Origin: a virus | Lineage: Duplodnaviria; Heunggongvirae; Uroviricota; Caudoviricetes | Reading direction: 5' to 3' (one strand) | Virus record (IMG/VR): IMGVR_UViG_2654587996_000001 | Location: 1 to 36,538 of that record | DNA: 36,538 bases | Shown here: positions 1-36,538 of the stretch, one piece after another | Layout: each line of letters opens with the position of its first letter | Numbering within the stretch: the stretch's first letter is position 1 | Translations under genes and position numbers: made by a program | Notes under the pieces: generated by a model | What the model saw: only the letters and a program-made list of their open reading frames with translations | The model's database searches: none | Told to the model about the DNA's origin: nothing

Positions 1-735
1 TCAACTCTCTTTCAAACCGGTTTTAACTGTCTGTGGTTTTGGGTAAGGCTGGACTTTGAATAGCTTTGTGTTGAGGCGTTTTCTGGCTCTCTTGTTCAGA
101 AACCGGATGTAACGAAACTGGCGGAATTTATGAACACTGGCTCTGTCGATATTAGCCCTCAGATGTTCACCTCGCTGTCCTCCTCGTTTGATGGTATTCC
201 TGCAAATCTCGTGATACCACTCGCCATCAAGTTCATAGAATGTTGATTCATGGCTGCCAACATAATCAAAATTGCTTGCCTGATACACGACACCAAGACA
301 GCCACAACGCTCATCTGCAAACGACTGAACCCACTGCACCTGCGGATAAAGTTGCCTGATGAGTTTGAGTGCGTAACTGATTGCCCTTGATTCGGAGTTT
401 CTCGGCATACAGTCATGCATCCATAGCCGGTTAAGCTCCATGTATTCACGGTTCTGCGTACCCGTTACGATGCGCGCTCCGCTGTTTGGATTAAGGGCAT
501 AACCCCATTGCATTACGCCAACCAGCTCCCGTTCTGAAAATATCCCCAGATGAAGGTAGGAGTTATTTACGAAACGGTGGCTGTAATGTTTATTGACGAT
601 GACCAGTCGGGCCAGCCAACAACTTATTGTCTCAACACGCAATTCACGGGAGCCATAACCAACGATATTGTCGTTATAGCGAATAAGTTCAGGCGTGCTG
701 ATGATACGGGATGTAACTTGCTTTTTGTTCCCCAC
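1..735 (-). CDS. mom: Mom-like DNA modification protein; proposed GTG start at 735 (244 aa); the frame stays open upstream to 1086
   Basis: Lies immediately downstream of and overlapping a Com-like zinc finger gene, as in Mu. GTG at 735-733 is preceded by AAGGAAA about 9 nt upstream. No ATG exists in this frame between 895 and 513. Stop TGA at 1-3. Assignment is by position, not by recognised Mom sequence. Confidence 0.5.
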
Positions 736-889
736 GACAGGATTTCCTTGTGTATGTGGGGTGCTCTGTGGCGCTCTGTGATGTGATTTGATTGAGGGTT
801 TTACAGCGCGGGCATTTGACTTCCAGATAGCTGAAACTGGCCCGTGCCAGTAGCTTATTGCAGTGTCGGCACCGTATGTTTCGATACAT
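689..889 (-). CDS. com: Com-like zinc-finger translational activator of mom
   Basis: Translation [14 protein letters not shown]...VKCPRCK has the C-x2-C...C-x2-C arrangement and CPRCK motif recalled from phage Mu Com; about 66 aa; 3' end overlaps the proposed mom start. Confidence 0.7.
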
Positions 890-938
890 GGCCGCATAAC
901 CTCCTGCTTTGTTGTTGTTGTTGATGTTTGCTTCATCA

Positions 939-963
939 AATCGATCGACAAAAACGATCGATT
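939..963. promoter_or_regulatory. Perfect 9-bp inverted repeat AATCGATCG-N7-CGATCGATT carrying two GATC sites, upstream of com-mom; a third GATC at 1026-1029
   Basis: Read directly from the sequence. Sits 50-140 bp upstream of the com start on the minus strand. In Mu the mom promoter is controlled by Dam methylation of clustered upstream GATC sites. Confidence 0.5.
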
Positions 964-1103
964 CGATTTGTTTAATTGATACAACAAATAACACGAAATG
1001 TCATTAGCGAAAATTTTATGAGGTTGATCACTAATTTTAAAAGGTGCAGTAACGCATAAGTGATGAATGATTGTACATTTGAACACCGCAAAGCAAACAA
1101 CTC

Positions 1104-1129
1104 AACTAATTAATAAAAATCAATTAGTT
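1104..1129. promoter_or_regulatory. AT-rich palindrome AACTAATT-N10-AATTAGTT in the divergent region between com and the plus-strand ORF at 1153
   Basis: Perfect 8-bp inverted repeat read from the sequence, about 25 bp upstream of the GAGAGG ribosome-binding site of ORF 1153-1455; operator-like. Confidence 0.3.
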
Positions 1130-1152
1130 ATCTGCTGTCGTGAGAGGCTGTG

Positions 1153-1455
1153 ATGAACAATCATGTAACGACGATAAATCAAAACACAATTGAAAACGCG
1201 GAAATTTATAATGATTATTTTTCCGATTATTCAGATGTCTGCAAATACAGTTCGAGTGCGGGAAAGTTCATATGCTTCAATTTTTTTATTAAATCTTATG
1301 TCTTTCCTCCTAAGGAAGAGGATGGATGTACTCCACCTCCTGAAATCAGGTTGCACCGTGTTGCCTCTGTCTCAATGATGGAGCAACAGGCTGATGAGTT
1401 ATATAGCATTCTGGGAGCGCTTCTGCACAAGGATGAGGCTAAGGTGGGTCAATGA
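1153..1455 (+). CDS. Hypothetical protein (100 aa), AT-rich
   Basis: ATG at 1153 preceded by GAGAGG at 5-nt spacing; low GC compared with the phage backbone; no recognisable motif. Confidence 0.4.
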   Translation: MNNHVTTINQNTIENAEIYNDYFSDYSDVCKYSSSAGKFICFNFFIKSYVFPPKEEDGCTPPPEIRLHRVASVSMMEQQADELYSILGALLHKDEAKVGQ

Positions 1456-1582
1456 TGCCCTGTTATGTTTCAGTTATACTCGGGGATTAAGCTGGATTGC
1501 CTGCTGTTATATTCCCGGAATACTCAATGCTATTCAGCGCTTTACATATCAGAAAAATAGCAAGGATGTTTTCATTAGAATT

Positions 1583-1608
1583 AAACCGGCAGGAGAAACT
1601 GCCGGTTT
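1583..1608. terminator. Intrinsic terminator-like hairpin between convergent small genes
   Basis: Perfect 10-bp stem AAACCGGCAG / CTGCCGGTTT with 6-nt loop; T-rich flank; begins 7 nt after the stop of the minus-strand ORF 1615-1869. Confidence 0.55.
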
Positions 1609-1614
1609 GTATTG

Positions 1615-1869
1615 TTACATCATAGTACTGTCAGTTCCGGACTGAGCCGGTTCTGGTTGTTCTGGCTGTGCGTCGGTTTTCGGCTCATTATCAGCATCAC
1701 TGGCCGCAGCAGCTGGCCCAAGAAGTTTTGCCAGCACCTCATCAACGTAAGTGTCGATTTGTGCCTCAAAATCCTTGCGGACCTGCGCTTTCAGTAATTT
1801 ATTTACTTCACCTGAATACAGCGCCTGTTTGACCAGGTCTTCAGTGACAGTGCCTTTAATCTCTGGCAT
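1615..1869 (-). CDS. Hypothetical acidic protein (84 aa)
   Basis: Strong ribosome-binding site AAGGAGG 6 nt upstream of the ATG; AT-rich; acidic Pro/Glu-rich C-terminus. Confidence 0.55.
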   Translation of the reverse strand: MPEIKGTVTEDLVKQALYSGEVNKLLKAQVRKDFEAQIDTYVDEVLAKLLGPAAAASDADNEPKTDAQPEQPEPAQSGTDSTMM

Positions 1870-1904
1870 GTATATCCTCCTTATGCGGGAATACAGCCCT
1901 GCAA

Positions 1905-2087
1905 TCAGGGCTGGGTCGGGTCTTTTGGGAGCGGGGTTGCCGTTGTTGTTTTACTGAGTTTTTCCGCTGCTGCGTCATCAATTTTACGGCGGACATAATT
2001 TCGGATAGCTTTGTAGCCACCACTCACCAGATATAACGCGCAGACCACCGAGCAGAAATATAATAAAATAAGCTGTATAAATGTCAT
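1905..2087 (-). CDS. Small membrane protein (60 aa), one N-terminal transmembrane helix then a basic tail
   Basis: Hydrophobic N-terminus IQLILLYFCSVVCALYLV; GGAG 7 nt upstream of the ATG; 35-nt spacing to the next ORF suggests co-transcription. Confidence 0.5.
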   Translation of the reverse strand: MTFIQLILLYFCSVVCALYLVSGGYKAIRNYVRRKIDDAAAEKLSKTTTATPLPKDPTQP

Positions 2088-2223
2088 TATTCATCTCCAT
2101 TATTAATATGGTGTTGACATAGTTAATACCTGTTGGTTAAAAAGGCGTCCTGCATTTTTTGCTTTGGACATAACGACTTTTGCCGCCGGTTTCCTTGTTT
2201 TCCCTTTCCAGGCGGCATTTTTT

Positions 2224-4302
2224 TTATCCTGCTGACGGGGTATTCACTTCCACCACAATGCTGTCAATCAGCACCGGATATGTCGCAGCGCTGGTGATAT
2301 CAGTCACCCGTAATTTGTCTGCCGTAAACGTGCCAACCGGAGACTGAGACAGCATGAATGGTGTCCCGTCCTTACCATCAATGACCGGCGTCACCTCAAT
2401 ACTGTTGTTACCGGCAAAACGGAAGCCCAGCGTATGCCATTCGTTATTAAATGCACCGAATGACCCCAGTTTCGTGTTTTGCGCCGTATTGCCCTTGTGG
2501 TACATCACGTTAAGGTCTGTGGCATCGCTCTGAACGTAAAACGATGCCAGCAGGTTATGACCGGCATTACCTTCCAGAGTAACCCCTTGCGGCAGGGCAG
2601 AAACCGGCCAGTACAGCGCCATCGCGTACTGATTAGCCGTAAGCGTACCATCAACCTTAAACCGGCAACTGACAAGGCCACCTTTACCCAGCAGGTCCGC
2701 ACCATTACCGGCATCATGCTCAAGGTACCAGGAGGATTTGCCTGTTTCCTTGGTCAGTTTCATGGCCTTACCACTACCTGCTCCGGCATCATCCACGATT
2801 TCAGCCTTGCCACCTCCCGCGCTCCAGCCCTGTGGTGACAGCTGACCTTCTGATTCAGATGTCCGGTAAGCAAACAGCGTGCTCATCGTCGTGGTGTCAG
2901 CCGGTGGAGTGGACGGTGTATCCGGCGATGGTGTTGATGGGGAGTCAGGTGATGGCTTCTCATCCGGTGGTGTCACGGTCTGCCCGCCCATCAGTTCAGC
3001 CGTGCGCCCTGCATGGAGCAGAATAGCGGAGGCCAGACGGTCTGAAATAATGCCCCTGCGTGCCCATGAGCTGAAATGGCTGTCACGCTGTGTCGAGACA
3101 AAACTGCCCTGAGTACGGGATGCTGCACCATAATACCCGACAGCCACAATATCCGGGTCTTCCGCCGGAGCATTTGTTGGCGTGTTTGCGCCGTTTTCAT
3201 CTGTCAGGAACGGTACAAAGAAAATATTCTGTGCTTCCTTGCCTTTGTAGCCACCGTATACTGTCTCATATTTATCGGTGCCAGCGTTTTTCCAGTAATA
3301 CGTGGTATCACCGCAAATCCACGGCACCGTGGTGGCATTTCCGCTCACACACTGTGCAGCAAGTGAGGACAGGTCAGTCCTGAACTGCTGAACCATGGCC
3401 GTGAATAAACCGTTATGCTGCTGACTGCCTGAAGCAAGGTCTGCCTCGCCCTGCATCCATACCACCGCCAGCAGCCTGTTTTTCGGGTTCTTCGCCAGCG
3501 CCGCTTTTGTCCGGCTGACCATGTCCTGATACAGGGGTTTACCGGCACCCCAGCGTGCAGCGTCAGCGGATGCGCCACTGGCCTCACTGAATGTACCGTC
3601 GGCACCGGTGGTGAATGCAGAACCACCACGACAGCAGGGCACCAGAAGTATCCCTGCATTCTGCGGGATATACGACAGCAGCTTTTTGGCAATATGCAGC
3701 CCCTGACTGACACAGCCATACTGCCCCTTATTCAGGTCCGCTTTCGGATGATTAACACCGCTCATATCCTGTACATCATGCAGACAATGGTCAGCCGGAA
3801 TCACATCATTGTATGCACAGGCGTCTCCACCCGGCGTCACTGTACTGCGGCGTGCCAGCTGTTTAATGCGCGGGTCCGGGCGGTCATAAGAGTCCGGTAA
3901 CGGAAGCCCCTCACCGTAGGCCATGCCGTTGGACTGTCCGGCAAGCACAACCACGTAGTAATACTCCGGCTCTCTGTTGCCGCCACTCACACTGCCGGAA
4001 GACCCGGCGTTATCCGGTGCATTCCAGTCCGATGGGGTGAGCGTTCCGGCCACATCCGACGTAATGGGAATGACGCCGGTCACGCCAGAGCTGGTAATTT
4101 CTGCACTGGGGGTACCGGACACAGGCATTACCCATAATGGCTCTTTCGTGCTGAAGCGGATCACACAATCTGCAAAGGTGATCCCGCCTTTATTACCCGA
4201 AGGCCGGAAAGGGCTTTCAATAAATGCCACAGTGCCACCGGCAACCTTGACTGAAAACTCTCCGGGCATGGCGGAGAGCATTTTCCACTGGGAGTCTGAC
4301 AT
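2224..4302 (-). CDS. SGNH/SASA-family esterase domain protein with Pro/Ser/Thr linker and C-terminal beta-rich domain; candidate virion-associated receptor-modifying enzyme
   Basis: Motif VVVLAGQSNGMAYG (GQSN nucleophile block of sialate O-acetylesterase-like SGNH hydrolases); linker PPDEKPSPDSPSTPSPDTPSTPPADTTT; no N-terminal signal peptide; located just past the tail fiber genes. Confidence 0.7.
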   Translation of the reverse strand: MSDSQWKMLSAMPGEFSVKVAGGTVAFIESPFRPSGNKGGITFADCVIRFSTKEPLWVMPVSGTPSAEITSSGVTGVIPITSDVAGTLTPSDWNAPDNAGSSGSVSGGNREPEYYYVVVLAGQSNGMAYGEGLPLPDSYDRPDPRIKQLARRSTVTPGGDACAYNDVIPADHCLHDVQDMSGVNHPKADLNKGQYGCVSQGLHIAKKLLSYIPQNAGILLVPCCRGGSAFTTGADGTFSEASGASADAARWGAGKPLYQDMVSRTKAALAKNPKNRLLAVVWMQGEADLASGSQQHNGLFTAMVQQFRTDLSSLAAQCVSGNATTVPWICGDTTYYWKNAGTDKYETVYGGYKGKEAQNIFFVPFLTDENGANTPTNAPAEDPDIVAVGYYGAASRTQGSFVSTQRDSHFSSWARRGIISDRLASAILLHAGRTAELMGGQTVTPPDEKPSPDSPSTPSPDTPSTPPADTTTMSTLFAYRTSESEGQLSPQGWSAGGGKAEIVDDAGAGSGKAMKLTKETGKSSWYLEHDAGNGADLLGKGGLVSCRFKVDGTLTANQYAMALYWPVSALPQGVTLEGNAGHNLLASFYVQSDATDLNVMYHKGNTAQNTKLGSFGAFNNEWHTLGFRFAGNNSIEVTPVIDGKDGTPFMLSQSPVGTFTADKLRVTDITSAATYPVLIDSIVVEVNTPSAG

Positions 4303-4555
4303 CGTCTTTTCTGCCTGTTTCTGAATTAAACAGAGTCAGAATAACAACCGCTGATAAATATGTGTTTTGCGGAAATTCAAAAAAAGCGTCACGGTACTTT
4401 TTATGACGGAGCCGGTGAGGCAGGAACATAACGACAAAGGATGGACAGGCCAATATGATAACCGCATATTACCGGCTTATAATTTAATTAACGATTCATG
4501 ACGCGGCGGTCAGCACCTGAAAATATGCGTTATTTCAGACAACCCTTGCCTGTAT

Positions 4556-5128
4556 ATGGCGATAGTATTATTCCTGTTTTTATCATTGATTCACATGGTG
4601 ATGTTTATGCAACTGATTAATGTTAAACGATATTACCCGGAACACAAACCCTATGGTAATGATGTACAGTATTTTCAGAGTGAAGATGGTAAGGATTTCT
4701 ACGAGTCCCTGCCATTATTCACAAAAAAATATAAACTTTGCATAACACCAGACAGCGGCGTTATCTGCTCAATATCACAGGACGCCTCGGCACTGTATCC
4801 TGCGGGTTTTTCCGTGGTTGAGGCCGATGAACTCCCTGAAGGCACGGATATTTCAGGAAACTGGACGTTTGATAATGGCGTTATCTCCCGGCTTCCGGTT
4901 AACTACACCAAAAAAGCGGAAGCACAGCGCCAGTCATATCTTAATCAGGCATATGAAAAAATTAATGACTGGAGAACTGAGCTACAACTGGGCACGATCA
5001 GTGATGAAGACAGAGCAGCACTTACCCAATGGATGGCATACATCAGTCAGGTGAAGAAAATGGAACTACCCGCCATTAAAACAGAAGCTGAATTTAACGC
5101 CATTAAATGGCCTGAGCTGCCACAGTAA
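4556..5128 (+). CDS. Tail fiber assembly (chaperone) protein; real start probably internal, around 4595-4607
   Basis: C-terminal region DWRTELQLGTISDEDRAALTQWMAYISQVKKM resembles conserved Tfa/U-family C-termini. On the opposite strand from all other structural genes. Confidence 0.65.
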   Translation: MAIVLFLFLSLIHMVMFMQLINVKRYYPEHKPYGNDVQYFQSEDGKDFYESLPLFTKKYKLCITPDSGVICSISQDASALYPAGFSVVEADELPEGTDISGNWTFDNGVISRLPVNYTKKAEAQRQSYLNQAYEKINDWRTELQLGTISDEDRAALTQWMAYISQVKKMELPAIKTEAEFNAIKWPELPQ

Positions 5129-5131
5129 TAA

Positions 5132-5151
5132 AGAAGGCCGGAAGGCCTTCT
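5132..5151. terminator. Bidirectional terminator hairpin between convergent tail fiber and Tfa genes
   Basis: Perfect 8-bp stem AGAAGGCC / GGCCTTCT with GGAA loop, placed between the Tfa stop (5126-5128) and the tail fiber stop (5160-5162); U-rich flanks on both strands. Confidence 0.6.
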
Positions 5152-5159
5152 GAATATCA

Positions 5160-6041
5160 TTATATACTTGCAGCCGTCACCCATGCTCCATTTAACAGAT
5201 ACTGCAACGGCCGGTAATACACGCCGCCGACGTTATCTGCCGTATTCTTACCGACATCCTGTACTTTAATTCCGGTAAGAACATTGCCGCCCCCCAGATT
5301 CAGATCCCAGCTTTCCCATGTTCCGGGCATATGTGCGGTCACAGACCCCAGCCTGATACCCGTCACTGTTCCTGATGAGATAGTGATATCCTGCGTTCCG
5401 TCAAAGGCGACACCATTGATTTTGTGGGCGTTGGCCAGCCTGTTTGCTGCAACAGCCGTGCCGTTCGATGGCAGGGCATTCGCGGCCTTGTTTACCGTAT
5501 CCCGTAAACCGACGTTATCGATAAAAGCCCCTTTATCCGGAATGTCTGCGCCGTTCTGCTCCCTGCGCAGGTAATGGTTATCACCTTCGCTCCTGCTGTA
5601 AACATCCAGATTATTACGGGCGGTCCCCTTATTCTCCAGATCGGCCAGATTCTGATCCTTTGCCAGTGCATTAACGTCACCGGGACCAAGACTGTTTTTT
5701 GTGGCAAGCGTCCCCAGACCAAGATAACCACGGGCCAGACGCTGGGCCTCCGCACCGGCATCAGCAATTTCTTTCAGGTTATTTTTCCGGGAAAAGGCAT
5801 TCGCAGCGATAATGGCTTTAATGGACAGCGTAAGCTGGTTTAACTGCGCCTTATCCGGCTGGATATTGGCTTCAGCCAGAATATTCAGCAGTTCGGCCTG
5901 GAGAATATTCAGCCAGTCCTGACCGATCCAGCTGATACCTTTCTGTCCGTCACCTTCGGTAAACCAGGTGGTGGTATTACTCTGCGCCGGTGCCAGCGCA
6001 GGCATATTCGCCACGCCGGAATTATTATCAACATGAAACAT
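5160..6041 (-). CDS. Tail fiber protein (S-like), 293 aa
   Basis: Position after the baseplate genes; N-terminal [13 protein letters not shown] segment typical of tail fiber N-termini; Gly/Asn-rich C-terminal part. Confidence 0.65.
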
Positions 6042-6601
6042 CAGATATTCTCCTCTTCATGGCTGTTTGCATAGACGTAAATAAACGTCTGCCACGCGGG
6101 CTTATAACGGTTCAGAATACATTCCAGCGCGCCGCCTTCATAAATACGCAGCGGGGTGAGGATATCATCCAGCACATTCATATGCCGGTAGCCGGTTTCG
6201 CTGTTAATCGTGACAATACTGACCCACTGCGAATCCGGTGAGGGCTGAATATCTATTTCATAACCAAACTCCGCCGCAAACCGGATATAAAATTCACGGT
6301 TCAGCGAGGGCTTCATCCGGTATTTATTTCCGGCATAACGCTGTCGCTCCGTGAGGGTGGCTCCGGCCATATCACATTCAGGAAGGCCCAGATAACGCTC
6401 CCAGTCTTCCAGCAGCAGGCGCGACGAGTCAGGGAATCGCTCGGCAAACAGCTGTTTTCCCGTCCAGGACACACGCGCGGTGGAATGACTGAGGCCCAGA
6501 CATAGCGATGCCAGTACAGATGACGGACGCTTGTCCCATGCCAGCCCGTCAGGCAGCAACTGCAACAGGGCGCGCTGATGCGGGGTGAGGGTTACAGCCA
6601 T
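6041..6601 (-). CDS. Baseplate/tail protein, Mu gp48-like
   Basis: Size and position between the J-like baseplate protein and the tail fiber; start overlaps the upstream stop. Confidence 0.5.
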
Positions 6602-7674
6602 GTGATTTCTCCCACCGTCAGCAGCTCACTGTCGCCCGCCTGAACCGACGTCAGCGGACTGCGCACTTCAAAATCCTCCAGATTTTTCACCCCCGCCACG
6701 GCACGCCAGAAAGACGACGGCAGAACCAGACCGCCGGGCCGGGATTCGTTGTATAACAGGTCGGTCAGCGCCTGTTTTACGGCCGCCTGATTCTCCGGTG
6801 TTTTCGGGATGATCCTGATGCTGAAGGGCACCGGCTTATTGGTCAGTTTAAACACGGTCACCGTCGGCCCCAGCGGCTGCCCGACTGGCTGGCCGGTCGC
6901 CGGATCATCATGACTGCGGATATAATCCGCCACCCGCTGAACATCACCGTCACCGGGGAAAATATCCGGGTTATTATCCTGAACGAACGTTACCCCCACG
7001 CTGCCCGCCTGCGGCCATTCCGGGCGGCACCATGCCCGCGTCACGCCAGGCACTTCACGCGCCCAGCGTTCGAAATCATACTGCGTGCCGCCGGACGGCG
7101 GATTCTGCACCCGGAAAACCAGACGGGAAAGCAGCTCCGGTACGGTTTCCACGTCTGCACCACCGGTGATCCCCGTGCCGGTCACCGTGGCCGTCTGGTT
7201 GATCCCCGCCTGCGGTGTGATAAAGGTCAGTTTTGTCCCTGCCGGGGCATTTCCCGCACGACCGGCACTTTCGGCCTCCACACTGACATTCAGCGTACCG
7301 GCCTTGCCGGTCAGGGAGGCGGTGATGCGGTAAACCACGCCGTCACTGCGCTGGAGAAGCACACCTTCCGTGATCCCCGCATCCGTCGTCAGCATCAGTT
7401 GTACCGGCCCGTCCCCCCGTGAAGCGGGTTTACGCATGACGCCCCAGAACGCGCAGTGCTTCAGCAGTTCGGCTTCATCAGCTTCTGTCGGGATGATCTG
7501 ACGCGCAATCCAGGCCAGATGCTCATGCTCCTGTGCAGACAACCCCGCCTGGGCATAAGCAATGGCATTCAGGGTGGTTTCACTCACGCCCGGTTGCGAA
7601 CCGGGCAGGCGCTGGCTGATATCCTGCTGTGTCTGCGTGATTAACTGTGCCAGCGGTAAAGGCTGATAAGGCAT
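6592..7674 (-). CDS. Baseplate J-like protein (Mu gp47-like)
   Basis: 360 aa, syntenic position; overlapping start and stop with neighbours. Confidence 0.6.
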   Translation of the reverse strand: MPYQPLPLAQLITQTQQDISQRLPGSQPGVSETTLNAIAYAQAGLSAQEHEHLAWIARQIIPTEADEAELLKHCAFWGVMRKPASRGDGPVQLMLTTDAGITEGVLLQRSDGVVYRITASLTGKAGTLNVSVEAESAGRAGNAPAGTKLTFITPQAGINQTATVTGTGITGGADVETVPELLSRLVFRVQNPPSGGTQYDFERWAREVPGVTRAWCRPEWPQAGSVGVTFVQDNNPDIFPGDGDVQRVADYIRSHDDPATGQPVGQPLGPTVTVFKLTNKPVPFSIRIIPKTPENQAAVKQALTDLLYNESRPGGLVLPSSFWRAVAGVKNLEDFEVRSPLTSVQAGDSELLTVGEITWL

Positions 7675-8111
7675 TACTCCCCCTTAAGATCAGCGTAAAA
7701 AATCATGGGTCTCACCGAACCATCGGGCAGGGTTATATGCACCGAAAGCGCCAGTCGCGCGTGTCCCACGCGTTCTGCATAACACGCCACGGATGACGCC
7801 ACGCCATCCTGACTGAGCCAGCCCAGCGCCTCATCTGCGTAAGCACGGGCACGGCGTACCACGGAGGCCAGCGTTTTTTCCCGGCTGAGAAGCCACAGAC
7901 GGGAGCCAATGGGGCGCGGGCGAAAACTGTCTCCCCACCATCCCCGGCGGTCACGCGTACCGTCAGGGATTTCATCCGATGCCAGTGCCCGGCGGTCAGT
8001 AAACAGGGATATCAGCACAGCCGTCAGCAGACTGTCATCCGTCAGCAGGTCAGCACCGTTGAGTTGCAGCGAACCGCATCCCTGATCCCACACAATTGCA
8101 ATATCAGCCAT
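7674..8111 (-). CDS. Baseplate wedge protein (Mu gp46 / gpW-gp25-like); start taken at internal ATG 8111
   Basis: ATG at 8111 gives the typical 8-nt overlap with the upstream gene stop (8104-8106); about 146 aa; the longer ORF to 8255 would overlap the upstream gene extensively. Confidence 0.5.
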   Translation of the reverse strand: MADIAIVWDQGCGSLQLNGADLLTDDSLLTAVLISLFTDRRALASDEIPDGTRDRRGWWGDSFRPRPIGSRLWLLSREKTLASVVRRARAYADEALGWLSQDGVASSVACYAERVGHARLALSVHITLPDGSVRPMIFYADLKGE

Positions 8112-8718
8112 TCTCCGGCACTCCTGTCTTACTGCCTTCGCCGTTATCATGATGCACATGACCGGAATAGGTGATCCCGGCAATAACCGCGTCTGACATG
8201 GTGAACAGTCCCTGAGATTTCCCCGTACCATCAAGCGCGAAATTCCCCTTAACATGCAGGTTCTTATTCACCGTCACATTGCCCGTAAAGGTGGCTTCCG
8301 GCGTATCCACCTGAACACTTTCATCGGCATAAATTTCCAGCGTCTTACAGGTCACGATGATCCGGCCGTCTTTTGTCAGACGTATGCGGTGCCCCTCATG
8401 GTGATACACGCCGGTGTCTCCGGCGGTGAGTCCGGTCGGGCGGCTGCGCCGGTCTTCCACCACAAGTACCACGGCCTGATCCCGCTGCCCGCCCAGACAG
8501 GCAAAAAAGGTTTCTGCGCCCGGCAGGGGCACACTGATCTGGCCGTACTGCTGGGGGCGCTCCACATCATCAAACGTTTCGCCGTCCATGCCGGTGAACT
8601 GCACATTCTGCATTTTCAGTTCGTCGTGTGTGCCGGTCAGAACACCCCGGCCAAACAGCAGACGAATACCGCGTGTCACCGGGGCAATCAGGCGGCTGAA
8701 CACTTCATCATTCATCAA
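8104..8718 (-). CDS. Baseplate assembly/spike protein V-like (Mu gp45-like)
   Basis: 204 aa; position between the hub-like protein and gp46-like protein. Confidence 0.6.
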   Translation of the reverse strand: MMNDEVFSRLIAPVTRGIRLLFGRGVLTGTHDELKMQNVQFTGMDGETFDDVERPQQYGQISVPLPGAETFFACLGGQRDQAVVLVVEDRRSRPTGLTAGDTGVYHHEGHRIRLTKDGRIIVTCKTLEIYADESVQVDTPEATFTGNVTVNKNLHVKGNFALDGTGKSQGLFTMSDAVIAGITYSGHVHHDNGEGSKTGVPENG

Positions 8719-9835
8719 AGCTGATCCCCTGTTTTTTCATCTGCTGGCGAATAAAGGCATCAACATCATCACCGGAACCACCGCCACGGCCCTTGCTGTC
8801 CGGCTCTGCCGGAACGATAAAGCCGTCACGCGGTGCCAGTACCAGCCGGGAGACTTCCCCGTTCTGCTCATCCAGTAAAAACTCCACCTGACAGACCAGC
8901 AGTTCGGTCTGCGCAGTACCAAAGCGCAGGGCCGAAACACCGGTCAGCAGATTGACATCCCATAACCGGCCATCGTCCCGGAACCAGCCGCGCACGGTGG
9001 CGGAAAACCGTTCTGAACGGGCAACCGCCCGGCGCATCTCACGCAGGGCACGCTGCCGTGCGCCGGTGGTGTCAATCTGATGATCGGCAAGGATGATTTT
9101 CGGCCGGTAACGACCGATCTGCTCATCACTGATGGTGGCCACAGGGGCTGCCAGCCGGGCGGCCGACTCACTGTCTCCCTGTTTACCCCCGCCGCGTCCG
9201 TGCCCCCGGACACGGTATTCGCTGTATCGTCCGCGCCAGTCCGTGTTGTAGTCTGCATCAAGCAGGTTTTCCCCCAGCACCAGTCTGTCCGTCTGCTGGT
9301 TTCCCGCCTGAGTGAACACCAGATCGCCGTCAGCATTGCTGGTCACCAGCACCCCGCGATGCCGGGCTGCACGGGTCAGCGCATCTGCCACGGTTTCTGA
9401 ATTTTCCAGTGTAAAAGAGACAAAGGGACGGGCCGCACTGTCATCATTCACCTGCCAGCGCACGTTTATCCCGAAGGGCGCACATAAATCTGCGGCAATC
9501 TGCGCCAGCGTCCGGTTTCGCCACTGGCTGCCGGGGTGAACGGCAGCACAGTCCACCAGGTCACCGGTTTTATCCCGTCCGCTGATGGTGATCTGATGAC
9601 GGGCTGCACTGATACGCTGACTGACCTGATCCAGCCAGCCACTGACCACGGTCTGCCCGTTGATCCTGAGCGTCAGGGACTGACCGCTCCGCAGGGCGGA
9701 CGGGATACGCTCGCCGGGCAGCATCAGCCCCAGCTCAAACGACCCGGCCAGATGTTCCAGGGAGCGGCGGACGCTGACCGTCAGCCACCCGGAAAAAATA
9801 CTGCCGCCGATATACAGTTCAATCCTGCTGCTCAC
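8708..9835 (-). CDS. Tail/baseplate hub protein (Mu gp44, gpD-like)
   Basis: 375 aa, syntenic position after the DNA circulation protein. Confidence 0.5.
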   Translation of the reverse strand: MSSRIELYIGGSIFSGWLTVSVRRSLEHLAGSFELGLMLPGERIPSALRSGQSLTLRINGQTVVSGWLDQVSQRISAARHQITISGRDKTGDLVDCAAVHPGSQWRNRTLAQIAADLCAPFGINVRWQVNDDSAARPFVSFTLENSETVADALTRAARHRGVLVTSNADGDLVFTQAGNQQTDRLVLGENLLDADYNTDWRGRYSEYRVRGHGRGGGKQGDSESAARLAAPVATISDEQIGRYRPKIILADHQIDTTGARQRALREMRRAVARSERFSATVRGWFRDDGRLWDVNLLTGVSALRFGTAQTELLVCQVEFLLDEQNGEVSRLVLAPRDGFIVPAEPDSKGRGGGSGDDVDAFIRQQMKKQGISFDE

Positions 9836-11177
9836 TGATCACCTCCACACTGCGGCCCCCCGGAACAAAAACCGGATCGGGGATGTTGTTCCGGCGGACA
9901 AAATACTGCCAGCGGCGGCTGTTGCCGGTGGCCCGGTACAGCGTGACCAGTGCCGGTTCGGTGGTGCGCACCATGACCTGAGAGGCACCGGGAAGATGTA
10001 CGCTCCGTGTGGTCAAATCTTCTGTCAGCGCAAGTCTGGCATCCCGTAATGCAAGGGCGGTGCCGGTATAGCCCTGCGCGGACAGATCCAGCACCTGTTG
10101 TTCCATGGCATCACTCAAATCCCGGTTGATACGCTGCACATCAGCAGAACTTTCCAGCCAGGCGGGTCTGCCCGCCCGGTCATTATCCTGAACGTGCGTC
10201 GTATCCTGCCGGATGACCTGATCCAGCAGTTTTCCGACCGTCTGCGCCTGCGACACCAGGGTTGCGCCCTGCATGACGGTACGCAGCAGGCGGATATTTT
10301 TCTGTGCCGCAGGCGTCAGACCAATCAGACGCTGCGGATCATCCTGTTCGCTGAGGGTGTAACGCAGGGAAGAAAGTGTGCGGTACAGCTGCGGCATGGC
10401 CTGCTCTGTCATGCTGTTACGGTTTGTGTCCAGGCTGCCGGATGGTGTCCCGGGCTGGCCGGTCAGTGACAGGGACGGATCGCCGGGCAGCCCCGCCAGC
10501 ACGGCAAACATGCCTGCCAGCGATTCAGCCATGCGACGGGGCGCATTAATCAGGGCCGTGGCATTGCCTTTCAGGGCCACAAAGCTGGCCGTAAAGGCAC
10601 TGATATCCTGCACAATCCCCATCCCCGAAACGGCATTTTCCAGCGCATCAATTTTGTCGCTGATGGTGTCGGTCATGGCCTGCACATCATGCAGGCCGTC
10701 TGAAATCACCGTCCAGCCGTCTGAAAGTGTGTTAAACAGCTGATTCATTGCTGAACCGCTTTTCTGCCCCAGCGCAGCTGCCGTATCTTCTGCCACCGAG
10801 GGTGCGGTATCGTCACTGGCGGGGATCACGTTGATCGTGAACTCAACCGTTCCCTGTTCGCTGGCGTTATAACGGCTTTCAAAGCTGTTTATCAGCACGT
10901 TTAACGTGCCGTAATCCGGGTGCATCAGTTCACCGGCACCGGGTGCCCGCAGCGCATCACGCAGGCGGCTTCGCTGCGTCTGAAGATCGTCTCCGGTCAC
11001 CAGAACCGTGAATGTGAACTCCGGGAGTTTTGGTCCTAAATCATCCGCACCGCCGCTTTCACGCAGCGGATATTCACGGCGCACAATGTTACGTCCGCCC
11101 CGTTCCCGCTGCTCCTGATAAACCAGGAACGGCACGCCACGAAAGGAGCCACGCCCCGGCGTGTCAGTAGAGGCCAT
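9819..11177 (-). CDS. DNA circulation protein (Mu gp43/P-like)
   Basis: 452 aa immediately downstream of the tape measure gene; overlapping start. Confidence 0.5.
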   Translation of the reverse strand: MASTDTPGRGSFRGVPFLVYQEQRERGGRNIVRREYPLRESGGADDLGPKLPEFTFTVLVTGDDLQTQRSRLRDALRAPGAGELMHPDYGTLNVLINSFESRYNASEQGTVEFTINVIPASDDTAPSVAEDTAAALGQKSGSAMNQLFNTLSDGWTVISDGLHDVQAMTDTISDKIDALENAVSGMGIVQDISAFTASFVALKGNATALINAPRRMAESLAGMFAVLAGLPGDPSLSLTGQPGTPSGSLDTNRNSMTEQAMPQLYRTLSSLRYTLSEQDDPQRLIGLTPAAQKNIRLLRTVMQGATLVSQAQTVGKLLDQVIRQDTTHVQDNDRAGRPAWLESSADVQRINRDLSDAMEQQVLDLSAQGYTGTALALRDARLALTEDLTTRSVHLPGASQVMVRTTEPALVTLYRATGNSRRWQYFVRRNNIPDPVFVPGGRSVEVISEQQD

Positions 11178-13221
11178 AGTTTCCTCCGTTCCAGACGTTC
11201 ACATCAAGGCCATGCTGTGCGGTATCATCCACATCAATACTGCGTGCCCGCCAGCCTTCAGGGGCAACCAGCTCCACCCGTGCGGCGGTTTTCGCGGTGG
11301 CCTGTCCGCCGTTTTCATCACTGCCGCCACGCAGTTTCTGCCAGGCCTGCGTCAGCCAGCCCCCCAGATAATCACCAAGATAGCTGCCCACCGTGGAACC
11401 AATGGCAACCCCGACCGGACCGGCAGCCGCCCCCAGTGCGCCACCGGCGATACTACCGGCAAGGGAACCCACGGCACCGGCTTTATCGGCTGCACTGGCG
11501 CTGCTGTCCAGCAGTACAGGGGCCGCCATGGCACCGGCCCACAGGGCACCACCGCCCAGCCGACCGGCACCACGGAACAGCCCGGAAAAACGTCCCAGCC
11601 CCATGCGGTTTCCGGCAGCCGTCAGCAGCCCACCGGCACGGCTCATCATGCGACCGAAGAAGCCCTGTTTACCGGCACTTTCCGCCAGCTGCTCACCGGC
11701 GGTCACGACGGTCTGAACACCCCGTCCGCGTCCGGGGCCGCGCTTTTTACGGCCGCGCACGGTTTTGCCGTCACCGCTGACCATCACATCCCCGCCACCT
11801 GATGCCAGACCACCCGCAGGCCAGTTAGTGACCAGTACGGGCTGAACGGCAGCAGGATTTATCCCGGTAAGAAAGTTCATAAAACGCTGGCCGCGTCCGG
11901 GCTGCGTTCCCGGCACAGTGGTCTGTGGTTTGCGGAAAGGTGAGGTCAGCACGGCGGCCGTGGACAATCCGTACCCTAACAATGCAGCTCCCGGTCGCAG
12001 TGCCCCAATCCCTATGGCGCGGACCGCCTTCAGCGCACGGGTGGCGAGATACATATACAGGAGATATTTCGCCGCTGTCTGTGCGCCCTGACCAATGCGA
12101 TCCAGTGCATCGCCATAACCGGCGTCGCGCAGTGCCTGAAGGGTTTCCCTGACTTTCTGAATGGCCCGGTAAAAGCCGGTCGCAGCGTCTCTGGCATACT
12201 CAAATCCCCGATTAAGGGCCGAGGCCGTCTGCGTGGCCAGCTTATCCTGTAAGCCGCTTTTCTGTGCCGCATCGGCATAATCCAGGAAGCCCTTCAGGCT
12301 CTTTTTCAGGCTGTCAAACGGCCCCTTTGCCATCACATCACGGGCAAACTGATCCCAGACATCTCCCATCATGGAGGTCATCCCTGTCCAGGAGTTCATG
12401 GCATTTTTCTGGGCACCTTTTGCCTGTTCGGCCATCACCTGAAATAACAGACGAATGCTGTCCGGTCCCAGTTTTCCTTTCTCGCCTTTCTCACGGATGA
12501 TCTTCTGGTTTACACCCAGCTTATCGGCCAGTAACTGGTAAACGTTGATCCCGTATCCGGTCAGGATATTGGCGTCCGCTGCCTGAATACTCTGACGGGC
12601 AAACATCTGTTTGAGTTGCAGGGACGCACCCTGTGCATCTGACAGTGACCAGCCGTGATAGCCACCCTGATCCTGAAGCATGGTAATAAAGCGGCGGGCT
12701 TCCCTGTCACTCATACCGAACCCGCGACTGGAGGCGTATTCCTGCATAACCCCCGCCAGCCCCCAGGTGGTGTCTTTGGCGTTCTGTACCGCCCAGGCTT
12801 TCACTGCTTCCGTTTTTGCCGTATCGCCATGATTAATGGCATTGAGACGCAGAATATAGTTCTCCATCTCTGCGGCCGGGCGGATAAAGGCTTTATTAAA
12901 ACCGTAGACCGCAGCCCCACCTGCCAGCATCCCGTAAAGGTTGCTGAGGCGTCCCAGCGTGCCGGTAATACTGCCCTGAAGCCGGTCAAAATCCGACGTC
13001 ACCGTGCGGATACTGCCACGGACACCGGCAAGCGTTCGCTGCATACGGGAGCCGACAAGCTCTGTCTCCTGACCGGCACGGCGGGCTGCATTTCCAATAC
13101 CACCCAGGCCTGTCCTGCCGGAACGGGAGAATGCCCCCAGCTCCTGTGACCACTGGCGGGATTTGGCGGAAATATTGCCGAGTAAATCGACAATCAGGGA
13201 GGCTTTCAGGTTTTTTGCCAT
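11164..13221 (-). CDS. Tail tape measure protein
   Basis: 685 aa, coiled-coil-like N-terminal half and Gly/Ala-rich C-terminal segments; follows the tail chaperone pair. Confidence 0.75.
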   Translation of the reverse strand: MAKNLKASLIVDLLGNISAKSRQWSQELGAFSRSGRTGLGGIGNAARRAGQETELVGSRMQRTLAGVRGSIRTVTSDFDRLQGSITGTLGRLSNLYGMLAGGAAVYGFNKAFIRPAAEMENYILRLNAINHGDTAKTEAVKAWAVQNAKDTTWGLAGVMQEYASSRGFGMSDREARRFITMLQDQGGYHGWSLSDAQGASLQLKQMFARQSIQAADANILTGYGINVYQLLADKLGVNQKIIREKGEKGKLGPDSIRLLFQVMAEQAKGAQKNAMNSWTGMTSMMGDVWDQFARDVMAKGPFDSLKKSLKGFLDYADAAQKSGLQDKLATQTASALNRGFEYARDAATGFYRAIQKVRETLQALRDAGYGDALDRIGQGAQTAAKYLLYMYLATRALKAVRAIGIGALRPGAALLGYGLSTAAVLTSPFRKPQTTVPGTQPGRGQRFMNFLTGINPAAVQPVLVTNWPAGGLASGGGDVMVSGDGKTVRGRKKRGPGRGRGVQTVVTAGEQLAESAGKQGFFGRMMSRAGGLLTAAGNRMGLGRFSGLFRGAGRLGGGALWAGAMAAPVLLDSSASAADKAGAVGSLAGSIAGGALGAAAGPVGVAIGSTVGSYLGDYLGGWLTQAWQKLRGGSDENGGQATAKTAARVELVAPEGWRARSIDVDDTAQHGLDVNVWNGGNYGLY

Positions 13222-13224
13222 GGG

Positions 13225-13437
13225 TTACTGCTTCGCTCTGAGAATTTTTTCGGTCTGTCGGCAGTGCCGGTAAAGCTGCGATAAGGGGAGGTTAAGCGCC
13301 CATTCCGGGCCGCTTTTTGTCACCATCCCCAGCACAATGGCTGCTTCTTCAATCTGATCCCGGCACTGCATCTGGTCGCCCCCGTTCAGCGACCAGCTTT
13401 CCGGCCATCGCGGAATCAAGCAGGCCTATCGCCGCCA
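13225..13437 (-). CDS. Candidate frameshift extension of the tail assembly chaperone
   Basis: Open frame overlapping the 3' end of ORF 13349-13825 and ending 3 nt before the tape measure ATG; it is +1 relative to the upstream frame. Confidence 0.4.
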
Positions 13438-13825
13438 TCAGACGGGAGAGATCGCGCTCGCTGAGCTGTCCGATCTGACGCGGAGACAATGGTCCCTCAA
13501 TCTGGCCGACAGCGGCAATCTGACGGCGCAGCAGCGCAATGCCGCGCAGTGCCGGTGAGGCCACCAGAACCGGACCGTTTCGGGTTTCCATAAGACGCTC
13601 GGCCTCGGTTTCCGCATCAATGCTGTCTTTCGCTGTCAGTTCGCGGAAGGTGACGCGGTATTCACGGGATTCCCCGAACGGCAGGCCATCAAGCAGATCC
13701 ACATAGCCGTTCGCCAGCTGTTCAGCCAGCCCGGCGGTGCGGGGATCGCCGTCCTCAAGCGCATCACGGATAGCCTCAATCACGGCCTCGTCAGAGACCG
13801 CCGTTTTTTTCTTGCGTGTGCTCAT
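13349..13825 (-). CDS. Tail assembly chaperone (Mu gp41 position)
   Basis: 158 aa acidic protein between the tail tube and tape measure genes. Confidence 0.5.
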   Translation of the reverse strand: MSTRKKKTAVSDEAVIEAIRDALEDGDPRTAGLAEQLANGYVDLLDGLPFGESREYRVTFRELTAKDSIDAETEAERLMETRNGPVLVASPALRGIALLRRQIAAVGQIEGPLSPRQIGQLSERDLSRLMAAIGLLDSAMAGKLVAERGRPDAVPGSD

Positions 13826-13839
13826 TGCATTTTTCCTGA

Positions 13840-14205
13840 TTACTGGACACGGGTACTGGTGGCGCTGGCGAACTTCGCGGAAATATCACCGCCACCGTCA
13901 AGCGAGGCCGGTTCACTGCTCCAGGCTTTCGTCATCATGTGGACTTCGCCGGTATCGGCCACGAACTCAATCGTGACCGCAGTCCAGGTGTTGATTTCAT
14001 CGGCGGCCGGTGAACCTTCTCCGCCAGCCGGGAATTTACAGTCCAGCGTCGCTTCACGTGGTTTCTCGCGATAGCCATAGACTTTCGCGCCTTTCACCAC
14101 TTCACGCTCAAAGCCGGACGGGGAGAACGTGGCTCCCTCAAGGGTGGCGTATTCCTGTCCGTTCACACGGATGGTGGCCGTACCCTGATACTGTTTTCCG
14201 CTCAT
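13840..14205 (-). CDS. Tail tube protein
   Basis: 121 aa directly downstream of the sheath gene. Confidence 0.7.
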   Translation of the reverse strand: MSGKQYQGTATIRVNGQEYATLEGATFSPSGFEREVVKGAKVYGYREKPREATLDCKFPAGGEGSPAADEINTWTAVTIEFVADTGEVHMMTKAWSSEPASLDGGGDISAKFASATSTRVQ

Positions 14206-14213
14206 GCCTTACC

Positions 14214-15695
14214 TCACAAAATGAAGCGGATCTGCGCGGCCATGAAGCGGAACTGGTTAACCAGGTCCGGTGTACACATCACATCCAGACGGTTACGGTC
14301 TTTTGCGTTGCGCTCCACGAGCAGATTCTTTTTAAAGGTGTCCAGGTTTTCGACCAGCCCCTGATCCACCCATTCTTCCCCCAGCGCAATCAGCTGGAGC
14401 GTCATGATCTCCGGCGTCACGATATTCTGACCGGGCCGGACGGGGGTGCCGTTATCGGCCAGTTTGTGGCGCGGGAAACGCTGCGTGATAAAGGTGCGCA
14501 GGGAATAACGCAGGTATGACAGGGTGTAGATAGTTTCCACATCCAGATAGCTGGGATCGCTTTCGCCGTAAGCATTCTGGCGGTACATCGTCACCTGACG
14601 CTCAATCTGCACCACATCACCGGCCGCGATGGTCACGGTGGATATTCCGGTATAAAGCAGGCTGTTGCGCTCTTCCCTCGTCAGACGCGCCGGGGCTTCC
14701 GGTGCCATACGGGCAGGCAGCGCCAGTGTCTGTAATGGTCGGGCCGGATCTGTTGACAGGGACGGTGCACAGACCGCACAAATGGAGGCCGCCCAGATAT
14801 AATCCGGCTCCGGTGCCTTCGGAATGGAGGTGCAGGTAAACAGGAAGTCGTTCCGGGATTCACCAAAGCTGGTTACCGCGCCTAATGTGCCGGTGTGCGC
14901 CATCCAGACCATACCGTCGGACATTTTTACCGGTCCCCAGCGTTTCAGCAGCTCATCTGCCAGAATCTTAAGGTTTGCGCTGTCCTTATAGGGCATCACT
15001 ATATAGTTATACTGGCGCGTCCCCATGGCTGCGATACTGTGGGTGATATCCGGGTTTTTTGGCGCAGTACCACCGGCCAGCGACACCGTAATACCGGCTG
15101 GCGTGACTTCACCGGAATAATAATTCAGCCGGACATCATGCACGGAACACTCGCCGGTAAACTTCGCTGTCAGGGTGATCACTTTTCTGGTCTGATCCTG
15201 ATTGCCGTCCGGCACGGAAGTGCTGGCCGTCACCGGACTGTCATTGTCAGCGTTTATCATGGTGGAAAGATCATCCGCCAGAATGTTGCCCTGTTTGCCT
15301 TTCGTGACCGCCATATAATAAGGGCGACCGGCAATATAGAGATTCAGGGTGCCGTCTTCCGTTGCCGTACCGGAAAGCGTGATCGTGCCTGAAGTGGCGG
15401 TGCCGGTGCCTTCGCCCTGCGCAATGGCATACAGTTCCGTGTCAGGATTACTGGCAATAAAGGCTTCCACCATCCGGGCAATCATGGAGCCGCGTCCCCA
15501 GAGTTCTGTCGCCTGAGCGGCGCGGGTGATACGTACCGGGGAATCCACCACCCCGAACGCATTACGGTTTCGCTGCCCGAACAACAGCACCGCCTGCCGC
15601 TGTGGCGGCGTACCGGTCACGGCCATCGAGTTATTAATTTCAATCTGTATCAGCGGAATACGGTTGTTATCGCCGATGAAATCAAAGTTAATCAT
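14214..15695 (-). CDS. Contractile tail sheath protein
   Basis: 493 aa, syntenic with Mu L; followed by the tube gene. Confidence 0.8.
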   Translation of the reverse strand: MINFDFIGDNNRIPLIQIEINNSMAVTGTPPQRQAVLLFGQRNRNAFGVVDSPVRITRAAQATELWGRGSMIARMVEAFIASNPDTELYAIAQGEGTGTATSGTITLSGTATEDGTLNLYIAGRPYYMAVTKGKQGNILADDLSTMINADNDSPVTASTSVPDGNQDQTRKVITLTAKFTGECSVHDVRLNYYSGEVTPAGITVSLAGGTAPKNPDITHSIAAMGTRQYNYIVMPYKDSANLKILADELLKRWGPVKMSDGMVWMAHTGTLGAVTSFGESRNDFLFTCTSIPKAPEPDYIWAASICAVCAPSLSTDPARPLQTLALPARMAPEAPARLTREERNSLLYTGISTVTIAAGDVVQIERQVTMYRQNAYGESDPSYLDVETIYTLSYLRYSLRTFITQRFPRHKLADNGTPVRPGQNIVTPEIMTLQLIALGEEWVDQGLVENLDTFKKNLLVERNAKDRNRLDVMCTPDLVNQFRFMAAQIRFIL

Positions 15696-15958
15696 CAGGA
15701 AGTCCCCTTGTCTGATGCTGCGGGTTTTTCAGCCGCAGGTTTTTCTGCTGCCGCTCCCGCGGGTTTTCCGGCGGCATCAGTCGTTGCAGACGCTGCTGCT
15801 TCCGCCGCTTTTTCCACCACAATGACGTCCCCGTCATTAAGACGGCGGCACCAGAACGGGGTGAAGGGTTTTTCCTCTCCCTCCTGCGCCAGCGGTTTCA
15901 TGGTGTCCGGATCGCGGATCAGGCATCCCGGCGCGGGTTTGATAAAAATGGTTGTCAT
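15695..15958 (-). CDS. Small virion protein, Mu gp38 position
   Basis: 87 aa with Ala/Lys/Pro-rich C-terminus; position only. Confidence 0.4.
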   Translation of the reverse strand: MTTIFIKPAPGCLIRDPDTMKPLAQEGEEKPFTPFWCRRLNDGDVIVVEKAAEAAASATTDAAGKPAGAAAEKPAAEKPAASDKGTS

Positions 15959-15961
15959 CTG

Positions 15962-16525
15962 TTATTCCTCTGACGGTCCGGCTTTTTCACCGGCGGCGGT
16001 TGCACCTGGCAGGCTGATGTGCGCCTCAAATGCCGGTGTGCCTTCCGGTTCGGTGAAGGTTTCGTAATGGCGCAGGAAATCATCCAGCGAGCTGATATCA
16101 GTCAGCGGTGCGATCATTTCCTCGCAGGCGAAATAAAGCGCATACATCACCGCGCCACTGTCGGCCTGCGTTTCGGTGTAACCGTTGACCGCCTTTTCAA
16201 AGTAAAGCGGTGAGGTGTTTTCTGTTCTGAAGCCGTTCAGTACGGCAATCAGACGGGCCACAATCTGATAAAGCCCCGGACGGCTGGCCTCACGCCCGTT
16301 GAGCATGTCGCCGATGACGTAGAACACCCAGTGACTGACCAGACGACCACGGGTCCGGCCTTCACCGGCACCCAGCCAGGCAACGTAGATCGCCGGGGCG
16401 TTAATCAGCATGGTGCGCAGCACACTGTCGCTCCAGTCGCCGGGATGCGTGTCCACCGACACCAGTTCGTTCCCGAAATACTCCCGGATGCGGGCGATGT
16501 ACGCCTGTTCGGTTTCCGTAATCAT
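15962..16525 (-). CDS. Head-tail joining/tail completion protein, Mu gp37 position
   Basis: 187 aa; synteny only. Confidence 0.45.
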   Translation of the reverse strand: MITETEQAYIARIREYFGNELVSVDTHPGDWSDSVLRTMLINAPAIYVAWLGAGEGRTRGRLVSHWVFYVIGDMLNGREASRPGLYQIVARLIAVLNGFRTENTSPLYFEKAVNGYTETQADSGAVMYALYFACEEMIAPLTDISSLDDFLRHYETFTEPEGTPAFEAHISLPGATAAGEKAGPSEE

Positions 16526-16941
16526 ATGAAGCCCTTCTGGTTGCGCCCGAATACCGCCGCATCAGACTGCACCTGCGGTAAATCCCCGGATTCAGGAGCC
16601 TCGCCGTCCGTATCCACGCCGACCGGCACGTTGCCGTTCATGACGTCTTTCAGCCAGGCCAGCGCCTCACGGTAACGGTCACGCGCCTGATCGGAGGCCC
16701 GCTGATCGCACAGGTAATAAAAGGCAATCGCGCAGCAGTGCTGAACAAGGACCGCCGGAACTACCGCCAGCGGCAGCGTGTAACGGGCAGACAGGTAACT
16801 GTCGATAAGGGCAGACGCATCCGTCAGCGCCCGGTTCAGCTTGCTTGTGTCCGGCTCATCCGAACGGGGCACGCTCAGTAATGACCTGAGAAAATCCTCG
16901 CGGTAACGCGCCCGCATATCGGTTTCGGTGGCGTAATTCAT
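16522..16941 (-). CDS. Head-tail connector protein, Mu gp36 position
   Basis: 139 aa; synteny only. Confidence 0.45.
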   Translation of the reverse strand: MNYATETDMRARYREDFLRSLLSVPRSDEPDTSKLNRALTDASALIDSYLSARYTLPLAVVPAVLVQHCCAIAFYYLCDQRASDQARDRYREALAWLKDVMNGNVPVGVDTDGEAPESGDLPQVQSDAAVFGRNQKGFI

Positions 16942-17387
16942 GCACGGACCTTTTTCGCCTGTTTCGCTTTGCTACCGGTATTTTTCCGGGGAGCATCCTG
17001 TCCGGCTTCGGCTTCGGCTTCGGCTTCGGCTTCGGCTTCGGCTTCGGCTTCGGCTTCGGCTTCGGCTTCGGCTTCGGCTTCGGCTTCGGCTTCGGCTTCG
17101 GCTCCGGCTAAATCTGCACCGGTCTCTGCATGAACCACACCCGCCACGGCTCCCGCATCATCACCAGGCGTCTGTAGTATTCGTACAGTGAGGCATGGCT
17201 CCGCTTCCAGTCGGGCAAGCTGCTCCGGGGTGACGTCAACCTGCTGGCGTCCCCGCATGAACAGGAACCCCGCACGACGAAACTGCGTACGACTGCAACG
17301 CACTTCTGCCAGTACCGTGACAGGATTGTCACCACTGACCCGAAGACCTGAATCATCTGTTGCTGCCACAGTGTGATGTTCATTCAT
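16938..17387 (-). CDS. Head protein carrying a (Glu-Ala)n repeat and a basic C-terminal tail
   Basis: 149 aa; the Glu-Ala run (one Gly-Ala plus 16 Glu-Ala pairs) is encoded by the hexanucleotide array at 17005-17106; lies between the major head gene and the connector-like gene. Confidence 0.55.
   Translation of the reverse strand: MNEHHTVAATDDSGLRVSGDNPVTVLAEVRCSRTQFRRAGFLFMRGRQQVDVTPEQLARLEAEPCLTVRILQTPGDDAGAVAGVVHAETGADLAGAEAEAEAEAEAEAEAEAEAEAEAEAEAEAEAEAGQDAPRKNTGSKAKQAKKVRA
17005..17106. repeat. Tandem hexanucleotide repeat (GCTTCG)16 plus one imperfect unit
   Basis: Read directly: 96 nt of perfect GCTTCG units at 17005-17100, then GCTCCG. Confidence 0.9.
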
Positions 17388-17430
17388 ATTTGCCCTCCGC
17401 AGGGGCCGGGCCGTAAGCCCGGCTCACCGT

Positions 17431-18378
17431 TTACAGATAATCCGCGACAACCAGTTCCAGCTTGCCTTTCATCTCGTTGGAGACGGTGGTGTTACCGTCC
17501 GCGAACAGCTCGCGCTCCAGCAGCTGCACCGCCTGTTTTTCCAGCGAGGTGGGGACAACAATATGGGTGGGTCTGATGCCGAGTTTGCGGCCACCGTCAG
17601 CCTTAAAGTCACGCATGGCTGACCAGCCGTGCCACAGCGCATCCAGCGTCAGCGGTGACTGCATCATGTAGGCCATCTGCCAGAAGCCGTAGCCCACATT
17701 GCGACGGGCGGAAGCACCGAACACAAACTCGTTATCAGTAAACGCACGGCCTTCATCGACTTTTGTCTGGGCAACCAGTTCGGCCTTGCGGCGATCCTGA
17801 TAAATCAGCGGTTTTACCGCGCGGGAGCAGTCAAGCAGATACCAGGCCGGGCCGCTGTAATCCGCCTGTGCACCGACAGAGCCGGTTTTTGCCACAAACA
17901 TGTTGCTGACCAGCTCCACATCACCGGTACCATCCACATTTGGGTAGACGGGGTGTTCGGTATCAAAGAAGTTCTGGCCGTCATAGCAGGCTGCATTGAT
18001 CCCGTCACGCAGTGCAGCAAAGACCAGTTCATCCGGTTGTGCCGCCGCAGCGCGTCCCATCTCCTGGAACAACGGGGAGTAGATGCCGAGATTGTCGTCT
18101 TCAAAGTCATCGCGGCTGATGGCAACGGTGCCTTCAAAGGTTTTGTTCACGATGGCGTAGCCATAGGCTTTCATCTTCTCGATGACGCGGGAGCCGATCC
18201 ACTCACGGAACTGCGGGAACTGCCCCAGCCAGCCGTAGGTGTTGGATTTCGACGTGGACGGCACGGTCATCGCAATTTTCTGGTACTGCGACGGGGCCAT
18301 GGACATCCCGGCCTGAAAATCAGAACGGTAGCCCGTCATCAGGGCGGTGATCATCGCCGGTGTAATCGGGGTAGGCAT
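17431..18378 (-). CDS. Major head (capsid) subunit, Mu T-like
   Basis: 315 aa, downstream of the protease/scaffold gene; a GC-rich hairpin at 17404-17422 follows its stop. Confidence 0.75.
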   Translation of the reverse strand: MPTPITPAMITALMTGYRSDFQAGMSMAPSQYQKIAMTVPSTSKSNTYGWLGQFPQFREWIGSRVIEKMKAYGYAIVNKTFEGTVAISRDDFEDDNLGIYSPLFQEMGRAAAAQPDELVFAALRDGINAACYDGQNFFDTEHPVYPNVDGTGDVELVSNMFVAKTGSVGAQADYSGPAWYLLDCSRAVKPLIYQDRRKAELVAQTKVDEGRAFTDNEFVFGASARRNVGYGFWQMAYMMQSPLTLDALWHGWSAMRDFKADGGRKLGIRPTHIVVPTSLEKQAVQLLERELFADGNTTVSNEMKGKLELVVADYL

Positions 18379-19511
18379 TATTGCATTTCCTCTTTCATTT
18401 TCAGGAACTCGGCTTCGGTTTTACCCAGCAGATGGGCGGCGGCGATATCTTCAGCCGACAGCACAGCGGTGGCGGTCTTTTTATCCGGCACGGTCACGGT
18501 GTCAGTCTGAAGGCCGGTCAGGGCCGCAACCGGCTGACGGGCGTCAAGCTGAGCTGAGAGAGCCGCCACGCCAATCTGCTGGCCGAGTCCTTCCATATAT
18601 CCACGTTCGCTTTTGAAGATGCGCCCTTCGGATTCGGCCTTGTCCAGCAGCTGCTCCAGCGTGGTGCTGCCATGCTGTGCCGACAGCGCGACATATTCGG
18701 TACGCAGGGCGTTATACGTCTCAACGGGCACATATTTCGTCAGATCGATAGTGCCGCCAGCCGGTGTGCCTTTTGCGGTTTCCAGCTCTGCCGACAGGCT
18801 GGCAACCTGCGTTTTCAGGGTGTCGTGCGCATCCGCACGGTTTTTGATCCCGGTAAGGGCAGACAGCGCCGCCGTGCCCAGTTCCGGTGTAAATTCGTCA
18901 CCGTCAGCCACGGTCAGACCGAGCGCCGTCAGCAACTGGCGTAATTGCTCATTCATGGGGGATTGCTCCTGAGAAGGGGAAACGACATAGAGATCGTCAG
19001 CACTGAGTGCCGCGACAGGGTTCATACCCGTAATACCCGGATCATTCGTCAGGGAAGCCATGCGCAAAAGGTAGGGTTCCCCGGTGTCAGCGAAATAATG
19101 CATATATGCAGACAGATAGGCATATTCACGGTCATCAATATGTTTTTGTGCCTGTGGCGTCCATTCAGGTTTAATGAAAATCCCCTGACCCTCACGCCAT
19201 TCGATGTTTTCCGGCTTAACCCATCCTGCGGCAATAGCCTTGAATCCGTTTTTCTTCGCATTCACGGAGTGGTGGTCATAATCAATCAGTAACGGCTGAT
19301 GCAGGGCGAAAAGCCCGGCTTTCATCCGGTTACAGGCGGATTCGTTAATCAGCCAGCCTTCAGCCGGTTTTTCCGGGCGACCGTCACGGGCCTTTACCCT
19401 GCCTGCTGGCAGTAACTGACACCATCCGTCGCCGGATGCAGTCAGCGAAGCTGAAAGCACGGCTAAACCGGAGGGGCGATTTGCGTCTTTTGGGGGATTT
19501 TCTGTCTTCAT
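18378..19511 (-). CDS. Head protease / scaffold protein, Mu I-like
   Basis: 377 aa, syntenic position upstream of the major head gene. Confidence 0.65.
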   Translation of the reverse strand: MKTENPPKDANRPSGLAVLSASLTASGDGWCQLLPAGRVKARDGRPEKPAEGWLINESACNRMKAGLFALHQPLLIDYDHHSVNAKKNGFKAIAAGWVKPENIEWREGQGIFIKPEWTPQAQKHIDDREYAYLSAYMHYFADTGEPYLLRMASLTNDPGITGMNPVAALSADDLYVVSPSQEQSPMNEQLRQLLTALGLTVADGDEFTPELGTAALSALTGIKNRADAHDTLKTQVASLSAELETAKGTPAGGTIDLTKYVPVETYNALRTEYVALSAQHGSTTLEQLLDKAESEGRIFKSERGYMEGLGQQIGVAALSAQLDARQPVAALTGLQTDTVTVPDKKTATAVLSAEDIAAAHLLGKTEAEFLKMKEEMQ

Positions 19512-19573
19512 ACCGGCAGCATAAGCCGGGTATTTTTGGGGCTGGTTTTGCGGGACTTCAGAAAGTGCTGACA

Positions 19574-19582
19574 GGGGGGGGG
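19574..19582. repeat. Homopolymeric G9 tract (C9 on the coding strand) in the G-I intergenic region
   Basis: Read directly; about 65 nt upstream of the gene I start. Confidence 0.9.
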
Positions 19583-19688
19583 TGAGAAAGGCGCTTCACG
19601 CAGATTTTAAAGCCCGTTAAATACAGGTTAGAAAATCACGACACGCGCCTGAAGGGGGTAAGGTAATACGTTTGCATACCTTAAACCA

Positions 19689-20162
19689 TTACGGCGTTTC
19701 TGTGGCCTTTTTAAAGCGTTTTCTGATTTCGTCCATGATCTCCTGTTCTGCCACCTGATCAAAGCCCATATACGGACGTGCGCCAATGGCCGCCGGTCCC
19801 GGTGGCATACCGGGCAGGCCACCCCACTGATGAATGGCCGCATAAGGCTCATTTGACCCAATCAGCGCCCAGGTGTCGCCATAATCCGTGGTCAGGCGTC
19901 GGGCCAGATCGCCGTTCAGCGTCAGGATTTTGCCGGGCGTGTATCCCTTACGGGTACGCCACTTGCGGTAAGGATCTGACCAGTCATGCCAGCGTTCGCC
20001 GTCCGGCTCTTTTTCCTGTTCAAACGCCATTTCTGACGATGACAACAGGCTGGACGCCACACTGCGGGCCAGGTCTTTTCCGCTGCCCACAAACTGAAGC
20101 CGGGCAAAGACCCGCTGGAGACGCGTAACGTCCACCACGACAGCTGCATCAATGGATGACAT
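19689..20162 (-). CDS. Virion morphogenesis protein, Mu G-like
   Basis: 157 aa, position between F-like and I-like genes. Confidence 0.6.
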   Translation of the reverse strand: MSSIDAAVVVDVTRLQRVFARLQFVGSGKDLARSVASSLLSSSEMAFEQEKEPDGERWHDWSDPYRKWRTRKGYTPGKILTLNGDLARRLTTDYGDTWALIGSNEPYAAIHQWGGLPGMPPGPAAIGARPYMGFDQVAEQEIMDEIRKRFKKATETP

Positions 20163-20203
20163 ATTGCCTCCGCATAAAGGATGAATATAAAATAAACAGG
20201 CGG

Positions 20204-20283
20204 TCAGTGTACGCTTAACTGGTAAAGTCGGTGCCTGCCTCCGGGTGGATCATGTATGCGGGTTCGACCCCCGCCACTGACCG
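20204..20283 (+). other. tRNA-like element: canonical T-arm plus a 7-bp acceptor-like helix; no complete cloverleaf
   Basis: GCGGG-TTCGACC-CCCGC at 20259-20275 matches the tRNA T-stem and T-loop pattern; GTCAGTG (20204-20210) pairs with CACTGAC (20276-20282). D arm and anticodon arm could not be folded by hand. Confidence 0.3.
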
Positions 20284-21615
20284 TTAATCAATTTGTCCTT
20301 CCAGCACCTCAAGCATTCCGCCCCGGATATCCGATTTCAGCTTATCCATATTGATAACCCGGTAAGCATTCACAATCACATCCAGTTTGTCGGGCTGACG
20401 TTTCAGACTGTACGGTGCATTAACGGCAATCTGCACACTGCCATCCTGGTTTTCCACGATATACATCAGATTGTTGTGCCGTTTGTCCCACAGTACCGCT
20501 TTTGGCTTTGCCAGCATTGCCGGTAAGCGCCCGAAATCCTCCGGCGTCAGGGCGATGCCGTCATTCTGATGCTTCACGCTGTCCGCATGGAGCACATTTT
20601 TACCGCTCATCGCCAGCAGGCGGGCCGGAGGTGTTCCCGTCCGGCTTTCCACCGCCTGCGCAATACTTTCGGTCATAAAGCCCAGCGTACGGATATCGTG
20701 ACCACCGCGCCGGGTCTTCATGATATTTTTTGCCCAGATGCGGAACGCCAGCTGCCGCTCCGGGCTGTTATTCATCTCCTGAACCACCATTTCCCGCAGC
20801 GCCGGACTTTTCACTTCGATCAGTTTGCGGATCAGCGCCTGGTCTGTGCCGAACGCCGCCGAGCCGGGGTTATATGACCAGCCCACATCCGGTGTCATGG
20901 TTCGCGTGCCATCTGAATATGTGGTCACCGGCATTTCTCTGACTTCTCCGGTCTGTTTATCCACGCCAGCCTCAACATTGCGGGTGGAGAGATGATCCTG
21001 ACCGGATGAAACAGACAGCCCCATCGTATCCAGGCGGACCTGAGACAATGGCCGGACACGGCAGCGGCAGTTCCAGCCATTGGGCGGGTAGTGTGTATTC
21101 CAGAACGGATCGTCATAGCGGAATACCAGCCCGTTAAGGGCTGAATGCGCCGGGCGGGTGCGGCTGTCCATCACCGCCACATACTGCCAGAACGGATGCG
21201 TGTCCGTGTTGTTCATCATCTGCGTGTAACGCCCGGCATTGTAAGCCACGCGGGTGTTCACGTTGTAAATCAGCGCCAGACGGCGGGGACTGCCCAGCTG
21301 CACTTCTTCCGCGTTACCGGCGCTGTCCACCACAATCTGCTTTCCCCACCATCCCAGCTTTTGCAGGCGGGGTGTCAGCGTGCGGATAAATTCTTTCTGT
21401 GAAATTCCCTCATCAATGGCACGCTGCACTTCGGCCTGTAACGTGGTCAGCACGTCCAGGCGTGCCGCTTTTGCGGCCGTGAATGAGCGGGCATGAACAT
21501 CCGCGTTTGTTTCGAACCAGTTCCAGCTGATATGCGCCCCTTTGGCGCGAAAGTATGCCACCGCCTCTTTTGAGGGAAGCGTGGCGGCATAACCTAAATC
21601 AATCCCCTGTGTCAT
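20284..21615 (-). CDS. Head morphogenesis protein, Mu F-like
   Basis: 443 aa directly downstream of the portal gene. Confidence 0.65.
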   Translation of the reverse strand: MTQGIDLGYAATLPSKEAVAYFRAKGAHISWNWFETNADVHARSFTAAKAARLDVLTTLQAEVQRAIDEGISQKEFIRTLTPRLQKLGWWGKQIVVDSAGNAEEVQLGSPRRLALIYNVNTRVAYNAGRYTQMMNNTDTHPFWQYVAVMDSRTRPAHSALNGLVFRYDDPFWNTHYPPNGWNCRCRVRPLSQVRLDTMGLSVSSGQDHLSTRNVEAGVDKQTGEVREMPVTTYSDGTRTMTPDVGWSYNPGSAAFGTDQALIRKLIEVKSPALREMVVQEMNNSPERQLAFRIWAKNIMKTRRGGHDIRTLGFMTESIAQAVESRTGTPPARLLAMSGKNVLHADSVKHQNDGIALTPEDFGRLPAMLAKPKAVLWDKRHNNLMYIVENQDGSVQIAVNAPYSLKRQPDKLDVIVNAYRVINMDKLKSDIRGGMLEVLEGQID

Positions 21616-23197
21616 CCAGCATCCCTTTCATTTCCGCAGCAAACATCGCATCACTGAGCAGCGTCATCAGGCGGGAATCATCCATTTCACGGTAAAGGGC
21701 GGGCAGATCTGCCAGCGCTTCCGCCAGCCCCCGCGTTCTGATGGCGTCAATGACCGGCTCCAGCACCGGGTCGATAGCCTCCTGTAACCGGCGGGCAGGC
21801 ACCGCATCGCCCATGTCGTCCAGCTCATCACGGGGGCTGCTTTTCGCTTCCGGCAGTCTGGCGGCCAGCGCCGTCTGTTCTGTCTTTTCCTGTTTTTCCT
21901 GCGGCGTTTCCCTGTCAGTCTGAGCCGGCTCATTTCCACTCTGACGGACACGGAAGATGGCTTCACCGGGCGTGAGCTGCGGAATACCGGTCTGCTCCCG
22001 TATCCAGGGATCAGAAATATCCATCCCTGTACTGAGCTGCATCACAGCACTGGTGATTTTGGTGATGTCACCCGGCTCTTTTGTCTGGAAACAGATACGC
22101 GGCAGGCGACGGATATCAATGGCGTGGGTGGTGTTCAGGGCGTACAGCGGATACACCAGATCGCGGTTCAGCGTGGCCGCCAGCTGGCGTAAATCAGAAT
22201 TTCTGATTTCCCGGCGCACCTCGTTATGCACCTCACCCAGCGAGCGCGCACCTTTGTCTCCGGCTTCCGTGGTCAGCGTGCCGCCGAGAATTGCTTTGGA
22301 GATGGAACGCTCTCCCCACGAAATCATGGTTTCAAACGGATCGGCCTGACCGTTCGCTGCCGCCTGAAACTCCAGCGACATCCCGGCCGGGATGATCCCG
22401 CCTGTACGTCGCCCGATATCCATTACCGCCCGCATCAGGGCGCTTTTCTGCTCCGGTGTTGCCCCGGACGGGTATTTCCCGACCTTCATCGGCAGGCCGT
22501 ACACCTCCAGAAATTCCGCCAGATCGCGCACGGAATAGTTTTTGAAAATGAACGGCCAGATAAGCGTCCTGACAAGCCCGGTTGCGCCGCCATAACCGGT
22601 CCGTGAACGAGACTGATGCACTATCCAGCCAAAGGGCTGAAACGCCACCCCGGCATGGCTGCCGTCACGCAGTCGCAGCTCGCTCAAATCATCCGGGTTA
22701 AGGCAGAAATGCCCGCTGTCACGCCATCGGATGGCGCGGATGATGTGCATCTTACCGAGCATCCCGTGCTCAATCTCCATGCAGGAATAGCCCTTCAGGA
22801 TGGCATCGGTGGCATCAAACAGCATGGCATCAAACCAGTCGGCGGAATGCAGATACTCGTCGAGCATTTCCGCGTCCTTCTTCTCATTCGCGCTGGCGTT
22901 CGGCGGCGGCTCAATGCTCCATGGCACGCCCTGAATGGCAAGGCGTCGCTTGCCCAGCTCCGCAAAAAGGTGGGTGTCCTTTTCTTCAATATCAGCCGCC
23001 AGATCGGACTGGGCAATCAGATCGCCACGTTCAGCCCCGCGAAGGCATTGTGCCGCCCGGTTCGGGGTGATACCCGAGGCCGGATGTTCAATATAACGGC
23101 TGGCAATCTGCGGAATATCCAGCGCGGCACTCTGCATCTCCGGGTCAAAGGAGAAAGGTTTTCCGTCAGTATCAATGATGCGTCCCACTACCAGCAC
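21599..23197 (-). CDS. Portal protein (Mu gp29/H-like)
   Basis: 532 aa downstream of the large terminase, overlapping start. Confidence 0.7.
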   Translation of the reverse strand: MLVVGRIIDTDGKPFSFDPEMQSAALDIPQIASRYIEHPASGITPNRAAQCLRGAERGDLIAQSDLAADIEEKDTHLFAELGKRRLAIQGVPWSIEPPPNASANEKKDAEMLDEYLHSADWFDAMLFDATDAILKGYSCMEIEHGMLGKMHIIRAIRWRDSGHFCLNPDDLSELRLRDGSHAGVAFQPFGWIVHQSRSRTGYGGATGLVRTLIWPFIFKNYSVRDLAEFLEVYGLPMKVGKYPSGATPEQKSALMRAVMDIGRRTGGIIPAGMSLEFQAAANGQADPFETMISWGERSISKAILGGTLTTEAGDKGARSLGEVHNEVRREIRNSDLRQLAATLNRDLVYPLYALNTTHAIDIRRLPRICFQTKEPGDITKITSAVMQLSTGMDISDPWIREQTGIPQLTPGEAIFRVRQSGNEPAQTDRETPQEKQEKTEQTALAARLPEAKSSPRDELDDMGDAVPARRLQEAIDPVLEPVIDAIRTRGLAEALADLPALYREMDDSRLMTLLSDAMFAAEMKGMLDDTGD

Positions 23198-24867
23198 CCC
23201 CGATCAAATTCATGATATGCCTCATCGTCATCACGATAACCGCCCTCCATGGCCCGCGACCGCTCCGGCAGCGCCTGACAGGCCGATTCATCCAGGATGA
23301 ACCCCTCCATGTATGAGGCCCGGTTTGCCATACAGAGCGCCACGGCAAAATCACCATGGCGGCGGGCGTTCACAGCCGTTGCGTTCTGGTCCTTCGTGCG
23401 CCCCTTGTCGATTTGCGGGACACCGTTCACCACCTTCACATGACGCAAATCATCAAGCGTGGTCTGATGGCGGGCGACGAGGATATTCTGATCTTCAAAC
23501 TCGGCTTTCAGTTTTGGCATCCACTCGCCGTACCACTTCGGCGACAACATCACGCAGTCGATGATGTCCGGGCCAAAGGCCAGCAGTGCGGCCTCTGCCA
23601 GATAGCCGCCGTTACCGGTGGCGTCGAACGCCGCACCGACCAGCGCCGGAACGCGGGTCAGGATGTACATCATCACCTGTTCCTGCTGGGCATACGGCAG
23701 GTTGCGCAGCTCCACGCGAAACACCTCGCGCTTTGCCAGGAGTTCGGTGATTTCCAGCAGCACAAAGCAGGACAGGTCACCGGTGCGGGCAAAGTCTTCC
23801 CCGAAGCTGAAGCGGGAACGGGGATTTAATTTCTCTGTAAGCGGTTTTAAATGTTCTTCACACCAGATTAAAACTTCCGATTCACGCAGCCATGCGGCAC
23901 GGCTGATGAAGTCGTCCGGGGCTTCAAACGTCAGAATCGGGATGTCACGAATCATCGCCATTTCAATAAGCGCGTGAGGAATATAGGCACCGCCGGATTT
24001 TTTCGGGATACAGCCGTATTCCTCGTCGGCGTCCTCACGGGTCGGGGCGTTTTTGTAGAGATCATCACGCCATTTCTGCTCGCTTTCCGGTGACCATTCC
24101 TGATCGGTGACGTAACAGATACGACGGTATAATCCGTCCGCAATGGCATCATCCAGGGTTATGCGGTGGACGCTGTAATCCTTGCGCCCCTCGCGGGCTT
24201 CCTGAATGTACTGATTAAACAGATTATCGACGCCGTTATGCGTGGAAATAATGCGCACGCGTGCGCCCCACATGGTAAGCGCCATTGCCGCCTTGAGAAG
24301 CTCATCCAGTGACTCGTGGAACGCGGCTTCATCAATCACCACATCTCCCTGAAGGCCGCGCAGGTTTGACGGACGGGAAGACAATGCCTGAATTTTGAAT
24401 CCACTGTTCGGAAAGCGGATCATGTAGGTCAGAATTTCTTCTTTTTTATCCCGATCCCAGAATGTCTGCTCATACACATCAGCATCTGCCAGCTGGTTAA
24501 AGGCACGGGAGAACAGCGCGCAGGCAGAAATATATTCCAGCGCCATCTCCTGCTTTGATCCCACATAAAACACATTGCGGCCACCACGACGCTTCGGTTT
24601 TGCAGCAGTAATGACGTTACGCCCGGCTTCCGCCCAGGTAAGACCGGTGCGGCGGGATTTTTCCGCGATGCAGACCTGACTTTCATCCGCAAACCAGCGG
24701 GCCTGATAATCCAGAAACACCGGCATATCACCTGGCAAATCAAGGCTGTCCGGCACATCCACGCCCAGCATGGCTTTTTCACCGGACAGATCAATTTTGC
24801 GGGGAGGTGAAAGTTTTATCAGCCCCGTATCTGGTTTAATTTTTTCTTCGCCTGTTCTTTTACTCAT
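23188..24867 (-). CDS. Terminase large subunit
   Basis: 559 aa; Walker-B-like VVIDEAAF; position before the portal gene. Confidence 0.75.
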   Translation of the reverse strand: MSKRTGEEKIKPDTGLIKLSPPRKIDLSGEKAMLGVDVPDSLDLPGDMPVFLDYQARWFADESQVCIAEKSRRTGLTWAEAGRNVITAAKPKRRGGRNVFYVGSKQEMALEYISACALFSRAFNQLADADVYEQTFWDRDKKEEILTYMIRFPNSGFKIQALSSRPSNLRGLQGDVVIDEAAFHESLDELLKAAMALTMWGARVRIISTHNGVDNLFNQYIQEAREGRKDYSVHRITLDDAIADGLYRRICYVTDQEWSPESEQKWRDDLYKNAPTREDADEEYGCIPKKSGGAYIPHALIEMAMIRDIPILTFEAPDDFISRAAWLRESEVLIWCEEHLKPLTEKLNPRSRFSFGEDFARTGDLSCFVLLEITELLAKREVFRVELRNLPYAQQEQVMMYILTRVPALVGAAFDATGNGGYLAEAALLAFGPDIIDCVMLSPKWYGEWMPKLKAEFEDQNILVARHQTTLDDLRHVKVVNGVPQIDKGRTKDQNATAVNARRHGDFAVALCMANRASYMEGFILDESACQALPERSRAMEGGYRDDDEAYHEFDRGCW

Positions 24868-24899
24868 AACTAAACCAGTCTGTTGCCATGATTCACCTC

Positions 24900-25481
24900 C
24901 TACGCCTTACCAAGCAGCATCTGCCTGATACGGAATTCTATCTGCTCGCTCATGCCATCCACGCCGCGCAGCTCATCGGTGACCGCGTTCGCCATCTCTT
25001 CAGCAAATGCGGCCCGGATTTCTTTTTCACGCTTAATGCTGCGCTCGGCGGCACTTTCCGCACGCTGTGCCGACAGGAGGATGTCCTTAATAAGGCGCAT
25101 ATCCACATCGCTGTCGCTGTTCAGGGATTCGGTGGCAGCACGCAGACGGCGGTACATCAGGGCGCGGGACATTTCCAGAATCAGTGCCGTGGTTTCACCA
25201 GTTGGCTTGTCCCCCAGTTCGGCCATCATGGCTTTTGTCTGCTCGCGCAAATCACGCAGGTTACGGGCAATCAGCTCATTACGGGAGGCTTCCCGGCTGA
25301 TGGCCGCCGGTGAAAGCTGCTGCTCTTCCGGCAGGCCTGCCTCACGGATCAGACGGTTGATTTCCTCGCGGATCTGGACCTGCGTCAGGCGTTTTTCACG
25401 CAGCATTTCCAGCAGCGGCTTACGGATGCTGTCGGGGAGCAAATCCACCTTGCGTACACGGCCACGCGTTGGCTTATCCAT
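24900..25481 (-). CDS. Terminase small subunit candidate (Mu gp27-like)
   Basis: 193 aa helical basic protein immediately upstream of the large terminase. Confidence 0.5.
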   Translation of the reverse strand: MDKPTRGRVRKVDLLPDSIRKPLLEMLREKRLTQVQIREEINRLIREAGLPEEQQLSPAAISREASRNELIARNLRDLREQTKAMMAELGDKPTGETTALILEMSRALMYRRLRAATESLNSDSDVDMRLIKDILLSAQRAESAAERSIKREKEIRAAFAEEMANAVTDELRGVDGMSEQIEFRIRQMLLGKA

Positions 25482-25483
25482 CG

Positions 25484-25774
25484 TTACCCCCTTGCGCGTG
25501 GTTTCTTCACACCCGGAACAGTGGCACGACCTTCCGCCACATCCTGACCCCGGCCGGTCAGTTCAGCGATGAAATAACCGTTAACAAGCGTGCGCTTACG
25601 CACTAGTCCCTGCTCGGCAAGCCAGGCAATGTGGGTGTGAACGGTGTCGCGGGACACACGGTGGCCGTAATCATCCAGGCAGTCCTGAAGCACGGATTCG
25701 CCCAGTTCGCCGTTGTAATCCGCCAGCGACCGCAGAATGACAAGACGCTGATCTTCAGTAATGAAATCACTCAT
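25484..25774 (-). CDS. Hypothetical protein, Mu gp26 position
   Basis: 96 aa; 4-nt overlap with the upstream gene. Confidence 0.4.
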   Translation of the reverse strand: MSDFITEDQRLVILRSLADYNGELGESVLQDCLDDYGHRVSRDTVHTHIAWLAEQGLVRKRTLVNGYFIAELTGRGQDVAEGRATVPGVKKPRARG

Positions 25775-26079
25775 TGTGTTTTTTTCCTTACAGCCTGCTC
25801 CAGCAGCAGTTCGTTCTGGTGGGAGACGGATTTCAGGGTGGCATTGGTGGCCTTAAGCTCACCGCGCAGGGTGGTGATTTCGATATTGAGTCTGTTCACC
25901 TCCTGCTGCGTGGGCAGGCCGGAAATCCGGCTCTCCACCCGCTCAACCCGGTCGGAGAGTTTTTCAAAGGCCTCGCGGGGGACAAAGGTTTTGCGCATCA
26001 GCGCCATAAAGATCCCCCCGGCCGTGGCCGTGGCCGACAGGATCGGCACGACATAATCTTTAACGATACTGACCCACAT
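25771..26079 (-). CDS. Membrane-anchored coiled-coil protein, Mu gp25 position (candidate lysis accessory/releasin)
   Basis: N-terminal hydrophobic helix VVPILSATATAGGIFMAL followed by a heptad-like helical region. Confidence 0.4.
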   Translation of the reverse strand: MWVSIVKDYVVPILSATATAGGIFMALMRKTFVPREAFEKLSDRVERVESRISGLPTQQEVNRLNIEITTLRGELKATNATLKSVSHQNELLLEQAVRKKTQ

Positions 26080-26353
26080 GACCGGCCTCCATGATGTTCT
26101 GGCAGTTCACACAACGGATGGCATCCGGCACGGCAACCAGACGGGCAGCCGGAATGTCACCCCCGCAGTCCGCGCATACACGCCTGCCTGGTGCCTCCAC
26201 CACCCGGCGCTTACGTGTCAGCCGGTCACAAAGGGCGCGTTCTGTTGCCCGCTCCATGACTGCCTGAGCACAATCTGAATCATCCATACCTTTTTCCTTA
26301 CTTCGTCTTTCCTGCCGGAACAGCAGTCGTTCCGGCCATATCAGTAAATTCAT
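26060..26353 (-). CDS. TraR/DksA-family C4 zinc-finger protein; real start probably internal, near 26287
   Basis: Motif CADCGGDIPAARLVAVPDAIRCVNCQ. Confidence 0.6.
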   Translation of the reverse strand: MNLLIWPERLLFRQERRSKEKGMDDSDCAQAVMERATERALCDRLTRKRRVVEAPGRRVCADCGGDIPAARLVAVPDAIRCVNCQNIMEAGHVGQYR

Positions 26354-26669
26354 GCTGTCGCTGTGCCTCCAGACGGCGGATGCTGGCCTTGTCCACGTTG
26401 CAGTTCTTAATCACCGCCAGCAGTTGCAGGTTGTAAGTGACCGATGCGCCAAATGTGAACGGCTGCGGCACAGGAGGGACCAGACAGTCAGCCAGCCATT
26501 CAGCGGGGATCGGCACCGGCTTCACCGGCACGTATTTCACAGACGGCCCGCCGCACCCGGTCAGCCACATCATCAGGCACAGGAACAGAGGCCGCAGGCA
26601 CCGTTGCCAGCGACCGGCGGACAATGCTCTGCTGTTCCTCGCTGTGCTGCATGTTCTGCTGTTTTTCAT
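26298..26669 (-). CDS. Outer-membrane spanin candidate (lipoprotein) embedded in the inner-membrane spanin frame
   Basis: Lipobox L-T-G-C (LCLMMWLTGCGG) after a hydrophobic segment; Pro-rich mature part; different frame overlapping ORF 26500-27000. Start uncertain. Confidence 0.5.
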   Translation of the reverse strand: MKNSRTCSTARNSRALSAGRWQRCLRPLFLCLMMWLTGCGGPSVKYVPVKPVPIPAEWLADCLVPPVPQPFTFGASVTYNLQLLAVIKNCNVDKASIRRLEAQRQHEFTDMAGTTAVPAGKTK

Positions 26670-27000
26670 TCGTGGCCGCCTTGCTGATTTGTGAAATGAG
26701 TTGCAGGATGCGTTGCTGGTTTGCCAGCACCAGACGGGCTTCGTCCCGTTCACGCACAAGCACATGATTATTGTCCTCAAGGCGCTGCGTCTTCTGGTGC
26801 ATTCCCCATACCACGGCAGCCAGCACGCTCATCACCCCCAGCGCCGCCATACAGCCTCCGGCAATCAGGGCCGGTAAGGGATTGTTCACCGCAGCCACAG
26901 CACACCCCGCAGCAGCACAACGGCACACAGCAGCGCAATCATGAGCGGTCGCCAGAAGCGGTTCAGACTTTCGGCAAATCGTAACGACATAACCATTCAT
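26500..27000 (-). CDS. Inner-membrane spanin candidate
   Basis: Transmembrane segment LPALIAGGCMAALGVMSVLAAVVWG followed by a charged helical region; overlaps the lysozyme 3' end. Start uncertain. Confidence 0.5.
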   Translation of the reverse strand: MNGYVVTICRKSEPLLATAHDCAAVCRCAAAGCAVAAVNNPLPALIAGGCMAALGVMSVLAAVVWGMHQKTQRLEDNNHVLVRERDEARLVLANQQRILQLISQISKAATNEKQQNMQHSEEQQSIVRRSLATVPAASVPVPDDVADRVRRAVCEIRAGEAGADPR

Positions 27001-27463
27001 CCGCCGAACGGCGGGCCTCAAGACCGGGGAGTTTTACCCCCTTTGAATAAATCCAGCGGATATACTGCTTACAGGACGCGGGCATCTGCCCGGCATTGAT
27101 AAGGCGCAGGAGCGTGGAGTTGCGAAAGTTCGTTTCACCGGCCTGGAAAATCCAGGAGGCCAGCGCCACCGTCTGACCACGGGTAAGCGGCACCTGAACA
27201 TGACGATCGATAGCCGCAAAGGCCCATTTCATGTCCTTTTCCAGCAGCGCCAGACATTCTTCATCAGTTTTTGTCATCCCCGGTTTCACATCCGGGCCGG
27301 TATGGCCGTAACAGATGGTGAGGGTGCCGGTGGGATCAGTGTACGTGGTGTTTTCTTTCCCTTCCCAGTAGCCGGTGTAGTGCGTGGCAATGGTGAACGT
27401 CCCGGCTCCGGCCAGAACAAGGGCAATCAGCTTTTTACGCAGGGGCGCGGGGAGTTTTGGCAT
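26963..27463 (-). CDS. SAR endolysin (T4-lysozyme-like glycoside hydrolase)
   Basis: Catalytic-region pattern YWEGKENTTYTDPTGTLTICYGHTG (Glu/Asp/Thr); N-terminal Gly/Ala-rich signal-anchor LIALVLAGAGTFTIA. Confidence 0.8.
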   Translation of the reverse strand: MPKLPAPLRKKLIALVLAGAGTFTIATHYTGYWEGKENTTYTDPTGTLTICYGHTGPDVKPGMTKTDEECLALLEKDMKWAFAAIDRHVQVPLTRGQTVALASWIFQAGETNFRNSTLLRLINAGQMPASCKQYIRWIYSKGVKLPGLEARRSADEWLCRYDLPKV

Positions 27464-27534
27464 TGTTACGCTGTCTCATGGTGTTCTCTGAGTCAGCGTA
27501 ACCGTGGAAAAAAGGGGGCAGGATTTGCGGAATA

Positions 27535-27957
27535 TCAGAAAAGCCGGGGCTGCGTGCGTTCCTGATGCAGGCGACGCTGGTTGCGGATAACGGAGTAAAT
27601 CTGCGTCTCTGACATCTGGTAGTGGCGGCGCAGGGTTTCAATTTTTTCGCCCTGGCTCCAGCGGGAAAAAATTTCATTATTGCGCAGTTCGGTGAAAAGG
27701 GATTCACCGACCGGGAGATAATAACCACGCCCGCCCATGTACCCGGCCTGTGCAGCCGCAACTTTACGGGCAAGCATTCCCGCCTGAGCAGGTTCAATCC
27801 CCTGACGGTGCAGTTCAGCACTGATCACATCAACCAGGTCCCGCAGCGTGCCGGGCCAGTTTTTTTTCAGCTCATCATCAGGAATGTCATCCAGACGGTC
27901 AATCAGCGCGTGCAGCTGTTCGCTGTCACCAAACATGCTCATCTGTGTTTCAGCCAT
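27535..27957 (-). CDS. Mor/C-family transcription activator
   Basis: 140 aa, positioned immediately upstream of the lysis gene as Mu C is; conserved C-terminal region IYSVIRNQRR. Confidence 0.65.
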   Translation of the reverse strand: MAETQMSMFGDSEQLHALIDRLDDIPDDELKKNWPGTLRDLVDVISAELHRQGIEPAQAGMLARKVAAAQAGYMGGRGYYLPVGESLFTELRNNEIFSRWSQGEKIETLRRHYQMSETQIYSVIRNQRRLHQERTQPRLF

Positions 27958-27999
27958 ACCCGCCTCCGGTCATCATTACACAAGGCAAGTTTAAAATAA

Positions 28000-28023
28000 A
28001 AATCCCGCGCTGTGGCGGGATTT
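28000..28023 (-). terminator. Rho-independent terminator at the end of the early operon
   Basis: Perfect 9-bp stem AAATCCCGC / GCGGGATTT with 6-nt loop, followed on the minus-strand RNA by UUAUUUUAAA; starts 4 nt after the gemA-like stop. Confidence 0.65.
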
Positions 28024-28027
28024 GGGG

Positions 28028-28537
28028 TTAACGGGGGAATGATTTTTCATACAGCCTGCAAACGCGCTCATAACTCATCACTGTATGTGCTGGCATCCCC
28101 AGTACAGACAGCATTTTGCGGCGGTGCCAGCGTTTGAGACGCTCCAGCACATCAGAGGCCATCGCGGGGTGTTGCTCCAGCCACTGCCAGTTAGCCACAC
28201 CTTCGCCGCCGTTCTGCGCGGCCGTCTGCGATTTCACCCAGTGGTTAAGGGCTGTTTCCCCGCCATCAGAGATAAAGCCCTGCCGGTGCATCACCTTCCA
28301 GATGGCGCGAATTTTGGCGGTCACCGTACCCGGTTTTAAGGCCCGGTTAACCGGTTTCTGACGCACTTTAAAACCGCGTTTTTTGAAAACATCCAGCACG
28401 CGGGATAACTCATCCGGTGACATATCCCGGCAACTGGTTTTGCCGGTGGCTTCCAGTAGTACGGATGTGTAGATCTCATCATCCAGGGCAAGCTCGCGCT
28501 TTGCCACATGAATAGCGGATATCAGTTTCCCTCTCAT
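28028..28537 (-). CDS. GemA-like regulatory protein (Mu gp16 family)
   Basis: 169 aa; N-terminal region LISAIHVAKRELALDDEIYTSVLLEATGKTSCRDMSPDELSRVLDVFKKRGF resembles the GemA family pattern; last gene before the early terminator. Confidence 0.55.
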   Translation of the reverse strand: MRGKLISAIHVAKRELALDDEIYTSVLLEATGKTSCRDMSPDELSRVLDVFKKRGFKVRQKPVNRALKPGTVTAKIRAIWKVMHRQGFISDGGETALNHWVKSQTAAQNGGEGVANWQWLEQHPAMASDVLERLKRWHRRKMLSVLGMPAHTVMSYERVCRLYEKSFPR

Positions 28538-28830
28538 GCTGTATCAACACTCCTGCTGATATGATAGATATTATTTTCCCGATCGAGCTGAACCCGATAC
28601 TCCGGAGGAATCACAAAAATATTAAAACCATCATCAGTTTTTATTCTTGAGTAGTATTCCCCCTTATGATATCTGGCAAGTGCATTAATCAGAGAAGTCG
28701 TCGCCAGCCCAATCAGGTATTTTTTATGAAAAATACTGATAACTTTCCGGCACAGCCATCGTGTAATGACGAATGCACCGAAAAACGATGTGATATATAA
28801 ACACCAGAACAACTGCGAACTACTGTCCAT
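28534..28830 (-). CDS. Small membrane protein (98 aa), AT-rich
   Basis: N-terminal transmembrane helix LFWCLYITSFFGAFVITRWL; AAGGAG upstream; 4-nt overlap with gemA-like gene. Confidence 0.45.
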   Translation of the reverse strand: MDSSSQLFWCLYITSFFGAFVITRWLCRKVISIFHKKYLIGLATTSLINALARYHKGEYYSRIKTDDGFNIFVIPPEYRVQLDRENNIYHISRSVDTA

Positions 28831-28845
28831 TATCTTTCTCCTTAT

Positions 28846-28980
28846 TCAGTCTTCTGCGACATTCGGCACAGTCATCAGGGCTTTCAAATGTATCCGGCTC
28901 GCGATTATGAGCCAGATATAACCACCGCCTACATATACTGATATTATCGCCTGTTTTAAAAAATGATGCTTCTTAGCCAT
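28846..28980 (-). CDS. Small hydrophobic peptide (44 aa), below the ORF-track size cutoff
   Basis: Hand translation MAKKHHFLKQAIISVYVGGGYIWLIIASRIHLKALMTVPNVAED; stop TGA 13 nt before the next ATG; weak ribosome-binding site. Confidence 0.3.
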   Translation of the reverse strand: MAKKHHFLKQAIISVYVGGGYIWLIIASRIHLKALMTVPNVAED

Positions 28981-29008
28981 CAGAGGGCGCGCCCATCCAG
29001 CGGGTAGA

Positions 29009-29383
29009 CTATTCATTTACTTTATCCTCCATACTGGACAGAATCATCTGTATTAATGTCGGGCGTGGAGATATACGCATTTCATTAAGCGTCTGAAGGG
29101 CAGCAACAGCTGCCTGTTTATCGGTGCCTTTGGCAATTTCCGCAAGAGAATGCACAATCCATAACGGACTTAACGCCACGACTGAATCCAGAATCATGTC
29201 ATCCATAATAATTTCTGGCACATCCAGTTTGTCATACTCCTTATCCATAAAAGAAACGATTTTTTCCACATCTTCCGGTTTCATGCCTCCGGCGATGAGA
29301 ATTTTTCTATATTCATAAGACGATCTTAATTCAATACTCATATTCATCTCCTGTAACGCTGACAAGGACGTAATTTTTCTCAT
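29009..29383 (-). CDS. Hypothetical protein (about 110-124 aa), AT-rich
   Basis: AGGAG directly upstream of tandem ATG codons near 29338-29346; no recognisable motif. Confidence 0.45.
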   Translation of the reverse strand: MRKITSLSALQEMNMSIELRSSYEYRKILIAGGMKPEDVEKIVSFMDKEYDKLDVPEIIMDDMILDSVVALSPLWIVHSLAEIAKGTDKQAAVAALQTLNEMRISPRPTLIQMILSSMEDKVNE

Positions 29384-29565
29384 TTATGTTTTCCAGTAAT
29401 ACGGATATATATGTCGATAAGAAGATTCATAATAAACAGGAAGAGCGACATCCTGATAAAGAACCATATATCTGGCATCATGGACAGATTTCCTGTAACC
29501 GAAAATATAAAACCAACCACCCCAACTGGAACGATAATTGCGAAAAGTATAAGTCGCTTTATCAT
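29380..29565 (-). CDS. Small membrane protein with two transmembrane segments (61 aa), AT-rich
   Basis: Hydrophobic segments LILFAIIVPVGVVGFIFSV and WFFIRMSLFLFIMNLLIDI; 4-nt overlaps with both neighbours. Confidence 0.45.
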   Translation of the reverse strand: MIKRLILFAIIVPVGVVGFIFSVTGNLSMMPDIWFFIRMSLFLFIMNLLIDIYIRITGKHK

Positions 29566-30113
29566 GGCGTTAACTCCCGTAATACAGCGTCCTCGGCGGT
29601 CCGGCGACGGTAATAAACTGCGTGAGCAGAATGTTCAGATATTCCAAACTTTTCGCCAATTTCCCGGAATGACAGACGGCGTGGGTAATCGGAATCACGC
29701 AGCGCACGTATAAGACGTACATCATCATCAGATATGCGCGTGCCGGGGCGTAACTCTCCGCACTTTGTTAATCCGGCACCAATCATTCCTGCCCGACATC
29801 TGACAGAATCTTTATTACGTCCGAGGTATTCTCCCATTTGCTGGCAGGTCATTGTTCTGGCATTTTTTCGAATAAACTTATCTTCATCAGGTGTAAATCT
29901 GGGGTGTTTATATTTCAGTAACTCCGGGTATGAACTGCGCAATACACCAGTCCGGTTATATACAGCCCAGACAGTTCTTTTTATTCTGGCAGCAATATCC
30001 TTAACCGGGGTGGATGAATAAAGCGCAATCAGCAGCGCATCTTCTTCAGGTATCCACGGACGGACATGAGCGGGGGCGCGACCTTTTCGTCCCATGGGTT
30101 GTAATTTCATCAT
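29562..30113 (-). CDS. Putative DNA-binding protein with three tandem helix-turn-helix-like segments
   Basis: Repeated pattern of an acidic patch followed by a basic helix, for example WIPEEDALLIALY..IAARIKRTVWAVYNR and ISDDDVRLIRAL..SFREIGEKFGISEHSAHAVYYRRR. Confidence 0.4.
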   Translation of the reverse strand: MMKLQPMGRKGRAPAHVRPWIPEEDALLIALYSSTPVKDIAARIKRTVWAVYNRTGVLRSSYPELLKYKHPRFTPDEDKFIRKNARTMTCQQMGEYLGRNKDSVRCRAGMIGAGLTKCGELRPGTRISDDDVRLIRALRDSDYPRRLSFREIGEKFGISEHSAHAVYYRRRTAEDAVLRELTP

Positions 30114-30116
30114 GCA

Positions 30117-30632
30117 TCACCCCCTGACTCGCTTTTCAGCAGCATAAAACTCATCAGACAGAATTTCGGTCATTTTCCGTTTTGCGGAATCATCTTCGCA
30201 CTGAAGATAAATCACATTGTCAACGCAGAACCAGTTCACGGGACCATACAATATTGCTGAGAAGTCAATGCCCAGCCAGAACAACAGGGCATCGGTTCTG
30301 GCATACGTGACGGGCGAATATTCACGCCACAGAATGTTCAGTTCATCAGAGGCAACACGCAGGGTTTTAGGGATACGTGATGTGCGCGGCGTGCAGCTCC
30401 AGCCATTCGACGCAGTCGGTTTTCTCCATAAGTCGCGATGAAAAGGATATTTGTCATCCATAAAGCGCAGCCCCTTAAAACAAAATCCACTGATACCGGA
30501 TACAAATACCGACCGGCACGCAACATTCAGCACGGCCTCAAGGCGTTTTGCCTCATCCTTAACTTTCTGGCAGTCCTGCTGGTATTTTTGCCACGCAGCC
30601 AGCGCGGAAGGGTTTGATGTTTTAAAGAACAT
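30117..30632 (-). CDS. Hypothetical early-region protein (171 aa)
   Basis: Tightly packed in the early operon; no recognisable motif. Confidence 0.4.
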   Translation of the reverse strand: MFFKTSNPSALAAWQKYQQDCQKVKDEAKRLEAVLNVACRSVFVSGISGFCFKGLRFMDDKYPFHRDLWRKPTASNGWSCTPRTSRIPKTLRVASDELNILWREYSPVTYARTDALLFWLGIDFSAILYGPVNWFCVDNVIYLQCEDDSAKRKMTEILSDEFYAAEKRVRG

Positions 30633-31165
30633 TACGCCACCTCCGCAGATATCCCGGCAGGCGCTGCTGTCCGGTCAACAATCAGGTAGCGCAGAACACG
30701 CGCGGTGATATTCCAGCCGCTTAAACCGCAGATAATGACACCCAGGCGAATGTCGATATACGCCATCACAAACTGGGGTACGCCTTCTTTCATGGCCTGC
30801 TCATCAACTTCAGCCACCACATAAACGGTTTCACAGGTCAGAACGCCCTGAGCAAATTCCCACGCCATCGACGGAATATCATGCCCCTCAATCCACGGCA
30901 GGGATTTTCTGAAGCTGCACCACTGAACATCATCAGCCGCACATTCCTGGCTGCATTTGCGACGAACCGGCTGCACCGGGCGGGGACGCGGAATATCATA
31001 AAAACCGTTACGGTCCGTCAGCACGCCTGCATCGACTGCATCACGCAGAAAATAAACCATGGAGGATGGCGGCATATTCATTTTTTCTGCCAGAGAACGG
31101 CTGGTCAGACGGCCAGAAAAACGCAGCCAGTTTTTAACCCCTTCAAGCACTTTTGCATCAATCAT
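30632..31165 (-). CDS. Hypothetical early-region protein (177 aa), possible N-terminal winged-helix
   Basis: Operon packing; N-terminal helical segment; Cys-rich middle region. Confidence 0.4.
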   Translation of the reverse strand: MIDAKVLEGVKNWLRFSGRLTSRSLAEKMNMPPSSMVYFLRDAVDAGVLTDRNGFYDIPRPRPVQPVRRKCSQECAADDVQWCSFRKSLPWIEGHDIPSMAWEFAQGVLTCETVYVVAEVDEQAMKEGVPQFVMAYIDIRLGVIICGLSGWNITARVLRYLIVDRTAAPAGISAEVA

Positions 31166-31168
31166 GAA

Positions 31169-31711
31169 TTATTCCTCCGTAAGCGCCACATATTCAGAAC
31201 GTTTAATTTTCTGGCATTCTTCAGGAATACAGCCGTTTATTTCCCTGCCATAAGCGCCTACTTTAAACACCACACACATCGCATTACGGGAGAGCGACGG
31301 GGTCCACCAGGAGTCTGTGTTAAACATGGAGGGGATTCTCATTACTCCCAGCTTTTCACAGAGCCAGACAAGGAAATCAGGACGCTTTCTTAACTCGCGT
31401 TCAGCGGCCTCAATCATTGCGGCAATAGCCGGTCCTTCAGGGCATGACTTATCAGGTCTGGCTATAAAGCACTGTCCGCCACCGATAAAAGCCACATCAT
31501 CGCGCTTACGCCAGCCCGCAGGCAGAGCACCAGAAAAATAAAACTCACTGATTACGTCCATGGCGAACGGCTTTAAGCGCAATCCGGCAGCGCCTGTATT
31601 TTTCAGTAACGCCCGAAGAATACTGTTGCGTAGCGGTAAAACAGTCTGTTGATATTTGGTGAAATATTTATTTGTCTGCACACGGTCTAATTTGAAATAA
31701 AAATATGCCAT
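31169..31711 (-). CDS. Hypothetical early-region protein (180 aa)
   Basis: Operon packing downstream of gam; no recognisable motif. Confidence 0.4.
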   Translation of the reverse strand: MAYFYFKLDRVQTNKYFTKYQQTVLPLRNSILRALLKNTGAAGLRLKPFAMDVISEFYFSGALPAGWRKRDDVAFIGGGQCFIARPDKSCPEGPAIAAMIEAAERELRKRPDFLVWLCEKLGVMRIPSMFNTDSWWTPSLSRNAMCVVFKVGAYGREINGCIPEECQKIKRSEYVALTEE

Positions 31712-31808
31712 ATTTCCGATTCCTTATTTTCAGCTTTCAGGCGCAAGCAGTCCCCTGACGCGAGCGCCATACTTAAAACGATGTGATATTTAAAGATTTA
31801 ATGCGGTG

Positions 31809-32339
31809 TTATTTATTCAGTCCGGCGTCCTGTTCAAAAGGCTCGACATAAAAACTTTCAGCGCCTTTATTCACCTTAATACCGGCAATGCCTTTCACTG
31901 CATCCGGCTCCGCCAGGACGGCTTCCTTGTTCACTTCCTCTTTCGTGCGGATGAATCGCTCAAGCCCCATACGGCGCAGCATTTCAATCACACCTTCCAC
32001 ATCACGGCTGACGCTGCATGATGGCGTTCCCAGCCGCCATGACACCGTTCCGGTGGTCAGATTGACTGTTTTGGTTTTGCCGCCGTTCGTCAGCTCATCA
32101 CGGTTGGTTTTGCACCAGTCCTGAATCCCTTTAAAAAGCACTTTGATTTGCTTTTTAAGATTTTCAATCTGCGGCGTATAACGGGCGGTGATTTCAGCCA
32201 CCTCGTCATTCATTGCCGTTTCCAGGCGCAGCGCCTCTCGCTGAATATCGCCCAGGGTGCGGATATCACGGCTGACTTCTTCGCGGGTCTGCGGTGCGGC
32301 CTCGGCTGCGGCCTTTAATTTTGTAACGCGTTTTGCCAT
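31809..32339 (-). CDS. gam: Gam-like host-nuclease inhibitor (Ku-like DNA end-binding protein)
   Basis: 176 aa; motifs such as TREEVSRDIRTLGDIQREALRLETAMNDEVAEI and NRDELTNGGKTKTVNLTTGTVSWR match the recalled Mu Gam pattern. Confidence 0.75.
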   Translation of the reverse strand: MAKRVTKLKAAAEAAPQTREEVSRDIRTLGDIQREALRLETAMNDEVAEITARYTPQIENLKKQIKVLFKGIQDWCKTNRDELTNGGKTKTVNLTTGTVSWRLGTPSCSVSRDVEGVIEMLRRMGLERFIRTKEEVNKEAVLAEPDAVKGIAGIKVNKGAESFYVEPFEQDAGLNK

Positions 32340-32350
32340 TTTGTTTTTCC

Positions 32351-32743
32351 TTATTGCAATGTATCTGGTGCGTTCTGCAAAGAACGGCGCTCAATGCTGC
32401 TTTTCACCCCCATAGCCTGCATGGAACCCTGAAGTTCATCTGTCAGAAACTGAATAATTGTGGGGCTGTGATATTTAAGAATTTGAGCATAAACATCACA
32501 GGGTCCTGTCGGTCTGTTCTCCGTATCACGTTCGATTTTTACAGTGGCAGTAACCCCCTCCGTGATTTCCTGACTATCATTACCGGCTGGCTTTACTTCA
32601 TGCATTACGTGGTTAAATTCAAAAATAACGCGTACTTTGCTCATCCTGTTGTCCTCATTTCGTCTTAATAACTCATCCGGCGTCTGACCTGATGACAGAG
32701 CCGAACCATGAAGTAACTTCATACTTCCCAGTAGACCGTACAT
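32351..32743 (-). CDS. Hypothetical early protein; real start probably internal
   Basis: ORF overlaps the upstream gene by 25 nt; internal Met codons are plausible starts. Confidence 0.35.
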   Translation of the reverse strand: MYGLLGSMKLLHGSALSSGQTPDELLRRNEDNRMSKVRVIFEFNHVMHEVKPAGNDSQEITEGVTATVKIERDTENRPTGPCDVYAQILKYHSPTIIQFLTDELQGSMQAMGVKSSIERRSLQNAPDTLQ

Positions 32744-32985
32744 CCGCTTATGCGGGTGGCTTTTACACGGCGGCGCAGGCCATTGGTCTGAACAGTGATT
32801 TCAATTTCACCGGTTCCCTTAACTTCGTTTACCGGCGGCGTGGTTTTCAGGGCATAACGTTGTGGGTAGCGTTTGCTGCGCTCCAGCACTGCACCGGCAA
32901 GTTCAGTCAGACGGCGTGCGCTGTTCAGGGAGTCGAATAAATTCATTTTGTTACCGCAGGATTGCATATTCATATAACACCTCAT
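32719..32985 (-). CDS. Hypothetical early protein (88 aa or shorter)
   Basis: Operon packing between B and gam. Confidence 0.4.
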   Translation of the reverse strand: MRCYMNMQSCGNKMNLFDSLNSARRLTELAGAVLERSKRYPQRYALKTTPPVNEVKGTGEIEITVQTNGLRRRVKATRISGCTVYWEV

Positions 32986-33213
32986 TTAGCTGACTTGTTT
33001 TGCACCAACAGAACGGCATATTCCACTGTAAACCTCTGTCGCACCTTCGCGATCAAGTCCGGCAGATATCACCATTCGCGTGCGGTCATTAAATTCAAAA
33101 AGTAAATCGCCACATTCTTTATTTTCGGCCAGTGAAATCACTTTCACGTTATCGAAATTCACCAGGTAAAAGCGTCCGTAGATATCAGGAATATTAAATG
33201 CAGCCATAATCAC
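32986..33213 (-). CDS. Small early protein (75 aa) in the position Mu uses for kil
   Basis: Immediately downstream of B with a 4-nt overlap; position only. Confidence 0.35.
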   Translation of the reverse strand: MIMAAFNIPDIYGRFYLVNFDNVKVISLAENKECGDLLFEFNDRTRMVISAGLDREGATEVYSGICRSVGAKQVS

Positions 33214-34142
33214 ACCTGTGAGAGTAATTCAGGGTTGGTATAAACCTCTTTAAAGGCCGCATTAATATGTTTTTCTGTCAGCGCGGCACCTTCACCGCTG
33301 GCGGTGATCCACGCCTGGTTAAGCGTATGTGTCAGAACGCGTAAGGCTCCCGGCTTTTCAGCGATAGCCTGCATGACAGCCAGCTCGGCCTCACCACTAA
33401 TCCCCCATGCCCTGGCAATAGCCAGCACATCCGCCTTTTTGGCCTTGCGAAGTTGTTTTGTACGGGCAAGACGGCTGAACAGGCGCGATAAATCATCAAC
33501 GGTGCGGCGTCCACCCTTAAACAGTCCGCGCGGGTTACCAATAAGCACCATCCCGATCCCCGTGGCGTCCTGGATTGCACGCAGTTGTTCCAGACCGTCA
33601 ATACCAAGATGATCCGCCTCATCAACAATCACCAGTCCACGAGTTCCCATCAGGCGACGGCGGATGGCGCGGGATAACGCCCCCTTGTTCGCGCGGGTGT
33701 AATCAATCCCCAGTTCCTCTGCCAGCTCCAGCATACACTCCGTGACGCTGGAATGCGCGGGCGACAGGGTGATCATCCAGGTGTTCGGTTGCTCCTGACA
33801 GTAATTGCGGGCCGTGGCCGTTTTACCCACACCCGGTACGCCCACAATGACGTTAATACAGCCCATCAGGCGAACCGCCTGAAACAACGCGCGCAGCTCC
33901 TGGACTGTCTGCGTTTCCACAAACTGCGGCGGTTCCGGCAGTGCGCTTTGTTTATTCCAGTTCTCATACCAGGAACGCAGGGAAGCAGCCACAGCAGCGT
34001 TATCGCCTTTATATTTTCCCTTACGGAAAGCCGATAATGTGCCGTCGGAAATTCCCGCCTCTCTGGCGATGGCATACTGCGTCAGCACGCCGCCATCAAT
34101 AAGTTCATCAATGGTCTTGATTACATCGTTTATATCGGTCAT
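33210..34142 (-). CDS. B: Transposition ATPase MuB-like (AAA+ target DNA activator)
   Basis: Walker A GVPGVGKT and Walker B LVIVDEADHL; 310 aa; immediately downstream of the transposase. Confidence 0.85.
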   Translation of the reverse strand: MTDINDVIKTIDELIDGGVLTQYAIAREAGISDGTLSAFRKGKYKGDNAAVAASLRSWYENWNKQSALPEPPQFVETQTVQELRALFQAVRLMGCINVIVGVPGVGKTATARNYCQEQPNTWMITLSPAHSSVTECMLELAEELGIDYTRANKGALSRAIRRRLMGTRGLVIVDEADHLGIDGLEQLRAIQDATGIGMVLIGNPRGLFKGGRRTVDDLSRLFSRLARTKQLRKAKKADVLAIARAWGISGEAELAVMQAIAEKPGALRVLTHTLNQAWITASGEGAALTEKHINAAFKEVYTNPELLSQV

Positions 34143-34217
34143 ATTATTACCTCGCGTTTGTGTAGTTCCTTTGTTTAATCAAATAACCTGAGTCGCCGCT
34201 CGGGTTATTTTTTTATT

Positions 34218-36305
34218 TCAGGCCAGCGGATCATTTTCTTTTAATTTCGCTTCCAGCAGCTGCAATCCCCGCTGGAAGTTACGCTCGTATTCGTCATCAG
34301 GTTCATCATCAACGGCAGGTCTCTGAACGGCCACCGTATTACCTACCGGGCGGTATATGTTTTCCAGCCATGGCTCCTGTGGCTTGTGCTCCAGCACGTT
34401 GACAACCTCATCCTCGGCATCACGGATTTTTTCCTCTGCGCGTTTACGCATACCTTTAAGGCGCTGCTGCTGTTTGTAGTATTCCGCGCTGACCGGGAAG
34501 GCTTCGCGTTTATTGCCGTCCCATACCGCCTCGCAAATCACACTGCCATCCAGGCGACGCACGGTAATTCGCTCAGCATCATGAATGTCATAGCTGATAA
34601 GCACCTTACGACCATGCTCGTCACGCAGCTCGGGCGCGTAGTAAATATTATTCAGCCAGCGTATTTCACAGCGTCTTACAGGGCGCTCCACCATCGGCCG
34701 GAACATATCCCGCAGCTCAACATCGGACAGCCATTCAATTTCCGTGTCCTCTTCCGCCAGGCGTTTTTTTCTGAACTCCGCCGGGCTGTAATGTTTACCG
34801 TTCGGCTTCATGGGTAATTCATCGTGCGGCCGGTTGTTGTACCACTCAACGCCGTCACGAATGGCATCAATCAGTTCAGACCAGGACGGTAAATCACGCA
34901 TCGCTGACTGCTGCCGGGCGTTCAGCCGCTTGCCCTGTTGCAGGGCACTGAATGCCGAGCGTAAATCGCGGTTGGTTTTACGTAACGTCTCGCGATCTGC
35001 ACCTTTCCCGAAATAGGTGCGGTATTTACGGGCTATGCGCATCGGTAATGTGCGGTTAAGCCGTTCGATAATGCCCCGTCCCTGCGGGTTACCGGCAATC
35101 CCGGTCGGGTGATTAATCCCCAGTCGCGGCAGTATCCCCACAATCTCCTTATCCAGGACGTCGGCGGTTTCCCCCGAGCCATTATCCGAGTAATACAGAA
35201 ACGGTTTGCCGTGATGTCGAATACCGTGCTGTATGGCACCGGCTACGGCGAAAACATTTTCAGCCAGGTCAAGGCTCCAGCCCACCACAAAGCGCGTGCC
35301 GCCGTCGATAACAAAGGTCACTTCCGGTGCAAATGGCCGCCCGTGAACCGGGTGTGCGCATTTCAGCTTCATGCCGTGACCGTCACCAATCCAGACATAA
35401 TTCACCGGCATTTTTGACCAGTCGCGGCGAGTGAACCCCTCAAGCTGGCGGTATTCACTGCCGGTAACCCGGCCTTTTTGTTTCACCACTTCCGGCAGTT
35501 TCTTCATTGCGCGGCGAATGGTGTCATAAGAGGGCATGATATCGAGCATATAAGGCTCATCAGCGTGCCGGTGCTGCCATTCAGCGACAAAATCCTCGTA
35601 AGCCTCGGTCATTGGTCGGCCGTTTGACTGGCGATACTGCGCCAGAAACTCGGGCAGCCAGTTAATATCTTCGGCTTTTATTTCCTGACGTTTACCCGGT
35701 GCCAGTAAAAGCAGGCGTTCAGCGGCGTTCTGCGCCTTGTTAAAGGCCGCAATCCAGCGTTTCAGCGTGATTTCACTCAACGCGCGGCTGTTTCCCTTTT
35801 TGGCGTTCGCCGTCTCAACCATTGCCACAATGCGCTCGTCCAGTTGTGATCGTGCCAGGCTGTTAACGAGGAACCGGATAGCCTTAGCGCAACTAAAGCC
35901 GGGTTGTTGCGCGATTTTCAGCGCCTCGCTGACGATCGCTATTCGTGCCTCTGCCACTTTACGTTGGTTTTCAGTCAGGGCATTGAGGCGTTCGACCATC
36001 AGTTGGGGTGATCCGCGATATGCCTCCACCGCATCAACCACGGCAGGTGAGCGTCTGGCCTTTGTCACCACCGGAGCCGGTGATTCATCGGCTTTTTGCG
36101 TCATCAGTTGCAGGGCGTAGCGTTCACGTAATGCCTGCTGCGTCACTTCAGGTAAACAGTCGATGCTGTATTCAAAACCTTTAGTGCCTTCCTGGCGGCG
36201 TCTGCTGGTTTCGCTGGTTGCATACTTCCTGATTGAATAGCGGACGCCTTGCTCCGTTCCCGGCATTCCCGGTAATCCAACCAGCTCTTTAACTGAAGCA
36301 AACAT
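34218..36305 (-). CDS. A: DDE transposase MuA-like
   Basis: 695 aa; catalytic-core region WIGDGHGMKL...SDNGSGE; position between ner and B. Confidence 0.85.
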   Translation of the reverse strand: MFASVKELVGLPGMPGTEQGVRYSIRKYATSETSRRRQEGTKGFEYSIDCLPEVTQQALRERYALQLMTQKADESPAPVVTKARRSPAVVDAVEAYRGSPQLMVERLNALTENQRKVAEARIAIVSEALKIAQQPGFSCAKAIRFLVNSLARSQLDERIVAMVETANAKKGNSRALSEITLKRWIAAFNKAQNAAERLLLLAPGKRQEIKAEDINWLPEFLAQYRQSNGRPMTEAYEDFVAEWQHRHADEPYMLDIMPSYDTIRRAMKKLPEVVKQKGRVTGSEYRQLEGFTRRDWSKMPVNYVWIGDGHGMKLKCAHPVHGRPFAPEVTFVIDGGTRFVVGWSLDLAENVFAVAGAIQHGIRHHGKPFLYYSDNGSGETADVLDKEIVGILPRLGINHPTGIAGNPQGRGIIERLNRTLPMRIARKYRTYFGKGADRETLRKTNRDLRSAFSALQQGKRLNARQQSAMRDLPSWSELIDAIRDGVEWYNNRPHDELPMKPNGKHYSPAEFRKKRLAEEDTEIEWLSDVELRDMFRPMVERPVRRCEIRWLNNIYYAPELRDEHGRKVLISYDIHDAERITVRRLDGSVICEAVWDGNKREAFPVSAEYYKQQQRLKGMRKRAEEKIRDAEDEVVNVLEHKPQEPWLENIYRPVGNTVAVQRPAVDDEPDDEYERNFQRGLQLLEAKLKENDPLA

Positions 36306-36307
36306 AA

Positions 36308-36538
36308 TTACGCGACCTTACGAATGTAGCGGCTGGGCCAAATCTCCTCGGGTGGCACACCCAGGCATTCCGCAATAATCCCCTCATACTTGGGAACATG
36401 ACGGTATACCGCGTTGTACAGGTTGTTCTGACCTACACCAGCTTTACGTGCCAGCGCCCTCATACTTCCTTCTCTGGCTCTGACTTCCCCCAAGATTCTT
36501 TGAGGATGCCAATCAGGCTTAACTTCATTTCTCGCCAT
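36308..36538 (-). CDS. ner: Ner-like DNA-binding regulator (76 aa), complete; its ATG is the last codon of the window
   Basis: Sequence ends ...AECLGVPPEEIWPSRYIRK, resembling the Ner/Nlp family C-terminus (IWPSRY); 2-nt gap to the transposase start. Confidence 0.75.
   Translation of the reverse strand: MARNEVKPDWHPQRILGEVRAREGSMRALARKAGVGQNNLYNAVYRHVPKYEGIIAECLGVPPEEIWPSRYIRKVA

Follow-up and report, generated by a model that had tools for sequence, protein, structure and literature searches.

The com-mom operon of a Mu-like prophage, with mom predicted to start at a GTG inside com and in a predicted hairpin adjoining a putative Com target

Mom, the DNA modification enzyme of phage Mu, converts adenine in DNA to N6-carbamoylmethyl-adenine in a reaction that uses Gly-tRNA, and the product of the accompanying com gene is, according to the experimental literature, an RNA-binding translational activator. 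In Mu mRNA, the GUG start codon of mom is held in the stem of a hairpin and Com recognises the sequence CC(N)2-3GAG just 5′ of this hairpin; the bipartite Com motif derived by SELEX is GAG-NN-CC-N3-GAG-NN-CC (PMC6483171). The zinc-binding cysteines of Mu Com are C6, C9, C26 and C29 (PMC3299994), and R111 and S124, in the numbering of the 241-aa form of the Mu protein, are the catalytic residues of Mom (PMC13219725). Related arrangements have been documented in several other genomes: SP18 is a Mu-like phage that encodes Mom and regulators of Mom, a Com homologue is followed by a methyltransferase in FluMu (HI1522.1/HI1523), Pnm1 (NMA1821) and phage B3 (ORF47/48), and putative Com sites are present at the 5′-end of hin1523 (PMC3299994).

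The DNA analysed here (the window, 36,538 nt in total) contains a Mu-like prophage in reversed orientation, with a Ner-like gene at 36538 followed by genes for the MuA transposase, GemA, a Mor/C-family activator (27957-27535) and lysozyme, and with mom at position 1. Positions 1-905 of the minus strand are a com-mom operon at the right end of this prophage. The window starts with the final base of the mom stop codon (1-3) and ends with the first base of the Ner-like gene (36536-36538), and attL, attR and the repressor gene therefore lie outside the window. In one related locus, L166, mom is followed by ~130 nt and then by host-like sequence. Matches to the com-mom region, with 90-99% identity, are present in 232 of 5,426 complete E. 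coli genomes, where both com and mom are annotated by PGAP; in phages Mu, D108 and SfMu, the alignment to this part of the window is confined to the mom coding region, with ~71% identity.

Divergent from com there is a plus-strand ORF (1153-1455) of 100 aa for which no Pfam match was found. A hypothetical protein is encoded at the same place in the E. coli relatives, and the counterpart is frameshifted or partial in some of these (L004, L005). The place of the Mu tail-fibre/G-segment region is occupied by a minus-strand gene (2224-4302) that encodes a protein of 692 aa in which a SASA carbohydrate-esterase domain is combined with DUF6645 at the C-terminus, and a tail-fibre assembly gene is located at 4556-5128 on the strand opposite to the SASA protein gene. 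Unlike in Mu, a gin-like invertase gene was not found adjoining com in the window. The features of the com-mom region, with positions given in the numbering of the window, are as follows.

689-889, minus strand: com, from ATG 889-887 to TGA 691-689, 201 nt, encoding a 66-aa zinc ribbon
900-905, minus strand: AGGAGG, the ribosome-binding site (RBS) of com, 10 nt before ATG 889
935-967, no strand assigned: inverted repeat TCGATCG-N7-CGATCGA containing GATC twice, at 943-946 and 956-959, and located 45-75 nt upstream of com
1-735, minus strand: mom, from GTG 735-733 to TGA 3-1, 244 aa, matching PF25680 and PDB 8bv8
733-735, minus strand: predicted mom start codon GTG, the sole in-frame ATG, GTG or TTG between 897 and 642
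743-749, minus strand: AAGGAAA, the mom RBS, in the hairpin loop, 7 nt upstream of the GTG (9 nt from the AAGGA core)
730-761, minus strand: predicted translation-inhibition hairpin, in which CCCCAC (761-756) pairs with GUGGGG (735-730) around a 20-nt loop with an inner helix
760-776, minus strand: predicted Com-binding site GAGCGCCACAGAGCACC, which abuts the 5′-arm of the hairpin and matches the SELEX motif
736-1101, minus strand: stop-free stretch in the mom frame, apparently not coding in that frame as judged by stops in relatives and by the pattern of variable sites

A preliminary description of this DNA had recognised a Com-like zinc finger and a mom gene, and database searches bear out both assignments. 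The com product matches Pfam PF10122 (Zn_ribbon_Com) with 48.2 bits (cut-off, 22.9; E = 7.5e-13), and its cysteines C7, C10, C26 and C29 conform to a four-cysteine CxxC...CxxC zinc-binding pattern. The same 201-nt gene is annotated by PGAP in the E. coli relatives, and 25 IMG/VR loci carry a Com that is identical, or 94-98% identical, to the window Com. In more distant relatives, com is preceded by AGGAGG-N9-ATG or by GAGGTG-N7-ATG. The window Com is the predicted translational activator of mom, by analogy with Mu. The PGAP label of the protein in L003-L005 is 'Com family DNA-binding transcriptional regulator', a name that conflicts with the experimental literature on Com.

Similarity to the Mom family is likewise evident. 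Residues 31-233 of the 244-aa product match Pfam PF25680 with 257.6 bits over the entire profile (positions 1-202 of 202), and when the search is made with the 361-aa ORF that contains mom, the match (256 bits) starts at residue 148, the equivalent of residue 31 in the shorter product. Residues 4-232 of the Mu Mom crystal chain 8bv8_A (232 aa) align to residues 122-350 of this ORF (E = 2.7e-123), and R111 and S124 are conserved in the alignment, with NRLW and NSESRAIS in the window corresponding to NRMW and NSE(S/A)RAIS in Mu. The window Mom is predicted from this similarity to be a GNAT-fold, tRNA(Gly)-dependent adenine modification enzyme. The exact sequence of the 244-aa product has already been called from this GTG in NCBI GCA_013053665.1, and the Mom proteins of close relatives are 95-98% identical. 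Their names vary in RefSeq, from 'protein mom' and 'hypothetical protein' to 'Mom family adenine methylcarbamoylation protein' and 'tRNA(Gly)-dependent adenine aminoacyltransferase Mom'.

Behind an intact com, the modification gene is truncated by premature stops in L049, L065 and L074, where it encodes a methylase, and in L077, where it encodes Mom, and this suggests that the modification gene decays in some prophages. Given these truncations in relatives, the window module might also be a decaying remnant that is no longer expressed. This is improbable, as both reading frames are intact in the window, the catalytic residues of Mom and the four cysteines of Com are present, the mom leader is identical to the leaders of many relatives and the window has the full Mu-like gene set, from the Ner-like protein through MuA, GemA and the Mor/C-family activator to lysozyme.

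The frame that contains mom is closed at its upstream end by TGA 1104-1102, is stop-free from 1101 to 4 and ends at TGA 3-1; the ORF listed in this frame has 361 aa and begins at GTG 1086. ATG codons are present in the frame only at 936, 897 and 513, in agreement with the earlier report of a 361-codon open frame with no ATG between 895 and 513. As also proposed there, GTG 735, with AAGGAAA at 749-743, opens a 244-aa frame that overlaps the 3′-end of com; the overlap is 47 nt and, relative to com, mom is read in the +1 frame. The 8bv8_A alignment begins at ORF residue 122, four codons after GTG 735, and so places the N-terminus of Mom at residue 118, that is at GTG 735, the position to which it had provisionally been assigned.

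Comparison with relatives leads to the same codon. In 16 of the 25 close IMG/VR relatives, and in E. coli L004 and L005, the TCA at 819-817 of the window is replaced by TAA, a change that is synonymous in com (GTC to GTA), and GTG 735 is therefore the first possible canonical mom start in these relatives. When variable sites are counted in the window plus 17 distinct close relatives, 10 of the 12 in the region 889-736 are at position 3 of com codons, which is position 2 in the mom frame, and of the 89 in the region 688-4, 67 are at position 3 of mom codons, a pattern that places a change in the frame under selective constraint near 735. Divergent Mom genes on viral contigs start 6-12 residues before a conserved S-R motif, whichever start codon they use, and PGAP has assigned the same GTG start, with the same 47-nt overlap, in the E. 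coli relatives. GTG 735 is also positionally homologous to the Mu GUG start. Five independent lines of evidence, namely the structure alignment, the divergent Mom genes, the stops in close relatives, the change of frame under constraint and the different genes behind the same leader (see below), place the predicted start of Mom at GTG 735; actual initiation at this codon would then occur as in Mu.

Neither of the other N-termini considered in the preliminary description, at 897 and at 513, fits the comparisons. A start at ATG 897 would result in a 298-aa, N-terminally extended Mom made without any need for Com, and there are several features that make this codon attractive: it is in the mom frame with AGGAGG directly upstream, no stop interrupts that frame before mom in the window or the L006 group, and the codon does not vary within the close clade. 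ATG 897 is, however, separated from AGGAGG by 2 nt, as compared with 10 nt for the com ATG, which is similar to the 9 nt in relatives, and a 2-nt spacing is too short for efficient initiation. A TAA located 26 codons after ATG 897 separates it from mom in 16 of the 25 close relatives and in L002, L004 and L005, the ATG is absent from more distant relatives, and the extension that would be added to Mom has no homologue and no Pfam match. The substitutions in 889-736 also argue against this start, as they fall on position 2 in the mom frame and would always be nonsynonymous there. We consider a start at ATG 897 very unlikely. As an observation in its own right, ATG 895-897 is out of the com frame, is positioned 8 nt before the com ATG and opens a mere 26-codon ORF in most relatives.

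The open frame comprises 366 codons, the first 122 of which (1101-736) cross the promoter region and then com in a frame that is not translated; the segment 1101-890 belongs to the intergenic region that separates com from the divergent plus-strand ORF at 1153-1455. With window codon usage, the +1 frame over the com-only part is stop-free in 7% of synonymous recodings of Com, and dinucleotide shuffling of the 212 nt upstream leaves a given frame without stops in 2.8% of cases; multiplied together, the two values give a joint chance probability of ~0.002 for the long open frame. Its earlier characterisation as unusual is therefore justified statistically but not biologically, as the frame is polymorphic among relatives and varies as expected for the third positions of com codons. 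Counted from the com end, the open frame begins at -413 nt in the window, at -242 nt in the L006 group and at -185, -128, -62 or -53 nt elsewhere. On these comparisons, the long upstream open frame is a non-conserved accident without biological content. The low chance probability of such a stop-free run, and the position of mom in the +1 frame relative to com, could be taken as signs that the region 1101-736 is functional, either as an overlapping gene or through a programmed +1 frameshift that would fuse the Com zinc finger to Mom. We regard this as highly improbable: the point at which the frame opens differs among relatives and is not conserved, the variable sites reveal no constraint in the upstream mom frame, 1101 to 890 falls in the divergent promoter region and the upstream frame has no Pfam match. 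Least credible of all is a start at ATG 513, the first ATG downstream of com, as this codon has no RBS upstream and the resulting 170-aa product would lose 74 residues, 44 of them in the Pfam domain (PF25680 positions 1-44), together with a region near-identical to the Mu structure, when Mom that lacks 20 N-terminal residues already has reduced activity and W48 is required for dimerisation (PMC13219725).

With GTG 735 as the start codon, translation of mom would begin within a structured leader. The GTG is located in the 3′-arm of the predicted hairpin, AAGGAAA is in the loop, and the predicted inner helix includes pairing of GG 747-746 with CC 741-740. Folding of 763-728 gives a minimum energy of -12.6 kcal/mol (z = -2.26), with 8 of 200 shuffled sequences folding as well, and the same procedure gives -9.5 kcal/mol (z = -2.19) for the Mu hairpin. 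The z-score of the window hairpin is modest, and the signal is limited to the 36-nt hairpin, as a wider fold of 101 nt around the start has a z-score of only -0.9. The helix is paired in all 16 distinct homologous leaders, with five of the six pairs invariant and one compensatory change, C-G to U-A, in the Mu lineage. Since pairing is almost wholly invariant, a covariation test adds little independent support, and as the arms also encode conserved Com residues (EHPT and RG), their conservation is not cleanly attributable to RNA structure.

The SELEX-derived Com motif has one match in the 36.5 kb of the window, at 776-760, where 0.06 would be expected. The CC(N)2-3GAG element, CCACAGAG, is at 771-764 within this bipartite match and immediately 5′ of the hairpin, and the predicted site aligns with the Mu Com target GCCUGCGAGCAU. 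A composite pattern that combines the motif with the hairpin arms has exactly one occurrence in each of 142 of the 167 sequences searched (1.26 Mb, with both strands counted), and is positioned at the junction of com and the modification gene, or cargo, in the window and in 135 anchored loci. The stem within the Com target could have 2-3 bp in the window, as compared with 4 bp in Mu, and the third pair is unpaired in 13 of the 16 sequences. An Rfam search with E values up to 1 identified no family that covers the leader, and its sole match, to a plant microRNA, is meaningless. The resemblance to Mu that was noted at the outset thus extends to the leader, with the GTG in a predicted hairpin beside a Com motif, and the fold near the GTG, in the form of hairpin 761-730, does pair the region of the start codon and part of the RBS.

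These features can be accommodated in a model in which a single transcript would carry com and mom. In the free mRNA, hairpin 761-730 would hold GTG 735 and part of AAGGAAA, and mom would be translationally silent as a consequence. Com, once made, would bind to the CC-N3-GAG motif at 776-760 just 5′ of the hairpin and open it, exposing the mom start site as described for Mu, and translation of mom would then proceed in the +1 frame from GTG 735, located in the 3′-part of com, to produce the 244-aa enzyme. Com binding, hairpin melting and the dependence of mom on Com are transferred to this model from Mu. We have considerable confidence in the model as a whole, with mom expressed from one transcript and from GTG 735, silenced by hairpin 761-730 and activated by Com at 776-760.

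An additional level of control is probably provided by the GATC palindrome at 935-967, which is invariant in five relatives and conserved in most Com-anchored loci. It resembles the GATC cluster upstream of Mu com, but is much nearer to com, and is probably a Dam-sensitive transcriptional control region. Control of mom transcription in Mu involves Dam and OxyR as well as activator C, and the window has a Mor/C-family gene, at 27957-27535. Promoter and terminator scans of 1-1500 with consensus patterns returned four weak sigma-70-like matches, with 2.6 expected, none of them usable, and no promoter or activator site could be assigned. As Pmom of Mu is activator-dependent, this result says little.

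The leader is not confined to mom. In 80 Com-anchored viral loci, the cargo is Mom in 28, an N6_N4 methylase in 35, a C5 methylase in 9, a D12 Dam-type methylase in 3 and some other protein in 5. The same com gene, hairpin and GTG-GGG leader precede a C5 cytosine methylase (PF00145) or an N6_N4 methylase (PF01555), whereas the D12 Dam-type methylase (PF02086) genes have an ATG start and a different stem, one that would sequester the RBS through CUUACCUG/CAGGUAAG. Non-Mom cargo is present in L002 (3065-4316), L031-L033, L035, L036, L038-L041, L042-L076 and L078-L080; in L002, a Mu-like phage inserted in a Stx2c phage, com and the leader are followed by such a gene. M.EcoGIX was initially a candidate for a Com-associated prophage methylase and was dropped, as it is plasmid-borne according to the literature.

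The leader is nearly identical in the Mom, C5 and N6_N4 groups, and their products all begin with MGN or MGI, which means that the DNA they have in common stops a few codons past GTG-GGG. An end to the shared sequence at this point makes sense only if the GTG is the start codon. On balance, we favour the view that the ~50-nt leader, composed of the Com target, the hairpin and GUG-GGG, is a portable translational lock that recombines with unrelated modification genes just 3′ of the start. If so, the window would carry one of the alleles of a cargo-swapping system, and its long open frame would be irrelevant. Replacement of mom by methylases behind Com has already been published, and the cassette junction and the range of cargo are mildly new; there may be no earlier description of the exact junction, of C5 and N6_N4 cargos in Mu-like phages of enterobacteria or of the lack of an Rfam model. 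The Com-responsive leader is sharply conserved and easily searched for, and could be used to flag tightly controlled, and probably toxic, modification genes in Mu-like phages.

The closest well-studied counterpart is the com-mom operon of Mu itself (NC_000929; com, 35768-35956, with mom ending at 36602), in which the genes have the same order and are likewise at the right end of a transposable phage. In both, mom is read in the +1 frame with respect to com and starts before com ends, by 47 nt in the window and by 50 nt in Mu, and a CCCAC/GUGGG hairpin has the GUG start in its 3′-arm and the RBS in its loop, with a CC-N3-GAG Com target directly 5′ of it. The leaders are closely similar, GCC-ACA-GAGCA-CCCCAC...GUGGGG-AA in the window and GCC-UGC-GAGCA-UCCCAC...GUGGG-AA in Mu or, more fully, GCCACAGAGCACCCCAC-loop-GUGGGGAA and GCCUGCGAGCAUCCCAC-loop-GUGGGAA, respectively. 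The mom DNA is ~71% identical to that of Mu and the alignment of the protein with the Mu structure extends from end to end, whereas com and its upstream region have no alignment to Mu DNA; within the first 1,500 bases of the window, the mom coding region alone could be aligned. The hairpin loop has 20 nt with an inner helix in the window and 11 nt in Mu, the outer stem has 6 bp in the window and 5-6 bp in Mu, and the Com-target stem is the weaker in the window. The window Mom has two additional N-terminal and 11 additional C-terminal residues relative to the 231-aa GUG form of Mu Mom. The two GATC sites of the window are palindromic and close to com, whereas Mu has three that are further upstream, and the place upstream of com that is occupied by gin in Mu has the divergent 100-aa ORF in the window.

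The comparison also bears on the annotation of Mu. In RefSeq, Mu mom starts at ATG 35877 and encodes 241 aa (L001, 1108-1140), and the GUG located ten codons downstream gives the 231-aa form. The reference annotation is thus inconsistent, with RefSeq using the upstream ATG and both the literature and the crystallised construct the GUG. The RefSeq ATG is located within the stem of the Com target, and neither the window nor any of the relatives examined has an equivalent codon. Of the two forms of Mu Mom, the comparison supports that of 231 aa, from the GUG, rather than that of 241 aa, from the ATG. With regard to the native Mu start, PMC7261163 reports only the mass of recombinant Mom. For the window, Mom should be annotated as 244 aa from GTG 735, rather than as the 361-aa longest ORF.

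The most similar modules are those of the Sp18-type Mu-like prophages of E. coli (L003-L005; WP_000528246.1, WP_032204524.1), with 92-95% DNA identity. Their leader is identical to that of the window, and the start assigned by PGAP is the same GTG, with a 47-nt overlap. Their Mom has 245 aa, one codon longer than in the window, the TCA at 819-817 of the window is TAA in L004 and L005, and the window sequence is expanded by 6 nt, CAACAA, upstream of the com RBS. The order of Com and a modification gene is shared with FluMu, Pnm1 and B3, in which the cargo is a methyltransferase instead of the Mom of the window. The system described here is therefore one that is already known, the Mu com-mom operon in its Sp18-type enterobacterial variant, for which the public annotation is already correct.

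Follow-up and report, generated by a model that had tools for sequence, protein, structure and literature searches.

The intergenic region upstream of a com-mom operon in the DNA analysed here (36,538 nucleotides, referred to throughout as the window) contains a perfect palindrome with two GATC sites, and this raises the question of whether the palindrome is a methylation-sensitive operator and, if so, which protein would bind to it. Pfam profile matches and gene order identify the genome in the window as that of a Mu-like phage in reverse orientation, with the following genes and signals.

34218-36305, minus strand: transposase
minus strand throughout: MuB, Gam, GemA, endolysin and structural genes
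27535-27957, minus strand: Mor/C-family gene, the single late-activator homologue
1582-1609: hairpin terminator beyond the divergent ORF, followed by tail-fibre genes
1150-1455, plus strand: divergent ORF of 101 amino acids, without a Pfam family
901-906, minus strand: Shine-Dalgarno sequence AGGAGG, 11 nt ahead of the com ATG
689-889, minus strand: com, encoding a zinc-ribbon Com protein of 66 amino acids (Pfam Zn_ribbon_Com, E=7.5e-13; the copies in relatives are annotated as Com family)
1-738, minus strand: mom, 245 amino acids, GTG start (Pfam Mom, E=1e-76)

The two genes adjoin and overlap as those of Mu do, here by 50 nt, both with Pfam matches, and the Mom protein of the window is 78% identical to Mu Mom. 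The upstream side of com is organized differently: Mu has the gin gene and the G segment there, whereas the window has the divergent ORF, the hairpin terminator and the tail-fibre genes. As the divergent ORF starts at 1150, the com-mom promoter must fall within 890-1149. The nearest relatives of the phage are E. coli prophages; a 24-kb stretch of the window is matched in 275 of 5426 complete E. coli genomes, at a nucleotide identity of about 94% for the best match and mostly 80-90%. E. coli encodes both Dam and OxyR, and we assume from these relatives that the host of the window does too. A Pfam scan of ten early/middle ORFs found no phage-encoded Dam.

The elements of the intergenic region that bear on the question are these.

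939-963: perfect palindrome AATCGATCG-N7-CGATCGATT, predicted promoter-proximal OxyR-type dimer half-site with two Dam sites 13 bp apart
943-946: GATC, counterpart of Mu GATC III, predicted Dam target in the proximal half-site
956-959: GATC, counterpart of Mu GATC II, predicted Dam target in the proximal half-site
944-958, minus strand: core of the proximal half-site, 15 bp, ATCGTTTTTGTCGAT, matching 7/10 specified positions of ATAGnTnnnAnCTAT
959-974: spacer between the half-site cores, its first bases being the palindrome arm; few substitutions and one indel
975-989, minus strand: distal OxyR-type half-site ATTTGTTGTATCAAT, 7/10, its centre 31 bp upstream of the proximal one, without a GATC
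1026-1029: third GATC, in the spacer of a promoter-like TTTAAA-17-TAAAAT (1041-1013, minus strand)

Direct reading of the plus strand confirmed the arrangement on which the original prediction was built, namely a perfect 9-bp inverted repeat with two GATC sites and a third GATC at 1026-1029. The repeat consists of AATCGATCG (939-947), the 7-nt spacer ACAAAAA (948-954) and CGATCGATT (955-963), and lies 50-75 nt upstream of the com ATG. Such a repeat by itself is only mildly unusual: when perfect arms of at least 9 bp and loops of 3-12 nt were counted, the window had four distinct inverted repeats, or six when each register is counted, where dinucleotide shuffles averaged 2.0. The pattern of GATC sites stands out more. 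Positions 1-4158 contain three GATCs (943, 956 and 1026), against 13.8±3.4 expected; the occurrence of three within the 260-bp intergenic region 890-1149 was seen in 3.6% of shuffles; and 943/956 is the sole adjacent GATC pair with a 13-bp separation in the whole window.

The same dyad is found at known OxyR/Dam-controlled loci. Its homology to Mu GATC II/III is established: these two sites, also 13 bp apart, lie in AATCGATCg-gtaatac-aGATCGATT, which is the window dyad with one mismatch, at the innermost pair, and MAFFT aligns the two. The dyad core of agn43 (E. coli flu), ATCGATCG-N7-CGATCGAT, is identical to that of the window; agn43 reads TTATCGATCG-tttatat-CGATCGATAA, and in the E. coli K-12 region, aataaaacGATCaatatctaTTATCGATCG-tttatat-CGATCGATAAgct, perfect inverted arms of 10 bp flank the 7-nt spacer. 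The half-sites of gtr of the Salmonella phage P22, ATTGATCG-gtaacaa-CGATCAAT and ATTGATCG-cttgtat-CGATCAAa, have the same design as the window palindrome, and each 13-bp GATC pair of gtr falls in one OxyR dimer half-site, of consensus ATAGxTxxxAxCTAT (Broadbent et al. 2010, PMC2909390). The further suggestion, that the palindromic packaging is tighter than a simple cluster, does not set the window apart from Mu, given that Mu GATC II/III form the same dyad and that agn43 and gtr have perfect versions of it; to judge from these sequences, OxyR dimer half-sites that carry two Dam sites normally take this palindromic form.

The inner 15 bp of the palindrome, ATCG-N7-CGAT, are an OxyR half-site with C for A and G for T, and it is these changes from the consensus that create the GATC sites. 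To look for a partner, every 15-mer was scored against the ten specified positions of the OxyR consensus (ATAGnTnnnAnCTAT), and half-site pairs were allowed at the OxyR spacings of 21-23 or 31-33 bp. The sites at 958-944 and 989-975 make the sole pair with at least 7/10 each at such a spacing in the 36.5-kb window. Half-sites of 7/10 are weak, a score of this size by itself proves little, and as a genome-wide match the pair is insignificant, with a mean of 1.9 pairs per shuffled window at 7/10 or better for each member. About 0.16% of 15-mers reach 7/10, from which simple arithmetic puts the probability of a chance partner at one of the 12 allowed offsets from a pre-specified dyad at roughly 2%. 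In opvAB, the working switch is taken to include half-sites of 7/10 and 8/10, although an in vitro footprint showed no protection of the 7/10 site (PMC4856963). The locus has two half-sites resembling the OxyR consensus with centres 31 bp apart, in keeping with the 31-32 bp (or 22 bp) of this operator class, and a GATC-N9-GATC dyad (943 and 956) inside one of them. A third half-site about 63 bp upstream, as in gtr, was looked for and not found. The putative two-half-site operator lies 55-100 nt upstream of the com ATG, within the sole intergenic region able to hold the com-mom promoter.

The third GATC fared differently from the other two, with which the original prediction had grouped it. It lies within no half-site scoring at least 6/10 and is 70 bp from the dyad, compared with 18 bp for the extra GATC of Mu. 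It is present in L002/L069-type relatives and absent from the sister sub-lineage of L003/L004 type, which keeps the operator intact and has two unrelated GATCs further upstream instead. The GATC at 1026-1029 is thus probably outside the operator.

Conservation of the region was followed in loci retrieved by a search keyed on Mom, and hence unbiased toward the palindrome (80 viral contigs and 12 genomes). The dyad is present in every locus of the window lineage (29 loci with 15 distinct upstream sequences). Bar a single substitution in a palindrome arm of one locus, both half-sites are invariant across these 15 sequences; such variation as the block shows, substitutions and a single 1-nt deletion, is confined to the spacer between the half-sites, and the 3-4 nt directly after the palindrome vary freely in sequence at constant length. 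Among the E. coli records carrying the 52-bp block 990-939, 207 of 214 have it at 99% identity or more, in contrast to the phage backbone, which is mostly 80-90% identical.

About a dozen distinct lineages, from Escherichia and other genera, have kept the 13-bp GATC dyad ahead of com while the surroundings changed; outside the window lineage it occurs in Edwardsiella, Symbiopectobacterium, Apirhabdus and several enterobacterial contigs without an assigned genus. One lineage, L036, recovered in an exact-pattern scan of viral contigs, has the same perfect palindrome with another spacer, upstream of a distinct com and with the 18/13 spacing of Mu; another, whose com begins MDSVRC..., keeps GATC I and II and has CATC at the position of GATC III. 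A partner half-site at -31/-32 scores 7/10 in L036, L039, L078 and L079 and 8/10 in L042, L081 and L088; altogether it reaches 7-8/10 in eight further com lineages, including the Mu-like L084; two more score 6/10, and in a last one no partner is present. Despite wide sequence divergence between lineages, the partners keep the AT...AT pattern and the offset.

Where the operator lies relative to the promoter was judged from two further elements and from the sister lineages.

921-938, minus strand: probable -10 stretch of the com-mom promoter (our assignment)
911-925, minus strand: CAA repeat CAACAACAACAACAA, 6 nt longer in the window than in all relatives

Neither the Mu C-activator box (cATAACCcc) nor the late box of the window's own phage (CCGCAAAnCCnGCCCC and then TTAyGCT, as present ahead of lys and the protease gene) was found in 880-1150 with up to two mismatches allowed. 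The sequences CAAATCG (970-964) and TTATGC (900-895) were rejected as partial look-alikes at the wrong spacing; the inverted repeat TTGATG-N7-CATCAA (939-921) was rejected as an activator site, its left arm not being conserved in relatives. The com promoter has no recognisable -35. Counted from the last GATC, the com ATG is 57 nt away and the Shine-Dalgarno sequence only 36 nt. Two -10 candidates are found in this interval, a semi-conserved TGAnAAAG-like stretch at 935-928 and a (C/T)ATCA(A/T) hexamer at 926-921, which is 16 nt after the GATC (17 nt in gtr) and is CATCAA in the window, two sub-lineages having TATCAT instead. By its sequence CATCAA is a poor candidate, and the candidates of the window lineage are weaker than those of sister lineages, where hexamers occur 7-9 nt after the last GATC: TATACT (L078, L079), TATAGT (L080), TATCAT (L036) and TAGATT (L039). 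The GATC-to-com distance in these 'short' lineages is 51-54 nt, and the clear hexamers so close to the last GATC mean that the dyad there overlaps the -35/spacer region.

For the window lineage, the stretch from dyad to hexamer has a constant length, the 6-nt CAA indel falls downstream of the hexamer, in what is presumably a length-tolerant, transcribed leader, and every recognisable -10 in the wider com family is downstream of the dyad. Together these observations place the -10 somewhere in 935-921, which gives a dyad centre of about -28 to -37 and an operator that probably overlaps the core promoter in the manner of gtr. A sigma-70 scan gave a sole match, TTTAAA-17-TAAAAT at 1041-1013, which is not conserved in L003/L004-type relatives; ATGACA-17-TATCAA at 1004-976, found by eye, is conserved but lacks the -7 T. 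With a promoter at either place, the operator would fall shortly after the transcription start, in an agn43-like manner, and bound OxyR would be expected to repress in both layouts. A leaderless com mRNA, implied by a Mu-like spacing, was rejected in view of the well-placed AGGAGG and the lack of a fitting -10.

We put at about 0.78 the probability that the host LysR-type protein OxyR controls com-mom through a bipartite operator of about 46 bp (989-944), with the palindrome as its promoter-proximal half. The likeness to Mu mom, agn43 and gtr, the correctly spaced partner and the strong conservation all support a methylation-sensitive OxyR-type operator for com-mom, as was originally predicted. 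From these features we infer OxyR binding, its sensitivity to methylation and the position of the transcription start, and hence the repressive sign of the following model. One OxyR dimer would occupy the ATCG-N7-CGAT dyad inside the palindrome and a second one ATTTGTTGTATCAAT, 31 bp upstream, a spacing like that at Mu mom, agn43 and gtr. With both GATCs of the dyad unmethylated (possibly also when hemimethylated), OxyR would be bound and, from an operator that probably lies over the -35/spacer region of a weak promoter, would keep RNA polymerase off com-mom. Methylation of both GATCs by the host Dam would then prevent OxyR from binding and leave the promoter free.

The palindrome might instead be the site of a dimeric regulator of the phage, the Mor/C homologue encoded at 27535-27957, bound over the -35 region of a promoter that has no -35 of its own. 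In Mu, the sites of Mor and C are dyad-symmetric and centred near -43, and a late promoter with only weak -10 candidates and no other activator box near com would have to be activated by something. However, the late boxes of this phage at lys and the protease gene are unlike the palindrome, the core recurs identically in agn43 and almost so in P22 gtr, neither of which has a Mor/C protein, and the dyad is kept where C boxes differ, for example in Mu and L042 with cATAACCC. We regard this reading as quite unlikely.

Very improbable, too, is a role as secondary structure, be it a stem-loop in the com-mom 5' leader (with a start at about 1006 or 969), a DNA cruciform or a plus-strand terminator. 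The palindrome does form a stable hairpin (-10.8 kcal/mol as DNA, z = -3.6), it is the main feature of the hypothetical leader when folded, promoter-like matches lie upstream of it, and a terminator scan lists it on the plus strand with the tail CGATTTGTTT. As a terminator it is nevertheless deficient, with four of nine stem pairs G-C, an interrupted T tract and no plus-strand gene ending there. Nor does it look like a structured cis-regulatory RNA: there is no Rfam match at E up to 10, IsrC-like RNAs included, and the arm changes are one-sided and without compensation (C...A beside the GATCs in L041, L047 and L048; an inner pair A...C or G...A in L039, L079, L080 and Mu), while a 13-bp extension of the stem in the window is lost in relatives. 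Moreover, the -10 is downstream of the dyad wherever it can be recognised, which places the dyad outside the transcript.

The same Dam/OxyR operator could also work with the opposite sign, bound OxyR activating the promoter and methylation turning com-mom off. In gtr (site AB; PMC2909390) and in opvAB (sites B and D; PMC4856963), OxyR bound immediately ahead of the core promoter is an activator, and the missing -35 element would suit an activated promoter. Against this, any candidate -10 puts the proximal half-site at about -28 to -37, which in gtr is the repressing layout, and OxyR represses Mu mom and agn43, whose expression requires methylation (PMC2909390); an activating role is accordingly given as little weight as the structural one. 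Finally, that the palindrome is a neutral chance product of overlapping restriction-type palindromes (ATCGAT, CGATCG) is extremely unlikely, for although about two perfect 9-bp inverted repeats and about two 7/10 OxyR half-site pairs are expected in a window of this size, its 100% conservation in more than 200 E. coli prophages with backbones diverged by 10-20%, its retention in about a dozen lineages of several genera and the confinement of all three GATCs of a GATC-poor 4 kb to the com intergenic region effectively exclude chance.

The Dam/OxyR operator favoured here mainly confirms prior knowledge, the control of Mu mom by Dam and OxyR having been described in the 1980s-1990s. This control appears to be kept as a discrete, strongly selected module of 46-52 bp in hundreds of Mu-like prophages of E. 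coli and in several other genera. The comparison adds two points. The GATC-N9-GATC palindrome is common to all the compared OxyR/Dam switches with GATC pairs (mom, agn43 and gtr) and is therefore usable as a search pattern. Around the same operator, com-mom operons have at least three promoter geometries: upstream of the C box in Mu, abutting the -10 in several lineages, and about 16 nt from a weak -10-like hexamer in the window. Both points suggest that the mode of repression by OxyR and the dependence on a late activator differ between lineages.

A more far-reaching version, which we consider unlikely, is that the C-activator box and GATC I were lost, that the operator came to lie on the core promoter (as in gtr and agn43), and that com-mom is switched epigenetically by competition between Dam and OxyR in lysogens. 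If this were true, mom would not be a strictly C-dependent late gene in a widespread lineage of E. coli Mu-like prophages, and a subpopulation of cells would carry the Mom adenine modification on host and prophage DNA and hence be restriction-resistant. Whether mom expression phase-varies was, according to the gtr paper, not known (PMC2909390).

Comparison with the known systems shows how far the likeness goes. For the OxyR footprint on Mu, the coordinates used here are presumed ones, placed on its sequence. The Mu record AF083977 reads ...catATAGaaaacgacGATCgaatcaattaaatcGATCggtaatacaGATCgATTATgccccaATAACcac...ttttttAAGATagtggcg...ggaggtgagATG upstream of com; common to Mu and the window are the AATCGATC-N9-GATCGATT dyad with GATCs 13 bp apart, the A/T-rich segment ATCAATTAAA between the half-sites and a partner half-site 31 bp upstream (ATAGAAAACGACGAT in Mu, 7/10). 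In the unmethylated state, the three GATC sites of Mu Pmom are bound by OxyR (Boelker & Kahmann 1989; Hattman & Sun 1997, both cited in PMC3378877 and PMC4461284). Mu GATC I is 18 bp upstream, inside the partner half-site, whereas the window has AATT at that position and so only the 13-bp pair in place of three sites spaced 18 and 13 bp; with GATC I missing, just the proximal half-site would be sensitive to methylation, and the distal one would not.

The promoter side differs as well. The four late promoters of Mu all share cATAACCcc, then 20 nt, then the -10, and in Pmom the dyad is separated from com by the box cAATAACCAC, 20 nt and the -10 TAAGAT; no such box was found between the GATC cluster of the window and com. 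From the last GATC to the com ATG, Mu has 78 nt and the window 57 nt, which brings the window dyad 21 nt closer to com. The OxyR site of Mu is upstream of the activator site, while the operator of the window is probably on the core promoter, and the phage in the window has one Mor/C-family gene where Mu has two. The locus differs from Mu, then, in lacking GATC I (two GATCs instead of three), in the C-activator box not being found, and in a dyad closer to com, with probably another position relative to the promoter.

At agn43, OxyR is a repressor and methylation abrogates its binding (PMC2909390). The partner half-site there, ATAGAATAAAACGAT, scores 8/10 and is 32 bp upstream (7/10 and 31 bp in the window), and one of the three GATCs of agn43 is inside it, whereas the operator of the window has two GATCs and none in the partner. 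The agn43 operator is downstream of the annotated transcript start (isrC/flu 5' end), and agn43 is a host gene with heritable ON/OFF switching, unlike com-mom, which is a phage operon.

The gtr genes resemble com-mom in being a phage-borne module that modifies a component of the cell. OxyR binds their paired half-sites, which are 32 bp apart, and Dam methylation abolishes the binding in gel-shift assays (PMC2909390); the gtr partner half-site, ATAGATAAAAACTAT, scores 10/10. With three half-sites and four GATCs, gtr has alternative activating and repressing occupancies, whereas the window has two half-sites and two GATCs, and hence would have no alternative site to lock the ON state. The repressing OxyR(BC) occupancy of gtr involves GATCs at -46 and -33 (PMC2909390), and if CATCAA is the -10, those of the window fall at about -45/-32, near these promoter-overlapping positions. 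By these comparisons the locus appears to be a new member, possibly a variant one, of the known class of Dam/OxyR operators.

We noted that GATC is strongly depleted at the right end of the phage, where window 1-4158 holds only 3 copies although dinucleotide shuffles predict 13.8 ± 3.4. All three of them lie in the region upstream of com. The remainder of the phage carries about 3.2 GATC per kb. The depleted 4 kb contain mom, com, an ORF of unknown function, DUF826, DUF1378 and the tail-fibre gene.

One com-mom lineage among the loci retrieved by Mom similarity has a com that begins MDSVRC (L091, L111, L113, L114, L116, L119 and L122). This lineage retains the counterparts of Mu's GATC I and II, 18 bp apart, together with a half-site, ATAGATTATGACGAT, that scores 8/10 against the OxyR consensus. 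At the exact position expected for GATC III it has CATC. The change from GATC to CATC is the substitution by which experimenters remove a Dam site while leaving the OxyR consensus undamaged.

The following features flank the operator block or lie beyond it towards the tail-fibre genes:
911-925, minus strand, CAA trinucleotide repeat CAACAACAACAACAA, within the presumed com leader
1150-1455, plus strand, divergent 101-aa ORF without a Pfam family, with com on one side and a hairpin terminator (1582-1609) on the other
2224-4302, minus strand, tail-fibre-like protein with a SASA (sialate O-acetylesterase-like) domain and DUF6645
4556-5128, plus strand, tail-fibre assembly gene, following the tail-fibre-like gene on the opposite strand

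The CAA repeat is two units longer in the window than in all 28 relatives examined, and slippage there would alter leader length while leaving the reading frame unchanged. Homology with O157-type relatives stops immediately upstream of the conserved operator block, at about 990-1005; these relatives have other sequence in place of the 101-aa ORF, which is found in E. coli M1-type relatives. Neither gin nor an invertible G segment is present in the window. The window starts exactly at the mom stop codon, and the phage right end (attR) thus falls outside the window; the left end breaks off inside a ner-like ORF, beyond the transposase.

The Mor/C-family gene and the boxes that are its product's candidate sites lie elsewhere:
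27535-27957, minus strand, the phage's sole Mor/C-family gene, with gemA and the endolysin gene on either side
27464-27534, 19512-19688, 28027 and 13166, positions of the boxes described below

The lys and protease genes are both preceded by a common box, CCGCAAAnCCnGCCCC, followed after 12-13 nt by TTAyGCT. Weaker copies, CCCCAAATCCCGCCAC and CCAAATCCCGCCA, occur at two further places, one upstream of the Mor/C-family gene and the other a short way into the tape-measure ORF. Boxes of the CCGCAAAnCCnGCCCC type are probably sites of the Mor/C-family activator. In Mu, by contrast, mor and C are separate genes.

At the mom start, a stem is predicted at 735-762 (minus strand), in which CCCCAC (760-755) pairs with GUGGGG (738-733), including the GTG start codon (738), and the loop encloses the AAGGA ribosome-binding sequence; the fold is no better than shuffles (z = -0.9). 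Mu has a translation-inhibition structure at mom, which is opened by Com, and the predicted stem resembles it.

What the first reader, a model, noticed from the sequence alone, without database searches (positions are those of the whole stretch)
1090..2223. AT-rich three-gene island between the esterase gene and com-mom
Three small ORFs with good ribosome-binding sites (plus-strand 1153-1455; minus-strand 1905-2087 membrane peptide and 1615-1869 acidic protein with AAGGAGG) sit where Mu carries gin. The region is AT-rich relative to the backbone and the convergent genes are separated by a perfect 10-bp hairpin. The right end of Mu-like phages is an accessory locus (mom is an anti-restriction function), so these could be further anti-defense or host-interaction genes; that is speculation.
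Basis: partly seen in the sequence, partly recalled or inferred. Interest (0 to 1): 0.6.

Follow-up and report, generated by a model that had tools for sequence, protein, structure and literature searches.

The report
Sialate-esterase cassette tail, not an island
The supposed three-gene island is mostly the tail of a mobile sialic-acid-esterase cassette (two small proteins of known but uncharacterised families plus an overlooked small regulatory RNA gene) shared between Mu-like and Shiga-toxin-type prophages of E. coli, next to a variable slot holding one orphan gene; it is largely already catalogued, though the small proteins' function is still unknown.

Summary
The three ORFs, their ribosome-binding sites, the low G+C (42.7% against 54.6%) and the perfect 10-bp hairpin are all there. 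The grouping is wrong.

- **The two minus-strand genes:** they are DUF1378 (1905-2087) and DUF826 (1615-1869). In 78 of 78 informative loci they follow a NanS-p-type sialate O-acetylesterase gene in the fixed order esterase, DUF1378, DUF826. Twenty-five loci are Mu-like (then com-mom) and 55 are lambdoid (then holin and endolysin). Both genes are under purifying selection (dN/dS 0.09-0.20).
- **A missed RNA gene:** the esterase-DUF1378 spacer (2088-2223) carries an antisense small-RNA gene on the plus strand. It has a TTGACA-18-TAAAAA promoter and a hairpin with a U-run overlapping the esterase stop codon. It is 32/35 identical to the target of the EcOnc33 northern probe, a ~71-nt Hfq-bound sRNA of E. 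coli O157 Sakai.
- **The plus-strand ORF (1153-1455):** it is a lineage-restricted orphan in a hypervariable slot. Its one distant relative sits just after the repressor gene in lambdoid prophages.
- **gin:** it is deleted in this window. In relatives the cassette lies between gin and com.

No defence-family match was found for any of the three (anti-defence could not be tested), and the biochemical role of DUF1378 and DUF826 is unresolved. This is a new member of a known kind, of modest interest.

The parts
1104..1129 (.). Imperfect palindrome (AACTAATTAAT n4 ATCAATTAGTT) about 25 nt upstream of the orphan ORF. It could be an operator; this is untested.
   Evidence: inverted repeat I3, 11 nt arms, 91% complementary. 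It is partly conserved in L001.
1153..1455 (+). Orphan ORF1, 100 aa, acidic, with no known family. It fills a hypervariable slot between com and the DUF826 terminator and reads opposite to the phage late genes.
   Evidence: Searches found no family. The word-index search returned 14 close clusters and the exhaustive search 4 representatives; all named ones are E. coli or Shigella. dN/dS is 0.36 against L001. It is present in 14 of 30 Mu-like loci; the others carry unrelated fillings. A distant homologue, P0137 (33% identity), lies just after cI in lambdoid prophages. The AlphaFold model is poor (pLDDT 55).
1583..1608 (.). Perfect 10-bp hairpin with a 6-nt loop. It probably acts as a bidirectional intrinsic terminator, ending the cassette transcript (minus strand) and the ORF1 transcript (plus strand).
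   Evidence: A hairpin is kept at this position in L001, L002 and L003, with changed stem bases in L003.
1615..1869 (-). DUF826 gene: 84 aa, AAGGAGG ribosome-binding site, conserved helical N-terminal 51 residues, variable acidic Pro/Glu-rich tail, conserved C-terminal Met-Met.
   Evidence: PF05696, E 5.4e-16, 58.9 bits against a cut-off of 25. phrog_311. dN/dS 0.085-0.145 among Mu-like copies. Alignment A3. AlphaFold gives a helix at 20-50 with pLDDT above 90 and a disordered tail. No PDB fold match.
1894..1913 (-). 8-bp hairpin (CAGCCCTG n4 CAGGGCTG) enclosing the DUF1378 stop codon, between DUF1378 and DUF826. Its role is unknown.
   Evidence: I5, 100% complementary. It is identical in L001 and L002, and pairing is kept with changed bases in L003. 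It is absent from the lambdoid copies.
1905..2087 (-). DUF1378 gene: 60 aa with a single N-terminal transmembrane segment (residues about 3-24), followed by a basic helix-prone stretch and a Pro-rich tail. The predicted topology is N-out, C-in (inferred from the positive-inside rule).
   Evidence: PF07125, E 2.8e-33, 114 bits against a cut-off of 25. phrog_494. dN/dS 0.14-0.20. Hydropathy and charge. Alignment A1.
2114..2143 (+). Promoter of the antisense small RNA: -35 TTGACA (2114-2119), 18-nt spacer, -10 TAAAAA (2138-2143).
   Evidence: The same architecture (TTGACn, 16-18 nt, usually TAAAAA) is present in all 32 distinct spacers and upstream of PasC. The rule reproduces the published 5' end of PasC (PMC8550237 Table S6).
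2149..2225 (+). Antisense small-RNA gene of the EcOnc33 type, predicted at about 76 nt. The terminator stem is 2181-2187 / 2211-2217 and the U-run 2218-2225 overlaps the esterase stop codon (2224-2226). The RNA is fully complementary to the esterase-DUF1378 intercistronic mRNA.
   Evidence: Window 2147-2181 is 32/35 identical to the target of the EcOnc33 northern probe (PMC4104026 supplement). The whole spacer matches Sakai Sp6 at 125 positions of the 145-nt window spacer (156 alignment columns); a separate alignment gives 81.6%. The hairpin plus T-run lies on this strand in all 32 distinct spacers plus PasC and PasA, with 20 different stems. Consensus helix. Fold energy -16.8 kcal/mol, z -1.8. 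No Rfam match.
2224..4302 (-). NanS-p-type sialate O-acetylesterase gene (692 aa), the first gene of the cassette. The N-terminal ~110 residues are a Mu-type domain in place of the capsid-binding DUF1737.
   Evidence: SASA and DUF6645 domains. PDB 3pt5 NanS, E 2e-118, and 6yp6 NanS-p C-terminal domain, E 2e-98. phrog_143. Domain comparison.

Best explanation
Positions 1583-2226, together with the esterase gene at 2224-4302, form one mobile accessory cassette. Its parts run in a fixed order on the minus strand:
- the sialate O-acetylesterase gene (NanS-p type);
- a ~140-nt spacer holding a self-contained, oppositely oriented small-RNA gene of the EcOnc33 type;
- DUF1378, a single-pass inner-membrane protein;
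- DUF826, a small acidic helical protein;
- a terminator.

The same cassette sits between stx/Q and the lysis genes of lambdoid (Stx-type) prophages. In Mu-like prophages it sits between gin and com-mom. Pieces of it keep recombining between the two phage types.

**Shown:** family membership, fixed gene order, purifying selection, the promoter and terminator architecture of the RNA gene, and its near-identity to an RNA detected by Hfq crosslinking and northern blot in E. coli O157.

**Inferred:**
1. The three proteins are made from one transcript that starts upstream of the esterase gene. No conserved sense-strand promoter precedes DUF1378.
2. The small RNA is made constitutively in the lysogen. 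Because it is perfectly complementary to the intercistronic mRNA, it damps or cleaves read-through into DUF1378-DUF826. It probably also acts in trans through Hfq.
3. DUF1378 inserts N-out, C-in. Its basic cytoplasmic stretch pairs with acidic DUF826. The pair works late in lytic growth, at the inner membrane, in a role tied to the signal-less esterase (holding, maturation or release). I give this last step only about 0.3.

Positions 1090-1582 are a separate hypervariable slot. Here it holds an orphan gene transcribed against the late genes, which is the most likely place for a lysogen-expressed accessory function.
For: - **Families:** Pfam DUF1378 and DUF826 above cut-off; the esterase has SASA and DUF6645 domains and matches PDB NanS and NanS-p.
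- **Order:** all 80 IMG/VR loci found through DUF1378 have DUF826 next. All 78 with upstream sequence have the esterase first. 25 are followed by com-mom and 55 by holin and endolysin.
- **Named examples:** phage 933W, BP-4795, Sakai Sp6 and Sakai Mu-like Sp18 show the same order.
- **Selection:** dN/dS is 0.085-0.145 for DUF826, 0.14-0.20 for DUF1378 and 0.10-0.17 for the esterase.
- **RNA gene:** conserved antisense TTGAC-16/18-TAAAAA promoter and hairpin plus T-run in 32 distinct spacers. The EcOnc33 probe maps to this spacer in Sp6, and the window is 32/35 identical over the probed segment. EcOnc33 was ~71 nt by northern and Hfq-bound (PMC4104026). PasC occupies the same position and orientation, and its published 5' end fits the promoter rule.
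- **Mosaicism:** the window's esterase 3' end and spacer are 82% identical to lambdoid Sp6. Its DUF1378 and DUF826 are closer to the Mu-like copies. The Sp18 spacer is only 34% identical.
- **Variable slot:** four unrelated fillings between the DUF826 terminator and com.
Against: - No expression data exist for this organism. The sRNA evidence comes from E. coli O157 and EPEC.
- The -10 element lacks the usual final T.
- Stem covariation is modest, because the CCGCC/GGCGG core is conserved.
- Esterase genes occur without DUF1378 and DUF826 in E2348/69 prophages PP2 and PP5, so the pair is not needed by every NanS-p.
- The perfect linkage could reflect common descent of young genes confined to Escherichia and Shigella, rather than functional coupling.
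- No interaction between DUF1378, DUF826 and the esterase was tested.
- Neither small protein is reported among phi24B virion proteins or among phi24B lysogen-culture proteins.
Confidence: 0.72

Rival explanations
1. One reading: the three small ORFs form one autonomous accessory island, acquired in place of gin, whose products are anti-restriction or anti-defence factors like mom.
For: The region is AT-rich and lies at the accessory right end beside com-mom. The slot next to com is hypervariable. A distant ORF1 homologue sits at the rex position of lambdoid prophages.
Against: Two of the three genes are tied to the esterase gene, not to ORF1, in 78 of 78 loci. They also occur in lambdoid late operons where there is no com-mom. 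ORF1 is present in only 14 of 30 Mu-like loci. gin coexists with the cassette in relatives. There is no match to defence or other functional families.
Confidence: 0.06
2. DUF1378 is a small membrane-damaging peptide, acting as a type I toxin-like factor or a lysis-timing factor. The antisense small RNA is its cis-repressor and DUF826 modulates it. On this view the module controls membrane integrity or lysis rather than serving the esterase.
For: DUF1378 is a 60-aa protein with one hydrophobic helix and a basic tail. An sRNA gene is transcribed from the opposite strand, 62-138 nt upstream of its start codon. That geometry recalls tisB/istR-1 or zorO/orzO (from my own knowledge). The sRNA is Hfq-bound and made in uninduced cultures (PMC4104026). 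In lambdoid phages the pair lies directly before the holin gene. Both phage types that carry the pair encode endolysins with N-terminal membrane-anchor-like segments.
Against: No promoter for DUF1378 was found, and the RNA does not overlap its ribosome-binding site. At 60 aa with a conserved soluble tail, and with an operon partner, it is atypical for type I toxins. In Mu-like phages the pair is far from the lysis genes. There is no match to any holin or toxin family. E2348/69 prophages with an RrrD-type endolysin lack the pair.
Confidence: 0.12
3. DUF1378 and DUF826 are prophage-expressed envelope proteins that give the lysogen superinfection exclusion or another surface-related benefit. They merely hitch-hike with the esterase gene.
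For: Small inner-membrane proteins at the ends of late operons often act as exclusion factors (HK97 gp15, T4 Imm; from my own knowledge). The families are confined to Escherichia and Shigella phages. They are retained under purifying selection in two unrelated phage backbones.
Against: No conserved sense-strand promoter would give expression in the lysogen. The antisense RNA would counteract read-through. No PADLOC match. They were not among the phi24B proteins detected in lysogen cultures.
Confidence: 0.08

Closest known systems
NanS-p region of Stx-converting lambdoid phages (933W L0105-'L0106'-S; Sakai Sp6 ECs_1527-1528-1529-1530)
   Same: The order is the same: esterase, ~140-nt spacer, DUF1378, DUF826. 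The esterase catalytic and C-terminal domains are 64-76% identical, and the spacer is 82% identical to Sp6. A published survey notes that DUF826 and DUF1378 coding regions lie between nanS-p and S (PMC10462455).
   Different: Here the cassette is in a Mu-like transposable phage. It is followed by a terminator, a variable slot and com-mom rather than by holin and endolysin. The esterase lacks the capsid-binding DUF1737 domain and has a different ~110-residue N-terminal domain. DUF1378 and DUF826 are only 53% and 41% identical to the 933W copies.
Mu-like prophage Sp18 of E. coli O157:H7 Sakai (ECs_4992 gin to ECs_4998 mom)
   Same: The layout is the same: gin, esterase, DUF1378, DUF826, an opposite-strand gene, com, mom. 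The Mu-type esterase N-domain is shared.
   Different: The window has lost gin. It carries a different spacer (sRNA) allele, only 34% identical, and a different gene in the variable slot. The esterase is 67% identical.
EcOnc33 (and probably EcOnc37), Hfq-bound prophage sRNAs of E. coli O157 Sakai (Tree et al. 2014, PMC4104026)
   Same: The window sequence is 32/35 identical over the segment probed by northern. It lies in the same spacer, on the same antisense strand, with the same promoter and terminator layout. EcOnc37 lies in Mu-like Sp18, at the matching spacer once the coordinate shift between assembly versions is allowed for.
   Different: Expression, size and Hfq binding have not been measured for this copy. 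There are three substitutions in the probed segment, and the terminator loop is 5 nt shorter than in Sp6. No target or function has been published for EcOnc33 in the papers I could read.
PasC / PasA sRNAs of EPEC E2348/69 (PMC8550237; bioRxiv 10.64898/2026.05.13.724894)
   Same: Same position (3' end abutting the esterase stop codon), same antisense orientation, similar size (78-85 nt), the same TTGACA-18 promoter type, and a U-rich stretch before a GC-rich terminator.
   Different: Sequence homology cannot be shown: a profile of the 32 spacers gives only E 0.11 at the PasA-long unit and nothing at PasC. In E2348/69 there are no DUF1378 or DUF826 genes downstream.
Phage Mu right end (S-U-U'-S'-gin-com-mom)
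   Same: Com and Mom families are present, along with Mu-type baseplate and tail genes, Mor, GemA and an endolysin with a membrane-anchor-like N-terminus.
   Different: As far as I know, Mu has no esterase, DUF1378, DUF826 or sRNA cassette between gin and com. Here gin itself is deleted.

Membership tests
Pfam DUF1378 (PF07125) | Profile match above the curated gathering score over the full ~59-residue model | tested here: met
   114.3 bits against a cut-off of 25, E 2.8e-33, residues 1-58 of 59. Also phrog_494, E 2.3e-33.
Pfam DUF826 (PF05696) | Profile match above the curated gathering score | tested here: met
   58.9 bits against a cut-off of 25, E 5.4e-16, residues 1-55. Also phrog_311, E 4.5e-28 over the full length.
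NanS-p esterase cassette of Stx-type phages | SGNH/SASA catalytic domain plus the lectin-like C-terminal domain of NanS-p | tested here: met
   PF03629 and PF20350. PDB 3pt5, E 2e-118, and 6yp6, E 2e-98.
NanS-p esterase cassette of Stx-type phages | N-terminal DUF1737 domain (binds capsid in phi24B) | tested here: not met
   No PF08410 match. Residues 1-~110 align only with the Mu-like Sp18 esterase, not with 933W, Sp6 or the E2348/69 esterases.
NanS-p esterase cassette of Stx-type phages | Gene order esterase, DUF1378, DUF826 on one strand | tested here: met
   Window order 4302>2224, 2087>1905, 1869>1615. The order is the same in 78 of 78 informative loci.
NanS-p esterase cassette of Stx-type phages | Location in the Q-dependent late operon, directly upstream of holin and endolysin | tested here: not met
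   The cassette is followed by a terminator, ORF1 and com-mom. The lysis genes are about 25 kb away.
EcOnc33-type prophage sRNA | Sequence similarity to the RNA detected by the EcOnc33 probe | tested here: met
   32/35 identical at window 2147-2181 (+). The spacer matches Sp6 at 125 positions of the 145-nt window spacer.
EcOnc33-type prophage sRNA | Own promoter and Rho-independent terminator on the strand antisense to the esterase operon | tested here: met
   TTGACA-18-TAAAAA at 2114-2143; stem 2181-2217 with 8 U.
EcOnc33-type prophage sRNA | Expression as a ~70-80-nt RNA and binding to Hfq | not testable with these tools
   Shown only for the Sakai Sp6 copy, by CRAC and northern (PMC4104026 supplement).
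PasA/PasC sRNA family | Detectable sequence homology to PasA or PasC | tested here: not met
   BLAST gives no match in the spacer. The spacer profile against the E2348/69 loci gives E 0.11 at best.
PasA/PasC sRNA family | Position and orientation: antisense, with the 3' end at the esterase stop codon | tested here: met
   PasC runs 1290909>1290832 and the esterase ends at 1290830. In the window the U-run 2218-2225 meets the stop codon at 2224-2226.
Type I toxin-antitoxin system | Small hydrophobic toxin peptide | tested here: inconclusive
   DUF1378 has one transmembrane helix but is 60 aa with a conserved 35-residue soluble tail. Toxicity is not testable here.
Type I toxin-antitoxin system | Antisense RNA overlapping the toxin mRNA, and a dedicated toxin promoter | tested here: inconclusive
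   The RNA is complementary to a region 62-138 nt upstream of the start codon, which matters only if the mRNA extends that far. No conserved sense-strand promoter was found.
Known anti-phage defence systems (PADLOC) | Profile match of any of the three small proteins | tested here: not met
   No match for ORF1 or DUF1378. DUF826 matched only PbeC at E 0.04, which is noise.
Mu Gin invertase | A serine recombinase gene between the tail-fibre genes and com | tested here: not met
   No such ORF exists between 4302 and 5160. Homology to gin-bearing relatives breaks at 4456/4604.

The most novel reading that the evidence does not exclude
The esterase, antisense sRNA, DUF1378 and DUF826 form one functional unit. 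The Hfq-bound sRNA gates expression of a membrane-anchored two-protein device that controls when and how the signal-less sialate esterase (or the cell contents) is released or matured. That could be a type I toxin-like or releasin-like switch carried as a portable module by two unrelated phage types. Separately, the slot next to com may be an unrecognised hotspot for lysogen-expressed exclusion or defence genes in Mu-like prophages, with ORF1 and its rex-position relatives as a new family.
Probability: 0.12. Interest if true: 0.6.

Novelty: new member of a known kind. Interest (0 to 1): 0.33.

Why it matters
NanS-p esterases let pathogenic E. coli and their phages deal with O-acetylated sialic acids of gut mucus, and prophage sRNAs rewire host regulation. 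This analysis adds three points.

- The esterase travels with a fixed set of partners: an Hfq-type antisense sRNA gene and two conserved small proteins.
- The set is shared and recombined between Mu-like and Stx-type prophages.
- The set gives a concrete, testable unit for two protein families that have stayed 'domains of unknown function' for two decades, and for an sRNA (EcOnc33) with no assigned role.

The analysis also corrects annotation. 933W L0106 is a misannotated ORF that overlaps DUF1378 in another frame and contains DUF826. The sRNA gene is unannotated in all the records I inspected.

The locus itself is not surprising. The same layout has been in the Sakai Sp18 sequence since that genome was published.

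Tried and rejected
- **Rfam:** searching 1-5200 at E <= 1 gave nothing, so the sRNA is not in Rfam 15.
- **GTDB species genomes:** a scan with the DUF1378 alignment gave 268 pattern matches, none confirmed. The family appears confined to Escherichia and Shigella.
- **DUF826 structure:** the AlphaFold model is one long helix plus a disordered tail, and Foldseek against the PDB gave no match. A PDB sequence search gave only noise.
- **ORF1 structure:** the model has pLDDT 55, too poor for a fold search.
- **Functional families:** PADLOC, NCBIfam and PHROG function labels gave nothing useful.
- **Endolysin idea:** I considered that the pair goes with endolysins that carry an N-terminal membrane anchor. 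I dropped it because E2348/69 prophages with an RrrD-type endolysin lack the pair. That RrrD is of the membrane-anchored type is my own recollection and was not checked.
- **Esr41:** it is EcOnc14 in SpLE1, so it is not this RNA.
- **AsxR (EcOnc02):** it lies between stx2B and nanS-p, so it is not this spacer.
- **Literature:** searches by locus tags (ECs1208, ECs1528, L0106) returned only unrelated papers. The phi24B lysogen-proteome and virion papers do not report either small protein.
- **Variable slot:** the alternative genes found in the slot have no Pfam family.
- **Sense-strand promoter for DUF1378:** only a weak TTAACT-16-AATAAT match was found. It is not conserved in other spacer types.
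Full report
**Setting.** The window is a complete Mu-like prophage read in reverse.
- Mom (PF25680) and Com (PF10122) lie at the left end on the minus strand.
- Baseplate and tail genes follow.
- Mor, GemA and an endolysin lie further in, and long ORFs run on to the right end.
- A protein 99% identical to the plus-strand ORF is encoded in E. coli genomes. There, the same prophage right end abuts four different host genes. The element is therefore an actively transposing E. coli phage.

**The observation.**
- The three ORFs and their Shine-Dalgarno sequences are at the stated coordinates.
- The perfect 10-bp hairpin lies at 1583-1592 / 1599-1608 and is scored terminator-like.
- G+C of 1090-2223 is 42.7% against 54.6% for the window, in the lowest 3% of same-sized windows.
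- gin is indeed missing. Homology to a gin-bearing E. coli relative stops at 4456 and resumes at 4604, leaving about 68 nt of gin.
- In relatives, however, gin is present and the block lies between gin and com. The block did not replace gin.

**What the two minus-strand genes are.**
- ORF 1905-2087 is DUF1378 (114 bits, cut-off 25). ORF 1615-1869 is DUF826 (59 bits, cut-off 25).
- Both families are common in Stx-converting and related lambdoid phages: 309 and 146 phage records respectively by tblastn.
- In 933W and BP-4795 they lie between the nanS-p esterase gene and the holin gene S. The 148-aa 'L0106' of 933W is a misannotation: it overlaps DUF1378 in another frame and contains DUF826.
- I fetched 80 viral contigs through DUF1378 and mapped the neighbours. 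DUF826 follows in all 80. An esterase gene precedes in all 78 that have upstream sequence. 25 contigs continue with com-mom (Mu-like) and 55 with holin and endolysin (lambdoid).
- The window's esterase is a true NanS-p relative (PDB 3pt5, E 2e-118; 6yp6, E 2e-98). Its first ~110 residues, though, are a Mu-type domain shared only with the Sakai Sp18 esterase. They replace DUF1737, which binds the capsid in phi24B (bioRxiv 10.64898/2026.04.10.717836).
- dN/dS is 0.085-0.145 for DUF826, 0.14-0.20 for DUF1378 and 0.10-0.17 for the esterase. All three are maintained as proteins in the Mu-like setting.
- All named homologues are from E. coli or Shigella, and a scan of one genome per prokaryotic species found none.

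**The overlooked RNA gene.**
- I aligned the esterase-DUF1378 spacer from all loci. Just after the esterase stop codon there is a GC-rich hairpin that is preceded, not followed, by an A-run on the coding strand. It is therefore an intrinsic terminator for the opposite strand.
- On that opposite strand every one of 32 distinct spacers has TTGACn, 16-18 nt, then usually TAAAAA. This sits 73-104 nt upstream of the T-run.
- The stems differ (20 versions in 34 sequences) but stay complementary. RNAalifold finds a six-pair core in which three pairs show double changes. The covariation is modest because the CCGCC/GGCGG core is conserved.
- In the window the gene reads: -35 at 2114-2119, -10 at 2138-2143, start near 2149, stem 2181-2187 / 2211-2217, U-run 2218-2225 overlapping the esterase stop codon at 2224-2226.
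- The published northern probe for EcOnc33 maps to exactly this spacer in prophage Sp6, on the strand that detects an antisense RNA. EcOnc33 is an Hfq-crosslinked sRNA of E. coli O157 Sakai, about 71 nt long (PMC4104026 supplement).
- The window is 32/35 identical over the probed segment and matches the Sp6 spacer at 125 positions of its own 145 nt.
- EcOnc37, listed in the Mu-like prophage Sp18, falls inside the predicted RNA of the Sp18 spacer if coordinates are shifted by 130-160 nt. The same shift is needed for EcOnc33. This rests on an assumed offset between assembly versions.
- PasC of EPEC E2348/69 has the same position, orientation and size. My promoter rule reproduces its published 5' end (PMC8550237 Table S6). 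Sequence homology to PasC or PasA cannot be shown, so I call them positional counterparts, not family members.
- Rfam has no match.

**Mosaicism.**
- Against lambdoid Sp6, the window's esterase 3' end and spacer are 82% identical. DUF1378 and DUF826 are only 69% and 51% identical.
- Against Mu-like Sp18 the pattern reverses: spacer 34%, DUF1378 78%, DUF826 75%.
- One contig (L071) joins gin and a Mu-type esterase to a lambdoid DUF1378-DUF826-S-R.
- The cassette is therefore exchanged piecewise between the two phage types, and the sRNA alleles are swapped independently of the flanking genes.

**The plus-strand ORF.**
- It has no family in Pfam, NCBIfam, PHROGs or PADLOC.
- It has 14 close clusters, all named ones from E. 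coli or Shigella. An exhaustive search of 1.8 billion representatives found four hits.
- dN/dS is 0.36 from one comparison. The structure model is unusable.
- The interval between the DUF826 terminator and com has at least four unrelated AT-rich fillings. Each has small ORFs on the strand opposite to the late genes, and ORF1 occupies 14 of 30 loci. The alternatives also lack families.
- The one distant homologue (33% identity, E 1e-4 library-wide) is the first of three small overlapping genes placed right after the cI-like repressor gene in lambdoid prophages, between the repressor gene and N. That is the rexAB position in phage lambda (from my own knowledge).
- This is the best hint that ORF1 is a lysogen-expressed accessory gene. 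It is only a hint.

**How it probably works.**
- The anatomy is shown: the cassette order, the terminator, the RNA gene and selection on the proteins.
- Co-transcription of the three proteins is inferred. I found no conserved sense-strand promoter before DUF1378, only a weak match that is not conserved.
- Cis action of the sRNA on the intercistronic mRNA is also inferred. So is its trans action through Hfq, by analogy with the Sakai and EPEC data.
- DUF1378 has an uncharged N-terminus, a 22-residue hydrophobic helix and a +4 tail. DUF826 has a confidently predicted long amphipathic helix, a -6 disordered tail and a conserved C-terminal Met-Met. A membrane-anchored basic-acidic pair is a reasonable guess.
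- DUF1378 and DUF826 were never seen without the esterase gene, in two unrelated backbones. I therefore favour a role tied to the esterase, at about 0.3. The esterase lacks a signal peptide, and in phi24B it is processed only after release.
- Against this, E2348/69 prophages carry the esterase and a Pas sRNA without the pair. The linkage may also simply reflect the shared descent of young genes.
- Rival readings cannot be excluded: a toxin-like or lysis-timing module, or an exclusion factor.

**Comparison and verdict.**
- The closest known things are the nanS-p to S interval of Stx phages, the right end of Sakai prophage Sp18, and the sRNAs EcOnc33/37 and PasC. All are already in public records or papers.
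- New here are the recognition of a four-part cassette shared by Mu-like and lambdoid phages, the assignment of the window's spacer to the EcOnc33 group, the backbone-specific N-domain of the esterase, and the variable slot next to com.
- That makes the finding a new member of a known kind. It has modest interest, and one open question worth an experiment: what DUF1378 and DUF826 do.

Noticed in passing
window 4303-4604: gin is deleted. Homology to gin-bearing relatives breaks at 4456/4604 and only about 68 nt of the gin 3' end remain. Loci without gin all have the tail-fibre-assembly gene in one orientation, while gin+ loci show both. The invertible host-range switch therefore looks frozen here.
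   Followed up: partly
window 3970-4302 (esterase residues 1-~110): The esterase N-terminal domain is specific to Mu-like phages (shared with Sakai Sp18 ECs_4993). It replaces the capsid-binding DUF1737 of lambdoid NanS-p and may be an adaptor to a different virion. The catalytic part is closer to lambdoid Sp6 (76%) than to Sp18 (67% over the whole protein).
   Followed up: partly
L071 (IMGVR_UViG_2617270951_000022) 96-5136: A hybrid arrangement: gin plus a Mu-type esterase (90% identical to the window's) followed by lambdoid-type DUF1378, DUF826, holin S and endolysin R. It is either a recombinant between a Mu-like and a lambdoid prophage, formed through the shared cassette, or an assembly artefact.
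   Followed up: no
L003 4775-5827 (Mu-like phage inserted in Stx1 phage LC727895): After com, in place of mom, there is a 350-aa ORF with C5-cytosine-methyltransferase motifs (PCQ, ENV). It is a different DNA-modification gene under the com leader.
   Followed up: no
window 932-975: A GATC-containing inverted repeat (ATCAAATCGATCG / CGATCGATTCGAT) lies upstream of com. This is the expected Dam/OxyR control region of a mom operon.
   Followed up: no
window 1104-1129: An 11-nt imperfect palindrome lies just upstream of the orphan ORF. It could be an operator, but no sigma-70-like promoter was found for this ORF.
   Followed up: no
L093-L096 (loci 6855-16303): The same gin-less prophage right end, including a 99%-identical ORF1, lies next to four different chromosomal genes in four assemblies. 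This is evidence that this phage variant transposes actively.
   Followed up: partly
L089-L092 6001-6951: The distant ORF1 homologue P0137 heads a three-gene cluster (97, 95 and 123 aa, with overlapping starts) placed directly after the cI-like repressor gene of lambdoid prophages, before N. That is the rex position in lambda (from my own knowledge). None of the three has a known function.
   Followed up: partly
window 890-1582 and the matching interval in 30 Mu-like loci: The interval between the DUF826 terminator and com has at least four unrelated AT-rich fillings (460-851 bp). Each has small ORFs on the strand opposite to the late genes. It may be an accessory-gene hotspot of Mu-like prophages.
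   Followed up: partly
L004 5047-5493 (phage 933W L0106): The annotated 148-aa L0106 overlaps DUF1378 in another frame and reads through DUF826. The real genes are 5001-5180 and about 5221-5493. phrog_8301 probably derives from such calls.
   Followed up: partly
L086 2467-2913 (E2348/69 prophage PP2): Two tandem sRNA units follow the esterase gene: a PasC-like unit abutting the stop codon, then PasA. This explains the published 236-nt 'minor' PasA species that ends at the esterase stop.
   Followed up: no
window 1894-1913: A perfect 8-bp hairpin has the DUF1378 stop codon in its loop. It is kept in the Mu-like copies and absent from the lambdoid ones. Its role is unknown; it could be an mRNA processing or stability element.
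   Followed up: no

Follow-up and report, generated by a model that had tools for sequence, protein, structure and literature searches.

The window, by which we mean the whole 36,538-nt stretch of DNA that was analyzed, is a complete Mu-like prophage, and Table 1 lists the features around the gene under study. The sequence-only reading had placed this gene after the tail fiber and Tfa genes and before com-mom, an order that is right as given but incomplete, as DUF1378, DUF826 and an orphan ORF precede com-mom and Tfa lies on the opposite strand. The DUF1378 protein has an N-terminal hydrophobic helix, with a 19-residue Kyte-Doolittle mean of 2.43. The Tfa gene is antisense to the fiber gene, and S together with the inverted Tfa forms a frozen remnant of the G segment upstream of nanS-p. 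In related prophages, 86-nt inverted repeats accompany Sv, Tfa, S'v and gin. No such repeats are present in the window, and gin and one fiber cassette have been lost beside nanS-p. DNA alignment shows that the nanS-p leader is near-identical between the start codon and the gin stop of one relative, L002. Since gin lies between the G-segment remnant and nanS-p in most relatives, the cassette was inserted between gin and com. The suggestion that the gene sits where Mu carries its G segment is therefore not sustained, as the remnant is still found upstream and gin intervenes in most relatives. A scan of the cassette strand revealed no convincing sigma-70 promoter, and no terminator was assignable with confidence either, which means that the expression timing is only inferred. 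No Q, stx or holin gene is found near nanS-p in the window.

Table 1. Coordinates of the cassette, its neighbors and the protein domains, in positions of the window.
Feature	Position	Strand	Basis or remark
mom, about 1-738	within 1..994	(-)	Pfam Mom, tblastn mapping; com-mom is the Mu right end
com, about 689-889	within 1..994	(-)	Pfam Zn_ribbon_Com, tblastn mapping
Orphan ORF	1150-1455	(+)	ORF list
DUF826 protein, 84 aa, cassette gene 3	1615..1869	(-)	Pfam DUF826, 5.4e-16
DUF1378 small membrane protein, 60 aa, cassette gene 2	1905..2087	(-)	Pfam DUF1378, 2.8e-33
nanS-p-type gene	2224..4302	(-)	692 aa, 72.9 kDa; stop codon included
Lectin-like jelly-roll domain (DUF6645), aa 474-688	2239..2883	(-)	6yp6, Pfam
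Linker 2, Pro/Thr/Ser, aa 433-473	2884..3006	(-)	composition
NanS/SASA (SGNH-type) esterase domain, aa 111-432	3007..3972	(-)	3pt5, Pfam SASA
GQSN block, aa 122-125, presumed nucleophile Ser124	3928..3939	(-)	motif position
Linker 1, Ser/Gly-rich, aa 81-110	3973..4062	(-)	predicted disordered
N-terminal domain, aa 1-80, all-beta	4063..4302	(-)	no family match in Pfam, PHROG or NCBIfam
Conserved 5' leader of nanS-p	4303..4456	(-)	common to relatives with and without gin
Tfa/U-like tail fiber assembly gene	4556..5128	(+)	Pfam Caudo_TAP 8e-20, phrog_136
Tail fiber gene S, 293 aa	5160..6041	(-)	phrog_1833, 3e-139

In the ORF list the frame is intact and opens with ATG. The assignment to the SASA/SGNH-type esterases, proposed earlier from the letters, is confirmed by profile searches far beyond chance: the protein matches phrog_143 across aa 73-691 (5e-298), E. 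coli NanS/YjhS (PDB 3pt5) across aa 111-428 (E = 2e-118) and Pfam SASA at 4e-14, above the family cut-off. As Table 1 and the block positions show (GQSN at 122, RGGSAF at 225, WMQGE at 282 and DSHF at 407), all four NanS-specific SGNH blocks, defined as in PMC10462455, are present, with the serine of GQSN and the histidine of RxSH in place. The first of these, contained in VVVLAGQSNGMAYG (aa 117-130), is invariant in alignments with NanS and the NanS-p of phage 933W. Block IV reads RDSH (406-409), compared with RSSH or RASH in the studied enzymes, and His409 is retained. The chromosomal NanS (YjhS) of E. coli K-12 shares the GQSN, RGGS, QGE and RxSH blocks and is homologous across the whole catalytic domain. 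It consists of that domain only, whereas the phage-encoded protein of the window has, in addition, an N-terminal domain, a lectin-like C-terminal domain and two linkers.

The linker and the separate beta-rich C-terminal domain that had been read from the letters, like the GQSN block, are borne out. Residues 436-473 comprise 26% Pro, 21% Thr and 13% Ser, and the length of this linker differs between relatives. The roughly 215 residues that follow match PDB 6yp6, the C-terminal domain of a phage NanS-p (E = 2e-98), and Pfam DUF6645 (2.7e-68), both over aa 474-688. The aromatic sugar-site residues Y559, Y564, Y589 and F659, whose counterparts in phi24B are Y510, Y515, Y540 and F611 (PMC10462455), are all conserved. 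In the Ser/Gly-rich linker 1, pLDDT falls below 50 at aa 82-108. The full-length AlphaFold2 model was poor (mean pLDDT 50, with the catalytic domain unfolded under a shallow alignment) and was left out of the evidence. The reported absence of a signal peptide agrees with the Kyte-Doolittle profile, which gives neither a signal peptide nor a membrane helix at the N-terminus (maximum 10-residue mean of 1.53 in the first 60 aa; whole-protein 19-residue peak of 1.27). All three domains are under purifying selection, with dN/dS of 0.05-0.12 at dS of about 0.3-0.6; the lowest value, 0.05, is that of the N-terminal domain and indicates strong constraint, and linker 1 gives 0.24.

The nearest relatives of the protein are the NanS and NanS-p sialate 9-O-acetylesterases, with 55-90% identity over the whole enzyme body. 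Matches are found in 349 phage records, most of them from Stx or lambdoid phages; identity over aa 110-688 is typically 55-67%, and lambdoid NanS-p proteins reach 89% over aa 101-687. The NanS-p of phage 933W, which is 66.7% identical over aa 112-688, has the same catalytic and lectin-like C-terminal domains. The window protein has in common with lambdoid NanS-p the SGNH blocks, the aromatic sugar-site residues, the lack of a signal peptide and the location on a prophage, and nanS-p is followed by DUF1378 and DUF826 genes, in the order seen in the window, both in 933W and in L040, a lambdoid prophage. The differences lie in the carrier, which is a transposable Mu-like myovirus here and a lambdoid phage for the described NanS-p; in the position of the gene, between gin and com-mom in the layout of the window's relatives as opposed to a place in the late pR' transcript of lambdoid phages, between stx/Q and the lysis genes and upstream of holin; in the 'SSP' motifs, proposed autoprocessing sites of phi24B gp84, which are absent from the window protein; and in the N-terminus. 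On the basis of these comparisons, we assign the gene, with a probability of about 0.88, to the NanS-p-type sialate 9-O-acetylesterases, carried in a three-gene accessory cassette that lies, in a Mu-like prophage, between com-mom and the region of the G segment and gin. Judged by its sequence, it is a member of an already studied phage family that strips acetyl groups from the sialic acids of gut mucus. The novelty is limited to the Mu-like prophage as carrier and to the unrelated N-terminal domain that stands in place of the capsid-binding domain.

The prophage is of the type known as Sp18 in E. coli O157, Sp18 being the Mu-like prophage that has been described in O157 Sakai. Mu-like prophages with the architecture of the window also occur in E. 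coli O157:H7 and in further STEC (an example is WP_010917876.1 in strain 2-6-2), with the common order S, G segment, gin, nanS-p, DUF1378, DUF826, com and mom, from which the window lacks gin; in contrast to the window, the O157:H7/STEC prophage keeps both gin and an invertible fiber segment. Between the two proteins, identity is 61% over the N-terminal domain and 65% over the whole length. Mu-type flanks were found at 33 of 33 IMG/VR loci, at two annotated E. coli loci, in one O157:H7 prophage and on one Salmonella contig. As a side observation, the O157:H7/STEC variant is annotated merely as 'DUF6645 domain-containing protein'. In the part of the literature that was searched, no paper joined NanS-p with Mu-like phages and none named DUF6645.

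Lambdoid NanS-p begins with DUF1737, about 55 aa that form one alpha-helix and three beta-strands, whereas in the window protein the first 80 or so residues form an unrelated domain that is all-beta. A divergent DUF1737 was considered and excluded by Pfam and by hhalign against the DUF1737 profile (probability 1%), and the predicted secondary structure is also contrary to it. Pairwise alignment with 933W and other lambdoid NanS-p proteins reveals no similarity ahead of aa 110, and at the DNA level homology to one lambdoid nanS-p sets in at codon 111, precisely the domain boundary. The N-terminal domain has no Pfam match even at E up to 1. Fold searches return weak cupin-type matches only, with no virion protein among them, and a cupin-like fold is weakly predicted for it. 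The domain was found in Mu-like prophages of E. coli, Shigella and Salmonella and nowhere else, and always in fusion with a NanS-type esterase; the E. coli clades share one architecture, and in Salmonella the domain is again joined to the start of the esterase, at about 30% identity. An exhaustive phmmer search of 1.84 billion representatives gave five matches, namely one spurious repeat protein and fragments of the same fusion, and word-indexed searches likewise gave fragments only. Neither N-terminal profile has a match in the GTDB species-representative genomes, and the Salmonella-type profile has none in IMG/VR or the JGI metagenomes.

Recombinant NanS-p enzymes cleave Neu5,9Ac2 and the O-acetyl groups of mucin and support growth on Neu5,9Ac2, as reviewed in PMC8065619, and the esterase activity on Neu5,9Ac2 and O-acetylated mucin sialic acids has been reported for lambdoid alleles only (PMC8065619). 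By analogy with the biochemistry of this family, the protein would build up in the cytoplasm upon prophage induction and would first meet its substrate upon lysis. It would then take 9-O-acetyl groups off Neu5,9Ac2 on mucin glycans, held on the glycan by its C-terminal domain, and the deacetylated sialic acid would become usable by sialidases and the Nan pathway. A role in lysogenic conversion, one of the two possibilities offered by the sequence-only reading, fits the experimental results for the NanS-p family (PMC8065619).

The other possibility was a tailspike that deacetylates O-antigen. In its broader form, this would be a virion-borne, receptor-modifying enzyme on the tail or baseplate that aids adsorption by removing O-acetyl groups from a bacterial surface polysaccharide, either O-antigen or a capsule of sialic acid (K1, for example). 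The gene does come directly after the tail fiber region, the protein weakly matches phrog_25867 'tail protein' (1.2e-07) and, with 29% identity across 200 aa, a minor tail protein from Arthrobacter phage Giantsbane, and receptor unmasking is raised as a possibility for NanS-p in PMC8065619. We nevertheless consider such a role improbable. The PHROG search yields no tail-family match beyond the weak one in the SASA region, and the phage tail proteins and tailspikes of the SGNH/SASA type, which have the esterase superfamily and a phage origin in common with the window protein, are only remotely similar to it; in contrast to them, it has no tail- or fiber-attachment domain. The enzyme body has its near relatives in lambdoid NanS-p (up to 89% identity) and chromosomal NanS (2e-118), both of which act on free and mucin-bound Neu5,9Ac2. 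No beta-helix or fiber-adaptor domain is found, gin parts the gene from the fiber genes in relatives, and the same body occurs on podoviral, siphoviral and myoviral chassis with different receptors. Finally, the protein is not similar to the tail fiber or to any other ORF of the prophage; the N-terminal profile, run against the six-frame ORFs of the window, matched nothing else (best other E = 0.47), in keeping with the earlier remark that the N-terminus does not resemble that of the fiber. The tailspike proposal is thus not borne out, the nearest relatives being NanS and NanS-p.

A decaying, non-functional fusion, left where a lambdoid nanS-p recombined with a gene resident in Mu, would be in line with the abrupt start of homology to the lambdoid copies at codon 111, and also with the loss of gin and one fiber cassette next door. 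The frame of 692 aa is intact, however, the dN/dS values given above hold in every domain, and the catalytic and sugar-site residues are retained. In addition, the architecture persists in E. coli at 61% N-terminal identity, and the fusion of the N-terminal domain to the esterase start persists in Salmonella at about 30%. We therefore regard decay as very improbable.

A NanS-p-type esterase being the preferred reading, the question becomes what its N-terminal domain does. The DUF1737 of phi24B gp84 has been reported as a capsid-decorating anchor (bioRxiv 10.64898/2026.04.10.717836), and by analogy the N-terminal domain, which takes the place of DUF1737, may dock the enzyme onto the Mu-type virion. 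We regard this as the likeliest single role, though only tentatively and at less than even odds. The predicted fold is no less compatible with a role in oligomerization or additional binding. The domain does not co-vary with the major capsid protein, for which the two E. coli clades show 96% identity, compared with 61% for their N-terminal domains. A survey of the structural proteins found several tail proteins at 72-76% identity in a generally mosaic pattern, and the comparison of the two clades gave no clean co-varying structural partner for the domain. Moreover, that the domain goes together with the Mu chassis would also follow trivially, because recombination with lambdoid copies is possible only in the homologous enzyme body. 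The chances are about even, in our estimate, that the protein is a soluble enzyme only, released by lysis, with an N-terminal domain that is unrelated to the virion and acts as a dimerization module or an extra carbohydrate- or mucin-binding module. The predicted small cupin-like barrel points in this direction, as the matched cupins include dimerization domains (for example, CENP-C and Mif2p), and so do the lack of capsid co-variation and the placement of the gene among the accessory (moron) genes at the right end of Mu.

The analogy with phi24B can be extended to a more general proposal, which is somewhat doubtful: NanS-p would be a modular display cargo, its esterase-lectin body swapped through recombination among phage chassis that are unrelated to one another and its N-terminal docking domain specific to the chassis, such that DUF1737 may serve lambdoid or phi24B-type capsids and the cupin-like domain may serve Mu-type virions. 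If this is true, Sp18-type virions in E. coli, Shigella and Salmonella bear a mucin-sialic-acid esterase on their surface, and the roughly 80-aa domain is a previously unrecognized virion-decoration adaptor of Mu-like phages.

Work on NanS-p has so far dealt almost exclusively with Stx (lambdoid) phages, in which it is an accessory gene that feeds the host on O-acetylated mucin sialic acids, and the locus shows that the same enzyme body is also carried by transposable Mu-like prophages. The swap of the N-terminus thus offers a clean natural experiment on why phages carry a NanS-p esterase. Should the new domain dock onto virions as well, surface display would be the trait selected across phage types; should it not, a metabolic or lysis-release role suffices. 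Surveys of pathogenic E. coli that count nanS-p copies by way of DUF1737 will miss the Mu-like class, a variant present in about 230 of the 5,426 complete E. coli genomes (about 4%), including O157:H7.

The minus-strand ORF at 2224-4302 in the window ORF list begins with ATG and codes for a protein of 692 aa, predicted at 72.9 kDa. The sequence-only reading had taken it for a large SGNH/SASA-type esterase, and the profile searches bear this out. Pfam places SASA at aa 117-313 (4e-14) and DUF6645 at aa 538-655 (2.7e-68), and PHROGs assigns aa 73-691 to phrog_143, a large family without known function (5e-298). Among solved structures, aa 111-428 resemble E. coli NanS/YjhS (3pt5, E=2e-118), a 9-O-acetyl-N-acetylneuraminic acid esterase, and aa 474-688 resemble the crystallized C-terminal domain of a phage NanS-p (6yp6, E=2e-98). 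[quoted passage not shown] Judged by its sequence, the protein is a NanS-p family enzyme because it matches both NanS and the NanS-p C-terminal domain and carries the SGNH blocks and sugar-site residues. Every feature named beforehand was recovered: the GQSN-type block, the Pro/Ser/Thr linker, the C-terminal domain, and the lack of a signal peptide. The protein has no signal-peptide-like or membrane-spanning stretch, and the highest 10-residue hydropathy in its first 60 aa is 1.53. A tblastn search of 50,697 phage records returned 349 matching records, mainly Stx-converting and other lambdoid phages. The lambdoid matches span aa 110-688, typically at 55-67% identity, and include 933W, whose gene is labeled 'SASA family carbohydrate esterase'.

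Features of the esterase and of its surroundings (nucleotide positions refer to the window, aa positions to the esterase)
Feature	Position	Strand	Remark
Tail fiber S	5160-6041	(-)	prophage read on this strand
Tail-fiber assembly gene (Tfa)	4556-5128		opposite strand to S
DUF1378	1905-2087	(-)	60 aa, one hydrophobic helix
DUF826	1615-1869	(-)	
Orphan ORF	1150-1455	(+)	AT-rich DNA, between DUF826 and com
com, mom			beyond orphan ORF, last in series after S
Disordered linker	aa 82-108		AlphaFold2 on six-sequence alignment
VVVLAGQSNGMAYG block	aa 117-130		
GQSN block	aa 122		NanS-type SGNH block (PMC10462455)
RGGSAF block	aa 225		NanS-type SGNH block (PMC10462455)
WMQGE block	aa 282		NanS-type SGNH block (PMC10462455)
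RDSH block	aa 406-409		NanS-type SGNH block (PMC10462455)
Pro/Thr/Ser-rich linker	aa 436-473		P 26%, T 21%, S 13% by composition
Separate C-terminal domain	aa 474-688		

The catalytic domain, the C-terminal domain, and the accompanying gene cassette are those of NanS-p, but the lambdoid late-operon position and the DUF1737 N-terminus of described NanS-p proteins (PMC10462455) are absent. Four lines of evidence exclude DUF1737. Pfam gives no match to the N-terminus even at E up to 1, and nothing is alignable before about aa 101-111 with either 933W or an 89%-identical lambdoid homologue. Comparison of profiles of the two N-terminal types by hhalign yields a probability of 1%. Finally, the AlphaFold2 model from six aligned sequences is all-beta, with six strands between aa 5 and 80 (pLDDT about 75-87), whereas DUF1737 comprises one helix and three strands (bioRxiv 10.64898/2026.04.10.717836). 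No other part of the protein is as constrained as this N-terminal domain: its dN/dS, computed against two E. coli relatives, is 0.05 (dS about 0.3), compared with 0.08-0.09 for the catalytic domain, 0.10-0.12 for the C-terminal domain, and 0.16-0.37 for the linkers. The end of the N-terminal module (aa 82-103, SDVAGTLTPSDWNAPDNAGSSG) weakly resembles the start of the C-terminal domain (aa 482-511, SESEGQLSPQGWSAGGG...DDAGAGSG), at a nonsignificant E=12 to the equivalent segment of the homologue P0040.

When 1.84 billion representative proteins were searched exhaustively with phmmer, the N-terminal domain appeared only in fragments continuing into the 'PEYYFVIPVAGQSN' esterase start. Two of them, about 30% identical to the window domain, come from Salmonella enterica, and one of this pair belongs to a Mu-like prophage, where it follows the fiber segment and a resolvase. 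Database entries are often fragments of ~95-160 aa (P0001, P0128, P0129, P0005, and P0007) that stop at or just past the catalytic-domain start, probably draft-assembly breaks, because genomes hold several copies of the nanS-p body and the N-terminal part is unique. An IMG/VR scan yielded 33 loci, which form two clades whose N-terminal identities are 96-100% and 60-62%. Mu-type flanks occur at all 33, and those with adequate flank on both sides read gp48-S-(G segment, gin)-nanS-p-DUF1378-DUF826-com-mom. In a set of 5,426 complete E. coli genomes, 27 have N-terminal coding DNA of clade 1, the window type, and 205 have that of clade 2, with many O157:H7 and other STEC strains among the latter; a related Mu-like structural region occurs in 274. 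The clade-2 gene of O157:H7 strain 2-6-2 (WP_010917876.1) is annotated merely as 'DUF6645 domain-containing protein'.

The remainder of the protein, the enzyme body, is common to lambdoid phages through recombination. Identity of DUF1737-type proteins to the window protein reaches 89%, solely from about aa 101 on, and DNA homology to the lambdoid copy of E. coli M1 begins at codon 111 and runs 2,019 nt at 85.6% into DUF1378. E. coli M1 itself holds a Mu-type nanS-p (locus L001, 5148-7217) and a DUF1737-type nanS-p (lambdoid locus L040, 7001-8944). Its two enzyme bodies share 88.9% DNA identity over 1,761 nt, which offers ample chance of gene conversion between prophages. In some Mu-like loci the C-terminal domain, the glycan-binding module, is itself being exchanged independently: it falls to 39-47% identity, with com, mom, and gp48 at 84-99% (mostly 95-99%). 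In the loci concerned, L033, L034, L036, and L037, com, mom, and in some gp48 too are at 95-98%. The enzyme body thus moves between phages as a module, and the N-terminal domain remains with its phage type. Such linkage by itself is no proof of a chassis-specific function, because any nonhomologous 5' arm stays behind in exchanges.

At the sequence level, the prophage encodes a protein with intact NanS-type catalytic and lectin-like domains and no export signal. Recombinant NanS-p proteins strip O-acetyl groups from Neu5,9Ac2 and mucin glycans and enable growth on Neu5,9Ac2 (review PMC8065619). By analogy with this family, the enzyme would be produced on prophage induction, freed by lysis, and directed to glycan by its C-terminal domain, and would remove 9-O-acetyl groups from mucin sialic acids. 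A 2026 preprint reports that the NanS-p of phi24B, gp84, is a structural protein whose DUF1737 attaches as a hexamer to the hexon at the middle of every capsid face, the enzyme being cleaved off later (bioRxiv 10.64898/2026.04.10.717836). Judged by its position and linker architecture, the new N-terminal domain may serve Mu-type phages as an equivalent anchor, and we give docking of the enzyme on the virion a probability of about one in three. Against docking, the capsid protein is 96% identical across the two E. coli clades and the N-terminal domains 61%, fold searches with the domain gave no virion-protein match, and the proposed 'SSP' processing motifs were not found in the window protein. 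A soluble role, for example in dimerization or as an additional binding module, is no less likely. The earlier suggestion of a tailspike or O-antigen esterase is unsupported: tail-associated SASA proteins are only remotely similar (one weak match among the 349 is an Arthrobacter phage tail protein), and a profile of the N-terminal domain matches no other ORF of the prophage. The same profile result agrees with the remark that the N-terminus is unlike that of the tail fiber.

As an enzyme the protein is ordinary, and it is well accounted for. What is new is a domain swap at the site where a capsid anchor has been reported, and the finding that nanS-p also rides on a second phage chassis, unrelated to the first and common among pathogenic E. 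coli. A literature search, key subscription papers aside, found no paper tying NanS-p to Mu-like phages or mentioning DUF6645.

An essentially complete Mu-like prophage makes up the window. On the minus strand its genes run in the order transposase A and B, Gam, Mor/C, lysis genes, terminase, portal, protease, gpT head protein, sheath, tube, tape measure, baseplate, gp48, and tail fiber S. Window 6100-36538 and an O157:H7 Sp18-type relative (L041) together form a mosaic, in which protein identity is 96-98% for head, portal, and terminase, only 72-76% for sheath, tape measure, gp43, gp44, and protease, and 43% for ner. The esterase does follow the tail fiber and Tfa and precede com-mom, as first described, with DUF1378, DUF826, and the orphan ORF also lying before com. 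DUF1378 and DUF826 likewise sit downstream of nanS-p in lambdoid prophages, including 933W (noted too in PMC10462455); in that of E. coli M1 the order is Q, nanS-p, DUF1378, DUF826, holin, lysozyme. The three genes travel as one cassette, because the same pair trails nanS-p in lambdoid prophages. The pair is always found with nanS-p, lambdoid and Mu-like (window 1615-2087 (-); L040 9088-9595; Mu-like L003 4851-5295), and this constant company suggests that the three act together, perhaps to release or handle an enzyme that has no signal peptide. The orphan ORF (101 aa, GC about 0.42) has no Pfam, PHROG, or NCBIfam match. Its slot in L041 (3213-3677) holds an unrelated 154-aa ORF, so the DUF826-com interval looks like a variable accessory-gene slot.

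The cassette does not, as had been proposed, stand where Mu carries its G segment; most relatives keep that segment plus gin before nanS-p. In these, S is followed by the invertible segment (Sv, a single Tfa, and inverted S'v), bounded by 86-nt inverted repeats, then gin and nanS-p; inverted repeats of 50 nt are present as well. Compared with L002 (7270-9767), which keeps them, the window (4457-6041) is without S'v and gin and has ~150 bp of unrelated DNA instead, as do L001, L005, L012, L013, L017, L020, and L022. Since S'v and gin are lost and no inverted repeat is left in this region, the window's sole Tfa is frozen antisense to S. Gin-keeping relatives show both segment orientations (L006, L016, L021, and L035-L037 versus L002, L010, L023, and others), and because their one Tfa gene lies between two alternative fiber tips, it is codirectional with S in one orientation only. 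A GC-rich palindrome (AGAAGGCCTTCCGGCCTTCT) at 5132-5151, between the convergent S and Tfa and kept in L002, is likely a bidirectional terminator.

Follow-up and report, generated by a model that had tools for sequence, protein, structure and literature searches.

Organization of the tail-fibre locus

The window, that is, the whole stretch of 36,538 nucleotides that was analysed, contains the tail-fibre gene S (5160–6041, minus strand), which encodes a protein of 293 aa consisting of a constant part (Sc) fused to a single surviving variable arm (Sv). S matched PHROG 1833 at 3e-139 and the PDB entries 8JU3_A and 5YVQ_A at 1.4e-46 and 5.4e-44, respectively, and residues 1–198 were 47% identical to Mu S, with the similarity ending at the boundary of the Mu G segment. 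The PHROG match and the Mu S homology bear out the tail-fibre assignment that had been made in an earlier sequence-only reading of this DNA. The tip domain of Sv, comprising about the last 76 aa (5160–5388, minus strand), resembles the C-terminal 66 aa of Mu S'; it differs between relatives, among which the Sv arm is swapped as a cassette.

Facing S is tfa (4607–5128, plus strand; 173 aa), which encodes a Mu U-like tail-fibre assembly chaperone, with matches to Pfam Caudo_TAP (PF02413) at 6.1e-20 and 72.2 bits (gathering score, 22.1 bits), to PHROG 136 "tail fiber assembly protein" at 7.7e-56 and to Mu U in PDB 5YVQ_B at 3.5e-17. The sequence-only reading had placed a Tfa-like gene at 4556–5128 on the plus strand; the gene, its strand and its end at 5128 stand, but its true start is almost certainly the ATG at 4607 and not 4556. 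All annotated relatives start tfa at the equivalent ATG (522 bp), GGTGA is located 5 nt upstream of 4607, and the homology to the Tfa of phage POP15 begins at residue 1 of this shorter form. The gene does not take the usual place downstream of its own fibre gene, being on the opposite strand and convergent with S across a hairpin, as had been described.

The perfect 8-bp hairpin reported earlier is also present, at 5132–5151 between the stop codons of tfa and S, with a GGAA loop (AGAAGGCC-GGAA-GGCCTTCT). Its fold was estimated at about −15 kcal/mol, with a z of −3.8 on both strands and with none of 200 shuffled sequences being as stable, and the same hairpin is found in HH35. A T-rich tail (TTATTACTGT) follows it on the minus strand only, matching the intrinsic terminator consensus there, and the predicted hairpin probably terminates the S transcript.

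Read backwards, the window is the right end of a transposable Mu-like prophage, as indicated by gp46-gp47-gp48-S … com-mom synteny, which was assessed from annotated relatives and from a comparison with Mu, and by the varied insertion sites described below. The order on the minus strand is baseplate gp47, gp48, S, the former position of gin, an esterase cassette, com and mom, with a match to Pfam Phage_Mu_Gp48 in the window. Long minus-strand ORFs extend to one of 695 aa at the far end of the window, and the carrier prophage appears complete in other respects.

Gene relics in the AT-rich gap upstream of tfa

The region upstream of tfa had been noted as AT-rich, and the GC profile is in agreement with this, at 39–41% over 4300–4700 compared with 53–60% in the flanks. 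Alignment with relatives carrying gin shows that this gap is a deletion scar and not a plain spacer. The homology of the window to these relatives breaks at 4456/4459, to the left of which lies the 3' end of gin and to the right the 3' end of a second variable arm, S'v. The gin relic (4389–4456, minus strand) consists of the stop codon and 22 codons, reading HIGLSILCRYVPASPAPS*KVP* with an in-frame stop, and the 206-bp alignment that includes it is 94% identical at the DNA level to the 3' end of HH35 gin. When the 36.5-kb window was searched by tblastn with the Gin of a relative, only a C-terminal fragment at approximately 4392–4478 was recovered (E 6.5e-6). The statement that the window has no serine recombinase ORF was thus correct, although the C-terminal stump of gin remains.

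On the right side, the S'v relic (4459–4520, plus strand; 62 nt) aligns to the last 68 nt of STEC299 S'v (VTAYYRPIQYLINGSWRTAGST*) and reads TAYYR... before being frameshifted by 4-bp and 2-bp deletions. It is followed by the former intergenic leader between S'v and tfa (4521–4606, plus strand), which is 93% identical to L004 4069–4154 of STEC299 and is located upstream of tfa in 79 E. coli genomes. At the junction (4456–4459), 873 bp are absent relative to STEC299 (L004 3128–4000), which stands in for the exact ancestor; the closest relative differs by flank, with the left one nearer HH35 and the right one nearer STEC299. A Gin-mediated origin of the deletion was considered and rejected, since neither breakpoint is gix-like, and no clear case of microhomology was found at the breakpoints.

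A single gix-like site within S

An orphan gix-like crossover site is located within S at 5499–5524 (plus strand; ATCCCGTAAACC GA CGTTATCGATAA), covering S codons 173–181. It is the sole match in the window to the consensus of the relatives' sites, with 1 mismatch and 0 matches expected by chance, and its position and reading frame are shared by Mu gixL (TTATCCAAAACCTCGGTTTACAGGAA) and by the S-side site of HH35; it has a single difference, at an outer position, from the relatives' S-side site. The search with the relatives' consensus revealed no second gix-like site in the 36.5 kb, whereas the relatives have two; elsewhere in the window, matches to the generic core AAACCNNGGTTT were no better than chance.

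Inversion requires two sites in inverted orientation. Inverted repeats searched for over 1000–7000 of the window were limited to chance-level pairs of 13–27 nt, with no long ones. A stretch of S (5389–5529, minus strand) corresponds to one arm of an inverted repeat of ~140 bp in the relatives, where it forms the shared start of both fibre arms; it matches L002 5634–5495 of a relative on the opposite strand at 81%, and L002 itself has both arms, with 87% identity between them over 145 bp. The window has lost the partner of this stretch, and neither the inverted-repeat search nor the site-consensus search found one there. The check for inverted repeats and gix-like sites around tfa that had been proposed from the sequence therefore yielded one gix-like site without a repeat partner.

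A working inversion switch in related prophages

Relatives were obtained mainly from an E. coli genome collection; megablast against a phage collection returned just two Stx-phage records with an inserted Mu-like phage, both of them unannotated. E. coli prophages ~91% identical to the window over 7.7 kb were found in two layouts, one of which is identical to that of the window. In the other, ~840 extra bp upstream of tfa encode a recombinase of 190 aa and a tail protein with an "incomplete" N-terminus, giving the order Sc-Sv> <tfa <S'v gin> at the position of the window. Over 184 aa, the recombinase shares 74% of its residues with Mu Gin, and the crossover sites of these relatives agree with Mu gix not only in sequence but also in position and reading frame. 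In them tfa is co-oriented with S'v, the arm that the window has lost.

In the relatives, both fusions preserve the reading frame, and the flipped junction generated in silico gives an in-frame fibre of 296 aa. This predicted junction occurs in 6 genomes, in a single piece and at 99.3–100% identity over 590 bp, indicating that the switch works in the relatives. FORC_043 has S and then tfa on one strand, and FORC_029 carries the same prophage (99.4% identical) with the 1.35-kb segment inverted. In the flipped relatives, tfa immediately follows Sc-S'v in the same orientation, so that these again have the canonical order. For this allele, 18 genomes were unflipped and 6 were flipped.

Distribution of the scar junction

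The same scar junction was present in 6 complete and independent E. coli genomes and in 7 IMG/VR contigs, compared with ~235 genomes matched by a gin/S'v probe, and it had no match in a search of one genome per species. An identical 304-bp scar was found in prophages whose insertion sites are flgL, citF, bcsA and a type I restriction R gene, and all 10 locked copies examined had the 304-bp scar in one orientation. Strains with a locked copy include M3, M18, S1-CAM-01-A and JE86-ST05, the last of which also has a gin+ prophage of the same family. Because the same scar is found at four or more insertion sites and in the 7 IMG/VR contigs, the locked phage still spreads to new insertion sites.

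Origin of the convergent layout

Taken together, the window is very probably a locked remnant of a Gin-driven tail-fibre switch of the Mu G type, disabled by a deletion of ~873 bp. A locked remnant of a G-like segment had been one of the possibilities raised by the sequence-only reading, and it is now supported by the relatives, which carry gin and S'v where the window has the scar, and by both stumps being retained. The window has no invertase gene, no second site and no second arm, and all 10 locked copies show one orientation; its descent from a switch is reflected in the homologous Sc, the crossover site at the Mu position and the stumps of gin and S'v.

The ancestor would have had the arrangement Sc / gix / Sv-stop, hairpin, <tfa, <S'v / gix / gin, in which a Gin-type serine invertase would have exchanged the last ~115 codons of the fibre, one orientation producing Sc-Sv and the other Sc-S'v followed by tfa in cis. 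A single illegitimate deletion of ~873 bp would then have taken gin codons 1 to ~168, the gin-proximal gix and all of S'v except its last 62 nt. In Mu, the recombinational enhancer lies within the 5' region of gin (Gin/sis), and, by analogy, the deletion would have taken such an enhancer here as well. The phage would thereby have been locked as Sc-Sv with a single host-range specificity, leaving tfa stranded on the opposite strand, and Sv is predicted to be now the permanently expressed arm.

It had been reasoned earlier that homologous phages with the same fixed convergent arrangement and no inverted repeats, together with a Tfa promoter, would make this a stable layout and not a relic. The fixed convergent layout is indeed present in homologous prophages, but all of them carry the same deletion scar, and hence the layout is both a relic and a stably inherited arrangement. 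An independently transcribed tfa, another of the possibilities raised by the sequence-only reading, is compatible with the locked-remnant origin.

Possible fates of the stranded tfa

An S'-type tip motif is common to Sv, the S'v arms and Mu S', and phages POP15 and 19-1-2 have similar fibre tips, each followed by a Caudo_TAP gene in cis; the POP15 Tfa is 33% identical to that of the window (E 8e-25). Because both arms carry this type of tip, which is paired with a cis tfa elsewhere, the Sv fibre may still use the stranded Tfa, a proposal to which we give slightly less than an even chance. If so, tfa would need its own transcription, possibly from a promoter-like site in the scar. The speculative candidate is a sigma-70-like site, ATGATA-17-TATAAT (4455–4483, plus strand; 10/12 matches), which straddles the junction. 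Its TATAAT results from the loss of 4 bp with respect to STEC299 and is conserved throughout the locked copies. The scar region was no richer in promoter-like sites than expected by chance (4 found versus 3.5 expected), and none was found on the plus strand upstream of tfa in the two unlocked relatives scanned.

An extended form of this proposal is that the single tfa between the convergent paralogous arms serves both of them, so that transcription independent of the late operon would be needed when Sv is ON, and that the junction and the 4-bp loss made a new sigma-70 promoter (4455–4483) by which the stranded tfa is kept expressed. We regard this form as rather unlikely; if true, it would represent a regulatory rescue after the loss of a phase-variation switch.

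It is also plausible, with a probability just short of even, that the locked origin is the same but tfa is a silent and functionless passenger that has not yet decayed, with Sc-Sv folding without Tfa. In favour of a silent tfa, the gene is antisense to the late operon with a terminator-like hairpin between them, the unlocked relatives have no recognisable tfa promoter, and the Sv-ON state, in which tfa is antisense, is the commoner one among relatives (18 versus 6), suggesting that Sv fibres work in that state. However, tfa is intact in 9 of the 10 locked copies while the adjacent stumps have a stop and frameshifts. Also against silence are the tip motif that Sv has in common with the S'v arms and Mu S', fibres with such a tip having a Tfa in cis in other phages, and the conservation of the TATAAT of the scar in all locked copies. 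The exception is the locked copy of JE86-ST05, in which tfa is frameshifted; five further genes of that prophage are likewise annotated as frameshifted. The dN/dS of tfa among the locked copies was 0.11–0.16, but such low values were rejected as proof of function: the synonymous divergence of 0.14–0.34 is 3–6 times that of the adjacent relic DNA (0.04–0.06), and the 3' third of tfa is clearly recombinant and travels with the Sv cassette. With the selection test confounded in this manner, the signal of purifying selection may date from unlocked phages.

Other explanations of the layout

The sequence-only reading had also offered an inversion driven in trans, in which the segment would still be invertible by a Gin/Pin/Cin-type invertase of the host or of a co-resident prophage. 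Such invertases are common in E. coli, JE86-ST05 has a gin+ copy beside a locked one, and the site at 5499–5524 has just one mismatch, an outer one, to the relatives' S-side site. Nevertheless, this explanation is extremely improbable and was set aside as excluded: because one gix-like site is left in 36.5 kb, no invertase, even in trans, can flip the window; the site has no repeat partner, only 62 nt of the alternative arm are left, the 5' region of gin that holds the enhancer in Mu is deleted, and 10/10 locked copies have the same orientation.

We give similarly little credence to the view that the convergent layout is original and was never invertible, with tfa transcribed independently and gin and S'v gained later by the relatives. 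It would accord with the stable inheritance of the layout in a still-transposing lineage, with tfa being intact in most copies and with the promoter-like site upstream of it. The gap, however, holds truncated and decayed ends of gin and S'v, which are explicable only as leftovers of complete genes, and the similarity of 4389–4520 to gin/S'v, at 93–94% DNA identity, is not spurious. Furthermore, the gix site in S is kept at the Mu position, and the gin+ form is far commoner (~235 genomes versus 6 with the scar). Finally, it is scarcely credible that the invertase is missing through misassembly or misbinning, for instance by the collapse of a repeat. Assemblers can be misled where an invertible segment has inverted repeats and is heterogeneous within the population, but the same junction recurs in the 6 independent complete genomes and the 7 IMG/VR contigs and lies in unique sequence outside the repeats.

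Comparison with known systems and implications

The locked remnant proposed here is most readily compared with the G segment and Gin of Mu (S/U and S'/U'). The position is the same, after gp47 and gp48 and before com and mom, as is the codon position of the crossover, with a near-identical core (…AAACC TC GGTTTAC.GGAA ACGGTAAAC); Sc is 47% identical over 198 aa, the invertase of the relatives is 74% identical to Gin, Tfa is homologous to Mu U and the Sv tip resembles the Mu S' tip. Unlike Mu, the relatives have a segment of ~1.35 kb instead of 3 kb and arms of ~115 instead of ~330 codons, and they have one tfa, attached to the S'v arm, in place of U and U'. The window further differs in being without gin and in having one gix site and one arm, so that nothing can invert.

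The cryptic prophages of E. coli, such as e14 (Pin/P segment), Rac and Qin, are similar in carrying remnants of tail-fibre/tfa inversion with tfa reversed. In SfMu, a change in one inverted repeat has been proposed to reduce or abolish G inversion (PMC4406740). Unlike in these cases, the cause in the window is the loss of the invertase itself through a defined deletion of 873 bp, and, unlike the e14, Rac and Qin remnants, the carrier is apparently complete and still reaching new insertion sites. In the C segment of P1 (Cin) and in the multiple-inversion system of p15B (Min), a serine invertase likewise exchanges tail-fibre genes at their 3' ends, and tfa genes accompany them. Those systems differ in organisation, being symmetric or multi-arm, and in having an intact recombinase.

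The window is an ordinary and well-explained relic, and the single tfa common to two arms is a mildly unusual trait of the family; in the literature searched, no published description of a single-tfa segment or of the deletion was found. The odd orientation of tfa can be explained as the footprint of a lost host-range switch, with exact breakpoints, and a Mu-like phage evidently remains able to spread without Gin and with half of its receptor repertoire gone. A question of wider interest is how one Tfa in the opposite orientation could act on the Sv arm in these prophages. With respect to annotation, a tail-protein pseudogene "missing N-terminus" beside a recombinase is the second arm of a working switch, and stumps should be looked for wherever a reversed tfa is found with no recombinase. 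The "intergenic" region at 4303–4606 is an example, consisting largely of gene relics (4389–4520) and the old S'v–tfa leader.

Results and Discussion

On the minus strand, the leftmost 8 kb of the window carry the right-end genes of a Mu-like prophage, in the order baseplate J/gp47 (7674-6592), Mu gp48/YmfQ (6601-6041; Pfam Phage_Mu_Gp48, 8.6e-21), the 293-aa tail-fibre gene S (6041-5160), a 692-aa SASA-esterase/DUF6645 gene (4302-2224), the DUF1378 and DUF826 genes and, lastly, com (~689-889) and mom. The tail-fibre assembly gene tfa is the sole sizeable plus-strand gene there, and it matches Caudo_TAP (6.1e-20), PHROG 136 (7.7e-56), and Mu U (5YVQ_B, 3.5e-17). The sequence-only reading had placed tfa at 4556-5128; its strand and end were retained, but its start was moved to the ATG at 4607 (173 aa), because this start is used in every annotated relative and homology with another phage's Tfa begins at that Met. 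The 8-bp hairpin noted between tfa and S was confirmed at 5132-5151 (GGAA loop), being more stable than all 200 shuffles, and it resembles a terminator of the fibre transcript because a T-rich tail follows it on the minus strand only. The region upstream of tfa is AT-rich, as had been described, with GC falling to 39-41% over 4300-4700. On its left side (1-890, minus strand) the window begins at the mom stop codon, and at its far end (36300-36538) it stops at the start codon of what looks like a ner-like gene; it contains neither the repressor nor either end of the phage.

Prophages in complete E. coli genomes that are ~91% identical over window positions 1-7700 occur in two forms. One, in strains M3, M1, M18, S1-CAM-01-A, and JE86, is collinear with the window; the other, in HH35, STEC299, DETEC-S792, FORC strains, and many others, has a further ~840 bp separating the esterase gene from tfa. 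These encode a minus-strand "recombinase family protein" of 190 aa and, directly upstream of tfa, a plus-strand "phage tail protein, missing N-terminus". Pairwise alignment located the homology break at 4456/4459. To its left, the window matches HH35 at 94% identity as far as a point within the recombinase 3' end; to its right, it matches STEC299 at 93% identity, beginning within the final 68 nt of the truncated tail-protein ORF; 873 bp are absent compared with STEC299 (3128-4000 of its locus, L004). The stump of the invertase gene gin (4389-4456, minus strand) translates as HIGLSILCRYVPASPAPS, a stop, KVP and a second stop, versus DIGLSTLYRYFPASPAPSPKVP and a stop in HH35; the stump of the alternative fibre arm S'v (4459-4520, plus strand) reads TAYYR and then shifts frame, the STEC299 counterpart being VTAYYRPIQYLINGSWRTAGST and a stop. 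A tblastn search with the HH35 recombinase over the 36.5 kb found nothing beyond the gin stump, in agreement with the earlier statement that the window has no serine recombinase ORF. These alignments indicate that the gap upstream of tfa is a deletion scar.

Mu Gin and the HH35 recombinase share 74% identity over 184 aa, and fibre residues 1-198 are 47% identical to Mu S, with similarity extending to the annotated boundary of the Mu G segment and no further. An inverted repeat of ~145 bp (87% identity) in HH35 pairs the middle of the fibre gene with the start of the truncated tail-protein ORF, and its outer edges hold the crossover sites TTATCGATAACG TC GGTTTACGGGAA (S side) and TTCCTGAAAACC TC GGTTTACGGGAA (gin side), in the same codon position and frame as Mu gixL (TTATCCAAAACC TC GGTTTACAGGAA). 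Because of the Gin-like recombinase, the homology up to the G boundary, the inverted repeat, and the gix-like sites, the module of the relatives is a miniature G segment, ordered constant fibre part Sc, gix, variable arm Sv with its stop, hairpin, reversed tfa, reversed S'v, gix, and gin, with a single tfa co-oriented with S'v. The post-inversion junction built in silico at the TC core of HH35 yielded an in-frame Sc-S'v fibre of 296 aa, and a 590-bp probe over it matched in a single piece at 99.3-100% identity in six E. coli genomes. The HH35-type allele had the unflipped gin/S'v junction in 18 genomes and the flipped one in 6, and some multi-copy genomes had both. FORC_043 is annotated with gp48, an 891-bp fibre gene, and tfa on one strand, followed by the recombinase, and the prophage of FORC_029 is the same one (99.4% identity) but has 1.35 kb in the opposite orientation. 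The switch is thus functional in the relatives. RefSeq annotates its S'v arm either as a short stand-alone protein or as a pseudogene named "phage tail protein, missing N-terminus" (5498-5872 in the HH35 locus, 3853-4068 in L004, 3698-4006 in L005), small ORFs are called over the gix/gin-promoter region, and the Sv arm of flipped genomes has no annotation.

A scan of the window with the degenerate consensus of the relatives' sites found one gix-like match, at 5499-5524 (ATCCCGTAAACCGACGTTATCGATAA), within S codons 173-181, against a chance expectation of 0. Of the gix-like sites and inverted repeats proposed for searching, this site was found; no inverted-repeat partner for the S stretch was found in the window. 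A second fibre arm is absent as well. In Mu, the 5' part of gin contains the recombinational enhancer, and the window has lost the corresponding DNA. Inversion driven in trans, one of the explanations offered earlier, can thus be dismissed, since a trans-supplied invertase has nothing to act on, and the segment cannot invert. The leading proposal, a locked remnant of a G-like segment, is borne out by both stumps, the 873-bp loss, the lone gix site, and the gin-positive relatives. E. coli JE86-ST05 (NZ_AP022815.1) carries a locked copy (~690.5 kb) and an unlocked gin-positive copy (~812.9 kb) on the same chromosome, a setting in which the orphan gix could encounter trans-supplied Gin and recombine with sites in the second prophage.

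Among 5,426 complete E. coli genomes, 6 had the identical junction, as did 7 IMG/VR contigs. The right end of the locked prophage adjoins flgL, citF, bcsA, or a type I restriction R gene, depending on the E. coli genome, and because these neighbors differ, the phage must have transposed or infected since the deletion took place. The locked form is a lineage still alive rather than an isolated case. The scar was exactly 304 bp in all 10 locked copies examined, and tfa was intact, with 173 codons, in 9 of the 10 that include it completely, the exception being in a prophage whose annotation lists five further frameshifted genes. Locked copies have at least two Sv cassettes (fibre genes of 882 and 912 bp), and the window and IMGVR_UViG_3300012089_000011 (L018) are identical over the scar and the initial ~300 bp of tfa and divergent over the tfa 3' end and Sv, so tip cassettes are still swapped by homologous recombination. 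The Sv tip cassette and the final ~170 bp of the convergent tfa move as a unit (window 4900-5388 versus L018 and L009); the tfa 3' end of the window is essentially identical to that of HH35, which has the same Sv type, and that of S1-CAM matches DETEC-S792. This joint travel is attributable to physical linkage, which would also hold the Tfa C-terminus and Sv tip together.

Whether the stranded tfa is an independently transcribed chaperone is a separate matter; it may still be expressed and needed, although we lean slightly against this. In favor of its use, both arms in all relatives share the terminal motif (V)YYRP(L/V/I)Q…NG.W.T..S(I/V), the same tip is present at the Mu S' C-terminus (8JU3), and similar-tip fibres of phages POP15 and 19-1-2 each have a Caudo_TAP gene next in cis, the POP15 Tfa being 33% identical to that of the window (E 8e-25). 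In addition, a sigma-70-like site (ATGATA-17-TATAAT) spans the junction at 4455-4483; its TATAAT, which a 4-bp loss relative to STEC299 created, is conserved in every locked copy. On the other side, promoter-like sites in the region are at chance level (4 found, 3.5 expected), and the two unlocked relatives scanned had no plus-strand promoter-like site upstream of tfa. The dN/dS of tfa is low (0.11-0.16) and is not assignable to the post-deletion period, because the gene is mosaic and has diverged at synonymous sites 3-6 times as far as the relic DNA beside it.

The module of the window works like the Mu G/Gin host-range switch and descends from it. In its present state, with no invertase and a single site, arm, and orientation, it shows none of the features defining an active member and is best classed as a derivative locked by deletion. 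Tail-fibre inversion modules that are fixed or degenerate are well known in cryptic prophages of E. coli. For SfMu, an impairment of inversion has been suggested (PMC4406740), and tail-fibre genes are a recognized class of programmed-inversion targets (PMC9881135). Our literature search found no description of a compact single-tfa segment or a mobile gin-deleted lineage, and the compact segment of this family and its documented, still-mobile gin-deleted lineage are mildly new.

The 692-aa protein combines a sialate O-acetylesterase domain (SASA, 4e-14) with DUF6645 (2.7e-68), followed by the DUF1378 and DUF826 genes (1615-4302, minus strand), a cassette that we take to be similar to the NanS-p esterase region of Stx/lambdoid phages. 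In the window it lies between the former gin position and com/mom, and all relatives examined have it. A portion of the esterase gene shares 77% identity with a "carbohydrate binding protein" from Escherichia phage ASU11. A second plus-strand ORF (1150-1455), which had no Pfam match, lies between com and DUF826; a 261-bp hypothetical protein is annotated there in relatives, and M18 has a different 528-bp ORF in the matching region.

What the first reader, a model, noticed from the sequence alone, without database searches (positions are those of the whole stretch)
13225..13825. Tail chaperone pair needs a +1, not -1, frame change
The overlapping ORF pair upstream of the tape measure has the usual chaperone layout, but the downstream frame is +1 relative to the upstream one. 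Most characterised tail-chaperone shifts are -1, so either this phage uses +1 (or -2) recoding or the second ORF is a separate small gene.
Basis: partly seen in the sequence, partly recalled or inferred. Interest (0 to 1): 0.4.

Follow-up and report, generated by a model that had tools for sequence, protein, structure and literature searches.

The report
Known Mu-type -2 tail-chaperone frameshift
The odd "+1" frame relation between the two small genes ahead of the tape-measure gene is real. It is the textbook exception already shown in phage Mu: ribosomes slip back two bases on GG_GGG_CGA, and this Mu-like E. coli prophage carries that same site.

Summary
Observation confirmed. On the minus strand, a 158-aa tail-assembly-chaperone gene (13825..13349) overlaps by 77 nt an open frame that runs to 13225, 3 nt before the tape-measure ATG. 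That frame is +1 (equivalently -2) relative to the chaperone frame. The -1 frame closes after 21 codons.

The window is a near-complete Mu-type transposable prophage. The chaperone is a Pfam Gp41_Mu member (E 1e-31). Inside the overlap, in the right phase, is the window's only copy of GG_GGG_CGA (13383..13376). This is the octamer on which phage Mu makes its -2 frameshift, which is annotated as verified in GenBank record AF083977.

In 104 of 105 related loci (55 distinct sequences, down to 33% protein identity) G_GGG_CGA is invariant and in phase. A 47-52-codon +1/-2 extension follows in each. Some Mu-type relatives have no start codon anywhere in that extension.

No conserved downstream RNA structure was found. 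One caveat: in this phage an ATG (13371) follows the G-run at Shine-Dalgarno distance, but it is not conserved in close relatives.

Verdict: an already known mechanism, simply left unannotated in E. coli prophage records. Low interest.

The parts
13349..13825 (-). Tail assembly chaperone gene (Mu gp41 / lambda gpG analogue). Gives 158 aa, 17.0 kDa, by standard decoding.
   Evidence: ORF. Pfam Gp41_Mu PF23746 E=1.3e-31, Phage_TAC_7 weak. phrog_508 'tail assembly chaperone' E=8e-42. 49% identical to Mu gp41. Mass.
13376..13383 (-). Slip site GG_GGG_CGA. In the zero frame it reads CGG(13384-13382) GGG(13381-13379) CGA(13378-13376), i.e. Arg148-Gly149-Arg150.
   Evidence: Sequence. Only copy in the window. 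Identical site and phase in Mu, D108 and SfMu. G_GGG_CGA is invariant in 104/105 related loci. Named as the Mu -2 site in PMC3458567.
13349..13425 (-). The 77-nt zone where the chaperone frame and the +1/-2 frame are both open. Any shift must occur here.
   Evidence: Across relatives the common overlap shrinks to about 20 nt around the site: the frame opens 8 nt before GGG, and the chaperone stop ends 11 nt after its first G (L024).
13225..13377 (-). Extension (T-like) segment read in the -2 frame after the slip: GAC(13377-13375)...TAA(13227-13225), 50 aa, DQMQCRDQIEEAAIVLGMVTKSGPEWALNLPLSQLYRHCRQTEKILRAKQ. Bases 13377-13376 are read twice. Predicted fusion = Met1-Arg150 + these 50 aa = 200 aa, 22.0 kDa.
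   Evidence: Translation. Homologous to the Mu/D108 extension. phrog_12783 E=5e-37. Among close relatives, variable sites in the non-overlapping part fall 17 at codon position 3 versus 4 and 3 at positions 1 and 2. Sizes. The junction follows the tandem-slip model of PMC3458567 and was not tested here.
13369..13371 (-). In-frame ATG in the extension frame, 7 nt after the G-run. A possible but unconserved independent start.
   Evidence: Anti-SD duplex -8.6 kcal/mol. The codon is GCG in 82-91%-identical prophages and CTG in Mu.
13840..14205 (-). Tail tube gene (context).
   Evidence: Pfam Tail_tube E=5e-30.
14214..15695 (-). Tail sheath gene (context).
   Evidence: Pfam Phage_sheath_1, sheath_1C and domII.
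11164..13221 (-). Tape measure gene (context). Its ATG lies 3 nt after the extension stop.
   Evidence: Pfam TMP_3 E=1.5e-17. Spacing. Weak SD, -2.2 kcal/mol.

Best explanation
This is the tail-assembly-chaperone recoding cassette of a Mu-type prophage. Most ribosomes translate gene 41 to its TGA and make a 158-aa chaperone. A small fraction slip back two nucleotides when GGG (Gly149) is in the P site and CGA (Arg150) is in the A site of CGG_GGG_CGA. The reported figure for Mu in vivo is about 2%. In the reported model the two tRNAs re-pair on GGG and GGC, and decoding continues at GAC in the -2 frame. This adds 50 residues and gives a 200-aa fusion that ends 3 nt before the tape-measure start. 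By analogy with lambda gpG/gpGT, the shared N-terminal part binds the tape measure protein. The extension recruits the tube subunit, so the slip frequency fixes the ratio of the two chaperone forms. Shown here: the frame relation, the site, its phase, its family-wide invariance, homology of both parts to Mu, and coding constraint on the extension. Inferred from Mu and lambda literature: that the fusion is made, that the shift is -2 and not +1, its efficiency, and the protein functions.
For: The frame relation is +1/-2 and the -1 frame is closed. The window is a Mu-type prophage: MuA, MuB, Portal_Mu, Mu F, gpT, DNA_circ_N, Gp36/37/48 and Mom. The gene is a Gp41_Mu member. GG_GGG_CGA occurs once in the window, inside the overlap and in phase. 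The same octamer and phase occur in Mu, D108, SfMu, Pasteurella Pmp9, Alteromonadaceae B23, Vibrio phages and Shewanella MuM16-2, although these share only 33-49% protein identity. In 104/105 loci and 55 distinct sequences G_GGG_CGA is invariant, while neighbouring codons vary (12 different codons on each side). GGG makes up 19% of Gly codons and CGA 4.9% of Arg codons in this prophage. The codon before GGG is CGG, AGG, AAG, CAG or TCG. It always ends in G, as backward re-pairing requires and a forward slip does not. The +1/-2 frame extends at least 90 nt past the stop in 104/105 loci; the -1 frame does so in 6/105. The extension is homologous to Mu's and varies mainly at third codon positions. 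Mu-type relatives L066 and L072 have no ATG, GTG or TTG anywhere in the extension frame. GenBank AF083977 annotates a joined CDS with 'verified -2 translational frameshift in PMID 15469818'. Literature: PMC3458567 (site and tandem model), PMC3498833 (about 2.2%), PMC5009743 (phages use -1, -2 or +1; G/GT function). The Mu site alone gave 14% in a cell-free reporter (bioRxiv 10.1101/2025.10.02.679949). That fits the absence of a downstream structure here.
Against: There is no protein-level evidence for this prophage. Sequence alone cannot separate -2 from +1 at this site. This phage, unlike Mu, has an ATG 7 nt after the G-run with an SD-like duplex, so a free 48-aa T peptide cannot be excluded. 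Xu et al. 2004 could not be read, so the details of the Mu experiment rest on secondary citations and the GenBank note.
Confidence: 0.9

Rival explanations
1. Same site and same two products, but the shift is +1. tRNA-Gly on GGG slips forward onto GG_C while the A site waits for the rare, poorly decoded CGA codon (hungry-codon mechanism). The fusion is then 199 aa (…ERG-DQMQ…).
For: The net frame change is identical. CGA is the third-rarest Arg codon in this prophage, at 4.9%. In 13 related loci the site has only four Gs (AAG/CAG/TCG GGG CGA), which weakens P-site re-pairing after a -2 slip. +1 shifts are known in other phage tail genes (PMC3498833; PMC5009743).
Against: The homologous Mu site is annotated and cited as an experimentally verified -2 shift. 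The base 5' of GGG is G in all 55 distinct sequences across five different codons. A forward slip does not need this; a backward slip does.
Confidence: 0.05
2. The second ORF is a separate small gene, started at ATG 13371 (48 aa) with the G-run serving as its Shine-Dalgarno sequence, or at TTG 13419. No fusion protein is needed.
For: ATG 13371 has an anti-SD duplex of -8.6 kcal/mol at 7-nt spacing, as good as real starts in this phage. Annotators have called the segment a separate ORF (D108 '41.5'). phrog_12783 is made of such calls.
Against: The ATG is replaced by GCG in 82-91%-identical E. coli prophages and by CTG in Mu. Mu-type sequences L066/L072 have no start codon at all in the conserved 51-codon frame. 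The first start elsewhere sits at codon 12-39 and would remove conserved residues. The slip site is invariant at the nucleotide level. TTG 13419 has a weak SD of -4.8 kcal/mol, and the frame upstream of the site is not conserved in length (8-158 nt).
Confidence: 0.04
3. The frame change is made by RNA polymerase slippage on the G-run (loss of one G or gain of two Gs in the mRNA), not by the ribosome.
For: The site contains a homopolymer run of five Gs. Locus L078 carries a one-G deletion that fuses the two frames at the DNA level.
Against: Five Gs is short for productive transcriptional slippage (established knowledge; typical sites are runs of 6-9 or more A/T). Thirteen relatives have only four Gs. 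The invariance of the following CGA codon has no role in polymerase slippage. The Mu site shifts in a cell-free translation reporter and is treated in the literature as ribosomal.
Confidence: 0.01

Closest known systems
Phage Mu gp41 / gp41-extension (Mu_41 / Mu_56) -2 programmed ribosomal frameshift (Xu, Hendrix & Duda 2004, Mol Cell 16:11)
   Same: Same gene family (Gp41_Mu) and same position between the tube and tape-measure genes. Identical slip octamer GG_GGG_CGA in the same phase. Same +1/-2 target frame. Homologous extension of about 50 aa ending just before the tape-measure start. No downstream RNA structure.
   Different: The chaperone is 158 aa against 144 aa and about 49% identical. 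The overlap is 77 nt against 38 nt, and the chaperone stop is 34 nt against 28 nt from the site. This phage has an ATG with an SD-like G-run just after the site, where Mu has CTG. The extension stop is 3 nt against 14 nt from the tape-measure ATG.
Lambda gpG/gpGT -1 frameshift (Levin, Hendrix & Casjens 1993) and P2 E/E+E'
   Same: Same genomic position, same logic of a short chaperone plus a rare C-terminally extended form, and presumably the same function in tail assembly (PMC5009743; PMC3091744).
   Different: Those use tandem -1 slippage on X_XXY_YYZ heptamers (lambda G_GGA_AAG from my own knowledge; P2 TTTTTTG) into the -1 frame. Here the -1 frame is closed and the shift is by two bases. 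No detectable sequence similarity to lambda G. Only a weak match to the P2 E family (Phage_TAC_7, below cut-off).
+1 frameshifts in phage structural genes (Listeria phages PSA/A118 tsh, SPP1; PMC3498833)
   Same: Reaches the same relative frame (+1 is equivalent to -2).
   Different: Forward slip, one residue fewer, different site types. The homologous Mu site is reported as -2.

Membership tests
Mu-type -2 tail-chaperone frameshift cassette | Chaperone gene of the Gp41_Mu family located between the tail tube and tape measure genes of a Mu-like myophage | tested here: met
   PF23746 E=1.3e-31. Gene order. Mu-type prophage context.
Mu-type -2 tail-chaperone frameshift cassette | [quoted passage not shown] | tested here: met
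   13383..13376 on the minus strand, phase CGG GGG CGA. Identical in Mu, D108 and SfMu. Site named in PMC3458567.
Mu-type -2 tail-chaperone frameshift cassette | Extension ORF in the +1/-2 frame, homologous to the Mu extension, running to the tape-measure start, with the -1 frame closed | tested here: met
   tblastn of the fusion gives two pieces in Mu covering residues 33-195. phrog_12783 E=5e-37.
Mu-type -2 tail-chaperone frameshift cassette | Extension has no conserved independent start | tested here: inconclusive
   This window has ATG 13371 with an SD-like G-run. The codon is not conserved in close relatives or Mu, and some relatives have no start at all.
Mu-type -2 tail-chaperone frameshift cassette | A fusion protein is produced at a few per cent, with a junction showing a two-base backward shift | not testable with these tools
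   Known only for Mu, via the GenBank note and reviews.
Lambda G/GT-type -1 frameshift | X_XXY_YYZ heptamer and an extension in the -1 frame | tested here: not met
   The -1 frame is open for only 21 codons and ends 29 nt past the stop. It extends at least 90 nt in only 6/105 relatives.
Lambda G/GT-type -1 frameshift | Functional layout: a short chaperone plus a rare extended form, encoded directly upstream of the tape measure gene | tested here: met
   The function itself is inferred from PMC5009743.
Independent small gene (D108 '41.5'-style annotation) | Conserved start codon with a ribosome-binding site | tested here: not met
   Start codon position varies from codon 2 to 39 or is absent among 55 distinct sequences.
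Frameshift stimulated by downstream RNA structure | Stable and/or covarying stem-loop or pseudoknot 3' of the slip site | tested here: not met
   106 nt downstream fold no better than shuffles (z=+0.81). RNAalifold on 21 diverse sequences predicts 0 pairs.

The most novel reading that the evidence does not exclude
In this E. coli lineage the slip-site G-run doubles as a Shine-Dalgarno sequence for ATG 13371, so a free 48-aa T peptide is made in addition to the -2 fusion. Separately, the 4-G variant sites (AAG/CAG/TCG_GGG_CGA) in Salmonella/Citrobacter-type relatives shift by a different route (+1, or -2 with a mismatched P site). That would make the family a natural series for asking what sets the direction of a shift. 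Neither reading is excluded by the sequence data.
Probability: 0.1. Interest if true: 0.35.

Novelty: already known. Interest (0 to 1): 0.1.

Why it matters
It matters mainly for annotation. This prophage type is present in 230 of 5,426 complete E. coli genomes. RefSeq annotates only the short chaperone and leaves a 127-nt 'intergenic' gap. Other records call the extension a separate hypothetical protein (D108 41.5; phrog_12783 'unknown function'). The correct feature is a joined CDS with ribosomal slippage, as in the curated Mu record. The comparative result is useful confirmation of the published mechanism but not a new discovery: an invariant G_GGG_CGA across 55 distinct sequences with no downstream structure.

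Tried and rejected
1. Downstream stimulatory RNA structure. The single-sequence fold is not better than shuffles and the alignment fold gives 0 pairs, so this was rejected.
2. A -1 frameshift. The -1 frame is closed, so this was rejected.
3. Transcriptional slippage. Judged unlikely because the G-run is short, and only four Gs long in 13 relatives.
4. The genome-contig scan with the single protein returned only one locus (Citrobacter braakii). The viral-contig scan with an alignment was far more productive.
5. One search was a mis-specified two-sequence alignment and carries no information.
6. A PDB sequence search with the fusion found nothing meaningful. No structure prediction was run, because it would not bear on the recoding question.
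7. Xu et al. 2004 is not held in the library. Its content is cited through the GenBank note and three later papers.
8. L078, the one locus lacking the in-phase site, turned out to carry a one-G deletion in the run plus a second indel. This is most likely sequencing error or a pseudogene, not a counter-example.

Full report
**What is there**

All relevant genes are on the minus strand. In order they are:
- tail sheath, 15695..14214 (493 aa; Phage_sheath domains)
- tail tube, 14205..13840 (121 aa; Pfam Tail_tube)
- a 158-aa ORF, 13825..13349
- a second open frame that ends with TAA at 13227..13225
- the tape measure gene, 13221..11164 (685 aa; TMP_3)

The second frame is open from 13425. It overlaps the 158-aa ORF by 77 nt and continues 124 nt past its stop. 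Codon starts of the two frames are congruent to 1 and 0 mod 3. On the minus strand that makes the downstream frame +1, equivalently -2. The -1 frame is open for only 21 codons.

**Identity of the element**

The window is almost a whole Mu-type transposable prophage. It encodes MuA transposase, MuB, Portal_Mu, Mu F, the gpT major head protein, DNA_circ_N, Baseplate_J, Gp36, Gp37, Gp48 and, at the left edge, Mom.

The 158-aa protein is a clear Gp41_Mu member (PF23746, E=1.3e-31; phrog_508 'tail assembly chaperone'). It is 96-99% identical to proteins named 'phage tail assembly protein' or 'Mu-like prophage FluMu protein gp41' in E. coli and Shigella. The 1.2-kb region is present in 230 of 5,426 complete E. 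coli genomes. It matches the 'inserted Bacteriophage Mu-like phage' of two Stx-phage records at 91%.

**The recoding site**

Inside the overlap the chaperone frame reads …GCT GAA CGG GGG CGA CCA GAT…. GG_GGG_CGA occupies 13383..13376 and is the only copy in the window on either strand. D108, SfMu and Mu have the same GAA CGG GGG CGA in the same phase near the end of gene 41.

The curated Mu record AF083977 carries a two-piece CDS. Its note reads 'verified -2 translational frameshift in PMID 15469818; tail assembly chaperone frameshift product'.

The literature agrees:
- PMC3498833 gives an efficiency of about 2.2%.
- PMC5009743 notes that tailed phages use -1, -2 or +1 at this position and lists Mu as the -2 case.

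**Comparative test**

I collected 105 loci encoding relatives of the chaperone. They comprise annotated phages (Mu, D108, SfMu, Pasteurella Pmp9, Alteromonadaceae B23, Klebsiella Kp4866-3, Vibrio 1.028.O and martha 12B12, Shewanella MuM16-2), one Citrobacter genome, one E. coli genome and IMG/VR contigs. Findings:

- **Site conservation.** In 104 of them the heptamer G_GGG_CGA lies in phase within the last 120 nt of the gene, and 91 have the full octamer.
- **The one exception.** L078 has a one-G deletion in the run that fuses the frames, plus a further indel. This is probably sequence error.
- **Local invariance.** Among the 55 distinct sequences (54 related loci plus the window itself), the two flanking codons each take 12 different forms, but GGG and CGA never change. 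In this prophage GGG is only 19% of Gly codons and CGA 4.9% of Arg codons.
- **The preceding codon.** It is CGG (42), AAG (6), AGG (4), TCG (2) or CAG (1), so it always ends in G. A backward slip needs that base; a forward slip does not.
- **Frame openness.** The +1/-2 frame stays open at least 90 nt beyond the stop in 104/105 loci, against 6/105 for the -1 frame.
- **Narrowing the shift position.** Across loci the shared overlap narrows to about 20 nt. The frame opens as late as 8 nt before GGG, and the chaperone stop ends as early as 11 nt after its first G.

**The extension is a real coding segment**

All loci have a 47-52-codon extension. The window's extension (…CRDQIEEAAIVLGMVTKSGPEWALNLPLSQLYRHCRQ…) aligns with Mu's (…CRNDIEKAATAIGVILKSGPEWALSLPLSRFFRHCQQ…). 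It matches phrog_12783 at E=5e-37. That family is labelled 'unknown function' and evidently consists of extensions called as separate ORFs.

Among nine close relatives, variable sites in the non-overlapping part fall 17 at codon position 3 against 4 and 3 at positions 1 and 2 of the -2 frame.

**Separate-gene rival**

In this window an ATG (13371) lies 7 nt after the G-run. The G-run can pair with the anti-SD at -8.6 kcal/mol, as strongly as genuine starts here.

The comparative data argue against it:
- The codon is GCG in E. coli prophages that are 82-91% identical, and CTG in Mu.
- It is simply a hydrophobic position (M/L/A/I/V/K/Q).
- The first possible start elsewhere ranges from codon 2 to 39.
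- Mu-type sequences L066 and L072 have no ATG, GTG or TTG anywhere in the extension.

A conserved peptide without a conserved start, behind an invariant slip site, argues for recoding. I cannot exclude that some free T peptide is also made in this particular phage.

**No stimulator found**

The 106 nt after the site fold no better than shuffled sequence (z=+0.81). An RNAalifold run on 21 diverse sequences gives no pairs, and the only invariant block is the slip site. Two observations from the literature fit this. A recent cell-free screen found the short Mu site alone among the most efficient sites in its frame, at 14%. P2-type phages also lack such structures.

**Mechanism and products**

- Standard decoding gives gp41: 158 aa, 17.0 kDa.
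- With GGG in the P site and CGA in the A site, a minority of ribosomes move back two bases. Bases 13377-13376 are read twice and decoding resumes at GAC.
- Under the tandem model the result is Met1-Arg150 plus 50 residues: 200 aa, 22.0 kDa.
- In lambda, the common part binds the tape measure protein and the extension binds the tube subunit. The ratio of the two forms matters for assembly (PMC5009743). I infer the same roles here.

[quoted passage not shown] They were not tested.

**Verdict**

The phenomenon is already known and experimentally established in the type phage of this family. What remains is an annotation gap. RefSeq E. coli records leave 127 nt unannotated, and D108 RefSeq lists a separate '41.5' hypothetical protein starting at a CTG codon.

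Noticed in passing
L003, L016, L017, L046-L051 (AAG_GGG_CGA); L053, L054 (CAG_GGG_CGA); L085, L086 (TCG_GGG_CGA): Thirteen related loci (Citrobacter/Salmonella-type and others) have only four Gs at the slip site. After a -2 slip the P-site tRNA-Gly would then face AGG or CGG (2 of 3 pairs). The +1/-2 extension is still the open one (121-133 nt). Whether efficiency or direction differs is unknown.
   Followed up: partly
window 13369-13383 (-): The slip-site G-run plus ATG 13371 looks like a good ribosome-binding site and start (duplex -8.6 kcal/mol, 7-nt spacer). The ATG is lineage-specific: GCG in 82-91%-identical prophages, CTG in Mu.
   Followed up: yes
window 13221-13227 (-); L018, L020, L021, L023-L025: The tape-measure ATG has almost no Shine-Dalgarno sequence (-2.2 kcal/mol) and sits 3 nt after the extension's stop. 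In relatives the extension stop lies between 17 nt inside and 14 nt before the tape-measure start. Some tape-measure initiation might be coupled to the frameshifted ribosomes. This is speculative and was not tested.
   Followed up: no
L078:1840-2000: One IMG/VR contig has a one-G deletion in the slip-site run that fuses chaperone and extension in frame, followed by a second frame-breaking indel. Probably homopolymer sequencing error or a decaying prophage.
   Followed up: partly
window 17003-17109: Perfect hexanucleotide tandem repeat (CGGCTT x 17.8, 99% matches). On the minus strand it encodes an (Glu-Ala)n run of about 35 residues in the 149-aa FluMu_N-domain protein (17387..16938), between the major head gene and gp36. 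It is likely length-variable between strains.
   Followed up: no
window 2224-4302 (-), 4556-5128 (+), 5128-5163: A 692-aa ORF with a SASA (sialate O-acetylesterase-like) domain and DUF6645 lies between the tail-fibre region and mom. A Caudo_TAP tail-fibre-assembly gene is on the opposite strand, convergent with the 293-aa ORF 6041..5160, with a GC-rich palindrome between them. No Gin-type invertase or long inverted repeats were seen, so there is no obvious Mu-like invertible G segment.
   Followed up: partly
L019:2452-2580; L001:3374-3520; phrog_12783: Annotation inconsistency for the same feature. RefSeq E. coli leaves the extension unannotated. RefSeq D108 lists '41.5 hypothetical protein' beginning at a CTG codon. 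PHROGs holds it as a 54-aa family of unknown function. Only GenBank AF083977 (Mu) has the joined frameshift CDS.
   Followed up: yes
window 13706-13825 (-): The E. coli/Salmonella-type gp41 carries about 40 extra N-terminal residues (MSTRKKKTAVSDEAV…AGLAEQLANGY) that are absent from the Vibrio, Shewanella, Pasteurella and Alteromonadaceae homologues (114-126 aa) and shorter in Mu (144 aa).
   Followed up: no

Follow-up and report, generated by a model that had tools for sequence, protein, structure and literature searches.

[quoted passage not shown] The hexanucleotide loci of O157:H7 MLVA (O157-10, O157-3 and TR4) are built from short perfect 6-bp units, whose whole-unit changes are ascribed to slipped-strand mispairing and have rates per generation between 4.4e-5 and 1.8e-3, the alleles of more than ~13 units being the most prone to change (PMC3777172). 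The contingency loci of Haemophilus and Neisseria also use slippage in simple repeats in or near genes to generate high-frequency heritable variation, there by shifting frame or promoter spacing and so turning genes on or off. On the phage side, O157 strains carry Mu-like prophages at strain-specific sites (PMC7430833), and the Sp18 prophage of O157:H7 Sakai was judged intact in silico (PMC2669165). Gene 35 of phage Mu lies between T and J, and its product was not resolved in cryo-EM of the Mu virion (PMC11915804). We describe here a hexanucleotide array within the gene 35 orthologue of a Mu-like prophage, a coding VNTR that probably varies by slipped-strand mispairing in a disordered, weakly constrained protein tail.

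The window (the whole stretch of DNA that was analysed, 36,538 nucleotides) is filled almost entirely by this Mu-like prophage, whose landmarks and immediate surroundings of the repeat-bearing gene are as follows.

34218..36305: transposase A
33210..34142: transposase B
18378..19511: protease/scaffold gpI
17431..18378, minus strand: major head subunit gpT, upstream neighbour of the repeat-bearing gene (Pfam Mu-like_gpT, E 2.5e-119)
17402..17428, minus strand: GC-rich hairpin without a T-run, between the gpT stop and the gp35-like gene (RNA fold)
17394..17398, minus strand: Shine–Dalgarno-like GGAGG, 6 nt upstream of the ATG (read from sequence)
16522..16941, minus strand: gp36 head–tail adaptor, downstream neighbour (Pfam Phage_Mu_Gp36, E 9e-37)
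15962..16525: gp37
14214..15695: sheath

Portal, MuF-like and gpG-like proteins, a DUF2635 protein, a tape measure and baseplate genes complete the module. The order of major head gene, repeat-bearing gene and gp36 adaptor gene matches that of the Mu gp35 family, and the window gene sits at the place of gene 35 in Mu. The same layout, in opposite orientation, is found in Sp18 (annotated 'Mu-like phage') of Sakai, whose orthologue ECs_4975 (NC_002695.2 5061524..5061910; L055 33525..33911) carries 8 units; we found no support for its label 'DNA processing protein'. The best E. coli matches to the window are 93–96% identical, and the Sp18-type prophage locus is present in 227–233 of 5,426 complete E. 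coli genomes (~4%), in roughly 265 copies altogether since some genomes hold 2 to 4. The hairpin ahead of the gene (−23.6 kcal/mol, z −1.8) occupies a place equivalent to the predicted terminator after gene T in the curated Mu record, and may govern how much capsid protein is made relative to the proteins encoded downstream.

Two further proteins of the prophage are recorded as side observations. The DUF2635 (Mu gp38-like) protein (15695..15958, minus strand), 1.1 kb from the array, has a second low-complexity, length-variable C-terminal tail, rich in Ala, Glu, Lys and Pro with AEKPA/TEKPA-type units, and in relatives the protein is 76 to 95 residues long. A 692-residue protein (2224..4302, minus strand), encoded close to the genes for tail fibre and fibre assembly, combines a SASA (sialate O-acetylesterase-type) domain with DUF6645 and may be a receptor-modifying tail protein.

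The gene and its repeat can be divided into the following parts.

16938..17387, minus strand: gene for a 149-residue gp35-like ('HI1506-related') protein, assigned as orthologous to Mu gene 35 and ECs_4975 (ORF, Pfam, hhalign)
17172..17315, minus strand: folded N-terminal domain, residues ~25–72, β-hairpin plus helix plus strand (AlphaFold2, Pfam)
17003..17109, minus strand: hexanucleotide tandem array (VNTR), 16 perfect units plus 1 variant unit (Tandem Repeats Finder, perfect period, shuffles)
17100..17105, minus strand: variant unit GGA-GCC encoding Gly-Ala, residues 95–96, which L047, the closest relative, has twice
17004..17099, minus strand: (Glu-Ala)x16, 16 pure GAA-GCC codon pairs, residues 97–128 (codon listing)
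16938..17003, minus strand: basic C-terminal tail GQDAPRKNTGSKAKQAKKVRA plus stop codon (ORF, codon listing)

On the plus strand the array reads as 16 exact copies of GCTTCG (17005..17100) inside a perfect period-6 tract of 101 nt (17003..17103); Tandem Repeats Finder extends it to 17003..17109 (period 6, 17.8 copies, 99% matches, score 207). No other array in the window comes near it in strength, and it is the sole microsatellite there with a period above 3 and at least 4 units, and a four-unit probe (at most 1 mismatch) finds 14 matches in the window versus 0 in 100 dinucleotide-preserving shuffles. The 16 copies of the 6-nt unit are exact and run head to tail, as units do in bacterial VNTRs. 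The array is read from the minus strand, in the register GGA-GCC once followed by GAA-GCC 16 times, with no synonymous variation among the 16 units. The stop codon that follows the tail overlaps the gp36 start (ATGA). The preliminary description had counted 16 perfect GCTTCG units plus one imperfect unit, and the exact count agrees; its translation as Gly-Ala, 16 Glu-Ala pairs and a lysine-rich tail, in a protein of the head module, is likewise borne out by the codon listing and the ORF. The anatomy it gave therefore stands, apart from a unit register one base off the codon register, which is of no consequence.

The folded part of the protein is small. Pfam FluMu_N (PF17891) matches residues 36–72 (35.8 bits, gathering cutoff 25.8), and the only solved relative, HI1506/FluMu gp35 (PDB 2OUT), matches the N-domain alone (E 5e-4), with the PDB and Pfam matches both falling within residues 33–83. 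AlphaFold2 gives pLDDT values of 89–96 over residues 21–70, below 66 elsewhere and below 55 across the Glu-Ala tract. The link to Mu gp35 comes from profile comparison only (hhalign of the family profile, probability 99.9%, E 5.5e-31); together with gene order it identifies the 149-residue protein, at the level of sequence, as orthologous to Mu gene 35 in position and in its N-domain. The E. coli orthologues are named 'HI1506-related protein' by NCBI and are given no function in PHROGs. The skin-prophage protein YqbF of Bacillus subtilis (PDB 2HJQ), also compared, scores below the usual level of significance and shows no sequence similarity.

Mu gp35, HI1506 and most of the distant relatives share an architecture of N-domain, linker and a helical C-domain of ~50 residues, with the linker, variable in both length and composition, at the same position as the tract. 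In our alignments the distal half of this helical domain is absent from the window protein, and the tail GQDAPRKNTGSKAKQAKKVRA aligns weakly to its first part; judged from these alignments, the Glu-Ala tract and basic tail replace the distal C-domain in the E. coli/Sp18-type protein. The tract contributes −16 and the 21-residue tail (5 Lys and 2 Arg) +6, for a net protein charge of −14. Ala/Glu/Lys low-complexity tails are also present in two unrelated members of the family (P0081 and P0091).

The exact window protein has no counterpart on record, and neither a protein-pattern scan plus exact 39-mer scan of the GTDB genome collection nor an exact-match scan of IMG/VR returned a match. When 50,697 phage records were searched by tblastn with the N-domain, only two Stx phages with an inserted Mu-like phage matched. 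As an observation in its own right, the Stx-converting prophage records LC727895.1 and LC727881.1 each contain a whole Mu-like phage of this type, annotated there as 'region of the inserted Bacteriophage Mu-like phage'.

Comparison of relatives shows that unit number varies on flanks that barely differ. The closest relative (L047) has 1 difference from the window in 2,400 flanking positions, yet 9 units to the window's 17, arranged as GGAGCC twice and GAAGCC seven times where the window has GGAGCC once and GAAGCC 16 times. Contigs of the window lineage that encode an identical gp36 carry 6, 9, 11, 16 and 20 units. The Sp18 lineage provides the clearest series, with 14 E. coli chromosomes (among them Sakai, FRIK2533, an O111:H8 strain, F1 E4 and strain 143) that have 0 differences over 3.3 kb of flanks and hold 5, 6, 8, 8, 10, 11, 13, 13, 13, 14, 14, 15, 16 and 20 pure GAAGCC units. 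Six cattle isolates from one accession series (chromosomes of 5,453,897 to 5,455,349 bp) have 13, 13, 13, 14, 14 and 15 units. Relatives in IMG/VR show 1, 2, 3, 4, 5, 6, 7, 9, 11, 12 and 14 units, and one pair (L015 and L019) separated by 1 SNP in 2,200 nt has 7 versus 5.

Span-based estimates for 59 records, an even sample of the 227 E. coli genomes with the locus and made with an estimator checked against sequenced alleles, return 20 and all values between 1 and 17 other than 3. The overall allele range is thus 1 to 20 units, always in whole units, and the window, with 17 (of which 16 are pure), falls in the upper tail of this distribution. Every one of the ~45 sequenced alleles has a whole number of 6-nt units, and the reading frame and the overlapping ATGA stop/start consequently remain intact in each. 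The preliminary description had proposed that slippage would expand and contract the array in frame, so that the length of an acidic linker could differ between isolates. Repeat number is indeed not identical across the related prophages compared, with 5 to 20 units at 0 of 3,300 flank differences and every change a whole unit; near-identical flanks with differing counts support the slippage prediction, the mechanism itself being a reading of sequence comparisons.

Assemblies repeatedly break at the array, and 'partial' annotations result: contigs built from short reads start or stop in or beside it (L022, L023, L048, L049 and L050), and database proteins truncated at the array include P0041, P0057, P0063, P0065, P0068 and P0069. 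The tract is therefore hard to assemble, which raises the alternative that the apparent copy-number variation comes from faulty assembly or consensus calling in low-complexity sequence and that the alleles are not real. We consider this very improbable. Array lengths always differ by an exact multiple of 6, and the units are perfect; the variation appears in finished genomes, Sakai included, that were produced by many laboratories and on many platforms; independent isolates share alleles (13 units three times and 14 units twice); and array lengths of 30 to 120 nt are well inside single long or short reads. Consensus error could underlie some of the differences that separate near-clonal assemblies, although these too are multiples of 6 and come from independent data sets.

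The composition of the alleles bears on their history. Long alleles are pure, with 16 to 20 units on the same two codons, and their lack of synonymous variants indicates recent amplification and not selection for composition. Variant units (GGAGCC, Gly-Ala; GAAACC, Glu-Thr; and units encoding Glu-Val and Glu-Ser) are found duplicated too. One-unit alleles are constant across flanks with up to 20 SNPs, and long alleles vary at 0 SNPs, in what is a small sample.

The most probable course of events can be set out from these comparisons of assemblies, which are the source for both the molecular mechanism and its rate. During replication of prophage DNA, the nascent and template strands would misalign in the GAAGCC run by slipped-strand mispairing, with unequal recombination as a possible route to larger jumps. 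Whole units would be gained or lost, one Glu-Ala pair per unit, and each event would leave the frame, the basic tail and the ATGA overlap with the gp36 gene undisturbed. The unit equals two codons, so there is no on/off switching and only spacer length and net charge change. The protein tolerates anything from 1 to 20 pairs in its disordered segment, so alleles would drift freely, and change in long pure arrays outpaces point substitution anywhere in the 3 kb around them.

The gene as a whole is under little restraint. When the window is compared with the Sp18 lineage, dN/dS comes to 0.06 for gpT, 0.10 for gp36 and 0.88 for the first 94 codons of the repeat-bearing gene, which divides into 0.42 for the folded core and 3.2 outside it (small counts); substitutions fall 12/10/12 across its three codon positions. 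Its synonymous divergence is unusually low (dS 0.086, versus 0.28–0.30 in the neighbours). Identity to an Edwardsiella prophage is 38% for the 149-residue protein, 85% for gpT and 53–62% for three other proteins of the module. By these sequence measures the repeat-bearing gene is the least constrained member of its module, which fits a tolerant, probably accessory protein, although diversifying selection, and not relaxed constraint, could lie behind the elevated ratio outside the core, where counts are small.

A rival proposal is that copy number is adaptively tuned, a selected 'dial' on an acidic spacer between N-domain and basic tail whose length and charge alter some head–neck or DNA-handling property, so that slippage supplies heritable phenotypic diversity. 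Beyond the excess of amino-acid change outside the folded core, the array is long and pure in many lineages, the Ala/Glu/Lys tails of P0081 and P0091 arose independently, and net charge changes by one per unit, a shift of ~19 units over the allele range that may not be harmless. We nevertheless regard tuning as unlikely: nearly every length from 1 to 20 is found with no preferred value, the variation occurs in lysogen copies in which late genes are silent, and gp35 is a protein without known function that was not seen in the Mu virion. Some copies also lie in prophages with frameshifted sheath genes, as annotated in the Sp18-type copies of STEC799 (L033 1..472) and 2013C-4225 (L040 1..472), and for this reason part of the array variation may stem from decaying, unselected prophages. 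The stronger form of the idea, in which the array is a fast-mutating length-and-charge dial on a neck- or DNA-associated protein and serves bet-hedging in a virion-assembly gene, we hold to be quite unlikely. If it were true, slippage over the many rounds of replicative transposition would make each burst a mix of gp35 forms with different ways of engaging packaged DNA or the connector. The reading that we infer to be most likely is that tract length drifts in a near-neutral manner, and the functional effect of repeat length is probably small.

A different kind of explanation would place the significance of the repeat outside the Glu-Ala sequence as such, in a DNA- or RNA-level role or as the mark of another coding frame. 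One candidate frame is present.

17108..17383, minus strand: overlapping +1-frame ORF of 91 codons, stopping just before the array

This ORF is open in all 17 of 17 distinct alleles, a state that survives in only 1.3% of synonymous recodings of the main frame, and 14 of 34 substitutions are synonymous in the +1 frame against 22% expected (synonymous to non-synonymous 14:20, compared with 10:24 in the annotated frame). The signal is weak after allowing for the number of frames tested, however, and the ORF ends before the array. The annotated frame has clear family homology, and in Edwardsiella the +1 frame is open but no start codon lies close to where it begins; these sequence data do not establish the +1 ORF as a real gene. 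As to a role in the nucleic acid itself, the GAAGCC unit is not self-complementary, and a promoter and terminator scan finds no such signal at the array. We accordingly give this explanation very little credence, and retain slippage in a weakly constrained coding tail as the account of the locus.

The array opens no new class of mechanism, and the mechanism here is ordinary. Its value lies elsewhere. The locus is a very fast marker that splits otherwise identical Sp18-type prophages in Shiga-toxin-producing E. coli, with a resolution illustrated by three alleles among six near-clonal cattle isolates. It also breaks short-read assemblies and truncates protein records, and annotators and typing pipelines should therefore know of it. 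For the biology of the phage, the region after the N-domain of this Mu gp35 orthologue tolerates 2 to 40 extra residues of Glu-Ala tract, and that tolerance is one of few constraints available on the role of gp35 in Mu-like phages.

Placed beside described proteins, the product of the gene recalls gp39 of the Mu-like siphophage JBD30 (a Soc-like decoration protein; PMC11445458) in being small, encoded directly downstream of the major capsid gene and in possessing a disordered segment. Assignment as a capsid decoration protein was rejected, there being no match to a β-tadpole fold and Mu having no decoration protein. The closer comparison is with Mu gp35 and FluMu gp35 (HI1506, 2OUT, PF17891), which share its gene position, N-domain homology and a flexible segment after the N-domain; those proteins end in the helical domain of ~50 residues, whereas here (Glu-Ala)n and a 21-residue basic tail are found instead.

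As a repeat, the array has slippage within a gene and rapid heritable variation in common with the contingency loci of Haemophilus and Neisseria, but it is not a phase-variable on/off locus: the 6-nt unit lies inside an ORF, every allele is in frame and the gene stays on. Our literature search found no description of the locus, of ECs4975 or of an Sp18 VNTR, with the primary catalogues (Keys 2005, Vogler 2006) lying outside the comparison. The nearest likeness is to the hexanucleotide MLVA loci of O157:H7 (PMC3777172), which have the same short perfect units and whole-unit changes, and alleles that differ between close isolates, as here. What sets the present array apart from them is its location in a transposable, Sp18-type Mu-like prophage; that prophage is found in only ~4% of complete E. 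coli genomes, and the array is for that reason not a species-wide marker as a typing locus.

Follow-up and report, generated by a model that had tools for sequence, protein, structure and literature searches.

What does a stable RNA hairpin do when it lies directly behind the gene for a phage's major head protein? The question arises from the 36,538-nt stretch of DNA analysed here (the window), a Mu-like prophage with minus-strand structural genes, in which a GC-rich stem-loop separates the major head subunit gene, a member of the Mu gpT family, from a gp35/HI1506-like gene. A preliminary description of the locus proposed that the hairpin either stabilises the upstream mRNA or causes partial termination, raising capsid protein output relative to that of the downstream genes. 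The features of the junction are listed in the following table.

Table 1. Features at and around the junction of the major head gene and the gp35-like gene; coordinates are those of the window.
Feature	Coordinates	Strand	Basis or detail
Mu gene I-type protease/scaffold gene	18378..19511	-	ORF list; Pfam PF10123 Mu-like_Pro, E 5e-88
Major head subunit gene, Mu gpT family, 315 aa	17431..18378	-	ORF list; Pfam PF10124, E 2.5e-119
gpT stop codon UAA	17433-17431	-	
Intercistronic spacer gpT/gp35-like, 43 nt	17388..17430	-	
Stem-loop	17405..17423	-	5' arm in mRNA 17417-17423; 3' arm 17405-17411; loop 17412-17416 (UUACG)
Predicted mini-hairpin CCCU/AGGG, 4 bp, loop GCGG	17393..17404	-	Centroid structures, 61-nt context and 36-nt window
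gp35/HI1506-like gene, 149 aa, variable (AE)n repeat	16938..17387	-	Pfam FluMu_N, E 6.6e-9; BLASTP to Mu gp35, E 1e-10; PGAP name in relatives

The gpT gene of the window shares 69% DNA identity with the T gene of Mu, and 5276 homologues of gpT were found. One base is shared by the stop codon of the I-type gene and the start of gpT, which makes this pair of genes translationally coupled. Beyond the spacer, gp36- and gp37-like genes lie 3' of the gp35-like gene, and gp35, gp36 and gp37 overlap or abut one another. In the annotation of a 99% identical E. coli prophage the 43-nt spacer is the sole sizeable gap in the head-gene block and one of the few gaps of more than approximately 15 nt between the I-like and baseplate genes. 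The junction of T and gp35 is the only one in the head block without an overlapping stop and start. The gp35-like ORF itself contains a hexanucleotide tandem repeat at 17003-17109 (17.8 copies of CGGCTT on the plus strand) that encodes the (AE)n run, and the length of this CDS is 351, 354, 402 or 450 nt in E. coli prophages with the same spacer, which indicates that the repeat number varies among strains. PGAP places a feature named 'tRNA-OTHER' at 22895-22974 of the 99% identical E. coli prophage (L164; about 20190-20275 in the window), between the G-like and F-like genes, and ARAGORN found no tRNA or tmRNA anywhere in the window.

Inspection of the sequence bears out the core of the preliminary description. 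On the plus strand the 7-nt arms GCCGGGC and GCCCGGC, made up of G and C alone, pair perfectly around the loop CGTAA, the stem falls between the stop of the major head gene and the next gene, and no U-run follows it; only the coordinates given before, 17404-17422, needed correction, as they are off by one base. On the mRNA strand the hairpin is GCCGGGC-UUACG-GCCCGGC, and an optional eighth pair, U.G, would close a UAC triloop. From stop to start the transcript reads UAA-ACGGUGA-GCCGGGC-UUACG-GCCCGGC-CCCUGCGGAGGGCAAAU-AUG, the portion between the 3' arm and the start codon dividing into CCCUGC, GGAGGG and CAAAU. The stem thus begins 7 nt past the gpT stop. The core Shine-Dalgarno sequence (SD) of the gp35-like gene, GGAGG, occupies 17394-17398 within a G-rich run at 17393-17398 (GGAGGG), and the interval from the end of the stem to the core SD is given as 9 nt (17396-17404). 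The mini-hairpin, which is a weak prediction, abuts the main stem and takes in this SD. A scan for sigma-70 promoters identified none in the spacer.

Intrinsic terminators combine a G/C-rich stem-loop with a U-rich tract (approximately five or more U in 8 nt) just 3' of the stem. The hairpin of the window has the former, with 7 G:C pairs and a minimum free energy (MFE) of -16.3 kcal/mol (z = -3.2 relative to shuffled versions of the 23-mer), and lacks the latter, since the tail after the stem is CCCCUGCGG and the 8 nt 3' of the stem, CCCUGCGG, contain one U. A scan for stems followed by T-runs did not call it. E. coli RNA polymerase requires a U-tract close to a hairpin if the hairpin is to drive release of the transcript, and a hybrid rich in rC:dG pairs opposes release. 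With the stem followed by CCCC, release of the polymerase is therefore not expected.

The hairpin by itself is no rarer than chance in 36.5 kb. Perfect stems of at least 7 bp with loops of 3-8 nt number 19 in the whole window, against 12.9 +/- 3.2 in dinucleotide shuffles, and there is one all-GC 7-bp stem in the whole 36.5-kb window where 0.86 is expected. When 36-nt segments sliding along the sense strand were ranked by MFE, the hairpin came sixth, behind imperfect structures within GC-rich coding DNA; MFE is thus a poor discriminator in the window, and the energy of perfect stems was used instead for the comparison of junctions described below. What goes beyond chance is where the hairpin lies, in a spacer of 43 nt, how well it is conserved and how the relatives compare. 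A random all-GC hairpin would fall in the spacer with a probability of approximately 0.1% by our own estimate (0.86 x 43/36538).

Conservation of the spacer was assessed among close relatives of the prophage. In 15 relatives the spacer has 1 variable site in 43 nt, compared with 56 in the last 400 nt of gpT and 28 in the first 300 nt of the next gene; the flanking coding DNA of these relatives is up to 8% different, with 9-14% variable sites. Across approximately 230 E. coli prophages the 43-nt spacer is likewise near-invariant while the flanking coding DNA is 6-8% divergent: 203 of 228 E. coli copies of the spacer are 100% identical over 51 nt, and the 221 nt around it are mostly at 94% identity. 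Most of the spacer variants that were found keep the pairing. The closing C-G pair becomes U.G in seven copies (L092, L170 and five metagenome or IMG/VR copies, one of which, L197, is the same contig as L092), an A to G change in the loop occurs once, and a change of the loop from UUACG to UGACA, which converts the optional U.G into U-A, also occurs once. Two variants have a change outside the stem, and only one copy has a C.A mismatch. The invariance of the spacer is modest evidence (P of about 0.03-0.04, our Poisson estimate from the counts in the 15 relatives), and is partly due to the SD and to clonal sampling.

The wider family provides a second line of evidence. From GTDB genomes and IMG/VR, 160 gpT loci were collected, which gave 126 non-redundant junctions, and for each of these the best perfect hairpin no more than 100 nt away from the gpT stop was ranked against windows from the same locus. 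Because automatic calls misplaced the start of the next gene in several loci (L008, L099, L021 and others), this test was made independent of start calls. The best perfect hairpin is in the top 5% at 60% of the 126 junctions, where 5% is expected, an enrichment of approximately 12-fold, and the median energy of the junction hairpin is -13.0 kcal/mol versus -5.8 kcal/mol. Spacers downstream of gpT are bimodal: one group, mostly from high-GC hosts, measures 15 nt or less and lacks a hairpin, and the other measures 33-100 nt and has one. Structure is conserved over sequence: the stems include GGCGG/CCGCC (Mu), GGCGGG/CCCGCC, GGGCG/CGCCC, CGGGG/CCCCG, CAGGG/CCCUG and GCCGGGC/GCCCGGC (window), and the loops are not conserved among relatives. 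When the Mu hairpin was scored on a MAFFT alignment of 25 enteric spacers, 80.6% of the cells were paired versus 56-61% with the structure slid by 1 column, and the covariation score was 0.275 versus about 0.09, values inflated by taking the structure from one of the aligned sequences and by the relatedness of the sequences; a gap in this alignment interrupts the row of the window itself. Compensatory GC<->CG swaps are found at two pairs in the same 25 spacers, in ratios of 15:10 and 12:9. The comparative data support the view that a hairpin at the T/gp35 junction is under selection at the RNA level and is linked to the major head gene.

Several loci depart from the general arrangement. In seven where the next gene begins within 15 nt of the gpT stop (L063, L064, L140, L142, L143, L150 and L155), a strong perfect hairpin of -12 to -25 kcal/mol (for example, GCUGCUGCAAAGCAGC) is present 35-40 nt past the gpT stop, inside the next ORF; spacer-less lineages often have such a hairpin, an arrangement reminiscent of the protective structures embedded in operons of E. 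coli (PMC5927463). Photorhabdus temperata (L014) retains the 3' arm only, having lost the 5' arm and with it the hairpin, and in an IMG/VR locus (L114) a duplication has produced a second full copy of the Mu-type hairpin along with a disrupted first one. The stop codon of gpT (about 17431) is a mosaic breakpoint in Yersinia phage Tongde (L002) and two IMG/VR contigs (L096 and L097), whose gpT is 91% identical to that of the window, yet is followed by a Mu-type 66-nt spacer and a Mu-type gp35; the hairpin travels with the downstream module. Mu-type spacers (Mu itself, L003, and L010, L011, L013-L024, L106 and L121) share the motif GTTTAAA in two places, where it extends the 3' arm with A/U and where it immediately precedes the SD. 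Photorhabdus khanii (L011) has CCCCGTTTAA as an exact direct repeat, and the 5' arm could pair with either copy. A switch based on alternative pairing of the 5' arm with the second GTTTAAA copy looked attractive in Photorhabdus spacers (L011) and was rejected, since in Mu-type spacers the second copy lacks complementarity and the window does not contain the motif.

The tails of the family's hairpins bear on the choice between stabilisation and termination. Mu and other Muvirus genomes have a positional equivalent of the window hairpin, at the same junction, 7 nt from the stop and between the same flanking gene families. The Mu hairpin, AAAAGGCGG-UUCAGA-CCGCCUUUU, has an A-tract and a U-tract and lies in a 66-nt spacer; written with its tail (AAAAGGCGG-UUCAGA-CCGCCUUUUAA), it has the look of a weak terminator, and the simple scan for stems followed by T-runs did not call it either. 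The window hairpin is unrelated to it in sequence and differs in its 43-nt spacer, all-GC stem and lack of U. Family-wide, the 8-nt tails after the G:C core contain 3.35 U versus 1.76 expected from composition (p = 5e-11, n = 71). Among strong junction hairpins, 61 of 93 carry at least three U in the 8-nt tail and 11 of 93 carry at least five; most tails have 3-4 U and are typically UUUAAA or UUUUAA. Tails with no more than one U, the type of the window, are a minority, make up 10 of 71 and represent about six independent lineages, including Tolumonas L044, Pseudoalteromonas L055, L141 and L152/153; L034 is another independent recurrence of the U-less version. Since the U-less form recurs independently and is tightly conserved, whatever role it has retained should not need a U-tract. 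Partial termination fits the Mu-type relatives with their U-enriched tails and is disfavoured for the window copy, in which CCCCUGCGG follows the stem, whereas stabilisation of the upstream mRNA fits the U-less window copy, and the comparative data back a selected hairpin. The preliminary description is in this respect partly supported, with the stabiliser option favoured for the window copy over the termination option.

The reading we adopt, tentatively and at a little short of an even chance, is that the structure is an intercistronic protective stem-loop in a Mu-like late polycistronic transcript, placed where the I-T segment has its 3' end, and a predicted stabiliser that causes little or no termination. 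Without a U-tract behind the hairpin, RNA polymerase would be expected to read through into the gp35-like, gp36, gp37 and tail genes. [quoted passage not shown] The I-T segment, which is heavily translated, would then last longer than the distal portion of the mRNA and yield an excess of scaffold and capsid protein, as the analogy with malE-malF and other operons with differential decay suggests. The mini-helix over the SD of the next gene may add a secondary, weaker contribution. As the stem is only 7 nt past the stop, and within reach of the terminating ribosome, translation of gpT should transiently melt it.

The placement of the hairpin agrees with such a function, as it is a stable stem-loop directly 3' of a cistron needed in larger amounts within a polycistronic unit, the polycistronic status being deduced from the overlapping genes and the known late promoters of Mu. 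Dar and Sorek describe protective 3' structures that determine the stoichiometry of E. coli operons, the classic example being malE-malF, and find them to be conserved and frequently located within the next ORF (PMC5927463). The malE-malF REP stem-loops share with the window hairpin a stable, conserved stem-loop without a functional U-tract just 3' of the excess cistron of a polycistronic mRNA, but the window hairpin is single-copy, phage-specific and much shorter than a REP pair. Stable stem-loops without a U-rich sequence after them also mark and protect steady-state 3' ends in E. coli (Dar & Sorek 2018, PMC6061677). Stability, the missing U-rich sequence and the host are common to both cases; those stem-loops differ in that they mark Rho-terminated ends with rut sites downstream, whereas the window has a translated gene downstream and requires read-through for the tail genes. 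As to Rho loading, visual inspection shows no excess of C over G beyond the stem, where a translated gene lies. Against the protective reading, the sheath and tube genes downstream are also needed in high copy, and the benefit of lower distal mRNA is not self-evident. If the protective reading holds, which is the most likely case, the hairpin is an ordinary example of a familiar way of tuning an operon. The literature search returned no description of the T/gp35 junction hairpin in Mu or its relatives.

Of the other explanations, a leaky intrinsic terminator or a hairpin-dependent pause, in which some polymerases would stop or dwell past the stem and fewer transcripts would continue downstream, is possible but unlikely. 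Leaky terminators do follow major coat or capsid genes in other phages, as with T-phi after gene 10 of T7 and the terminator after gene VIII of f1. These likewise place a structured element right after the most-needed structural gene with read-through onward; unlike the window hairpin they are true terminators with U-tracts and measured efficiencies, and T7 uses its own polymerase. Weak terminators that allow read-through are a documented phage way to balance expression (PMC9163698), and the resemblance of relatives such as Mu to weak intrinsic terminators at this very junction, together with the family-wide U enrichment, suggests that the ancestral or general role may be weak termination, in which case the window copy could be a decayed terminator. 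The tail of the window copy and the silence of the terminator scan argue against this. In addition, the stem lies inside the footprint of the terminating ribosome, which would further hinder co-transcriptional folding. [quoted passage not shown] The literature search found no terminator or RNA 3' end described after Mu T, no Mu transcriptomics, and no transcript 3'-end, half-life or expression data for any Mu-like phage; for SfMu, six predicted terminators are given in a figure. That the hairpin has no present function, and is a chance palindrome, a terminator that has decayed and lost the U-tract, or a remnant of the joint at which recombination brought the head gene together with a different gp35 module, is unlikely in the light of the conservation and enrichment data. 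About one all-GC 7-bp hairpin per window is indeed expected, the junction is a mosaic breakpoint in three relatives, and at least one relative (L014) tolerates loss of the hairpin, but variation is much lower in the spacer than in the coding DNA on either side, nearly all of the spacer variants still pair, a random hairpin would rarely land in so short a spacer, and hairpins are enriched over the 126 junctions.

Translational insulation, in which the hairpin and the CCCU/AGGG mini-helix would uncouple and damp translation of the gp35-like gene relative to the heavily translated capsid gene and the mRNA level would not be the main effect, is rather improbable. The centroid fold of the 61-nt context does pair the SD with the CCCU directly 3' of the main stem, the junction stands alone in the head block in lacking an overlap, and second, weaker structures at the SD or start are predicted in the spacers of Mu, L004, L099 and L044. 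The mini-helix has just 4 bp and about -5 kcal/mol, though, and the invariant spacer offers it no covariation; the second structures differ among relatives, folding programs pair something in any sequence, and the context z is only -1.6 to -3.2. Insulation would also leave the G/C-richness and conservation of the main stem unexplained. More improbable still is a role as the core of a translation-gated expression divider, conserved in position across Mu-like phages, that would set the head-to-tail ratio dynamically and not as a constant. The hairpin begins only 4-12 nt past the gpT stop, where the terminating ribosome would mask the 5' arm, and folding, with termination, pausing, 3' protection or closure of the SD helix as its consequence, would depend on the spacing of ribosome and polymerase on the capsid message. 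Least credible of all is that the hairpin is a REP/BIME-like host repeat, a described RNA family or a site recognised by a protein or RNase III. As a palindrome that is rich in GC, lacks a U-run and occurs in E. coli, the hairpin invites comparison with REP elements, but the spacer sequence has a single copy in the window, and 265 of 265 places where it occurs in 5426 E. coli genomes are between gpT and an HI1506-like gene, with a median of one per genome that has any. A dispersed REP/BIME palindrome was rejected given that no unrelated loci were among them. A search of Rfam at E <= 10 over 16000-19000 gave nothing at the spacer; its only two hits, both elsewhere and to snoRNAs, are at chance level (E 7.9 and 9.4). 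RNase III needs approximately 20 bp of double-stranded RNA, and a site of the T7 R-site type was rejected, the stem having 7-8 bp and the extended MFE structure adding scattered pairs only. The lack of loop conservation among relatives also counts against this group of explanations.

If the protective stem-loop reading is true, it would show how scaffold and capsid protein can be made in excess over the head-completion genes of the same transcript in a Mu-like phage with very few late promoters; the current view of phage gene regulation would be unchanged. The Mu-type spacer with a U-tract and the U-less type form a natural pair in one host that could separate termination from RNA-stabilising roles, and the U-less hairpin may also serve as a compact, portable insulator for synthetic operons. 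Elsewhere in the window are other perfect palindromes of 9-10 bp flanked by A-runs and T-runs, at 1583-1608, 28000-28023 and 32131-32158 (for example, AAACCGGCAG-GAGAAA-CTGCCGGTTT), and these look closer to canonical, possibly bidirectional, terminators than does the hairpin behind the major head gene.
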